A stretch of DNA of 64,000 bases. It comes from Sminthopsis crassicaudata. Taxonomy: Eukaryota. Numbering within the stretch: the stretch's first letter is position 1; each line of letters begins with the position of its first letter. The notes under the pieces are model-generated. The model was given only the letters and a program-made list of their open reading frames with translations. It was not told where the DNA came from and did not search any database. Below are positions 1 through 64,000 of the stretch, one piece after another. The position numbers and the translations under genes are program-made. The stretch is taken from positions 353,677,261-353,741,260 of the forward strand of contig NC_133620.1 in NCBI RefSeq assembly GCF_048593235.1, given 5' to 3'.

Positions 1-378
1 AAGAAAGAAAAAAGAAATGATGAGCAACCTGATTTCAGAAAAACCTGGAACTTATATGAATTTATATTGAGGGAAGTGGAAAGAGCCATCTGCATCCAGA
101 GAGAGAACTATGGAGACTGAATATGGATCAAAGCATATTATTTCCACCTTTTTCTTTCTTGTTTTATTTTTTCTTTTCTTTTTTAATCTAATTTTCCTTG
201 CACGGCATGACAAATATGAAAATGTGTTTAGAACTGTACATGTTTAACCTATATTGGATTGCTTGCTCTCTTGGGGAAGAGGGAAAAAGGAAGAAAAAAT
301 TGGAATACAAGGTTTTGCAAAGGTTAATGTTGAACCTATCTTTGCATGTATTTTCAAAAAATAAAATACTAAATCCTC
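1..378 (+). mobile_element. L1 LINE 3' end fragment (marsupial L1)
   Basis: Typical marsupial L1 3' UTR text ('aatgatgagcaacctgatttcagaaaaacctgg', 'tttaacctatattggatt', 'tttgcatgtattttcaaaaaataaaa'). Boundaries approximate. Confidence 0.75.
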
Positions 379-994
379 AAGGAGGTTACATTCTAAGAGG
401 GGAGACAACATATAAACAAATATGTATCAATGAGATATACACAGGATAATTTGGAAGTAATCTCAGAGCTCTGCAAAGAAGTGCTGGATGATGTTTATCA
501 GATACATTGTAGAGGGGATCCACAGTACTGGTTGGATTAGATGTTGCAAGGAAACTTTCAAATCTGTGTGTGTATATGTGTGTGTGTGAATTCTAGCTAT
601 ACAATTTAATTCATGCCTGACTTTGGGCAATGTACCTTAATATCTCAGGACTTCAATTTCTTCCTCTGTATAATAAGGGGTTGGTCTACATAGTATGTAA
701 ATTCTTCCATTTTAAATGTTATTTTTGGTCCCAATTTCAGAGATGAGGCCACTAAAGGGTAAGGATTGTATCCAAGGCGACGAGAAAATCAGGGACAGAG
801 CTGGGACTTGAAGCTGGTCTCCCTATCTCACAGAAAGTATTTTCTCCCTCAGTCAGTCACTTCAAATTGCCTCACAAAGCCCCAAGGACACTCTAATAAC
901 GTTTAACGAGCATTTATTGAAGGCCTTCTTATGGGCAAGGCACATTGTTAGACCCTGAGCATAATAAAAATAAGATGACTATTCTCTCCTCTTG

Positions 995-2210
995 TTCTAG
1001 GTTTTTGGACATCACTCTCACCTATCTATTTGACCACTTTCTTCTTTGTCTCCTTGAATGGATCCCTTTCCAAATTATACAAATTGTCTTCTAACCACAG
1101 CTGTCCCTCTGGGTTCTGTCCTGGGCCCGTTCCCTCTATGCGCTTTCATTTGGTGATCACATTGGCTCTCATGGATTTAATCACCATCTCTGTATGCTGA
1201 TGACTCTCAAATCTACCTATTCTGGCCCTGCCTCTCTGCTGAACTCCAATCTTGCATCTCCAACTGTGTGTATTCGAGGCAGACTTAGGTGACTTGCTCA
1301 AGGTCCTACAGTTAATGCCTGAGACCAGATTTGAACTCAGGTCCTTCTGACTCCGGGGAAGTGCTCTATTCACTGCACCACTTAGCTGCCTCACCCAAGA
1401 TATCGTGATCTCTATGTCCAGTAGACATTTTAAACTCAATGTGTCTAAATGAGAATTCATTTCTCTTTCCCTCCTGACCCCCCCCTCCTCCAACTCCTAC
1501 CTTCCCTATTACTGTAGAAGGTAATGCCATCCTCCCAGCTCCGCAGGCTGAAAACATAGAAGTCATTCTGCACTCCTGCCTCCCTGTATTCAAGCTGGCT
1601 GTTGATTTCAGCATCTTTGGAATATTCCTTCTCTCCTCTGGCACTGCTCCCACTGGAATCCAGGCCCTTAGGCCTAGATTATCATAATAGACCCTGGTGA
1701 TTCTGCCAATCTCAAATCTCCCTACTCCAAATCATTCTCCATTCAACCACTAAAGGGATTTTCCTAAAAAACAGGTCAACACCCTCAGGAAACCTCAGGG
1801 GTTCCCTGTCCTCCAGGAGTAAATGTAAAATTCTGTTTGGCATGCAAAACCCCTCCTTCCTATCCAGTTTTCTTACATTTTCCCAATATACATTCAATCG
1901 TCCAGCAAGAAGCCTTTTCAGGAACAAGAACTCTGGACAATCTCTCACCCCATTGCTTCCTCTCCCTCCTCTGATGAGACTAGGATCTGACTTCCTTCAA
2001 GACCCTTTCTACAGGAAGCCTCCTCCAAACCCTTTTAATTCCAAAGCAAGCTGTTCCTTCCTATTTATACATATGTAGCTGGTTTGTTGTCTCCTTCACA
2101 CCTAATTAGATTGTGAGCTCCTTAGGGTCAGGGACTCTCTTATGCCTTTCTTTGTATCCCCAGTGCTTTACCCCAGTTCCTAGCACCCCGTAGGTGTTTA
2201 ATGCTTACTG
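995..2210 (+). mobile_element. L2 LINE 3' fragment, interrupted by a SINE
   Basis: L2 hallmarks 'ttttaaactcaatgtgtctaaa' and the tail 'ttagattgtgagctccttagggtcagggac...cctagcaccccgtaggtgtttaatgcttactga'. Confidence 0.65.
1276..1392 (-). mobile_element. Marsupial CORE-SINE (WSINE1/MAR1-like)
   Basis: Reverse complement reads gaggcagctaagtggtgcagtgaatagagcac...gtcagaaggacctgagttcaaatctggtctcagg (tRNA-derived A/B boxes plus core). Confidence 0.8.
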
Positions 2211-2824
2211 ACGTCGGACTCCTAGGATTCGACTTGAAAATTCATTCTGTCCCGTTTGCCATTTGCTGTGCTGACTTACTCAGGGCCAGTCTTCACAGGG
2301 CTGGCTTCCTGCAGTCTGCCTTCTCTTCTGGTAGTTTTTGCATCGCAGGAGAGAGCTTGGAGAACTTTGATAGCCCCGAGGAGTCGGCCACGTCTCTTTA
2401 TCTCATCTTTAAAGGAAGAGGATTCTGTTTTAATCTAGGCAGTAAGGACACATTCCTTCCTTGGCAACAACGTACTGATAAGTATCCCGTTTTTCGGAAT
2501 CCGACCAGCATCTCCTCTTCCTCAACGGCTTAATTATTGAGGACTGAATAATGACCGGACACATGGCCACGGACTTCTGCTAACTTGTCATGACTGGGAG
2601 AGTTACACCTCCCCTCCCCCTCTCCGCACTGATCTCTGCGGTTCCTCGGGCCAGTTTAGTCAGGGGAGACAGGTTGATTGCAGTGAAGTGACTTGACCAG
2701 GGTTGCCAACAGCTTGGTTAAAGCCTCTGAGGCAGGATTCCAACGCAGGCACTTCTGATCCCAAACCCGCAGTTCTAGCTAGTCCCCGTGCTCCACAGTA
2801 GCTACATCAGACCAAGCAAAATTT

Positions 2825-2960
2825 GTTACCAGCAACTCTCCGGGGGGCGGCACCCACGTGTAAGTAGTGCTAAGACCCAGTAGCTGGAGCCCCACGTGCC
2901 TCACAAGCGGCTCGTTTAACACCCGGGGGGGCACGTGCACGAGATGGAGGCCGTTGATTG
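2825..2960 (+). promoter_or_regulatory. NAGLU proximal promoter in a CpG island, with three CACGTG E-boxes
   Basis: CACGTG at 2855-2860, 2893-2898 and 2932-2937; GTTACCAGCAAC (RFX-like) at 2825-2836; inverted CCAAT near 2957; CpG-rich from about 2200 to 3720. Confidence 0.6.
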
Positions 2961-3046
2961 GGCAGCAGCGGCATCGCCCCCTCCAGGGTCTTAGGCGATT
3001 GGTCGAGGAACTTGAAAGTTGGCTGCTGGGCGCGGAGGGGAGAGCG

Positions 3047-6000
3047 ATGGCGGCTGCCGCGGCGGTTCTCGCCTGCCTGCTCCTGAGCCGGGCGGGGGCC
3101 GATGTGGCTGGGGACGAGGCCCGCGAAGCAGCGGCCGTGCGGGGCCTGCTGTCGCGACTGCTGGGCGCGCGGGCGGCTGCCGGCTTCTCCGTGTCCGTGA
3201 ATCGCTCCCTGGCGCCGGCCCCGGGCGCCGATGCGTTCCGCCTGAGCGGCGGCGGCGGCGGCGGGACCCCCGTGCAGGTGGCCGGCTCCAGCGGCGTGGC
3301 GGCCGCGGCCGGACTGCACCGCTACCTGCGCGCCTTCTGCGGCTGTCACGTGGCGTGGTCGGGCGCGCAGCTGCGCCTGCCCGACCCTCTGCCCGCAGTG
3401 CCCGCGCCGCTGACCGAGAGCACGCCCAACAGGTAACGGGGCGCGGGGAGGCGGCCGCGGGGAGATCCCCGGGCCGAGCTCACCCCGCCCTCCGTGCAGG
3501 TACCGCTATTACCAGAACGTGTGCACGCAGAGCTACTCCTTCGTGTGGTGGGGCTGGGAGCGCTGGGAGCGTGAGATCGACTGGATGGCCCTGAACGGCA
3601 TCAACCTGGCGCTGGCCGCCGTCGGGCAGGAGGCCGTGTGGCGGAGGGTGGGTCCGGGCTGCCCTGAGAGCCGCTTCTGCGCTCCTCCGCAGCCTCCTCT
3701 CCCTCCTCCACCCCCCTCTGTGCGCGCTCCTCTCGCTGCCTCCCTCCTGGGGTCCTTCCTCTCTCCTCCTCGCCTCCCCCCTCTTCTTCCTCCCTCCCTT
3801 TTCCTCTCATATTTCCTCCTTCCTCTTCCTCCTCTCATTGCTTTCCTCCTCTTACTCTTCCAGTCTCCTCCCTTTCTCCTCCCTCCTTCCTCTTTTCTCT
3901 CTTCCTTTCCTTCTCTCCCTTTCTTTTTTCTCTTCTCTGTTTGGAGAAAAGCAAATTACGTCCTTCGCTGGGTCTCAGTTTATTTCTCTGTAATAGGAAA
4001 GATTGGCTCCCCTTCCATCCTGCCATTCCACGAATCTACTTCTAATTTGGCCTGATGGCTGCCTTAATTATCTAAGTTTGTTGGGAGGGGCCGAGCAAGA
4101 GGCATTCTGGAATATTTAGGAAAGTACTAGCCCGGGAGGCAGATGATTTCCCCTCCTCCCCTCCCCCCCACCCAGACTGGGACACCAGTTTTCTCCTGAG
4201 TCCAATGGGGATAATAATACCTGCCCTGTCTTACCACATGGAACTGAGGATAAAATGAAATCTGTATGAAGATAACTGCTTCACTCAAAGGAAGGCTGGT
4301 TATCAGGGTTCTCTCTCTTTTCTCCAGGTGTACTTGACCCTGGGCCTGAATGAGACAGAGATAGATGAGTACTTCACTGGCCCAGCCTTCCTGGCATGGG
4401 AGCGAATGGGCAACCTGCATAGCTGGGCTGGCCCCCTATCCTCCTCCTGGCATCGAAAGCAGTCTTCCCTGCAGGTAATGGGGCAGGAGAGGAGGCTTCC
4501 TGACTGAGAGAAGAGCTTCCTGGTGAGCCTGACCCAGCTGTCCTTCCTTTTCCCTCCCCAGTACCAGATTCTGGAGAGAATGAGATCTTTTGGGATGAAA
4601 GCAGTGCTTCCTGCATTTGCTGGACATGTCCCCAAGGCATTTACCAGGTGAGTTTACTAAGAGAGAGCAAGGCAGGCCCATAGATGGCAAAATTCAAAGA
4701 TCCCATCCAGGAGAGGCGGTGATAAGCATGGTATATCTGGTGTCAGAGGATCTGGGTTTCAGTCCTGATTATCTTAATCTTTCCTGGCCCGATTTCCTCT
4801 TCCCTATGATCAGGAGCTCAGACTGGACAGCCTGTATAGACCATCCTAGTGCTCAATTCATGTTCTTACAATCTCCCATCCAGAGGACAAGACATTCCAC
4901 TGCCTTTCTCTAGGAAAATTGCAGGGTGATAGAAAAAAGAGGAAACCTCCATTTGATTCTCAGATCAGACACTTGTTAGTCACCTTGGGTAAGGAACAAG
5001 TCATTTCCTCTGTCAAATGGCAGAAAAGTGAGATGTTTTGTTTCCAGCAGTAGTCATAGATCTGGAATTGGGAGGGACTTTAGAGGCCATCTCCTGTGGT
5101 GGGAAACCTTCTCTGTCCCCCAGCTGCCAGTACCCTCCCAACTAGGTGGCCTGGAATCTGCCTTGTGGGTCCATAACCGAACAGAGGTGCCTGATGCCTG
5201 TTAGGATGTAGCTCCTCATCTTATGTTTCCTCTCTTATGAGATCAGCTCTTCATCTTGTGCCTCCTCTGTTAGGATGTCAGCTCCTCACCTTGTGTTGCC
5301 TCTCTTAGAATGTCAGTTCCTCTAGGGCAAGCATGTTTCATTTGTCTGCATCTCACCATCTGTCACATAGCTTAAGCTTGAGAAGTATTTATTGCCTGAT
5401 TAAACTGAAGCCTGGAGAAGTGGTGTCTTATCTGTAGTCTCAGAAGAGGAAACTGCAAAGTTGGGATTTGAACTTGATTCCCTTATTTATAAACTCAGCC
5501 CTCATTCTACTGCTCCACAGAAAGATTATTCTAAAAACCCTGTATAAATGGAGAATTAACCTTATGGGAAGAAGCAGAAAGAACCTTGTTCTGGGGGCTG
5601 CCAAATTAGGATTCTGGTTCTGACTCTGCTGCTGACAAACTGTGTGACCATGAAAAAAAGCACTTCCCTACTTTGCGTGCTTCCACTCAATCAGTCAATC
5701 AAATATTCGGGTTTTTTTCTTTTTCTTTTTCTCTTTTTTTTTTTTCTTTCTTCAATCAAATATTTCTTAAGCAGTTAAACATATACTATGTGCTGGATTG
5801 GGTAGTGTGGAGGCAAATGCAAAGAATGAGATAATCCCTTCTGGAAATTAGCTTATGATCCAAGGTGAAGACCAACAACATATAAGTCTCTTGTGGGAGA
5901 TGTTATGGGCATAAGTGTCTGCAGCAGAACTTGAATCCTGACTCCAAGTCCAGCCATTTTTTCCCTCATACTCCTGAAGGAACCCCTGAAGGAAACTCCT

Positions 6001-6771
6001 ATTACAAAAGATGCTCGTGGGACTCTGTGCCTTCCACTAAATAGCATAAAGTTCTGACTATAAATTAATGATCACAATACAATTATTTTATTGACATTGT
6101 GCCAAAAAACAATGCTCACTTTATTTGGAGGTTCTTGCATAGGGTTCTATGAAGTTGAGTTGAGGTTTTTTGATTGGTTGTTTTGTTTTAGCATTTTGAT
6201 CATTGTGTTTTCATAGAATTGGTTTCCTTTGCATTTGAAGATTTTATTCTGAGGATGACTACACCAGACTGCCAAAGGAGGTCCATGTCCCTAAAAAGTT
6301 ACATATAAGTCCTTGATTCTGCTGGTTAATCCCTGAAGGAGGAAACACTTTGATACAAAGAAAGAGCTCCTTTGTGGGGCCTCTGTAAGGAGATTAGAGG
6401 GGGAGGCACTCTGGTCAAATTTTCCCTCCATCAATATAATTCTGCCCCTCATCTCTCCCATCCCCTGTCTGCTCCCTCAATCTCCCTTCATCATATCTCT
6501 CCCTTCCCTTCTAGGGTGTTCCCTCAGGCCAATGTCACCCATCTGGGCATGTGGGGCCACTTCAACTGTACTTACTCCTGCTCCTACCTTTTAGGCCCTG
6601 AAGACCCCTTGTTACCTGTGGTTGGGAGCCTCTTCCTGAGGGAGCTGACTCAGGAATATGGTACTGACCACATCTATAATGCTGATACCTTCAATGAAAT
6701 GGAGCCCCCTTCCTCTGAGCCAGCTTACCTGGCTGCCACCACAGCTGCAGTCTATGAGGTCATGATTGCAG
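3047..6771 (+). CDS. NAGLU: alpha-N-acetylglucosaminidase (GH89), coding exons 1-5
   Basis: Exons 3047-3432, 3500-3647, 4328-4474, 4562-4647, 6515-6771; all GT-AG and in frame. Signal peptide [18 protein letters not shown]; motifs [56 protein letters not shown]. Exon 2-5 sizes (148/147/86/257) match human as recalled. Confidence 0.95.
5201..5323. repeat. Degenerate 34-35 bp tandem repeat, about 3.5 copies
   Basis: Units start at 5201, 5235, 5270 and 5305; consensus ttaggatgtcagctcctcatcttgtgttycctctc. Confidence 0.75.
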
Positions 6772-7142
6772 GTGAGGAGAGCAAGGTGCTGAGGGAGATG
6801 GGCAAGGGGAGAGATCAGTCAGATGGGGAGGGAAGGGGGTGTCATAAAGGAAAGGAGAGGTTTGGGGAAAGTGGGAGGGGGTGTCAGGAGGCTGATGCTG
6901 AGGATAAGCTGGCTGTTAGTGACTGTGAGCCTGATTCACTGCCTGAAGGATCCTGGAGAAACCTCTTAAATCTCTCTCAGCTTCAGTTTCTTCTTCTGTA
7001 AAATGGAGATAATAGCACACACTGCCTTGTGTTACATGCTTTGCAGATCTTGAAGCCCTCCATAAATGTGAACTGCTCTCATGATCCCTGCTCAAAGCCT
7101 GGCCCCAGTGTTCACAGCTTCATTACAAAATGTTCTCCAGGA

Positions 7143-7881
7143 ACATTTTGTAACTGTGCCCAAAGGACTATCAAATTGTGCCCTTTGATCCAGTGATGTC
7201 TCTCTTGGCCCTGTAACCCAAAAGAAATCATAAAAAAGGGAAAGGGACACACATGTGCAAAAATATTTGTGATAGCCCTTTTTGTAGTGTCAAGAAACTG
7301 GAAACTGAGTGGATGCTCATCAGATGGAGAATGGCTGAATAAATTATAGGATATGAAGATTATGGAATAGTATTGTTCCATAAGGAATGATCAGTAGGAT
7401 GATTTCATTAAGGCTTGGAGAGACTTACATGAACTGATGCTAAGTTAGAATCAAGAAAACTGTACACAGCAACAAGATAATGTGATGATCAACTGTGACT
7501 GACTTGGCTCTTTTCAACAATGAAGTGATTCAAGCCATTTCCAATAGACTTATGATGGATAGAGCCATCGGCTTTCTGAAAGAGTAGTGAACGTGTATCA
7601 CGACATAGTATTTTCACCCTTATTATTGTTTGCTTTTTTTCCCTTTTCCATTTTTTTTTTCCTTTTTGATCTTATTTTTCTTGTGCAGCATACAATGTGG
7701 AATATATTTACAAGAGTTGCACTTGTTTAACCTATATTGGATTAATTGCTGCTTGAGGAGAGGGGTTGGGGAAAGGGTGGGAGAAACATTTAAAACAAGG
7801 TTTTGCAAGGGTGAATTTTAAAAACTATTTGCATGTATTTTCAAAAATGAAAAGCTATTATTAAAAATAAAGAAATTTTTA
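7143..7881 (+). mobile_element. 5'-truncated L1 in NAGLU intron 5 with a diverged target-site duplication
   Basis: L1 ORF2-end/3' UTR ('ccctttgatccag', 'aagaaactggaaactgagtggatgctcatcagatggagaatggctgaataaatt') and A-rich tail. Flanks aaaatgttctccagga (7127-7142) and aaaatgtcctctggga (7882-7897) are 13/16 identical. Confidence 0.85.
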
Positions 7882-8432
7882 AAAATGTCCTCTGGGAGGA
7901 ACCACAGTCTTCTCATGTCCTAAGTACTGGAGTTGGACTAAGCAGTCCCTCTTGCTCCAATTCCCTTCCATTTTGTGTATGGGAAGGTAAATTCTGAGAT
8001 CCCATGGCTGCTGAGTGCCAAGGCTCAGGCTGTAGTCTGAGTCTCCTGACTCTACTGCTTACTGTCTTAGGCCTTCTCTTGGGATTCTTTTGCCCTCCCT
8101 CCTTCCCATTCCCACAAGCCATCCCAAGAAGCTCTCACTCCCCAGCCTATGCCCATCTTCCCTTTCTTCTCTGCATTGCTTCTCACCTTGAGACGCTGCC
8201 TGAAGGAACTGCCTCAACTTTCCTCCCTGAAACTGCTCTTAGGGCCCCAGGGATCTCTTAATTGCCAGATCTGAGAGTATCTTCTCCAAACTTGTCCTTC
8301 CTGGCCCCCCTGAAATCTTTTACATTTTGATTCCTTCTCTATGTGAGCTGTTCTTTGGTTCTCCTTGATCACTCCTCAGTCTTCTTTACTGGAACTTTGT
8401 CTGAGTCACTCCCACTGACCCTGAGAGAATGT

Positions 8433-8651
8433 GCCCCTCGATGGAAGCTCTTTGTGGAGATGCTGGTGAAGAGCCTGGCTGAGGGCACCCCCTTCCACCA
8501 GAGCCAGTTTGAGAGTGAAGCCTTGCTGTTAGGACAGAACTTTGTACTGGGGAGGCAGAAGTTTCCCACCCAACCTCAGGGTGACACTGTTGATCTTGTC
8601 AAGAAATTTTTCCTCAAGTATTACCCAAGGTGTCAAGCAGGAGCTTTGTGA
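8433..8651 (+). CDS. NAGLU: C-terminal remnant of the NAGLU terminal exon (last ~72 codons)
   Basis: [72 protein letters not shown] aligns to human ...[26 protein letters not shown]...[21 protein letters not shown]. Similarity stops abruptly upstream of PRW. Confidence 0.9.
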
Positions 8652-8993
8652 CTCACCACCTCCACCTGTGCCACCTGGATTCTCCAGTAGTTCCTAAGAC
8701 TCTTAAGCTCCCTCTTGGGACCCTGAATCCTATCAGTGGCTTAACTTGGGACCCTTGGGAGGAGGGGATTGGTTTATAAACCATGGGAAATTCTTGCAGA
8801 TGGTCTCTCTCCCTTGCTGTGTCTGGTTCCTGGATTCAGGATCTGGACTGAGCTCTCTGAAGTGTGAGGAGGGAAGAAGAGGGCAGGTCTAGGATAGGAA
8901 GTGGATCCTGTGAATTGAGAGTATGGAGCATTCTCCATGTCATTCTCCTCTACTCCAGAAATGGAAATCAAGCCATTGTTTTCTCATTCAATC

Positions 8994-8999
8994 AATAAA
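8994..8999 (+). terminator. Probable NAGLU polyadenylation signal
   Basis: AATAAA about 340 nt after the NAGLU stop. Confidence 0.55.
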
Positions 9000-9055
9000 T
9001 CAATATTTCAGCATGTCTGTCTAGGTCTATTCTCAGAGGGGCCAAGCAGCAATAT

Positions 9056-9060
<5 letters not shown>

Positions 9061-9105
<45 letters not shown>
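9061..9105. repeat. (CA)n microsatellite
   Basis: About 22 CA units between NAGLU and HSD17B1. Confidence 0.95.
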
Positions 9106-9107
<2 letters not shown>

Positions 9108-9502
9108 AGAATAATCAAGTGGAGATGACTAAGTCCATCTACTCCCTCCTCTTCCCATTAGCTTTGAAAGCAACTGTATTTGGCTCTGGGCTGCTGCCCT
9201 TTGCCTCAGTTTCCCCTACTCAGCCTTCAGAGGTGGTAAGACTTCTGTGATGCTTGCCAGCAGATTAAGCTTGGGGAGAAAGGGGGGAAAGTGTGAAGAA
9301 TGGGGCAGTGAAAGCTCACTGGCCTTGAGATAATGAAGTAGACACAACAAAGGAGACTGGGGGCTTCAGAAAAAGTAGGTGCCCTTGGGGCTCAAGGGCT
9401 GAGCCAGTCTGCATCCTAGTCTTTTTTGCTTCTAATTTCTTCCAACCAGTCCTTTCTCTGTCTTTCAAATCTGTCCCTTCCTGGTCTCTCTGCTCTTTCT
9501 CT

Positions 9503-11545
9503 ATGGAAAGAAAGGTAGTTCTCATCACAGGCTGTTCCTCCGGAATTGGTCTGCATCTAGCTCTGCGACTGGCTGCTGATCCTTCAGGCAGCTTCAAAGG
9601 TGGGAAGAGGAGAGCAGGGGCTAAAGACCAGCTATGGAGGTTGGGTCCTGGGCCCTGACTTCAAGTGAGGAGAGAAGGGAAGATGTGAGGTCCTAATTCC
9701 TGGCAATCCACCCTCCTGCTCAGTGTACGCCACTCTTCGGGACCTCGGGTCTCAAGGTCCTTTGTGGGAGGAAGCAAGAGCTAGAGGCTGCCCTCCAGGC
9801 TCCTTGGAGACGCTACAGCTCGATGTGACCGACCCCAGCTCCGTGGCAGCTGCCCGAGACCATGTGACTGAGGGCCGTGTGGACATCCTGGGTGAGACTA
9901 TTGAGACATTTGGGCTCCCTTCTCTCCTTTGGCAGAGGTGGGGTGGGTTTACGCTCCTAGAAGCATTTCTTACCTTCTTTCCTAGTCAGTTAGTTAGAGG
10001 CTGGAGGTGCTTGGGGATCTGAGCGAGCTTTGGAGTTTCCAGTATCTTGTCTGCTTTCAACTTTGTTCTGTCCCATCCGTAAAGACTTAGAAAAGGGTAC
10101 TGAATATAGTTGTTAAATAGTGTTTTCTGCATGCATGAAAAACTGAGCTGGAACGCTTGGAAATCTGAGGATGCCAAAGAGTGGTTAAATTATTAAATTT
10201 GACCTGGGATGTTCCTTCTGCTTCTGGAGGGGAGGGGGAGCAGTAGGGTAGGGACGAAGCGTGGGCTCCTCTCTTCAGTATGTAATGCTGGTCGTGGCCT
10301 GCTCGGGCCACTGGAGGCCCACACAGTAGAGGCTGTGGGCGCCGTGCTGGACGTGAATGTGATGGGAACTATCCGAATGCTCCAAGCTTTCCTTCCCGAC
10401 ATGAAACGACGCCGATCTGGCCGGGTGCTTGTCACTGGGAGCGTTGGCGGGCTGATGGGTGAGTTGGGAAAAGGCAGATGTTGATTATAGGGGTACATGA
10501 GTCGAGCGTAAGCGCTGATCGGGTGTGGGGTTTGGAACATCCAGGATTTAGCTCAGTCCTCTTCTCTCCTGACTCCCAAAGGCTTGCCCTTTAACGCAGT
10601 TTACTGTGCTAGCAAGTTTGCCCTGGAGGGTCTATGCGAGAGTTTGGCTGTGCTGCTGCTGCCCTTCGGAGTCCAGTGAGTAAGCAGGATACCCTCAGGG
10701 ACAGCCGGGGATCCTGCCCCACTAGAAGCTGTGCCTCTTCTTCCACATCCCCTTTCTACAAGTATATTGATCCCCTATCAGAAGCCTTGAACTGTTACAA
10801 AGCTTCCTAGCTAAGTAACAGTTTCTGGGGGTTGTTTCCTCAATGCAAAACAAAACAAAACAAAAAAAAAAGCCCCATTTTTAAAGTCCGTTCTAATACC
10901 AGCGTTCTGATTCCCGGACTTAGGTGCCTTATCATCTTCTAATTCTGGGGGTGGAGGGTGCTGGGACAAGGGAGGCCAGAGGGGGGACAAGGATGACGCC
11001 TCTGGCCCCATCCCCGTTCTTTCTGCGCGCTCAGCATTAGCCTCATAGAATGTGGCCCTGTACGCACCGCTTTCCAAGACAAGCTAGAGGGGGGTCCTGG
11101 CGGAGTACTGGGAAGCGCCGACTTGGAGACCCGGGCTCTCTTCTCCCGCTACCAGCGGCACTGTGAGCGGCTCTTCCGGGAGGCGGCACAGGACCCTGAA
11201 GACGTGGTGGAGGTGCGGTTAGCGGGGACTCCCTCTCTCCCGGGTGGGACACAGGGAAGATCTGAGGAGGCCCGGAGCTGGGGAGAAGGCGACCGGGGCT
11301 GAGGTCCTGTCTACCCTTCTATCCCAAGTTCTTTTTTTTTTTTCTTCTCACAACAGGTGTTCATTCGAGCGCTCCGCGCCCCTTGCCCTGTCCTGCGCTA
11401 TTTCAGCACTGAGCGATTTCTGCCACTAGCCGGACTCCGACTTTCTGATCCTGGAGGCTCTCAATACGTAGATGCCATGCACTGCTCTGTTTTTTCCGAG
11501 CCGGAAGAGGCCAGTAGTGAATCCTGTGCCCCTGAAGGCCCTTGA
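9503..11545 (+). CDS. HSD17B1: 17-beta-hydroxysteroid dehydrogenase type 1 (SDR family), 301 aa
   Basis: Exons 9503-9599, 9724-9891, 10279-10458, 10582-10675, 11035-11212, 11357-11545 (906 nt, GT-AG). Motifs [11 protein letters not shown] (Rossmann), CNAG, VTGSVGG (catalytic Ser), YCASK (YxxxK), IECGPV. Confidence 0.96.
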
Positions 11546-11849
11546 GTTAGAATCACCCGTTTTTTTAAAGCAAACACATGCTCAGTAACTTGGTCTACAT
11601 ATAGTAATTGGTGACTTTTTTGCAAAACATAATTTTCCATAGGGAAGCAGAGATGGGCGCTGTTTTAGGGGCTGGCTTATTGTATTGGAAAAACAACTTT
11701 TGATTGGGTAACAGATTAGATCAGTTCTTACTACTTACTTTGTCAATATGTGACTTAAATTATTCTCCTCTCCCTTCCTTTCCCCCCCTCCCCCGTTTTT
11801 CCTGTGTAAAATTAATTCCTCAAACAAGCTTTTTTAAAATTTCAAACGC

Positions 11850-12090
11850 CTATCGTGTATAAGTCTCTGCAAATATTAGGAAATTGGATTGGTGGCATAG
11901 ATCAGCAATATCAAATATTCAGCTACACTGAATTTGACTTGAACCAGATTAAAATGTAATTTGGAAATGTTTAATAAAATAATACAACAGAACATGAGTA
12001 ATGTTAATATGAGATTTTCTAAGTTAATATGCAACTGAAGGGATCCTTATGAATGATTTAATGGTTCCTTTTTGAGTGTGACACTACTGG
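11850..12090 (-). mobile_element. Probable non-autonomous DNA transposon (MER-like); related copy at ~27650-27765
   Basis: Shares 'aaccagattaaaatgtaatttggaaatgtttaataaaataa' with an opposite-orientation copy near 27700-27765; ends in a hAT-like 'gtgtgacactactg'. Family not identified. Confidence 0.4.
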
Positions 12091-13321
12091 AAAAGATGAT
12101 CCTTCCCAGAACTAACAGTTCTTGGTTTTAAATTACTTTAAACTTCAACTTTGGTTATTGGTCCAGTTTTCTCATCTGAAAAGTGGAGAAACCAGCTCTG
12201 CCTGTCTCACTGGCTATTATGGCAAACTGATTGAGATAAGTGGTGTAAATGAAATTTTAAAAGTGCAGAGTTCCTGAAAATATGAGCAATCATTACCAGG
12301 AAATGTGGGGACAAGCACTGACTAGAGGCAATCTGTCCTGTACTGATTCTCCCTTCTCCCATTACTCCCTGCCCAGCTGCTGGAGGAGGTCCCTTCTAAT
12401 CCCCTACTACAGCTTTCTTCCCAGAAAAGCTATTGAGGCAAACTAAGGAGGGAAATTACCCTCCACAATTAACTCCAACAAGACATATCTTTCCAACTGG
12501 CTGTCTGCCTGTCTACTCTGTAGAGCAAAGTGAAAGGAAAGGTCAGGGTTTTCCCTCAACATATACCCTTTTGTTCAAGGCAGATGGCTGAATAAGGGAA
12601 GACTGGATTTTGACCCTTGAAACTACATTTGAGAGGGGCTATAGTTATTGTACACTGTCACATAAGGGACAAAAGGGAAAAGAAAGGATCACTAAAAAGA
12701 ATAAGGGGCTGTGATCCTTGGCACAGGGATAGAGCTGAGGAAACAAGGTATAAAATAATGAACTCTGGTGGTGGAGGATTAAGTGTTCAAGGAATTGATT
12801 TAAGGAGGAGAGAAGGAAAGGGGAAACATGAAGAAAGTAGGAAGGTCAAGGTGAGTAGAAGATTAAGAAGCAGAGTGAAAAGAGGATATGGACAAGAGAG
12901 ACAGAAAGGAGGCCTGTAATGGACTTGAGGATAGAGAAAACAGCTTGATCCTCATGGGACTGACCCTGGTTTTTTTCCTCAGGATTCTGCTACTGCTACT
13001 CCTTCAACTCCTTTTTTCTTTACTCTGCCTGGAATCCACTCAGGTACAGACTTGTTCCAATAAACCAGTCCCAAGACCATGAAATCTTATGAAAGGGTAC
13101 AGACTGAAATTTATCTCTATGGGCTGGGATTTTTCAGATCCTTGACTTGGATTATGTTCCAGTAAGCAATCATTCAACAAACATCTATAAAACAATTGGT
13201 AGGCAGTTCTGAGAACAGAAAGACAAAATGGTTCCTGGCCTCGAGGAAGAAATGTACATGTACAATATGTAATATGTGCAATATTTGCATATTTACACAC
13301 TTCTTCCCCAAAATGTATCCT

Positions 13322-13600
13322 ATTTTTTTGCTAAGCTTTTATTTTTAATACTATTATTTTCAAAATACATGCAAAGATAGTGACATTCACCCTTGCAAAA
13401 TCTTGTGTTCCAAAATTTCTCCCTCCCTTACACAGTAAGTAATCCAATATGTTAAACATGTGCAATTTTTCTATACATATTTCCATATTTATCATGCTGC
13501 ACAAGAAAAATCAGATCAAAAAGAGGAAAAATGGGGGGGGGGAAAGGTGAAAATGTTATGTTGTGATCCACATTTAGTCCCTATAGTCCTCATTTTGGAA
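13322..13600 (-). mobile_element. L1 3' end fragment
   Basis: Reverse-strand L1 3' UTR ('ttttcaaaatacatgcaaagatag', 'cccttgcaaaatcttgtgttccaaaattt', 'aatccaatatgttaaacatg'). Confidence 0.8.
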
Positions 13601-14390
13601 AAATGCATCCTCTTTTGGACACTTCCCCAAAGGGCTACTACTACCTACAGGGTTAGAGGAGACCTTGTGGATACAGGATTTTAACACTACAATTCCCAAA
13701 CCGCCCCTGGTTTTTCTCCCATTGACAAAAGGCCAGGAACATATTTGCTCAAAGCAAAGACTTTCATTAAGATGGCACACAATAAGACCCACAAATCCTG
13801 AGACATACTCTCCCATAAGTACACAGAACAGCCCTGAGAAAAACGGCCCCAAACTCTAGAATACAGTGGTAGGTAGTAAGGCACACACAGGCAAAGCTCG
13901 GAACTCTTGATACTGAAGGGCTTCAGAGTTTATCCCGGAGGACTCAGAAATCTTACTCCAGTATGGCAGTAACCAACGAGGGGAGGGGGTGGCAATTGCT
14001 TAAAGAGGCTTATAGGTCTTCAGTCTCTGCTGAGCAATTTCTGTGTCTATAGCAAGCTCTTTGTGGCCAAAGGTCTCACTCCTTGAAGGTGTTTCCTCCC
14101 TCCAGTGCCTGCTTCACTTTATATTTATCCGGGGGACCTCTCTACTTCCCAAGAGTGTCTTGATTCTTTCAAAGCTGCTCTACCAAGACGTGGTGGATTG
14201 TGTTGTCTCCTGGTTGAGTTATCAATAGGTATATATTCTAAGTTGTATTTACTCCAGTGGCCTAACTTCAGGGAGAAGCTATTTAAAGACTCTATGGCAG
14301 TGGACCTCAAACTTTTTAAGTAAAGGGCCAGTTCACTATCCCTCAGACTGTTGGAGGGCCAATCACTGTCTGGGGCCCCTCAGCCCAGGG

Positions 14391-15350
14391 CCGGAAGTGT
14401 GCGTTGCTAACCGTTTAGGTTCACGTCACTTCCGGTCTGATTTTGCCATGACCCAGCGGCCCCATCTAGCCCGCAGGCCGTAGTTTGAGGACCTCTGCTT
14501 TATGGCTCTATTAATGAATCGTTTAAGGATAATTTTCAACTCCACCAGTGGTTGATCAATGACTGATCTTTTGGTTTCAATAAGATCTGTCTCCCTCCAG
14601 TGGAGGAAAACAAAAGTATTCCCATGTGCTCGTACTTAAACGCTTGCGCCTCAATTTCCTCAGGTGCAAAATGTCGGATATTACAAGATGGCCTCAGGAG
14701 TCCTCTCCATCTCTACACCTAGGCTTCTGAGTCTCACTTCTCTCAGAGATTCTTTTACCTTGGGGTAAAATGACCGTCGAAATTAGCCGCCAAAATGGCC
14801 TCCAGTCCTGACAAAACCCCGGACTCCACTCGCCTCCGCCCCTGGATGCCTTAATTTCCCACGTGATAGCCCCGCCCTCTCCCATATCTCGCGAGATCTG
14901 GCTCTCGGGGTCCGGGATAGCCAGGATTTCTCCGAGCCCAGAACCTCGAGCTGCCTGATCCAGGACAGGAGCACTTCCGGGTGGAACCCGGGAAGCGGCA
15001 GGAGCTGCAGCGACATCGGGAGAGGGAGCGGCCCGAGTCTGGGAGCTCCGTGAGTACCGGGGAATTAAACCCGGGCCCAGAACCACTAACAAACTCGACC
15101 CGTCACTGCCAGCAGGCGGCTCCGCCCCTTGGATACAAACTCCGCCCCTTGGAGATAGCTAGCCTTCCCCAAGTTTCTCTCTCCTCCTGGAAAACTAGGG
15201 AAGACGAGGGTCCTCACTCTCGGATTCCCTGCGCCGCGGTTCGGCCCCACTCTCTCCTTTTCCAATTAAAAATCAGGTCGCGCATGCGCGAATGATCCAC
15301 CAGGGGTCAGTATTCTAGGTCGCTGGTAGTCGAAATTTACGCATGCGCGC
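14391..15350 (+). promoter_or_regulatory. COASY CpG-island promoter
   Basis: ETS CCGGAAGTG 14391-14399; TCACGTCA+CTTCCGG (CRE-ETS) 14421-14435; YY1-like CAAGATGGC 14684-14692; TCTCGCGAGA (BANP/ZBTB33 type) 14887-14896; NRF1-like CGCGCATGCGCG 15279-15290. Confidence 0.65.
14950..15049 (+). other. COASY: Probable non-coding 5' UTR exon of COASY
   Basis: Strong donor CC|GTGAGT at 15049/15050 and matching acceptor ctcccacAG|G at 15489/15490, upstream of the ATG. The 5' end is a guess. Confidence 0.5.
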
Positions 15351-15530
15351 AAGCAATCCTAATGAGTTGTGTGGTGGGGGAGGTCTTGTCAAGGTTCTTC
15401 CACAGAACCATGCATTTGCGCGGCCATTCACATGACTGCTAGTGCTGTGTGCCCCCAACCCTGTGCCTCTCATGTGTGCCCTCCCACAGGTGCCATCTAG
15501 CGGAACCGTCGGTGACTTGGCAGTGTCAGC

Positions 15531-18500
15531 ATGTCTGCCTTCCGATCTGGCCTTTTGGTGCTAACCTCCCCGCTGGCAGCCCTGACCCCGCGCCTGGCAC
15601 CCATTCTGACCTCCGCAGCCCGGCTGGTGGAGAAGACGCTGTACGTGCACCTGCAGCCTGGCCTCAGCCTGGGTGGGCCGGCCCAGCCTCACTCCAGCCA
15701 CGTGCAGGCCACCGTGGAGATCATCAACCTCATCACTGGGCTCTATGCTGGGGCCGATGCCTATAGGCACCTGGACATCCGAGTGCTGCTGACCAACATC
15801 CGTACAAAGAACCCAACCCCTCCACCTTCCCTTGGCTCTGTGCAGAACCTAGCCCACCCCCCGGAAGTGGTGTTGACAGACTTCCAGACCCTTGATGGGG
15901 GCCAGTACAACCCAGTCAAGCAACAGCTAGAGAGATATGCCACCAGCTGTTACAGCTGCTGCCCCCAGCTGGTCTCTGTGTTGCTCTATCCAGACTATGA
16001 TCCAGGAGATTCTTCTACAGACCCATCAGTACCCTATTCCTCTGCTCTGTGGTCAGCCTCCCCTGTGCCTAAAGCTCCCAAACACCCCTTACAGGGCTAT
16101 AACCATGTGGCAGTAGGGGGAACGTTTGACCATCTGCACAATGCTCATAAGTTGTTGCTTACGGTGGCCTGCCTCTTAGCCCAAAAGAGGCTTGTGGTTG
16201 GAGTAGCAGACAAAGACTTGTTGGAAAGTGAGTAGATGAGTCTGGGGGGTTGACTTGGGGTGGGAGGGTTGGCAGAGCAGGGTAAGATAGATGTTCAAGT
16301 TCAGTAGTCGTGGAAGTGACCTTTGGACATATGCACTTTATTCTTGCTTCCTTTGGATCTGAAGTGTGGGTAGTAACTACGTTAAGCGGAGCCTCAAAGG
16401 CTATTATCTGTGTCTTTCAGACTCCTCCAGGCTTCTCTATCATGATCTCCCTTTTCTAGTTGGCAGATATCCTAGTCATTATAGCCTCTTCCATTAGTAA
16501 CCATTGCTCCTTCTCTCAATCAGCCCCAACAAAACAGACATTTGGTAGCCATCATTTTTCACAATCATAGTCATCTTCTTTTTGTTTTTAGTTTTCTTCA
16601 GACCCCACCATCCATTTTCTCTCACTTCTTCCCTTAGATAAAGTGCTCCGGGAATTACTCCAACCATATACAGATAGGGTGAAACATCTGAGTGAGTTCC
16701 TGGTGGACATGAAGCCATCCTTGATCTTTGACATAGTCCCCCTCCTAGATCCCTACGGTCCAGCCGGCACTGATCCTTCCTTGGAGTGCTTGGTGGTTAG
16801 CGAGGAGACTTATCGTGGGGGGTTGGCTGTCAACTGTCGACGCCTTGAGAATGTAACTCCCTTGGGGAAAATGGGCAGAGGGAGTGGTTGGGGATAGGAA
16901 GGGTGGGTGTATATGTGTTAAGAATGGGTTCTCCAAAGATGGGAGGAGTGATACTTTAGAGAGATACTGGGAATGAAACAGAAAAGCTTGCAGCTTGTGT
17001 GCCAGTTCCTGGGTTGGCTATGGTTGGGTCCTTAATTTCACCCTCTGAGTGGTTTGTATGGGTTAAAAATGAGTCCTGGGTTTCAAGGCAGAGCCCTGTT
17101 AACTTTCTCCATTTTAAAACATCACCCTTTGTTACCTCTACATTTTGCCACAGGGTCTGGAAGAGGTGGCTTTGTATCAGATTTTGTTGCTGAAGAACCC
17201 AGACCACAGTGAGAATGAAGAAGACAAAGTTAGCTCCTCCAGCTTCCGTCAGCGATTGCTGGGAACCCTCCTTCAACCCCCAAATGTAAATACCTTCCAG
17301 GTCCAGGGGATAAAAATTCTAGCCGCCCCTGAGATGGGGAGTACCAGCCCTTAGTGGGAAAATACCTTTCATTACTCTGATATGGGCAACCTATATGCAC
17401 ACATAGGGGCCCAAATGGTTGTCTTGATTTCAATCTTCTAATCCCCCATAGATGGCCACTCCATCCTTGGCTTTTTCTCCTTTTGGCAGAAGAGACCAGA
17501 CCTCCCCTCCAATATCTATGTTGTGGGACTGACAGGGTCGAGTGGCTCTGGCAAGACTTCAGTGGCCATGTTACTGCAAGACCTGGGGGCAAAGGTCATT
17601 GATAGCGACCAGCTGGGACACCGGGCCTATGCACCTGATGGCCCTGCCTACCAAACTGTGATAGAGGCCTTTGGAACTGGTATGTCTTGTAGTGAAAAGT
17701 GAAATTGTAGGGGGCATGGGGAAGGAAGGGAACCAAGAATACAGAAACATAATACTTCTCTTGCTGAGATTCTTATTTTTGGCATCTTAGATATTATCCA
17801 AGAAGATGGAACCATCAACAGAAAGATTTTAAGCAGTCAAGTGTTTGGGAACAAGGTGAGTATCTCTATCTCTAAATCTTTAAAGAGGTCTGTGGCCCAC
17901 ACCCATTCTCCTATTTCCCCCGGACCATGCAGCCTTATCTCAAAGCCCCTTTTTTCCTAAGTTTCTATTTTTTATTGGTAAGGAAGTCTTTTAGTTATCT
18001 TCTTGTAGCTCTCTCCTCCCCCTCCCCCCATCTCCACTTCCGTGCTTTGTTGGTGCAAACCTAAGAGCAGTTGGTTTGTTCTGTCACTAGAAAAAGCTAA
18101 AGAACCTCACCGACATTATATGGCCAGTCATTGCCAAGATGTGTCAAGAGGAGATCAAAAAAGCTGCAGCTGAGGGTGAGTGTGAAGGACAAGAGTTTCA
18201 GAGGACTGATAGGAAAGTTCTTCCCTTGTCCCCTTCCCCTCCCTTCCCCTCCATTCCAGGGCCAGGGCATCCTGCCTAGCTGCCAGGCAAACACATCCCA
18301 GGGAATCTCTGATCCAGGGCAAGTGGCTGGGATGAGAGATCAGTAGAATGACTGGGGTCCACCTGCAGGGAAGACCATATTCGTGATTGATGCGGCCTTG
18401 CTACTGGAAGCCGGCTGGAACAACATGGTCCACGAGGTGTGGACAGTCATTGTCCCAGAGACAGAGGTAACTGGCCCCTCCTATTTGACCATTCCCCTAC

Positions 18501-18872
18501 CTCAGCCCCCACTCTGGGCTTCTGAATGGTTAATGCATTATGTTCTTGGGACTCCTCCGAAGTATCCTCATTGACTATGTGGGTGTCTTCCAGGCAATAC
18601 GGCGCATCATGCAGCGTGATAGTCTGACCGAAGCCGCAGCCCAGGCCCGCCTGCGAAACCAGATGACTAATCAGCAGCGGGTGGACCAGAGCCATGTGGT
18701 GTTGAGCACACTTTGGGAGCCCCATATCACCCGAAGACAGGTAAGGGGGTTGAATAAGAACAAGAGGGAGGAAGGAGGAGTCCTACTCAACCCTAAAATC
18801 TTTTCCTACAATTTTCTTCCGAAGGTGGAAAAAGCCTGGGCTCTGCTGCTGGAGCGCATCAAAAGCCAGTAA
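15531..18872 (+). CDS. COASY: Bifunctional coenzyme A synthase (PPAT + dephospho-CoA kinase), 558 aa
   Basis: Exons 15531-16227, 16638-16852, 17154-17285, 17490-17679, 17791-17855, 18091-18175, 18369-18466, 18594-18740, 18825-18872 (1677 nt). [13 protein letters not shown]-terminus, [11 protein letters not shown] (HxGH-type), VVSEET, KVSSS, P-loop [11 protein letters not shown]. Confidence 0.96.
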
Positions 18873-19174
18873 TCGACTGGTGGACGCTTCTCTTTCTGAT
18901 CCTTGATTACGATGATTGATGTCTATGGTGTGGGAAAGCCCTTGGGGCAGGTCCCGCCCTCCGCGGGGCTGGGCCCAGACCCACGCAGTGCTGAGCTGCT
19001 CCGGCGGCGCGGCGGCGGGGCTCCTTGGAGGCCAGGTTGGAGGCTCGGGCCGCAGGTCGAACCCCGGTACCCTCTGCCGGCCTAGAGGAAGGGCACAGCA
19101 CCCCACTGTCCTCCCTGCTTGGTGTGTCTGGAACCCCACGGCTGGCTGGGACCAGGGATGAGGGCACGGAACTA

Positions 19175-19180
19175 ATTAAA
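19175..19180 (+). terminator. Probable COASY polyadenylation signal (ATTAAA)
   Basis: First ATTAAA/AATAAA-type hexamer after the COASY stop, about 300 nt downstream. Confidence 0.45.
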
Positions 19181-19299
19181 GCCGAATTTTCCTGTAAGAC
19201 TCTGGCTTTCTGTGCTCCTTGCTTCTTGGGACGGTGGCTGAGTGAGCCATTCTTAGGGGCCCCAGACTAAATTGTGGCTGGCCCCGCTGCTGGCACCCT

Positions 19300-19758
19300 A
19301 CGACCGTAATCAGGCCTGCATTCTGGCCATAGTAATCAGGCCCGGCTAAACGTCTGTGGCATTGTGGGAATTGTAGTCACTGAGCGGTCGAAAGAGAACG
19401 TTTCCTCCTTTACGTTACGTAAAGCAAACGCATGAACAAACGTGTCTTGTAGAAATCCCAGACTCCGCCTCCCCCCCCTTTTTTTTTTGAGGATTACTCG
19501 AATCTCAGAAAATGTTAATTTAGGGGAGAGAGTGCATAAATAGAGGTAGAGATTGCTGTTATTGCTCCATACTGGAATTTAAATTCTGGCCTAACACCCT
19601 TTTAAAAATCTATTCCATTTCGCCCTTCTCTGCGCAGGCGCAGCGCGCCTTCATCTCATGCCTTGGGGTTGGTGAACTATGGACCATGTGGGCTTGGGTC
19701 CCGCCCATGGGGGGGGGGGTGCCCTGCACGCGGCGCTTCCGGTTCGTTTGGTCTGACA
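19300..19758 (+). promoter_or_regulatory. MLX promoter (CpG island)
   Basis: ZNF143/SBS motif gcattgtgggaattgtagtc (~19359-19378, reverse = GACTACAATTCCCACAATGC); TTACGTAA 19415-19422; NRF1-like TGCGCAGGCGCA 19631-19642; ETS CTTCCGG 19736-19742. Confidence 0.65.
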
Positions 19759-22726
19759 ATGACGGAGCGGGGCGCCTCTCCGGAGGACCCCTGGGTCAAG
19801 GCAAGCCCCGTGGGCGCGCACGCCGACAAGGGGAGGGCGGGTCGGGCACGTGCACGCAGGGGAAACGGGAGAGCGGGGGTTTCCCCCACTTCCCCTCAGT
19901 TCTCCCTGCCTTGCCCCCAGGGGCTCGGGGCTGGGGACTGCGGAGACAGCCCCGGCCCCCCGCGTGCCCAAGTGGGGAGCCGAGAGAGCGGACCGTGTGT
20001 GAGTGTCTGCGGCACGGGGGGGCGGGGGGCAGGGCCGGGGGCTGCGCCCGCAGCCGGTTCTGGAAGGGTCGGAACCTGAGCGATCTCCCTACCCCCGCAG
20101 GTGGAGTATGCGTATAGTGACAACAGCCTGGACCCCGGTGAGTGGCCCAAGTCTGGGTGATGCGGCCTCCGCCCCCGTCCCCGCCTCCTAAAGGTGTTGG
20201 GATGGGGGGGTAGTGTCCGCCTATGAGTGGAGAGGATGGGGGCAGGGTGTACTCTGGTGTCCAGTCTGGGAGGGAAATAATGGGACTCCTTTCCTACAGC
20301 CTAAGTAGGAGCCCTAAGGGTTTGGAGGGTCCTGAGTGACTAGCCTAGAACTGTTTGGGGAGAAGGAAAGAATGATCCGGGAGTCCTGGAGGCCAACGGG
20401 TTCCAGCTAGTGGCTGGTATGAGGAGTAATTTTTTCTTGGGTGCCTCTCTTCCAGGGCTCTTTGTAGAAAGTAACCGAAAGGGGAGTGTAGTGTCCAGAG
20501 CCAATAGTATTGGCTCCACCAGTGCTTCCTCCGTCCCCAATACCGGTAAGCAGCGATCGGCATTTCCTCCTCATTCCCGGCATCTTGGGCTCGACTGCAG
20601 GTTGGCAAACATATGAAGCCTATGGTCTCCAGTATTAGGGTTACCTCATACTGGAAGTCCCGAATTTTTCCTTCCAAAGTTAGGGTTCTCTTTTGTATTA
20701 CCTAAATGATCAAACTTTGCCACTTTGTGACCTATCAGATGATGAAGACAGTGATTACCAACAAGAGCCCTACAAGGAGTCCTACAAGGACAGGAGGCGA
20801 AGAGCCCACACACAGGCAGAACAAAAGCGCAGAGATGCCATTAAGGTAAGCAGGAATCCTAGCCCTAGCCTCCTCCAGGCCTGAGGTGGGGTGTTTGGCA
20901 GGTGTCAAGCCAGTGGCAGTGCCATGCTCTGCACCTCTCCTATATAGCTTCTTGGCCTTCACCACCTCTTCATGAAGTGGTCAGATGATTCCCAATGTGG
21001 GGCCAAGGCTCCTGCTGGGCTGTTTCCTGCGACAGCCTCCCTTTACTGTCTTTGTGTATACTGACGGAAGGCGTTAGTATAACTTAGGTACCATCTTCTT
21101 TCTCCCCCCAGAGAGGCTACGATGACCTTCAGGCCATTGTCCCCACCTGTCAGCAACAGGATTTCTCCATTGGCTCCCAGAAGCTCAGCAAAGCCATTGT
21201 TCTTCAGAAGAGTATGGGAGAGAGGGAATGGGGGGTGGGCAGGAGTAAGGTACCCAGGAATCTAAGGCAGGAAGAGGGTAAGACGGTGTGGTGTTTTTAA
21301 TTGAGCCATTCTTAATGCTTAGACCATTATCTTTTCCAGCCATTGATTATATCCAATTCTTGCATAAAGAGAAGAAGAAACAGGAAGAGGAAGTATCCAC
21401 TCTGCGAAAAGATGTCATGGCCCTGAAAATCATGAAAGTGTAAGTAAATGGAGGAAAGATAAGGCTCAGATGAAGAAAGGATTGGGAAGAGCAGCAGAGC
21501 CATTAGGACCAGGTATTCTGGTCTTCATTTTAGTGTTTAAGCAAATGAGTTATTCAGGCAGCTAAGCAATGTAATGTATAGAGCCTTGGGCCTAGAATCA
21601 GGAAAATCCAAGTTGAAATTTAGCCTCTAAATATTTTCACACACACACAAAGGTGTTTAATACTAGTTTGAGTCACTGCAGAGAAAGAACAAGAGCAGGG
21701 ATAATCATAACTGCTTTCTGCAATTGGGCTTAATAGCTAGTTGAAAGTGGATGTGCCTAGCCAATCCTCTAAGCTATTGTAACATCCTTATTTTCTCATG
21801 ATCAACTGATATCAGTACATTCCTAGCTCTACTTTTAAAGACTGGCAAGAGGCTCTGAAAGGGGAAGGGAGGGCAGGAAGATATTAACATACATCATCAT
21901 GTTTTTTCTTGATTTCAGAAACTATGAGCAGATTGTGAAGGCACACCAGGATAATCCTCATGAAGGGGAGGACCAGGTCTCTGACCAGGTCAAGTTCAAT
22001 GTGTTCCAGGGCATTATGGACTCTTTGTTCCAGTCCTTCAATGCCTCCATTTCTGTGGCCAGTTTCCAGGAGTTGTCAGCTTGTGTCTTCAGCTGGATTG
22101 AGGAGCACTGTAAGCCCCAGGTGTGCTGAAACCTTTGTAGGGTGGGGTGGAAGCCCTTTGGTTGACAGCAATACCCACTCAGCTGAAGACCCTTCAGGCA
22201 GTCTAGTCACTCATAGTAAGGCAAAGGTTGATGGTGACTTTTTCTTTCATGAGATCTGTGATGGTCTCAGTTTAGGAAATTTCTTTAGCAATCTAGATTG
22301 GCGCCTGCTTTGGCACTTTAGTCATGGTTGGGGCTAGTGAAAGGCTAAGTTCCCTGCCCAGCAGGTGGTATTAAATCCAGTCTCCTTTCTTTTATGCTTT
22401 CATTTTTTTTTTTTTTTTTTTAAACTCCTTGTAATCTAACCTGGGTTTTGGTTGCAGTTTATAAATTACTCAGTAAATATTAATCACCTTCATGTCAAGC
22501 ACTACACTAATCCCTTTTTTCCCCTTTTAGAAAATATCCCACTCTATTGCCTTTGGGCCCCATACTCCTTTTCTAAGAAAGGCTTACTATTACTTTTGGG
22601 TATAGAGAAGATAGTTGAGGTGTGACCTTGGCCTAGACTCATCCCCCTTTTCTCTTTTCCTATCCCTAGACCCTCCAGGAGATTGTTACTGGGGTGCTTC
22701 ATCAATTGAAAAACCAGCTCTACTGA
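19759..22726 (+). CDS. MLX: MAX dimerization protein MLX (bHLH-ZIP), beta form 244 aa
   Basis: Exons 19759-19800 (GC donor), 20101-20137, 20456-20545, 20739-20845, 21112-21211, 21340-21439, 21919-22120, 22670-22726 (735 nt). MTERGASPEDPWVK-VEYAYSDNSLDP, basic region RRRAHTQAEQKRRDAIKRGYDDLQ, C-terminus LHQLKNQLY*. Confidence 0.96.
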
Positions 22727-23483
22727 CTGCTTGCCTTTCAGACAACACTATTGAAATATAGAACCAGGAGGTTTGTTCTGGTTCTGACATCTCAAACATT
22801 TGCTTTGTTTGTTGGATTTTGGACAGCTTCTGATTAATTTATAATTTATTTTGTCAATATTAAACAAACCCATTTCATCTGTGGAAGTTCTAGGGGCCAT
22901 TGAACTTGTCCCCCTAAAAATCACTTCTGGCATTTTCCTTCATAAGCTTCCAATTTAAACTGAAATCAGGTATTTATTTGGAAGCTACTAACTATAGCCG
23001 CCACTGTGATATGTCTTATAGGAGTGATAGTGAGATTGTGTAGAGTGATAGTATTCTGCCAGCAATCTGGTAAAGGCAGAAAAAATATTTACGTAACCAT
23101 GAAGTATCACAGGTACTTATCCCCATTGGTGCTGCCATGTCGTGTCCATGGCACAGATAAAATTTTTAGCATGTTATATAGGGATTTTATCCCTAGAGAG
23201 TCTGCCACAGTAATCAGAAACTTTGGCAGATTTCTTAACTTTTATTTCAATGTGATCTTTACTTCAATGTAAATCTCACAATTTTACTAATTTTATTATT
23301 TTTTTTTGGTCAGTCAAGTCTTGTGGTACCTCATGCTCATTTGCCATCTCTTCACATGAAGAGCTCATTGGGGATAGATGTTGATTCTTCTGTCCCATTT
23401 CTTACTTGCTGCCACAATTTCTATCAGGAATGAACCAGGAGTTAGTGGAGAAACTTCTATCTCAAATATATAGAAGCCTACTT

Positions 23484-23515
<32 letters not shown>

Positions 23516-23815
23516 CAGGCTTACAAAAGGAAGACTTTACCATCTAATGGAAATTAAATATTTTTATATCAAATTGTGATTGCAATAAAATTTACTAAAT
23601 GCTTAAGCCAAAATTCATTCTGATTTTTTATCAAGTCATATCCACTAAACTGATTTAATATAATGCATAACCACTTGCCTCCTTAGTACTAATTAGTCTA
23701 GTTACTTTCCTCTAAATTAGACTCTAGTCACAAAGGGCACCTGAAGTGTCAAAATAACCCCAATACAACCAGTTTAGGAAGTTTCTTCTGACTTCATTAT
23801 TCAGAAAGAGGTTCC

Positions 23816-26800
23816 TCAGGAGTCTGGAAGGACAACATTGTAATCTTCATCTGTCTCAATTCCAACTTCTTCCTATAGAGCAAGGCAAGGAGAAAATTCA
23901 GCTACCTTCATATTAGGTTCCTGGCCTAGAAACAAAGGGCAAGGAGGTTGGGAGGTAATACTTACAAAAAACTGCTTCTTACTCTTGGGGTAACCCTCAA
24001 GAATTGCATCAAACAGTTCAGTTGCCTAACAAGAAAAAGAGAGGTAGCTCTTAAGATATTGAGTGCTCTTTTCCACCCCCTCCCTCCCATCTTCAAAAAG
24101 CCTTTCCAGGCCAATGTGCTGACACTTACCATCCTCTTCCGTTTCTTCCACTCTCTATGATACTTCTGCCTCTCTTGATACACCTAGGCACAAACCCAAA
24201 AGATTCTTCTAACTCCTTAGGAATTCCCCACTTACCTTAGGTTTAGCCAAGCTGCTAATAATCATTCCAAAGAGTGATTCCCCTCCTCCATCCCCTTTAC
24301 CTTTTCTTTTTCTTCTGGAGTCACATGGTTGGTAGTTGTTTTGATTTTACTTAACCTCTCTGTATAACTGGCACATTCTTTTTTTAACTCCTCAATCTCT
24401 TTACACATCTCTGGTGTAGTCAGGGAGCTGGTCAGTTCTTTCAGTTCTACAAGAAAGTCAGACCGACTCCAATAATTATTTTTGAGAGCCCTGTATTCCC
24501 CATTAACCTGGGAGCTCAAGATAAGGGAAATAGAAAGAAAAGGAGAATTTGGAGTCATGAACATAACTGGTCACTAAAAGTATCCTAGAAAAAATAAGAA
24601 TACAGAGGAAAGGCTGTGTTTTTCTTTTCTTTTCTATTATAGCTTTTTATTGACAGAACATATGCATGGGTAATTTTTCAACAGTGACCCTTGCCAAAAC
24701 TTATGTTTCGACTTTTCCCCTCCCTAGATGGCAGGTAATCCCATCCATGTTAAACATATTAAAGTATATGTTAAATACAATATATGTATACATATTGTCT
24801 TGTTACACAAGAAAAATCAGATTTAGAAAGAAGGTAAAAATAACCTGGGAAGAAAAACAAAAATGCAAGCAAACAACAGAAAGAGTGTTGTGGTTCACAC
24901 TCATTTCAAAGGCTATGTTTTTCAACAATTCTAAAATCTATCTCATGTTTTTTAAGCTGGCTCACCGACTTAAAAGTTCTAAATGCCTGTATGTAATAAT
25001 AGTAGGGACACCAAGAAAAATTAAACACTGCTTAAAGAACTTGACTTTTTGGAGGGAGAGAGAGAGAGAGAGAATTTTTTACACATAATTAAACCAAGAT
25101 AATTCCTAGTAGTTCTTTCTTCCTTGCATTATCACAGACCTGGCACCTGAGCAGTTTTGAAGACCGATATTTGGAAAAGAGGAGAAGAAGATGCATTCCA
25201 GGCTAGTGGGAGAATGAATGTTTTAGAATGTTTAGAGAACATCCAGATTATATAAAAAGGAGCATAATGAGCTAGTGCTAGAAAGTCAGGTTGGAGCCAG
25301 ATTGTGGAAAGCCTTTAATACCAGCTTAATTTTTTGTAAAAATGAAGGGTTTTTGAACCAGAGACTGGCTTTTCTATTCTTGGATTATTCTGGCAGATGT
25401 ATGGAAGATGAATGAGAGGGAAGACTGAAGTCTCCATTAAGAGCTGCAGTATAAGCAGCAGGTGATATGAAAGTGTCCTTGTGAGGAGAAAAAGATGCAA
25501 GAATTGTTATGGAGGTAGAATTAATTTGGCAACTGAGAGCATGAGATATTAAAAAAAAGAAATTAAAGATGACTAAAAGTTACAAACTTGTATGACTGGA
25601 AAGATGACAGTGGCCTTAATAAAAGTAGGGAAGTTAGAACAACAAGAGAAAAATGAAATGTTCTCATTTTTGGATATGTTCAGCTTAAGATTCAAATTAA
25701 GGCTGGATATACACTTGTGAGGTACCTACATATTTACCTAATAGTTCCATGAAAGCTAATGGAATAGATCATTGAAAGGTAGAATTAAGAAGATGCAGGA
25801 CAGCCCTTTGAGGGATAGTTATGTTTAAGGATTAAGGAAATAAATGACAAACTTGGAAAGGAGACTAAAAAGGACTAGTAAGATAATATAGGAAAGGAAC
25901 TTGGAGAAAGTGTTACAGAAACCAGGAAAAGACTATTTGGGAAGAAGGGACAGTTAACATGGAAAGCTTCAAAGAAAACAATGAAAATGAGGACTGTTGA
26001 ATTTATCAACTAAAAGATTACTGGGAACTGTGGAAAGAACAGTTTCAGGAAAAAAATGGGTAAAAGGAGTCGAGAAGGAAATGGGCATTGAGAATTTCAA
26101 GCAGTAAATTTGGCAGTAAAAAGGAAAACAGATAAAGGATAACAATTTAGAGGTGGCTGGCTATTAAATGACAGCATTTTAAGGATAAGTTAAGACCTGG
26201 AAAAATTCACAGCAGGGAAGGAATTAGTATGATAGAAGAGATAGAATTAATTACCAAAAGAAGGTGCTAGAGAAGGAGAACAAATAATTGACTAGTGTTG
26301 ATTAAGTTTTGTGGCAAGCACTGTGCTAAACACTAAGGATGCAAGGAAAAAAAAAAGAAAAGGTACTGTCTTCTTGAAAACAGCCATTATACTATAATGG
26401 GCAAGATAACATAAAGCAGTGAAAACAAGAATGTAATCTTAGAAGCAAGTCAATAGTAGATAGTCCACACCAAAGTCTCCTCTAAGGAGGCTGAATTAAA
26501 TCAAGCTTTAATACAGGCCATCTCTTTTTCCTCAGAGGCTAAAGATAAAGTTGGATAAGAAAGGTAAAGAGCTCAAGAGAGGCTTCAGTGTTCTCAGCAA
26601 AATAGTGAGAGTAGGGCTCACTTCAGAGAGGTAAAGAGAGAGGCTTAGGAGATTGGGAAAAAGGTGTGGACGAATCCTTGAAAAGAGTGAGAGAAAGTCA
26701 ATCTGGGAAAAATAAGACTTATGTAGCAGGGAGGGCTCACTTGATACTAGAAAAAAATCTTTAGTGGTGGAATGTTGTCTGACCAAGGGTTAAAGGTCTG

Positions 26801-29312
26801 CAGGTATGAACAGTAGTAGGAGAAAAAGGCAAGGTATTAAAGAGCCAGTTCATGGCCACAAGGATCTGGACAGCATGATGGAGATGAAGTTGCTGACTAA
26901 TAATATCATAGGGAGGGTCGAGAAATAACAAAAAGAAGCAATCAAAAGGACAATTACTAGGCCAACATGTTAAAAGGCACCACTGGAAAGGTCAAAAATC
27001 TATGTCTTTTGGAGAAAGAAAAGTTTCTATGGGGACCAGCGATAGGAAAAGGTAGGAAGACAGGAACTACAGATAGATGTAAGTATGGATAAGCATATAA
27101 ACATTTGAGATAAGATAAATGAAAGCCTGGAAAAAGGAGCAAAGAAACAGTTTGACCTCAACCAATAGCAACTCTGAATCAAATTGGTGTAGTAGATAGT
27201 TTTCCAGTCATAGCATGGGGAAAGAAACCAGTTCATTGAGACTGATGGTTCCTTTCTGTTGCATTTATGCCATTTTCAGGTCAAACATATGTATTTGAAC
27301 CAAATCACCGAGAATTTTACTACTAAGTTTTGCGTTAGCTTTATTTTCTGCAGCCACCTGGACACTTACCAGCTTCCAAGTGACGGCAGCTCTGTTGGAC
27401 ACTTTGGACTTTGGAAGTGAGTGACAGAATTTCATCGTCAAGGCCTTTGAGGTCTGTGTCACTAAGAGTATCAAATTCATTCTGCCAGAGACAAGGAAAC
27501 AAGAAAGGGACCAAACTTCAGCAATGCTCACAGCAGAGAACTCACTATTTAAGGATATGTATAATCCCCAGTAATTCTACTTTACCCCCAAATTTTAGTC
27601 CTGTCTTCAAGAGCAGTGCTTTCAAAAGCAAGTAAAAACAAGGACTATCACATCTGTAGATCTTTGCAGGCCCCATATTGTCTTAGAAAACCACACATTA
27701 ACATATTCTATATTTTTATTTATTTTGTTAAACATTCCTAATTACATTTTAATCAGATTCAGGCATCTTTCCTGTGTCATCTCTGCTCTAGAGAAAAGGA
27801 CTCTTAGAAATATAGGTAGAATTAAATTATAAAGAGAATAGTGACTAACAAAGGTCTCTAAAGCTCATTTAATTCAGCAAGTATTTTATGAACACCTAAT
27901 TGCTGATAGCACTAAATGGATGATACACCCAGCACCCTTAGTAAATGTTTGTTGGAAAGTAAACAATTATATATTGCTATTTATAAGTTTAAATTATAAA
28001 TAACAAACTGTTAACATGTATTAAAGCATTTACTCTCTGCCAGATGCTTTACTTAATCCTCATAACAAACCTAGGAGGTATCATTATCATCATCCCCATC
28101 CCCAAATGTAAAAATATTGGGAAAATTAAGGCAGGCAGATGTTAAATGACTTCATCAGCATCCACTGTGCAGAACCATAATATAGTACATACAGTCACAA
28201 ATATTGTCAGGATGAGCAACAGAGTCTTTGCTGTGACGAAAAACAATGATCCTAGACAATTCTAAAAGACGCCAGAAGAAATGTTAGGCAGCTGGAGAGA
28301 AGCTGATGCACTCCGAGTGCAGACTGAAGTATACCTATACTTTTTTACTTTATTTTCCTGGGTTTGGTTTTGTTGTGGGGGTGGGGTTTTTTTTGGGGGG
28401 GTATGGTTTATTTTGCGACATAAATGATATGGAGATGTTTTTCATGACTTCATATGTATAATCGATATCGGATTACTACTAAGGAGAGGGGCAAGGAGGG
28501 AGAGAATTTAGAATTCAACATTTTTTAAATGAATGCTAAGTTTTACACACAAGTGGGGTAATATTAGCAAAGCTCCAGCTAGAGTCTTCTGGGGGCAGTA
28601 AAGGACAGAGGCAGGGGAACCAACTCAGAGTTCCGAGGGCAGACGGGAGGTCTGGGAGGGCGGGCCTTGGTCAGCTCTGCAGTAGAGAATCGCCTCTACA
28701 CCAGCAGCTCGGACGTAGCTTTTGCCGAAGCCAGTGAAGGGCCGGAGGCCGGATAGCACGGAGCCCTGGGGGCCGGGGCGGCTCCTCTCACCTGATCCGC
28801 AAAGTAGATTTTCTGCTTGCCGTACACCTTTTCCTTGACTTTGCCCTGCTGCGCCAGCTGCTCCAGGGCCTTTACCACCGCCTGGCGGAGAGAAGCGAAG
28901 GGTTGGGAGGATCCGGGGATCCGGGAGACCCGCCTCGCGCGGGGAGGGGTGTGGGTGGGAAGGACACCCTGGCCCTAGCCGTCTCATCCCAGGGCCGGCT
29001 GTTTCGGACCCACTGACACGTCAGACCCCGGCCGTGTTTCGGGGGGTCGAAGCCCCCGAGGGTGGGGCGCCCTCGGCCGCTCGGGGGGGCGTCTCACCGC
29101 CTTGCCAAGCCCGTGATCCCGCTGCAGGTTCCCGAACACGTCCTGGGCACTGTAGGGTCGGTTCTGCTCCCGAAGGTAATTCAGGACAAGCCCGGGGGCT
29201 GTGGGGAAGGGACCGTGGTCACTGGCGCAACCAGAGCCAGCCGGCCTCCAACAGTCCCTAGGCTCCCGACCGGACACTCACCTACGGCCGGATCCGCGCG
29301 GCCTTTACTCAT
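23816..29312 (-). CDS. PSMC3IP: Homologous-pairing protein 2 (HOP2/TBPIP), 216 aa
   Basis: Minus-strand exons 29312-29282, 29198-29098, 28881-28792, 27481-27370, 24446-24301, 24183-24130, 24025-23966, 23872-23816 (651 nt, GT-AG). MSKGRA, YLREQNRPYSAQDVFGNLQ, KVYGKQKIYFADQ, EWKKRKRM, EEVGIETDEDYNVVLPDS*. Confidence 0.96.
24620..24925 (-). mobile_element. L1 3' end fragment in PSMC3IP intron 4
   Basis: 'acatatgcatgggtaattttcaacagtgacccttgccaaaac...ccctagatggcaggtaatcc' is the reverse of the dasyurid-type L1 3' end. Confidence 0.8.
25130..26360 (-). mobile_element. L2 LINE fragments in PSMC3IP intron 4
   Basis: Purine-rich degenerate L2 reverse strand ('ttggagccagattgtggaaagcc', 'tttggatatgttcagcttaagatt', 'caagcactgtgctaaacact'). 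Confidence 0.55.
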
Positions 29313-29950
29313 CCCGCCACCAGTCAAACAGCCGGAAGCCAGCGCCAGCTGGTGACTCCCTCCTTCCGGGAGCTGGCCCGGAGAGACTGAGCGCGGTGGT
29401 TGGCCCACGTGACTGAAAGGCCGTCCCAGAGGACGGGTTTAGGCGCAGAGTCCCCCCCCACAAGGCGTGGCGCACGTTTCTCCCCCCTCCCAAATTGTGG
29501 GTGTAGGAGGGGGCGAAGGATGGAGCGTTTGCTTCCTTCCCGGACGATCCGCCGGACAGACACGACGCAACTCCTCCGCCTTCAGAGAGGAGCCTCCTGT
29601 CAGTCTATTTATTGCACACACACATAATAGCCGCCCCCAAAACCCTTCTTGCGCGGGGCTGTGGCTTGCAGTGGCAGAGGCCCGCCCCCAAGGGGCGCTT
29701 TGTCCTGTACCTATAGGGACGGGGTGAGACTGGAGAAGCCAGGACGGTGATCCTGGAGAACGGAGGCGGCTCGTTTCCTGTCGGCCTAGATCAAGGCCGG
29801 CCACCTGACAGGTGCTTTCCATTTCCGCCCACACAAGTCTGTGAAACAGCCTGAAATAAATATTTCTAGTTTCTGAAATCATCGTGGGCCGAAGAACAGC
29901 TGTCCGTTCAAGCAAACGCCAGCGAAAAAGGCGGGCAGCTTTCTGTTCTT
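29313..29950 (-). promoter_or_regulatory. PSMC3IP promoter / CpG island
   Basis: CpG-rich from about 28600 to 29950; CCACGTGAC E-box at 29405-29413; ETS-like ccggaag near 29331; GC boxes. Confidence 0.55.
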
Positions 29951-31942
29951 ACCATAGTCAGAACCCTTCCAGCAGCCCTTAAAATAAGCCTTTTAGATGG
30001 AGTGAGGATGTTAGAAATGTAGATTCCCCTTCGAATATCACATTTTCTTTAAATTGCTTCCATCATTCCGATTAAGTAGCACATCTTACTTCCGGTTTCA
30101 AAGACAGACTACTCAATTGGGAGTCAACACCACATTTTTTCTCATACAAGATTTATTTTCGAATATCTGCCCTCCCACCCCACCCCCAATTCACAGTGGA
30201 AAAACAGATTCGGAGAAGGAGCCCCTACCTAGAGGAAACACCCAAAGAAACTTTCTTCGAATTTCCCCCTACCTTCCACCCTCCGGTTCCATTCCCAGGG
30301 TTTGCATCTACACACATTCATGCAAATCCAGAAATCCCAGCTGTCTTTCCATAAATGTCTACTTTCAAACCTAGCCACCTGTCGTCTTTATAAATCACAG
30401 CTTTACCAAACAAGACGTGTGAGCTTTGAATTGCCTCGGGGTGGTGTGAAGGAGGAACCTCTCTTCTCAAACCTTCCTATAAAGGTAATATGGCAACTAC
30501 TTTTTCTCTCTTCTCTTGCTCAAATATTAATTCACTGCCCCCTGAATTTCTTGGAACAACAGCAAAAATAATAACACCCCGAAATTGCAGCACATAGAAA
30601 TGGGCTCTGTCCCAACATCTGTGGTAGTCTGGGAGTGTAGGAGGAATGGTCCCTGAGGAGCAGCAAGGGGTTAGTGCAGGTAAAAAGTGGATGGTTTGAT
30701 CTCTCATGGGGAAGCAGAGGATTCTAGATGCAGCCCCAGGGGATATGGAGGTCTCTGAAGGATTTTCCCCCTGAGTTAGGAAAAAAAAAAAAAAAAAAGT
30801 TGTGTGGCTTGTATCTGTCTCTTGAATGATTACAAAAAGGAATTATAGCATGGCAAAGATCCTGTCGACAAAAGTGGCTGCATCTTGAAAAATACTCATT
30901 CCAACTGCACTCATCCTTGGATGAAGTCCCTAGCAAAGCTAGAGACAAGTCAAAGTAAAAACAAATAATGCAGAGGCTGGCACATGGATCTAGAGAGTTG
31001 GTGCAAGAACTGAATGAATGCCACCGGGCCATTTAAAGTGCTACTTTGCCAAGCCCCATAGAGTTGTTCATATATGGCTGGGGGAAGGATGAAGAGGAAG
31101 GATAGGAAAGAAATTCAGAAATGGCTATTGCTTTGCTCATTATTTAGGTTAGTGCTTAAAATGAAGGATTAGCAGGGAAACAAGTAGGAAGCTCCAAAGA
31201 CTGACATAAACTGAAAAGACCTGGGGAGCAAACCCAGAACCCTCCAAAGCACAACCAGCAATTCTAGCAGAGATCTTGCTACCCACTCCCCCACCCCCAC
31301 TGTTTCCTTCAGTCCCTCTTTCTTGAGAGCAGTCTTTTGGGGTACTGGAGTCAAGGCCATAAGTGGTAGTAGGGCAAGCCTGCTCTACAGAATCAAGGAC
31401 AAGCTTACTTAGAAAAAACAAATCATGATTATGAGACAGAGCAATGAAACCTTCCTAGTCAATGCAGCTGCCCCCAGGAACTTCTAGCACCACCCCACTG
31501 CGGTTAAGAGCCATTCCACACTTTGGCTTTAAGGAAAGGGATGGGATGAGGAAGTAAGAGGGGCAGTTGTTTTACAGCAGGGTCCCTGAGCACCCACACC
31601 TTGTAGCAAACATCATCCCATTAGAGAGAAACTGGGATAATGTGTCCCAGGGTCCAGTTCATCAAACTCTCTTGTTCCCAGCAAAATAAGTATTATCCGT
31701 ATGTTAGAATCTTCACTTAAGGAGTTTTGGCCTCCATCATCTATGACTCTTGAGCTCATAAATGGGTGTCCAGCTAGAGATAAGGTAGTACCCTCTCTAA
31801 GCAGGGGCCCCAATGGGTAGCCAACAATGTACACAGATAATCAAATTTGGGAGGTGGGACTCGGATCCCTTCCATTATCCCCAGTGGGATGGGGGGGAAA
31901 AAGACCAAAACCACAAAGCATTTTCCCAAAAGAGGATGTGCC

Positions 31943-34900
31943 TCAGTGGTTCCGAGAGCTTGAAGGATCTAGTTGATTGAGCTCTGATTGATCTAGCAGT
32001 TCAAAGTCATCCCCTTCAGCATCAGTGTCCAGGTCAGAGCTGGGGGCCCTTAGGAAGCCTCGTGCAGCTCTCTGAGGGGCAGCAGGGGGTGCCTGTTGTT
32101 GGGCCCTTGACAGAGCCAGTTGGATCATACCCTGGGAGACTAGGCTGGCAAGGTTGCTGGTGAGGTTGGCTCCTGTGGGAAGACTGCTGAGTAAAAGCTC
32201 AGGCAGGGCAGCCTCATCTTGGTTGGTAGTTGCCCTTGAGGACTCCTCAGCTCCTGAAGGGGAACGATAGGCAAGGTTGGGAAGCCCTATGCTGGTGTCA
32301 TCCTCATCATCCAGGCCTGCAGCATCCACATTAATGGAAGGGAAGTCAGGAAGGTCTCGGGCAAATGATTCCTCAGGGTCACTATGACCATCCAAGTCTA
32401 AGGAGAATAAGGAAGAATCAGAAAAATGGCTGCTCATGATAATTATATAAATATGCATACATATATTGGATTTAACATATATTTTTAATATGTTTAACAT
32501 ATATTGGATTACTTACCATCTAGGGGACAGAGTGGGAAGGAAGGGAGGGAAAATTTAGAACACAAGATTTTGCAAGAATCAATGAAAAATTATCCATGCA
32601 TATTATTTTGAAAATAAAAAGCTGTAATTAAAAAAAGAAAAGAGGGGGCAGCTAGGGGGCACAGTGGATAGAGTACCAGCCCTAAAGTCAGGAGGACCTG
32701 AGTTCAAATCTGATCTCAGACACCTAATACTTCCTAGCTGTGTGACTCTGGGCAAGTTACTTAACTCCAATTGCCAAAAAGAAAAGAAAAATGGCTGCTG
32801 ATCCCTGCTCCTGTTTCCCATTTCCATATTACCCCGCACCTCTGAAGAGAACCAATTACATATAATCAGAAACCATACCCACCGAAGAGTTTAACTTGTA
32901 AATTCATAGTCTTTTAACTGGTTACCTTTCTTCTACTTAGAGATTTGAATAGATTAAAGCTTCTTAAACTGTGAATATGGGGGCTGCAAAATTAGGATTT
33001 ATTATTTGTAAATGCTTGATGTATATATTTATTCTATATACTTATATACTCAAGAGTTACATAAAAATTTCTCCAGAAAAAAAATTCTCGGGTGAAAAAG
33101 GTGTCATAAGTGGAAAAAGTTTAAGAAGCCCTAGGATAGACGATGCTCTGGGCAAAGTAGTCTTTCTGTGCTCCCTCTGCTTACTCATACAAGATCTCCA
33201 AGAAAAAATACAATCACCTCCAAAATAGGAATTTAACAGAAGAATTACACTCAGGGGTTGGAGGCTAAAAGATCAAAAGTTTCTAAAAGCCATTTAGCCT
33301 ATACCTTGACTTTGGTCACATCTAACTTTTGCCTGCTGTACTATAACCTGGAAACTCCCAAGTCACTTAGTCCTAAAATAAGAGGTCAGGTGATATTACT
33401 CTTTTACTAGCTTGGGTGACAGTCCACTCCATTAGAGGAGCTAGTGGATCAAGCCATTGTCAGGATAAAGGGAGATGTGGGTGTGTGTGGAGGTGGGGAA
33501 GTGTTGAGCAGTGCCTCACCTTCTGATCCCTCAGTTAATGGTGTCTGACCTCTTGAAAGATTGAATGTGCCATTATCTGTACAGGAGACCTCAGCATCTG
33601 AGTGTTCTGAGTCTGTGATGGCCAATTCCCTAGCCACAGTGGAGTCATCCAACTTAAGAGGAAAAAAACAAACAAACAGATAAATCTTATTAATAGTCAC
33701 TTGTTAAACATATATATAAATATAGTATATATGATAATCAATTCTGATGGACATGGCTCTCTTCAACAATGAGATGAACCAAATCAGTTCCATTTGTTCA
33801 ATAATGAATAGAACCAGCTACACCCAGCGAAAGAACTCTGGGAAATGAGTGTGAACCACTACATAGCATTTCCAATCTCTGTTTTTGTCCGTTTGCATTT
33901 TTTATTTCCTTCACAGGTTAAATTTACATTATTTCAAAGTCCAATTCTTCTTGTACAGCAAAATAACTATGGATATGTATACATATATTGTACTTAACAT
34001 ATATTTTAACATATTAAAAAAAATAAAAACACTAAAGAGTATAAGAAAAGAAAATAATCACTTGTTAAGAGTAGACAATAGGTATAGTTCTCAGAGATTG
34101 TTATGCTTACTAGAAAGACTCATAACCGTAAGACCAGAGAGTGAAGACCAGGTTTGAGATAATGGAAATGTAAGTAAAAATGGCAAACACCACCCACATA
34201 TCTGTAGCCAATAAATCTTAAGACCATCCTTTTTCAAGCACCTTAGTTTTAGGCTAAGTTCTGGGGAAAGTGTTCTTAGATCTCATTCCTGGAGAAGTCA
34301 ATTGAAAGACAGAATTGAAGACATGGATCATATGTTTCTGTAATAACATCTCTAGAGAATATCAGTATCCAGAGGTTGCCAAGAGCATATTGATTGATCT
34401 GAAAATCATTTGGGTAAAGAGGGAGGGGAAGAAGACAACCTATTTTGAGGTAAAGCTTCCACAGAGATACTATGATTGAAGCATAGGGATATAAGTGTAT
34501 GAGGGAGCTACTGCACTAGTCACCAGGCTCAAATAGGAGTCCAAGTACAAAGGGCCAAACACAACTGTAGCCTTCCTCGTCTATTCTGGGCTTAAGTCAG
34601 ACGGTGCCCAAAGCACATCAAAAATCTGAAGCAGAGTTGTTGCCTATACATAAGGTATCAAATGATAAGGAAACAAAAAGTCTAATATATTACCTGAGGA
34701 CAGAAAGCAGCTAGCTCCTCCTCACTATCACTACTGTCCCCTTCGGCACCATCAGGGTGCAAGGCTCGAGCACGTCGAACTGTATGAAAACAGAAAAGAA
34801 AAGGCCATCATCCCAAGCTTTCTGGTGAACATTTGTTACTGGGCTTCCAAGATGTGAAACCAGAGCAGGCCAAGGAGAGGTTCCTTGATCTGAACAGTAC

Positions 34901-37900
34901 ACAGAGCAGTGAGGATGGCCCAGGGGGGCAGCTGCTGAGCTGGTGGGGCAGGAGGAGCTGGAGCAGGAAAACAAGCATAACTGAAGTGGAGAAGCTTGTT
35001 TTCCTGCACCATTTAGATCTGTTAATCAGGTCCTCACCAGGGTGGGATGATTTGTATGGGTATGGCTGTAAGGTCTAATCTGGCATGGAATATCAACTTC
35101 ACCTTTTCTATTATCCACCTCCAAGGTGATCGCAGACATGTAAAACATAATCTTTGTCACCTTGTTCTTATCCCTATATTGCCCCAAACAGGAATCAAAC
35201 CACCTCAGGATACTTACGCTGCCTTTCTCTGTGCCTAGACATCATGTAACCATGGACACTGAAGTCCAGCCGCTGCAGGACTGGCTCTAGCTTCATGTGC
35301 AATCGATGTCCCAGTCTGTGGTACACAGCAAGGGGCCACAGAAGGAGAGAAAGAACTGGAAAAAAGCATAACAAATGGCAAATTATAGAGGAAGCTATAC
35401 AAATTAAATTTAATTTCTTTCCCATAATGTTGCAATCCTATGTTGCCGAAGTCGCACTAGAGATGTTTTTGCATTTTCTAGCACATTTTTTCTGGAATTA
35501 TCAAATGTACTTGGGATTGCTCATAACTGCACCTTGTGTTACCCCCTCCCCCAATACTGACCTTGTATTTATTCATATGTACTTTATGTGTGCATGATGT
35601 CTCCCCTGACAGAATATAAATGCTTTCATTTTTGTCTATCCCTAGCACCTACCATGGCCTAGCACATGATACATGCTTAACAAATGCTTGTTGGCTGAAT
35701 CACTAGGAGAAAAACTTTATTTCCATAGGGACCTATAGAGATAGTTACTCCAGGTCACTTCCTTAAGGATATGAATTCATTACAGCTTTCTCTCTGACTG
35801 AAGGGTCAGTTATGATTGGGGGAATCTGTGAATAGAGTTATTGCCAGCAAGGCTATGTGTAAAACTTACGGAGTAAGTAGGAAAGCAGGAGTCCAGGAAT
35901 GTATCGGCCCAGGACAGCCAGAAAGGTCAGGAAACCACAGCTTAACAGGCAGAACTGGGGATACCAGGGAAAAAAAGCATTAGGTTTCTGATACAGAGGG
36001 AAAGGCCAGGCTGAGGTAATGCTGATCCATGAATCAAGCAATGGACATGTCAGATCTGATGATGCTTGGATGTTACTGGTAGGGGAAGAAGGGCTTATAA
36101 TTGCTATTCAAACTCCCTTTTTATGCTGCTAACTTCACAGGGCTACATTTCACATTAAGACATTTGTTTGAATAGGACTCAGCCAAAAAATGCTTTCTTA
36201 AAAGCACAAGGTTGTTTGTGGTTTTTTTGATCCAGGAAAAAACAAACAAACAACCCCCTCCCACCATAGTAACCTTACACACAACACAGAATGCACACAC
36301 ACATGCTTTCTTGCTTAGAAACAGGAAAATGGCACTACTGTGAGTTCAATCTAAATGTCAAAAACCACCAGGAGTCTTGGCCCCTGGCCCCACCACCTTT
36401 CTTTGCTTCTACTACTGCCACTGCCTTGTCCTTCCTGGATGACAGTGTTCCTCTTAGGGTTTAATAAACCCTTTAATAAATCTTCCTGACAGGATTTAAT
36501 AGTAACAAGGCTACGTCAAATGGAGGTTTCTAACCCTGGGCTGGGAGTAGTAAAAGAAGGGAGAATAATGGAGGGAGGGTCTTACCTTGCCTGGGTTTTG
36601 CTTTTTGAAAAGCAAGAGATTCCTTATGAATGTGGTCCCACTAACCCAGCCTTCGGCTACATGGTGGCAGAGCTCAGGCATGCTAAGGAGCCGAGGGTGT
36701 ACAAAGCCCCAGCTACAGAAGAAAGAAGGGGATCTGTGAATAGAGGGGGAAGGGGATTCCCCAGTTGTACTGAGGACTAGGATAAATGCTAACTAATGTT
36801 TTCTAGGTTTTAAATTGGGCTTGGATAGTGGCCAACCCCCAGGTACCATGAAGATGCAGCATGGCTACATGCTGACAAGCTGGGCTTTTTTCTTAGCTCA
36901 CAGGTTGAAACTTGAAGTTGAGAAGCAGGATAATGAACTTGTTCCAACAACCCTCTACCTGGTGAGCAAGAAGCCCAGGCTGCATGTGTAAACCTTCCAC
37001 CCTGTCCAGAGCTCTTCATACTATTTTCCCATTTGTATTTGAGCCTTTGCAAACCATTTTGATTGCAGTACAAGAATAAAAGTAACACACAATCTGATAC
37101 CAACACTGCTGAAATGGAGGCAACTGGTGGTGTGTAAGGAAAATAAAATAAAATCAAAATAAATCACACCACAGAAATCTTCCTGGGATCAGATGGATGA
37201 TGGGAATGAAATCAATAATGAAAGCAGACACTATAGACACAAGAGTTATCTTTGGCTTATTAGTGCTAGAAAGCAATGTGTTCTCTGACAACATTAAAAG
37301 CCAGAGGTCACATAATACACTAAATGGCCTAGTATAAAAATGTCAGGAGACATAATATTGATACCTTTCTAATGTCACCCTGTAGCTGAGTAATGCATCT
37401 ACTATCTGCCCCCTTCCCTCTATCTATTAAACTGCTGAAGTGCCACACACTAAAATGTTTCCTATTGAAAAACCTGTTTCAAAGATCAAATGAGATTGGA
37501 TATTTCTGTATGTTTTGATTGAATTTCAGATATGCCAAAGATACTTATTTAGAACAAAAAAAGTCGTCTGTTATTCTACAGTGTGTATCTGGAGAGCAAG
37601 GTCATTAAAGAATCAAACACCATTTCTCAGAATGAATCAGATCAATGAAAAGGGATTTAATTAGTTTTTCATACCTCTCATTGTCTAATGCGTCGGGTCT
37701 TGCCACTACAACATTAAAACAAACATCAGCATTAGTTGGTAGGAAAAACTGAACATGATAATGTTAGGCTGTTGTCAAGCTCTATTAGCTTGACAACTCA
37801 AGTTTTAATAGGTTTTGGGAAAATACAACAGCAAATACAACAGAGTCACCAAGTTATAAGTTAGGGAGCTAGATACAAGGCTATGTTAATCTAAGCCTAT

Positions 37901-40900
37901 TTGCTTCTCCAGAAAACCCAAAATGAAAAAAAGAGTTTGTTATTCTGCAATTAAATTTGCAGGAGATGAAGGCTAACAATAAAAAAGGAAAAAGGTCCAT
38001 TAGCACCATGTCTGTATAATGTATATGTTCACACATCTCTTATTTGCCTAGCTAATAAGCTGCCAACACATAATCAAGTTAGATCAGCACCTTTAAGCAT
38101 CATCTCACAAAATCTCCCTCTCTACCTCTGACTTCTTTCCTAACCTTTGGTCCCACAACTCCAAATGTCAACCTAGACATTCTACTTTGATGCCTTGACA
38201 GTACTTCACAGCACATATATTTAAATGGTCATTTTACCAATTACATTGAAATATATAAAACCAAATTCATCATCTTTCCCATCCCCCACTCTAGGCTTCC
38301 ACCTGGCTCTTTCTTCTGACTTTTTCCAAAGATCACATCATTTTCTTTTCCAAGCTCTTCTTTTTCAATGTGTCTGGCATCCATCCTTTCCTATCTTCTC
38401 TCAGTACTTACCTATTCCTTTACACTAAGACTATTGCAATGGCCTCTGGATAATATTTACGAAAGATTCTTGAGACTATTTCCCTCAGTATGACTGTATT
38501 ATTACCACAATACTATTTTTCTAAAACAATACTTTTAGCATATCCCCTTAATCAAAAGGCTTCAATAACTCTTCACTATTCATAAAATTAAAGTCCAAGC
38601 ACCTCGGCATGGGATTCAAAGCTTTTCACAATCTAATTCTCATCTTACTTTTTAATTTTATTACTCACTACTCTGCTAGAAAAAAGCCTACTCATCATCT
38701 CCCAAATACTTGAATTTTCTGCTCAATGCTAAGAGACAATGTGAAGATTAAACAAAGACATTGTTCTTGATACCATGGAACTTTTTCTCTAGTAGGGGAG
38801 ATAAGATACCTATACCTATTATTCTCTGCCCCAAACCTATAATACATGAGAAGCAAATAAAAAAAGAGTAGTAGTCAAAATCCACGAAGGATCATATCTA
38901 ACTTAAGGGAATTAAAGAAAATTTATGGAGTAAGTGGAATTTTAGCTAGGCCTTAAAGGATGGGTAGGATTCTAAAATGGGAATGGGATAGGGAGGAGAT
39001 TTATATATAAAGGGAGAGTAGAGATAGCATGAGCAAAGTTATCCAGACAGGATAGAATGCAACGTGTCCTAGAGAACTGCAGTTATGATCATGAGAGTTT
39101 TAAAATGAAAACAGGACAAAGAAGAAATTTACCTACCTATCTGCTAAAACAGATATACAGGTATAAAATGGGAAAAAGAGAATCAGCAAATATATCAGTA
39201 ATTAATAGAGAACAGAATCTAAGAAAATAGACTGCAATAACACTGAGACAGCTATATGCAAATAAATGCATGAAATATACGTAAAATAAATTGACTAACA
39301 ATTAATAGATATTAAATTCTAACTAGGGGTTTCACTAAAATATGGAAGGGTGGAACTCATAACTGAAATGTAGCAATAATAGCTATCATTTATACAGAAC
39401 ATTCTGCAAAGCATTTCTTATATATAATCTCATTTGATTCTTAGAATAACTTGGTGAGGTGATTAAGGCATATATTTTAGGGCAGCAGAGTAGCATTATA
39501 TATTAAGAAATGTTATATACTAAGAAGACATGATTATGGGAGCCAGAAAAAGAAAAAGATAAAAGAATTTGGTTGAGAAACATTTTTTTAAAATCTGGTA
39601 CAAGTTCATGATAGAATCATGACAAGGGACTTCATCTATTATCTGGACAACTATTGGAATATACTAACAAAATTAGTACAGCTGATAAATTCTTGACTTG
39701 TTTTAATGATAACTTCATTCTTCAAGTAACTGACAAAGGCAATTACTACTCCTGAAAGGATCCTAACCAATAAAGAGCCACTGGGATGGAACCTTAGGAA
39801 AAAATAGCTACTTCATCTTAAGAGTTCATAAAAGAGGAAAACAAAGAGTTTGGTGCACACCAAAAACTGGAATTTCAAAGGATTCAAAGGAAGGAACAAG
39901 AGCATCCAACTGCCTAAAGCAGAATTGACCAAGGAAGGACGATTTGGAAACTTTTAAGAATGAAATTCGGAAACACAAATAAGTCCTATAAGAAAGAAAA
40001 TAATATTAAACAGATTGATTGAACTGAATATATATGAAAAAACATAAATTTTATCTTAACTTTTGTTATATTAATTCTTAAACTTTCCCTCCTCTATCAA
40101 TATAGCTATCCTCTGAAATAAAGATTTAAAAAGAGGAAAAAAAGCAATTCAACAAAATGAGTATATCATTCCTTATCAGACAATGATATCGGACAACATA
40201 TGCAATATTCCATATCAATCCTTATTTACTATTCCATATCCCCAGTCCTGTCATGAAGAGAGGGATATGCATTTTCTCACCTCTCACCTTAGGCCAAGCC
40301 TGGGCAAAATTACAAGGTGTTCCATTTCTTTTTTTGTATTTTTCTGTTTATATTATTATAGTCTGTGTATGCTGTTTTCCTGGTTTGCTTAACTTCACTC
40401 TATCAGTTCATAAAAAAAACAAAAACAAAAATAAAAACAACAACAAAAAAAAAAACCAAAAAAAAAAAACTTCCTTTGCTTCTGTGAATTCTCCACATTA
40501 GATGTTTCTTATAGGTCAATGATAATCCTATTTCATACATTCATACAATTTGTTTAGCTATTCCCTAGCTACACTAACTTATATTTTTATAGAGCATTCA
40601 TAGAAGATATATAGAGAATAAATAAAATCCTATAAAAATGACACCAGGAAAGCTAATACTGAGAATTATATGGAAAATTAATGCTAAGGAGGTGATTCAG
40701 GCCAGTTCCAACTGTATTGTGATGGAGTCATCTGCACCAGAGAGAGAGGACTGTGGGGCCTGAGCATGAATCACTTTTTTTTTTGTTGTTTGCTTATGTT
40801 TTCCTTCTCTTTTCCTTTTTTTGATCTGATTTTTCTTGTGTAGCATGATAAGTGTGGAGCTATGTACAGAAGAACTGTACATGTTTAGTATATACTGGAT

Positions 40901-43900
40901 TACTTGCTGTATAGGGGAAAAATGGGGGGAAGGAGAAAAAAATTGGAACATGGGGTTTGGGGGGGCTGAATGTTGAAAATTATCTATTCATGTGTTTTGA
41001 AAATAAAAAACTATTTAAAAAAGAAAATTAATGCTAGGAATAACAGAAAAAGGCTTTTTTAGTCATCTTAGGGGCAAAAGGAAAATCAAAGAAGTGATAG
41101 GACTACTGCTTGGAGTAGATGGAATAATGATTTTTTAAAAAATGATAAGACAGGAGGAAGACATTCAATTCATATTTTGTTTTTAATTTTATCTACTTAG
41201 ATGAATAATCATTGAATAGGGAAGGATAAAAGATAGTTAACAAGGAGCAGAAATTCAAGATAAATGAGCACCTAGAACTAAATTCAAATCATCTGACTGA
41301 GATAAAATCTATCTTACAAGCATACTGAAAACACCAGGAAATGATTGTGAAAAAAATGTGGCAATCAAGAGACGTGACAAAGACCTGGAGAAATGGGCGG
41401 ATATTTTTCCGATTTTCAAAACTAGAAAGAAGATTGATCTTCAAATCATCAGATAGTGAGTTTTACTTTGACTTCTGACAGAATTAATAAAGGTATGATT
41501 TGTGAGAATATGGAAAAAGATTTAGTTATTTCTAAGAGTAAGATTCCATCAAGAAAAAGTCATTCTAAGAACTAATAGGAAAACTGGAAAGCACTTCAGC
41601 ACAAAACAAGCTTAGTTTTCAAAACAAGAAATAAAACCATCAACAATCACAAGTCAACCTGCTTTAAATCACTAATAAGAAAAATGCGAATTAAATAATT
41701 CCAAAGTATTACTTCTTCCTACACATAAAACTGAAAATGATGACAAATGACAGAAACAGTATAAAGAGGAGCTATAGAAAAAATAGGAACACTAATACCC
41801 TAGTAGTGGAGCTGTGAATTAGTTCAGCTATTTCAGAATACAATTTGGTCTTATTTGAGAAAAAGGCCTGGATTGTTCAAATCCTCTGATCTCACCATTG
41901 GGAAAACCCCAAGGATGTCAAGGACACAAAAGATCCAATGCATACCAAAATAGAGCAACACTTTTAAAAGTGGGTACTCATTGTTTGGGGGAATGGTTAT
42001 ACAAACAAGTACATGAATGTAATGGAATATGATTGTGTCACACAAATGTGAAGAATTCAGAGAAACATGGCAAGAAACATAAATGTATGCAGAGAAAAGA
42101 ATCAGAATAACAATGTATTCAATTACTGGAATAATACAAATTAAAACAATACTAAAAGACATAAAAAATTAGAAAATTAAATGACCAACTTTGGTTCTAA
42201 AAAAAAAAAAAAGAGATGATAAAACTTATTTTCCTACTCTTAGTGGAAAAATGAGGGACTATGGATGCAAAATTTTCCTTATAGCTCAGATCTGGTCTCT
42301 ATGTCATGTAGTTTTACTTCGCTGTTTTTCTTTGTTATAAGAAGATTCTGTGAGGTGGGATTATTGGGAAATGGCTGTAAAAAAAAGGGCTTCAATAAAA
42401 CTTTTTGTTTCTTAAAAAGGACAAATCATGCCAAGCTAGCATAACTTCTTCTTCTTTTTTTTTTTTTTTTTAAATAGGGTACTGGAAACATAGTTTACCT
42501 AGATTATAGCAAAATATCTAACAATGTAAAGTTATTTTTGTGGATGTATATAATATGGAGTTAGGTGGATTCAGAACTGTTTTAAGAGGACTCAGAAAGA
42601 AATCATAAATGGGTTGATATCACTTTAGAGATAGGTCTTTGGTAGAATACTTTAGTGATCTATTCTTGGCTCTCTGCTATTTTAAACATTTTCCCCAATG
42701 AATTATGTGAAGAAATGGATGATTTGTTTATTGAATTTGAGGATGACATTATATTGGGAGAAATGGCTAAAATACTGAACAACAGAGTAGAACGCTAAAA
42801 GATTTTGACAGGCCAGAATGATGAGCTGACACTAATGACTTGAAATTTAATAAACAAAGTCTTAAACAAGCCCAAAGATTAATAATATATTAGAAATAAA
42901 TATTCAGTCCTGTGATCATATTTTAAGATCATTAATAAACTGCAGCATATCCCAAAGAAGATGACCAGGACAGTGAAGCAATTGGAGTCTTGTTCTACTT
43001 GGCCTCAGGGAAAACACAAATAATAAGAATGAAGAGAAGGCATGATTTAAGAAAAACTTCCTAATAATTAGAGATATCCAAAAGCACTGCCTTGGAAGAT
43101 AGTTAGATCTCTACCCCTAGAGGTTTTTTAAGGATAGGCTACAGGACTTCTTAAACGTTTTTTGAGACCAATGTTTGCCCAAGAAATTTTTGTGACCATG
43201 GGTATATAGGTATATAAAATAAGCATTCAAATAAAAAATTAACTGATAATCATAATTTCATGATTCCCACATTCAGTTATGAAATCCCATATGGGGTCAG
43301 GACTCAACAATTTAAGAAGCTGAGGACTAGATGATCATTCCTTAAGGATACTGAAGAGAGTAGAAATCAGAGCCTTGAATGCTAGGCTTAATTTGCGCTT
43401 TAATTACTAGGCAATAAGGACCCATTAAAAGATTTTAAATGTAAAAGTAACATGATTGATTTGTATATAAGATAAATTTGATAAATAGCGTGAAGGATGG
43501 GTTGGAGAAAGAAGAGAATAAAGGCATAAAAGTCTGTTAGGTTAAGAGGCAAGCAGTCAAAACAGGTGGTAATCTAAAGCCTGGAGCTCTCCTCCAGGTG
43601 GAGGAGAGAACAGAGAGAAAGGGATCAATGATAGTAAGATATATTCAAAAGGTAGTAATGAGAACTGACAAAATTAGATATAACACAATATTTTAAACAT
43701 GAAAGACTGAATGAATGAGGGTACCACTGACAAATATGCCATGAGAAGAGAGAGACTTAAGGGAAAAGATACTCTATTGTTCTAGTCATATTGAGTTTGA
43801 GGTGCCATTGGAACAACCATGTGGATAAGATACAGTTGAATGCAAGTCTGAAGCTCTGGAGAAAGGTCAGGTTGGAAAATATCAAATTAGAATGCTACCT

Positions 43901-46900
43901 CTGTAGATATGATTACTAAAACTGTGGAAATAAATGATACCAGCAAAGGAGAGAATACAGAAGAAATAAATATAGAACCGAGATAGGTCAAGATTAAGGC
44001 AATGGGAAAAGACAGACATATATTCGTAGAAGATAAATAGTGAGAAAGATACGAAATATTAGTAGAGAAGTAATGTCCAGAAAAAGAGGTTGGTGAGTGT
44101 AAAAAGCTGAAGTGGGAGAATGAGGACTGATCTAAGTCTCTTGGACTTAGTATTAAAGTAGTCAATGTTTCCATTTGAACAAGTAATTTTTCAATAGTTC
44201 AGTGGGGATAGAATTCAGATCATAAGGTGTTGAAGACTGATGGAAGTGAGGAAGTAGAGGTACTGTCTTTGTTCAAGATTTTTCCCAACTATCTTGCCTG
44301 TCTTCCTTTCTAACTATTTGAATCCTCAACTTCTGTTCCACTTCCTGCATGAATCTTCTCCTTGTCAATTCTGCCCAGTCATTTCCATCTCTTCTGACTC
44401 ACAGTATTTCCTATCCAATACTTTTACATTATCATTTAAATTTTAACTGGGAGACAAAGGATGTTAATCTCCATAATTAAATTATAAACTATTTTTAGAA
44501 AGGAACCAACTTGCATACTTTTTGGTATTCTCAGTAGCATCAAGTGTTGTCAGAGCTAAATTCATATTTCATGATACACCTTTATTAAGTAAGACTGATA
44601 TATCAAGTGAATGAATAAAACGATATAAATCTCAAAATTATCTTTCAGTCCAACAATGAAGGCAAAACCCTGTTTCCGTGATAAAGAGACAGCTTTCTAT
44701 AGTTTACTGTTCAAGAAAAGGGAGGGCCATTGATTTAATGTTTTAAATAGACTCTATAATTACCCTAAAGCAAAACAGCTAAAAAATTTCTCGATTAGAT
44801 TATTCCAAATGCTTCCAAACTCACCTCTCATTTCAGGCCAGATTTTGTTTTTCCACTGATCTATACATACAATTATCATCAAGCTGAATGCAAGTAAAAA
44901 CACCAGACGAAGGGAGGTCAGTGCAAAGAACCTGCAAGCAAAGGAAGAGCAAAATAATGTATGTAACTAGTTCAAAATTAAGAAAAATGTTATGCACGTT
45001 TAAGGCTGAGTGATACAATGGAAAGAGGTGGCTGATCTGATTTCTAATTCCTTTGGTAACTATGTGACCTTAAGCAAGTCACTGAAATCATCTGATTTAC
45101 TTCTGATAAAGTTTACAGACTTTCCTCACCAAAGGCAGGAGATTAGACCAGATAATATTCTGAGGTGCCTTTCAGCTTTAAAAAGAAAATCTGCCTTGAC
45201 AATAAGTAGTCTTAGTACAAGATAGAAAAGCAAAATATATTTCTATCAATCTCTCTTAGATTACTGCAGAAATCCTGAATGAATATCCTTCAGGGAATTG
45301 GGTAAATGTTAGCAATTGGAAGGAAGAAACCTTAATATTGTCTAGTTTGGTGTTCTCCCTCTACAAAATCTATTAAAATGACTTTGTTTAAACTACTCAA
45401 AATATAAAGATTAGTGCAATTTTGCAAATTTGTACTTTCAAACTGATTTTATTCTGAATATACTATTTCAAACAATATTTTTATTATATTTTTTTATTTA
45501 TAAAACATATGCATAGGCAATTTTTTCCAACAATGACCCTTGCAAAACCTTCTGTTCCAAATTTTCCCCTCCTTCCCCCCATCCCCTTTCCTAGATGGCA
45601 GGTAGTCCGATACATGTTAAAGATGTCCAATAATCTTCTAACAATCATTTCTTATATATATGTTTTATAACTGGAACAATATCAGAAGCAATAAGTCTTT
45701 AAAAATGTTTCACAGCACTTTTTCTTTTGATCAACAAGCATTTCATAAAGACATCCTAAGTATTAGGAACTATGCTTTTACTTATATATGCTAACCTTTT
45801 TGGGGAGAGGGGACTATTTACTTATTCCAGTTTTAAGGACAATATTTTGTTGTTGTTGTTGTTGAGGCAATTGAGGTCTAGTGACTTGCCCAGCTAGGAA
45901 GTGTTAAGTGTCTGAGGCCACATTTGAACTCAGGTCCTCCTGACTTCAGGGCTGTTACTCTATCCAGTGCACCACCAAGCTGCCCCAGATAATATTCATT
46001 TTAATTTTTCTTTTGAATTGTTTTAAATACAATATTGCTTCATTTGTAAAAGTAAACTGTGTTTTGCCATAAGAATGGAACTATTTCAAAAATGTTGGTA
46101 AGAGCATACTTGGTGCCTCAGGATCACTGGAGGTTATAGACTCGTACTTTAGTGCTTGTAGGGATATAAGAAAGTATCTAGCAAATGTCAACTTTTAAAA
46201 ATGAAAAAACTGAGATAAATTGACTTTACCAAGGTTACATAGGTAGTTAATGTCAGTGGTAGAATTTTAACCTAGAGTCTGTAACTGAAGCTCTTACTCT
46301 TGGAACTGGTCCTGATGTCTCCACGAGATAGGTATTGTCCTACTGGTAATTAGAATCAGGATGTGTCCTGATCAATTTCAATTATTAACACTTGACATTT
46401 CTTTTCTGCTTAAACTTAAAATTGGTAAAAATTTGTTTCAAAATTTACTTTATTTACTCAGAGGTTAAAATTACTTAAAATTAGTAAAGTTTATTTCTCT
46501 ATTGTCCACAATGAACATTGCATTAAAAAATGTAAGACTCTAAACACATTTGTATATATTAAACAGATTGTGGATTTTTTCACAATCCTAAATTATGAGA
46601 TGATTTTAACCACTGTTACCAATTCCTCACACCACAGTGAAACCATGGAGTCTGGAAATCTAAGTGACCAACTTGACCACAACTAGATTAAAAGGAATAG
46701 AAGCAGTCAATGAGTTGTAAATAGTCTCACTTTACAAATTATTACCCATTACAAAATTGAGGGTGAATAATCTATGAGGAGAGAAAGGAGAGGAGAAGGA
46801 ATCAAATGGTAAAAAAGTCATTCTAACTGGTGACAATCCCATCCAAACCTTTTTTTACCCCCACCAAACTAAAAGAGCAATTATACATGAGATCAAAATG

Positions 46901-49900
46901 AGGACAGGAGATAAGTTTCAGGAGCAGGTAAGAGCCATTAATCTCTAAAAATGAGTTCATCAACTGTACAGATAAATTTACCAGGGGCCAACAAAAAAAT
47001 TTTTCAAAGTTCTTTGACTGCCCTGATGCTAACACTTTCCCGTCTTAGCAGCAGATATATAGCTCCCATCTCTATCTCTTGGGAACAATTGGAATAAGAG
47101 ATACCCAGGGAGGGAATCCAGACTGTCTACAATTTCCCTTCACCAATTCATAATTGCAAATGCTGTTTATAAACCCCATGTAGGCTCTAAGGAGGGGAAA
47201 GATGTTTGTTAATTTCTCTTGAGATGGGTTTGTTTTCCAAAGGTTGTGGCAAGGAGAATGTCTTGTGTTTCAGTGATCTAGGCCATTTTAAGACAACTGG
47301 TTTGTGATGGGATTTGATGTGGGCCCACCCATCATTTTCACAAATCTGTTTAATAGGAAACTAAACTTTTCTCAGGAGCAAGATTACCCTTGGTCTATGA
47401 GACAAATTTCTAGCCCTTTCTTATTAAATAGTTACCACAATCCTACAATATTCTGGGGAAAACAGGGAGAGCACAAAGCCAACAATCTTGAGTACACTGT
47501 CAACCTTTCAGAAAGATAAAAGTCATAAAAAGAGAAGACAAGTTTGGGTTATTAGTTTGGCTCTCAGCATGAATTTAATACCATATTTTGGCAGATGAAT
47601 TTGACCATTTTCAAAGAGTGATTTCCCTGCTTTTCGGTTTCATCTCTACCTATTACTTCTTCCCCTGGAATAAATTCCTCAATTAAAAAGTTACTAATAT
47701 AACAGGATGGCATATTTTGGTTAAATCAAAAATACAACATCTTTCTTAAATCTGAAAATTTACCTGTCAAAGAATTTTATCACTGGATACAAGTAATGAG
47801 CTACAATGGAAGATAAAAGTTTTTTTGAGTTAAGAGTAACCGGTTTTTTTTGTTTTGTTTTAATCTTTATTGGTTTATTCTTGTTTTTGTTTTTTGCTGA
47901 GGCAACTGTGGTTAAGTGACTTGCCCAGGGTCACACAGCTAGGAAATGTTAAGTGTTTGAGGCCAGATTTGAACTCGGGTTCTCCTGATTTCAGGACTGG
48001 TGCTCTATCCTCTATACCCATTAGCTGCTCCTAACCAACTGGTTTAAGGAAAAATGTGCAGATCCTAACTGTTCAGTCTGTGAGATTATCAACCAAATCA
48101 TTACCATCTTTTAAAGAATTTAATCTAATTATAATATTGGGTCAGGGATTCTTGTGTAGAGGCAGTTTGTTTAAGGTAGAAGGAAATTTTTAAGTACATA
48201 ATATAAAATGCATAGGATTACAAAGGAAACAAATTATACTGAAAAAGGTATCAAGATTTTTTATTTTTTTAAAGAAATTAACAAACCCCAGGTTAAGAAT
48301 TTCTGATCTATGAGGGCAGCTAGAAGATACAATGGATGTAGGAAAATCTGAGTTCGAATTTGACTTCAGTGTGATCCTTGGCAAGTCACTTAACCCCAAT
48401 TACCTTAAAAAAAAACAACAACAATAACAACAACAACAACAACAAAAAAGAATATCTCCTCTAGTAACTCCAAGTATTAATTTATCGGCCAGAATGACCA
48501 TAGTTCATTAGAAACCCAATGTTTTAGCTTCTGATTTTGTTGATTAGTTTAAGAAGAGTTAATAAAAAAAACATTTTTTTCTTTTAAGTTGGGCACTATG
48601 CTAATTAAGCTGTGGGAATGCAAAGAAAAGTAACAATAACTACTTAAGAAGTTCACATTCTAATGAGAAAGTCAACATACAAATGTATGTAAAATATATA
48701 AAAGGTAGGTAATCTCAAGTAGTGAGTATTGGCACTAATCAGGGATTAATGGCTTATAGCAGAAGATGGGATTTTAGTTGGGAATTTTTACCATAGACAG
48801 GAAATGATATAATCACTAACAGGCTTTCTTCACCATCAACAAAAAAAGACACTTGACAAGCTTCAGATTTTTGCATTAGTAATTTTAACATTTTGGAAAA
48901 CAAGTCATAGTTAATCTAAAAGACAAGAAAAATATTACTCTGTCATACACGTGGCTAAGATTTAGTTTATTCTTCTATAAACTTATTATATTACATTATT
49001 ATATTATATATGTTATATTATCATATATAATTATATATGTATTATATTTTATATAATATTTTTATAATTATAATATATATATTATATAATATATATAATT
49101 ATATATATATATATAATATATATTATATTAAATTATATTCTAAATAAAAAAAGTTGTCAGGTATGCAAATTGGTATTATTTCTACAGTAAAACCCTAAGT
49201 GAAATAATCTTTTTTGGAATTAAATACCCATCCCAAGTTTTTAACAAATGGAATTTAATGGTAGATTCAATTTTGTAAAATTAACAAAATTCAAGCCAAT
49301 TCAGTAAGAACCAAAAGCCATGTCACTGAGAGCTCAACATTGTTCAGTACTGATGGCATGAAGTAGAAATCTTCAAAAACAATTTCTAGTACAAAATGAA
49401 AATATAGGTAAAGTGCTGTCTTCTTTTCTCCACCTGTAGTCCTAAGCAGAGTTCATTCTCATTTTAAACTTGGGGGAGAAGGGAGGGGGAATGCTCTGTC
49501 CAAAAGAATCTTTTTAATTGATGAAGCAAGTTCTTTCAATTTTGCTCTAGCCTTAGTCACTTCTTTACTCACATCGCCTGCACAATCAACTAAAGGTGAT
49601 TCTACAGTAACTCCTTCAAGTATGGCATACAAACCCAGATTTATAAGAATATTCAAATAACTCATGTGGAAAACACTTTGTGTACTGCTAATTCAGCCCC
49701 TAATGAATTCCTAATGCAGAGGCCTCCTGAATAGCTGCCTATCTCCATGTAGGAGTCCTGCTTAGAAAGAGCATGGACCAGAAGACCACTTTGGTAAATC
49801 TGGAACCACTTGCTTTTCCAGGGCTGTATTTCACTACTATACTTACTGACTTACAACATGACTTAAGCAAGTAGCTCTAATCTGGTCTTCCCAGAAAACT

Positions 49901-52088
49901 CACTATCTGATTTATTATGTCTTATTTGTTCTCACCACTAATTGCACTTAGGTTGGTGCAGGCACAACCCAAGAGAAGGGAGTGCCTCACAATCTTCAAT
50001 GGTGAGTCCTCAAGATAATTACAAGTATGTACCTGAAGACCTACAAAGGCATGCACTGCTGGAAGGTTCCTGGACATGACTATTATAAGATAGAAGACTT
50101 GGCAAGCCCTAGGGTTAAAAACCAAACTTTTAAAACCATCAGAAAGACAAGGAATGTTTCCTAAGCATTTATCAACGATTTATTAGTTAACCTCAGTGCC
50201 CAAAGAAACTTTCTAAGATTAAATTAGAGAACAACGGTCCATCTGCTCTTATAGAATGAGCACACTCTCAAGGAACTGGTATAGTTAATTCTTTGTACCA
50301 ACTAGGAGAAAGAAATCTAATACAGTAAAGGTTCTTTCTCAGGTACAGGCAGATGATGATCCAAAAAAGAATAGAGCCTTATGACTACAAAGAGCATCCT
50401 ATCCAAATTTTGAGCATGACTTCTGCAATGAGAACAATTTTTGTACTCCTTGTCTAATAGGACTTTTAGTGGTTAATCAACTGTGTACCTACCTAATTTC
50501 TGGGTACCTGAAAAGGAAGAAAATATTTTAAACTCATTTCTCTCTGGTTTGAATTAAGACTTGTTTTAGGCTAATTCCTTCCCTTCCCTTCTTTCCCTCC
50601 TTTTATTGATACCTTTTGATTTACCTTTTTCTTTCCCTCCTTTTATTGATACCTTTTGATTTACATTAATATAACCTCCCCACCAAGGAATCCTCCCTAG
50701 TAATTAAGTACAACAGTCAATAAATCGAATTTGCATGACAAAGCAGATAATATTCTGCCCTCTGTAATGTTTCTTTATCTGTTCTCCAAGGCTTAGGGTC
50801 CACAAGATAAGAAACTGCTCTCCAATTATTGGTGTATTCAGTTATTCTCAATTGGACTTCCTATTTGGATCCTTTCACTTACTTTACAGTGTATATATTG
50901 CTATTTTGGGTCTGCTTATTTCATTCATAGGTTTATGCAAATCTTTTCACATTTGTCTGTTCCTCATATTAGTACCTTCTTATTACACAATAATAGTCCA
51001 TTACATTCATGTAGCATGGTTATTTTGGCCATTCTCCAGCATACTGTTTCCATTTCTAAGCTGAGTGCTGCTATAATTCACTATATGTTGGATCTCTGTT
51101 TCTTTCTGACTTCCTCCTTCTATATAAACTGTGCCTATCTCTCATTCTGTAACTTCTAATGTCAAGAAATAAACAGCATCCTATATATTTCTAAAGAAAA
51201 AGATGACTCAATTGGCTAGAATGACAAAGAAAGATAATGTGCAATATTGGAGGGGATGTGGGAAAACAGGGACATTAATACATTGTTGGTGGAATTGTGA
51301 ATACATCCAGCCATTCTGGAGAGCAATTTGGAACTATGCTTAAAAAGTTATCAAACTGTGCATACCCTTTGATCCAGCAGTGTTACTACTGGGCCTATAT
51401 CCCAAAGAGATCTTAAAGAAGGGAAAGGGACCCACATGTGCAAAAATGTTTGTGACAGCCCTTTTTGTAGCAGCCAGAAACTGGAAACTGAGTGGATGCC
51501 CATCAATTGGGGAATGGCTGAATAAATTGTGGTAAATTAATATTATGGAATATTATTGTTCTGTAAAAAATGACCAACAGAATGATTTCAGAAAGGCCTG
51601 AAGAGACTTACATGAACTGATGCTGAGTGAAATGAGCAGGACCAGGAGATCATTATATACCTCACAACGAAACTGTATGAGGATATATTTTGATGGATGT
51701 GTCTCTCTTCAACAATGAGATGAACCAAATCAGTTCCAATAGAGCAGTAATGAATTGAACCAGCTACACCTAGCAAAAGAACTCTGGGAGATGACTATGA
51801 ACCACTACATAGAATTTCCAATCCCTCCATTTTTGTCCGCCTGCATTTTTTATTTCCTTCACAGGCTATTTGTACATTATTTCAAAGTCTAACTCTTTCT
51901 GTACAGGAAAATAACTGTTTGGACATGTATACATATATTGCATTTAATTTATACTTTAACACATTTAACATGTATTGGTCAACCTGCCATCAGGGGAAGG
52001 GGGTGGGGGAAGGAGGGGAAAAATTGGAACAAAAAGTTTGGGAATTGTCAATGCTGTAAAATTACCCATGCATATATGTGAGAGAGAA

Positions 52089-52161
<73 letters not shown>

Positions 52162-54920
52162 TTTTAAAATTAAACTAAATTAAAAAAAAAAAAAGACTCA
52201 CACCTATCCTGAATACTACTTCTTGAATTATGGATCCTAGCCTTCACACAGAACATTTCAAATACATGAAGTAAAAAATACTTCCCAAAGAAGTAGTTCT
52301 ATCAAATTGTAATCACAAACTAATCTGGTCTTCAGGGAGTTACCAATGGGGAAGTTCAAATTTTACATTTTATATGTCTGAATCCTTTGTATAACTAGCT
52401 TCCCGATCCTAGGACACACCAGTTGATCTTTTCAAGACCAGAATCACACTCATCATTCTGCTATATCTCTTCTCCACCTGCTTACTGTATGCAGGAATGA
52501 AATGAGTAACTATATTTTGGGTATTCTTCAGACAAGTTACCAGAAATAAAATTCCTGAACAAAAATATTGTAAAAAGTTCACAGTATCCAAAGAAAGCTC
52601 GGAATGAAATCTTAGACAAAATATATTTTGTTATTTAAGGTAAATTTTACTAAAAGCAGCAAGTTAAAGATAACATTAAAATACACACATATCCTCCATT
52701 AGAGAAATTCTATCTGTTCACCCCATTACCACATCTACTGCTTCAAAATAATTTCTGTGAGGTAGCTGCAGAAGTTGGATTCTAAGTCACTGTTGATCTT
52801 ACTGTTAATAGGAAAAGGAGGAAGTGATGTGAGGAGGATCACGCTAGTCAAAAACAGGTATCTGGTTTAACCAGCTTCCCAAAGTGGGACAATTTATCCA
52901 CCATTCATTTCAATAAAAACAAATTTATTTAAATAAAATTTATTTCCTACTGGAGGAGAAAGAATGGGTATTTCACATGAAAGAGTCAGAGAAAGAGAAG
53001 AGAATGTATTTTGGAGTAAAAGATATTTTGGAGGAGGGCAGGCCTAGGTGGGATGCTGCTACAAAGAGTAGTTTATAGTCAAAAGGCCATAGTTGAGCAC
53101 TTACATCTCAGAAAACACCGAGAAGCTGTCTTCTTATACAATTTCTAATTTTGCCTACAATCCTCCCAAATACTGCCAATGTCTGATTTACATCAATTCT
53201 ACCAAACTAAACTGAAATTAGTCAGCCCTGATAACAGGACATAATCTGATTCCCCACCAAGATGGATCAGGCTAAAACTCAATGTTACCAATGACACTTT
53301 TACATCATGGAGCTTAGAATTACTTAATTTATTTAAGTTTACAAGCCACGTTCTAAAAATGAATATGTAAAACTAAGAGGTGTATGTAGCTTGTTTTTAT
53401 ATCAGGAGTTTGTGGGAAGTTAAGCTTTAAAAAATAATAGCAAATAAATTTTGTCTTGGTTCTATATTCGGAATGACTTTACTCAATGTTCTGCAGAAGC
53501 TAGTTTGCACTCCTCTATTTGAAAAAGGTCAATAATGTGTTCTCGGTTATCAGCAGAAACCTAAGCTGCAAACAAATGAACAGAAGGACCCAAGTCCACT
53601 GTTATTGACACCATATTACCCATGGCAATAAGAGCTGCTCCACTGATTGCGCACTGTCAAAAGCCTTTAAATTGAATGGTAGTTTTTTCAACGTATATAT
53701 AAGAATATTTTTCAAGCTCAGCTGACTTCACAAATCTCAGTTTCCTTTCCTATTAACAATAACTAAAGATGTTTAAAGATGTTACATAATTACCAAGGAC
53801 ATGGAAGAGTTGCAATCACAGTGGCTTTTGAAAAGGGTAAAAAAGTAACTCACAAATTGTTAATAAAGCGAGTTTAAGGATTAACACTAACTCTACAGAT
53901 TCTACAACTTGAGGGAGAGCAGTTTGTAGGGTCAAAGACAGAGGTCTAATATATGAGTTCAGATCCCTGAACCTTCTTTCAATAACTGGAAAACATATAT
54001 GTGAGTATGTATACATGTATGTTAAATGCTTGCTGTGTTCCAAGTACCTGCTAGAAGTTGGAGATGCAAAGACCAGAAAGGTCCTGGAAGACCTTAACTT
54101 ACACCCATTCTACAGTGGGGGTACAACATGCGGGACTGGAGGTGGGGGGAAGGAAGCACTAGATATGGAACCAGAACATCAGAACCTGCTTCTGCTGTTT
54201 GCTACTTGTGTGACTTCAGACAAGTCAGATTCTCTGGGCCTCAGCTTCCTCATTTGTAAAATGAAAATGCGCTAAGAATTCTTGAGAGGAGATGACCACC
54301 TCTCTGGTCTCAGCTGCAACAGCCAAACGGGGCAGCACGGAGCAGGGAGACAAGACCTGGGTTCAAATTCCAGCCCCTTACCCAAAGCCTTACTTGCTAT
54401 GTGACCTTGGACAAGTCACTTCATCTCTGCCTCAACTTCCTTATCTGTAAAAGAATGCGTCCTCAACTCGATGGCCTCCACCCCCCCACCCCCAGGTCTG
54501 ACTCTATGACCCAAGAGAAGTCTCTGACAGGCACAAGGAAGGTCGAGATGGGAGTGGGAGTGGGTGTATGTATCTACGGGGGAAAGGAAGGGGACGGAGC
54601 TCGGGGCCGCCCTGGAAGCGAAGAGTCGGGAGCAGACGGGGGAGGCCGGGTGGGATCTCTCACCAAAAAGCCGCGTTCAGGGCCAGGCACCACAGGGCAC
54701 TTCTCGCTGGGCGCTCCCATACCAAGGCCGCCTGCACCCGGCTCAGCAGCGGCTCATAGGGCCCCAGCACCTCCAACAAGGCTCGCTGCACCGCCTCCAC
54801 CTGCCGATCCCGGTCGCCGCCGCCCGACAACACGCCGCGGCTCCTGAAGGCCGGCACCGGCCGCGGCTCTGATTCCGGGCCGGCCACAGCCGCAGCCGCC
54901 GATTCCTCGGCCTCCGCCAT
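31943..54920 (-). CDS. RETREG3: Reticulophagy regulator 3 (FAM134C), 472 aa
   Basis: Minus-strand exons 54920-54664, 44931-44825, 37705-37675, 36712-36586, 35954-35870, 35355-35218, 34779-34694, 33652-33520, 32397-31943 (1419 nt, GT-AG). Reticulon-homology segment LSRVQAALVWERPARSALW...; LDDSTVARELAITDSEHSD; LIR motif EGDDFELLDQSEL. Confidence 0.96.
32435..32784 (+). mobile_element. Composite: L1 3' fragment (32435-32643) plus CORE-SINE (32644-32775), within one TSD
   Basis: Perfect 15-bp direct repeat agaaaaatggctgct at 32420-32434 and 32785-32799. The SINE starts gggggcagctagg...gtggatagagtaccagccctaaagtcaggaggacctgagttcaaat. Confidence 0.85.
33732..34030 (+). mobile_element. L1 3' end fragment in RETREG3 intron 7
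   Basis: 'ctcttcaacaatgagatgaaccaaatcagttcc...gaactctgggaaatgagtgtgaaccactacatagcatttcc'; same family as 51700-51960. Confidence 0.8.
40687..41022 (+). mobile_element. L1 3' fragment nested in the L3 fossil, with a perfect TSD
   Basis: 14-bp TSD gaaaattaatgcta at 40673-40686 and 41023-41036; L1 3' UTR with an aataaaaaa tail. Confidence 0.85.
41580..42400 (+). mobile_element. Older L1 3' fragment nested in the L3 fossil
   Basis: 'tagtggagctgtgaattagttcagctatttcagaatacaatttgg', 'gaagaattcagagaaacatggcaag'. Confidence 0.55.
43142..43322. mobile_element. hAT-like MITE
   Basis: Terminal inverted repeats caggacttcttaaac ... tttaagaagctg around an AT-rich ~180 bp core. Confidence 0.55.
43330..44270 (-). 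mobile_element. L2 LINE fragment
   Basis: 'catattgagtttgaggtgccattggaac', 'gaagctctggagaaaggtcaggttggaaa'. Confidence 0.55.
45478..45625 (-). mobile_element. L1 3' end fragment
   Basis: 'aaaacatatgcataggcaattttttccaacaatgacccttgcaaaaccttctgttccaaattttcccc'. Confidence 0.8.
45848..45986 (-). mobile_element. CORE-SINE (WSINE1/MAR1-like) with (TTG)n tail
   Basis: 'gaggcaattgaggtctagtgacttgccc...tttgaactcaggtcctcctgacttcagggctg...caccaagctgcccc'. Confidence 0.85.
47895..48031 (-). mobile_element. CORE-SINE (WSINE1/MAR1-like)
   Basis: 'gctgaggcaactgtggttaagtgacttgcccagggtcacacagctagg...tttgaactcggg...ttagctgctcc'. Confidence 0.85.
48312..48450 (+). mobile_element. Internally deleted CORE-SINE with (CAA)n tail
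   Basis: 'gagggcagctagaag...ctgagttcgaat...ggcaagtcacttaaccccaattacc' followed by an A/CAA tail. Confidence 0.7.
48975..49145. repeat. AT-rich low-complexity (TA)n tract
   Basis: About 170 bp almost entirely A/T. Confidence 0.9.
51200..52195 (+). mobile_element. ~1 kb 5'-truncated L1 in RETREG3 intron 1, with an (AG)n microsatellite in its tail (52080-52158)
   Basis: L1 ORF2 C-terminal text ('tggaggggatgtgggaaaacagggac', 'cagccattctggagagcaatttggaactatgc', 'ccctttgatccagcagtgttactactggg'), full 3' UTR and poly(A). Confidence 0.9.
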
Positions 54921-55328
54921 CTCCCTCCAGGAGCCACAACATCCGGGGCCGCAGCCCTTTAGGTGACAAAATACACAGTGCGCAGGCGCCGGGAATCTTG
55001 GGCCGCCTGTAGCCTAAGTGCGCCTGCGTCCCAACAAGGCTATGGCTCGCCACTGCCGAAATTGTAGAAGCCTGCTATGGCCACGCCCTCAACGCCACTG
55101 GAAAAGAAAGGGTCGAAGCCGGCGATGGACATGCGTAGTGCGCATCAGTGAAGCCCCGAGACAGGGAAAGTGTTTATTTCCCTTTAGCCTTTTGAGCGCT
55201 CTGCTCTCGCCACCAATCAGGCGCAGCGGAGCATATGTTGCGCATGCGCAGTGTGAGTAGCGGGTTGGCTGGCGGGCTAGCAGTAGCAGCGGCTACGCAC
55301 GGCTCCTGGGCCGCAGGAGAGGAGAGCC
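54921..55328. promoter_or_regulatory. Bidirectional CpG-island promoter shared by RETREG3 (-) and TUBG1 (+)
   Basis: Start codons are 408 bp apart, head to head. Perfect NRF1 palindrome TGCGCATGCGCA 55239-55250; TGCGCAGGCGC 54979-54989; CCAAT 55213-55217. Confidence 0.8.
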
Positions 55329-61554
<6,226 letters not shown>

Positions 61555-61700
61555 TAAGGATGAAGCATAGGAGAGGCATCCTTGATCTCATTCATTCACT
61601 ACAGTGTGTTCACACACACCCCTCTCCTCCCCTCCCCCTCCCCCGGGCAACAGCCCACTGCTCAGGCTTACTACTATCCCTCTGATGAGACTTTATCTCT

Positions 61701-61706
61701 AATAAA
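61701..61706 (+). terminator. TUBG1 polyadenylation signal
   Basis: AATAAA 243 nt after the TUBG1 stop. Confidence 0.65.
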
Positions 61707-63419
61707 GCACTGGATATTAAGAGCTAGCAGGAGTCTATAGATTGTGGATGGTATACCTATATCCCTTCTATTTCCCAGTGGATGAAGTTGGGTGGAATGG
61801 TTGAGAAACAAGATCCTCCATTCCCCAACTCTGGGTCTGCAGAGTAAGAGGGCTCCCTCTTCACCATGGGTCTCCCGTTCCAGTTGCTACCCCAGACCTA
61901 ACAGAGGGCCAGCCCTTTGACACTTTTGTCTGCATCCTTGGTTCTGGTTCCTCTTCACATTTCCGGCTGCCTTGCATTAATATGGAAAGTCAATGCAGCC
62001 TCAGCTTTCTACCCCCAAAGCCTTAGGGCCACATTGCTTCACTAATAGTATTAGGACCTAAGCAGGTGCTAGCCTCAGAGCAAGAATGTTGAGCATCAGG
62101 AGTTAGGAGGTAGAGAACAAAGGGAAATTAATAGTCAAGACAACTAGGTCAGAATATACGAGCATTTCCAGGAAGGGGATGGCAGCAAGAGATATAAATG
62201 GGGCTAGCAAGTTGTCCTGTGGTGACCCTACTCTGAGTAAGCTCTCTCTGCCCCCATTGGGAATATGTGCAGATGGATTCCCCAAGAAGGAAGATTCTAC
62301 TTATCAATGAGTTCTTTCTCTGTGTCTATAAGTGTATGAGAAAGGCTTTACAAGCTCCTTATGGTTCTGGTCTCTTGTTTGGAAGAATGGGGAAGAAACA
62401 AAATAAGTTCTTGGAGCCTCAGGAGCCTTTAGAAGCTCTGTCTACTCTTTGCTTGTAAATCATAGTGTTTGAAGTGTTTTGTACTATTGGGCTGGGCCCA
62501 TTGAGTTCTCTCAAGTAAGGTCCATGACCTAAATAGAAACTCTTATCAGCCAGGGATGGTCTCACCAGGTATCAAGTGTAGGAAGAACCCTGAGCCCCAG
62601 TGACTCAGCCAACCCCCAGCTAAAATCTGTTTCATGCCATCTAAGAGAAGGGATTAGTGTGTTATTGTCCTTTCTGTTGCTTCAGCCACCACCTTTAGGG
62701 ATGACAAAGTTTAAGGCTAGAATAAAGAGTAGGTGGAAGTCCTGGTATCCTGGTTGGCAAGAACTCAGAACATGGAGCTAGAACGTTCACTCCATGGAAT
62801 GGTTCTAATTAATGTGTGACAGGCGGCCACATCCCATTGTCTATCTGTTTGAAGAGTGAGTAAGGATTTCTTTTTCCTATTCTAAAAGTTAAACTAGAAA
62901 ACTATTCAGCTGCATTGTAGAAACAGGCTCTTGGGAAAGAAGCTTTTTCTATGTAGGATTATAGGAAGATGGGAAATCAGAGACATTAGTCCTGAGATAA
63001 TTGAAGGCTTTGACTGATGGAAAGAATAAAGCTCTGACCACTGTGGTCTTCAGTTTTCTACGTTCTCCTTCTCAAAATAGCTGGATTGTCTCTGATGCTC
63101 AACTATGATGAAGAGCAGGAGAAAGGGGAAAAGGATTTTGGAATCTCAAGGAGATGTAAATAATCTTGGTTCAACTAGTAAAACAAAGTACAGTGATGGC
63201 AATGGACATCTGTGCCCCTGTTAGTCACTTTCAACCTGATTTTTCTCTTTCTCTTTTAGGAAAAAAAAAAAAAAGTTTGTTATAAGGTTGGTTTTCTTAA
63301 GAGGAAAATCTAGTTGATTTCTTTTTTAGAGGCAAGCAGTGTTAAGTGACTTGCCCAGGGTCACACAACTAAATAAGTGTCTGAGACCAGATTTAAAGTC
63401 AGGTAAATCTAGATGATTT

Positions 63420-64000
63420 AAAAACAAAATCAACAAAAATCTCATTTTTTAAAAAGTAACCAATTAATACCGGTTAAACTGAAAAATAGAAATTTTGAAA
63501 GATCAAAATGGAAAAAGAAAATTGATAAAACTAGAAACTGTTTAAAAAATTAATAAAGTAATAATCTGCTTTTTTAAAAAGGGAAGAACATTGGCACTGT
63601 CAAAAGTGAAAAAACATAGAGCAAATGAAATTAAAATTATCAAAAACGTTTTTATATACTAACAAAACTAATAATGTGAAATGGATACTTACAAAAATAT
63701 AAACTACCCTGATAAACAGAGCAAGAAATAAAGAATTTAACTCAGTATCAGAAAGGGATCTCAAAGGGAAAAAACTCCCAAGATTAAATGGATTTGTTCA
63801 TGAATTGTATGAAATGTTCAAAAGAAAATGGATTTCATTTTTACATGAACTTTGTAAAAATTGACTAAGAAGAGAACTTATATCAAATTCCTTTAATGAA
63901 ATAATACCTACATCAGGGAGGTTTATAGTTATTAAATATTATAATATATATTATATAGTATTAAGAAAACTAATGCAATACCAACAATAAAACATCAGTA
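63420..64000 (+). mobile_element. Ancient L1 ORF2 fragment, preceded by a partial SINE at ~63330-63410
   Basis: Degenerate NKL.N..EMD...KY.LP ('aacaaaactaataatgtgaaatggatac...aaatataaactaccc') and PG.DGF..E.Y..FKE-like text near 63775-63830. Confidence 0.55.

Follow-up and report, generated by a model that had tools for sequence, protein, structure and literature searches.

Human NAGLU is the GH89 alpha-N-acetylglucosaminidase whose gene is that of Sanfilippo B (MPS IIIB). In the GH89 literature its nucleophile glutamate is E446, and the human gene order around it is ATP6V0A1-NAGLU-HSD17B1-COASY. A second kind of system is represented in human by GBA1/GBAP1 and CYP21A2/CYP21A1P, pairs of a functional gene and a duplicated, non-processed pseudogene between which sequence is exchanged. 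The stretch of DNA analysed here, 64 kb of the Sminthopsis crassicaudata genome (the window), includes a NAGLU gene. As a case it is an ordinary one: a redundant duplicate in decay, subject to gene conversion. Very probably the window holds the dunnart copy A of an old, conversion-homogenised inverted pair of NAGLU genes; this copy has been truncated in the dunnart lineage, and copy B supplies the enzyme. Full-text literature searches found no paper on a marsupial NAGLU duplication or on the truncation of copy A.

The window corresponds to about 353,677,261-353,741,260 of S. crassicaudata CM109184.1 (GCA_048593235.1), an assembly that a 2026 preprint (10.64898/2026.03.30.708387) cites as the reference for the fat-tailed dunnart; an independent nanopore-based dunnart assembly and long-read cDNA (including cerebellum) also exist (PMC13408496). 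There is no N in the whole 64-kb sequence, and window positions 1-17084 are 100% identical to positions 6955-24038 of the XP_074117695.1 locus (L002). In the NCBI annotation the NAGLU gene of the window has a separate “NAGLU-like” protein, XP_074117695.1 (P0272), of 353 aa, which is encoded exactly by the window in exons 1-5 and a terminal coding exon at 7047-7084.

The duplicated unit, copy A, spans 2932-9556 on the + strand, as do all the features described below, and was delimited by blastn of the copy B locus (L001) against the window and by synteny. Homology between the two copies begins about 115 bp 5' of the ATG and fades near the start of HSD17B1 (copy B lies at L001 9886-17497). Exon 1 (3047-3432, ATG at 3047) lies in a CpG-rich region and matches residues 1-129 of P0272 exactly; the GC fraction reaches 0.78 in window 3001-3500. 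Intron 1 (3433-3499), embedded in this 78% GC DNA, measures just 67 bp and is common to both dunnart copies. Exon 2 (3500-3647), with canonical AG/GT splice sites, exon 3 (4328-4474) and exon 4 (4562-4647) also match P0272 exactly. The N-terminal alpha/beta domain is complete, with residues 29-117 of P0272 aligning to profile positions 1-82/82 of Pfam PF12971 (E 3e-23).

Exon 5 (6515-6771) carries the acid/base glutamate, E316 in human, and is supported by the match to P0272, by the structure of human NAGLU (4XWH, whose chain begins at human residue 24) and by Pfam. Its 85 translated residues (6516-6770) align to 4XWH 233-317, that is, residues 256-340, with E 1.7e-42, and to positions 128-208/336 of the Pfam NAGLU TIM-barrel profile. 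The FNEM motif is found at 6690-6701, where its glutamate codon (6696-6698) aligns with 4XWH, and the donor is canonical (GCAG|gtgagg). Similarity resumes at 8433 with a relic of exon 6 (8433-8651), consisting of its last 72 codons and the stop (8649-8651), which shows 97.7% nucleotide identity to copy B. This tail (APRWKLF...) aligns to 4XWH 649-719, residues 672-742, with E 1.1e-23, and to positions 207-267/268 of the NAGLU_C profile. The original prediction, made from the window sequence alone, had placed the end of exon 5 at 6771 and the return of NAGLU similarity at 8433, and both boundaries are borne out by the 4XWH and Pfam matches. Two domains are incomplete. The PF05089 barrel is encoded by copy A over profile positions 1-209/336 only (1-335 in the copy B protein, P0254), and of the 268 positions of the C-terminal helical domain PF12972 only 207-267 remain.

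The residues between these two blocks are encoded nowhere in the window. With eight full-length NAGLUs as tblastn queries (turtle, dunnart paralog, Antechinus, bilby, sugar glider, wallaby, opossum and mole), human residues 341-671 found no match anywhere in the 64 kb on either strand, and among the stop-free segments in 6700-8700 none was NAGLU-like besides exon 5 and the tail. The region of the nucleophile glutamate (human E446, APEG/VPEG) was likewise unmatched throughout the window and is present in the paralog P0254. A search with the 106-aa frame at 8331-8648 as query found no short read-derived protein fragments carrying the tail. The 4XWH alignment and tblastn thus agree with the earlier reading that residues of about 341-672 are unencoded here, and that the acid/base glutamate survives in its FNEM motif and the E446 region does not.

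Alignment to the intact paralog defines the lesion. Identity is 96.3% between L001 9886-14117 and window 2932-7142 and 90% between L001 14128-14386 and window 8168-8426; L001 16424-17497 aligns with window 8432-9556. The segment absent from the window is L001 14387-16423, 2,037 bp in length and not the roughly 1 kb first estimated. Exon 6 of copy B begins at L001 15433. Intron 5 has thus lost some 1.05 kb together with its acceptor, and exon 6 has lost 331 codons, or ~0.99 kb. The lost codons cover TIM-barrel profile positions 210-336, including the nucleophile glutamate, and about three quarters of the C-terminal domain. The junction (8430-8433) shows intron-5 homology to about 8430, a GT filler at 8431-8432 and exon-6 homology again from 8432/8433; both parental flanks of the deletion end in AT, giving an AT microhomology. 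Two non-repeated sequences, intron-5 DNA and exon 6, are joined here with no gap present. From its sequence the lesion looks like an end-joining deletion, and this junction supports the view that the internal deletion in copy A is real.

In the remnant of intron 5 (6772-8430), the 5' part has homologous sequence in the same intron of copy B and Antechinus B. The 1.66 kb of the remnant were found to contain what had been proposed for them: a MIR-like stretch, which is old and common to the window and the paralog, a 739-bp LINE-1 (L1) at 7143-7881 and unique intron-5 DNA at 7898-8430. Inside the MIR-like stretch lies the alternative terminal coding exon of the NCBI model (7047-7084), encoding DLEALHKCELLS followed by a stop. 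The L1 is a 5'-truncated, sense-oriented 3' end, identified by target-site duplications, repeat matches and a weak ORF2 match. The duplications, at 7127-7142 and 7882-7897, are 16 bp long with 13/16 bases identical, and the site is single in dunnart B and Antechinus, both of which lack the L1. This 739-bp repeat has an A-rich 3' end and six further partial copies in the window. The match of its frame to the C-terminus of LINE-1 ORF2 is weak (PDB, E 0.03), and a Pfam scan of the frame returned no match. The first sense-strand AATAAA hexamers of copy A fall inside the L1, at 7338 and 7866. Beyond it, the intron-5 sequence of window 7882-8426 is unremarkable and can be aligned with Antechinus B; it includes the island between L1 and deletion (8168-8426) that is only 90% identical to copy B. 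Copy B has an intron-5 deletion of its own, of about 290 bp relative to the window and Antechinus B (L001 ~14117-14128; window 7898-8168; L003 14188-14497). Downstream of the tail, a hexamer scan places an AATAAA at 8994-8999, in the original 3' UTR, which is likely the native poly(A) signal of copy A, its function being read from position and motif. In the 3' flank, window 9040-9105 holds a (CA)n microsatellite of ~50 bp, where the paralog and Antechinus lack ~49 bp.

The intact paralog, copy B, is XP_074117693.1 (P0254), a complete “NAGLU-like” protein of 744 aa with both catalytic glutamates. It is located at 353,543,935-353,550,577 of the same chromosome, on the opposite strand, about 130 kb upstream of copy A. 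P0254 aligns end to end with human NAGLU 4XWH, with FNEM and VPEGI both present, contains all three Pfam domains and has an exon 6 that is an open frame of 403 codons. A search with exon 5 hit a full-length turtle NAGLU, and this led on to the marsupial NAGLUs. The match of P0254 to exon 1 and the tail of the window is 99%, and its 90% cluster includes the second dunnart protein, XP_074117695.1 (P0272). Since copy B is intact, the dunnart lysosomal enzyme is not lost and the window gene is a decaying spare. The original prediction had assumed a single NAGLU gene, which the paralog on the same chromosome contradicts; its proposal of a real internal deletion (about 341-671) holds, given the clean microhomology junction and the absence of a gap, but its notable loss of a lysosomal enzyme does not.

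The genes called around copy A are V_ATPase_I upstream and adh_short, then CoaE/CTP-transferase, downstream. HSD17B1 (301 aa, 9503-11545) and COASY (558 aa, 15531 onward) were transferred from L002 and lie on the + strand. These neighbours match the ATP6V0A1-NAGLU-HSD17B1-COASY order, which places copy A at the ancestral site (site A). At the other end of the comparison, the unit (window 9401-9556; L001 ~17350-17497) fades where the annotated HSD17B1 starts, at about 9503 of the window, and copy B seems to retain a remnant of the DNA between NAGLU and HSD17B1, perhaps with the first HSD17B1 bases. Site B lies downstream of CAVIN1, where Antechinus, Macrotis and Petaurus each have a full-length NAGLU; for dunnart B, collinearity of its flanks with the Antechinus locus points to the same adjacency.

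Three other marsupials keep exon 6 at site A. The Monodelphis gene is full-length with HSD17B1 and COASY downstream, and the Dromiciops gene is full-length with the whole of exon 6, its locus (L004) being collinear with both window flanks. In Petaurus, a 587-aa NAGLU model with TIM-barrel and NAGLU_C matches lies between ATP6V0A1 and HSD17B1, beside a B gene of 744 aa. Two full-length NAGLU genes are annotated in each of Monodelphis, Gracilinanus and Dromiciops, and the borders of the unit are equal for dunnart B versus dunnart A and for dunnart B versus Dromiciops A (L004 9884-19495). Judged from these annotated genomes, two NAGLU genes are the normal marsupial state. As a pan-marsupial location site B rests on Australian species, and in the didelphids (Monodelphis and Gracilinanus) no neighbour gene was found within 10 kb to place the second copy.

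The tammar wallaby (Notamacropus eugenii; P0242, P0244, P0275) has two NAGLU-like genes on one chromosome, one of which includes a 263-aa isoform ending after exon 4. Two wallaby isoforms of 749 aa are unlike each other in exon 5 and in the early part of exon 6, and look like models in which exons from two copies are combined. In Petaurus, all 587 residues of the site-A model P0389, which has no N-terminal domain, are identical (100%) to the site-B protein P0233; either the copies were converted very recently or there is a problem with the assembly or the annotation.

The protein tree joins the two copies of each species. Support for this is 100/99 for the pairs of Dromiciops, Petaurus and Sminthopsis and weaker for the didelphid pairs (75/98 in Monodelphis, 71/92 in Gracilinanus). 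The DNA comparison, which comprised the window, dunnart B (L001), Antechinus B (L003) and Dromiciops A (L004), gives the same pairing for the dunnart. Over most of 3143-5520 and 6020-6460, identity is 98-100% between dunnart A and B; between dunnart B and Antechinus B it reaches only 85-95% in these columns. When Dromiciops serves as the fourth taxon, 126 informative sites of the 5' unit pair the window with dunnart B, and the two alternative pairings get 5 and 4; in the tail support is mixed (9/6/2). The UTR beside the tail is closer to copy B in the window than copy B is to Antechinus. The density of A/B differences, taken per 300 bp, is a mosaic ranging from 0.3% to 8%, with 0.4% over 2932-4731, 4.7% over 5632-6231, 0.3% over 6232-6531 and 8% over 6832-7131. 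Together, the informative sites, the borders, the species-wise pairing and the mosaic point to repeated gene conversion between the inverted paralogs. On this reading, exons 1-4 and the 72-codon tail look untouched because conversion with B still overwrites the flanks of the lesion.

Other origins of the pair were considered. A recent duplication in place of conversion is disfavoured by the occupation of both sites in Petaurus and Sminthopsis, by the location of site A or site B in four further species, and by the identical borders of dunnart B against Dromiciops A. Independent duplications into the same two sites do not explain the pairing, the borders and the mosaic. A retained haplotig or false duplicate is rejected, as the copies have different flanks and opposite orientations in an arrangement conserved in other species, and a processed pseudogene is rejected by the presence of introns in copy A.

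These observations suggest the following history. The two marsupial NAGLU genes would go back to an old event that duplicated about 7-10 kb in inverted orientation, after which copy A stayed between ATP6V0A1 and HSD17B1 and copy B lay downstream of CAVIN1. Gene conversion would then have kept A and B alike within each species. In the dunnart lineage copy A would have gained the sense-oriented L1 in intron 5, and an end-joining deletion of 2.04 kb would have removed the remainder of this intron with its acceptor, along with 331 codons of exon 6. Copy A would now yield no active enzyme, and at most truncated transcripts (for 353 aa, or in frame for 415 or 431 aa by way of cryptic acceptors), with lysosomal alpha-N-acetylglucosaminidase supplied by copy B about 130 kb away.

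The coding differences between the copies are few. Exons 1-4 of A and B differ by two synonymous changes, and exon 5 and the tail show more differences; the tail has a single amino-acid difference from copy B. Polarised with Antechinus and Dromiciops, the exon-5 replacements A283G, F289L and A338V are new in copy A, at positions that are invariant in all other marsupial sequences and identical in human; T301 and K733 of copy A are retained ancestral states. New replacements thus number three in copy A and none in copy B, counts that are very small. The three changes at invariant positions nonetheless fit a relaxed constraint on copy A, as far as such small numbers allow. The preservation of the tail is no argument for selection, since its 97.7% identity extends to all sites and the UTR is also B-like.

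In the NCBI model, on which the expression of copy A rests as a computational prediction, exon 5 is spliced to 7047 and a stop follows after 12 codons, giving the 353-aa protein. Acceptors at 8380 and 8428 would lead in frame into the tail, for products of 431 and 415 aa, and from AGs that would open an exon at 8406 or 8426 the tail is not read in frame. Any of these predicted products would have about 209/336 barrel profile positions and no nucleophile glutamate, so that an active glycosidase is very unlikely. We infer that copy A is transcribed and lacks function. Of the attributes of a duplicated pseudogene it shows an intact paralog in the genome, retained introns and a disabling lesion of 2,037 bp.

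The deletion was seen in one assembly, that is, in one haplotype of one animal, and might be a real but segregating allele, with two complete NAGLU genes in other dunnarts. Beside an intact paralog a null copy A could indeed drift at any frequency. However, the exon-5 replacements and the diverged target-site duplication of the L1 (13/16) suggest long disuse, even if they leave the deletion itself undated, and a segregating allele is regarded as unlikely. The deletion is presumably fixed in the species.

An assembly artefact is very improbable. In that case exon 6 would be whole in the true copy A, and some 2 kb would have been lost during assembly or polishing, perhaps through confusion of A and B reads. 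Stretches of several hundred bases in which A and B are 99-100% identical could confuse assemblers, but the junction does not lie between repeats: it runs from unique intron-5 DNA to mid exon 6, with microhomology and two filler bases, and its left flank, at 90% identity, has diverged more than any other part of the unit and is therefore easy to place. An artefact is also at odds with the gap-free window, with the separate 353-aa NCBI model of copy A that ends in intron 5, and with three private exon-5 replacements, as expected of a copy already out of use.

That copy A is kept to encode a short product of 353, 415 or 431 aa, or a functional RNA, is scarcely credible, and none of the observations calls for it. 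Its open exons 1-5 with canonical splice sites, its in-frame acceptors at 8380 and 8428 and its tail with only one changed amino acid would suit such a role. However, conversion explains the intact look (similarity is as high at synonymous sites and in introns as at replacement sites), the product would have an incomplete barrel without the nucleophile, the exon-5 replacements fall at invariant positions, and two nearer AGs lead out of frame.

A truncated copy A next to an intact, converting copy B is thus the preferred reading, and it removes a false alarm, as the dunnart, an emerging laboratory marsupial, is not naturally deficient in the Sanfilippo B enzyme. In practice it sets a trap, for the syntenic “ortholog” in the dunnart is the broken copy, and orthology calls, knock-outs, disease models and selection scans on marsupial NAGLU must handle two near-identical copies. 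In evolutionary terms, the locus also illustrates how gene conversion can hold an old duplicate in inverted orientation uniform and how the parental copy is afterwards lost. A more far-reaching version, in which the inverted pair flanking CAVIN1-ATP6V0A1 is pan-marsupial and has been homogenised since before the radiation, and dunnart copy A is still transcribed and still exchanging with the working gene, is a speculative and rather unlikely one. If it were true, the truncated copy A could pass defects to the only working gene, or its shortened protein could have an effect of its own.

Compared with human NAGLU, the dunnart gene shares the six-exon layout and the position at ATP6V0A1/HSD17B1. 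However, its copy A lacks residues 341-671, including the nucleophile glutamate, and the window gene is not the only copy of the dunnart. Its closest relative, dunnart copy B, is 96.3% identical over 4.2 kb including introns, and differs in having a full exon 6 and no intron-5 L1. With GBA1/GBAP1 and CYP21A2/CYP21A1P the pair has in common a nearby paralog, retained introns and a disabling structural lesion, as well as a patchy near-identity to the functional gene that points to ongoing conversion. By contrast with these systems, the dunnart NAGLU pair is inverted, with its members about 130 kb apart, and it appears old, because both genes are found in opossums, Dromiciops and Australian marsupials. 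It also differs in which member was disabled: in the dunnart the ancestral site has the disabled gene, and the working gene is the one that was relocated.
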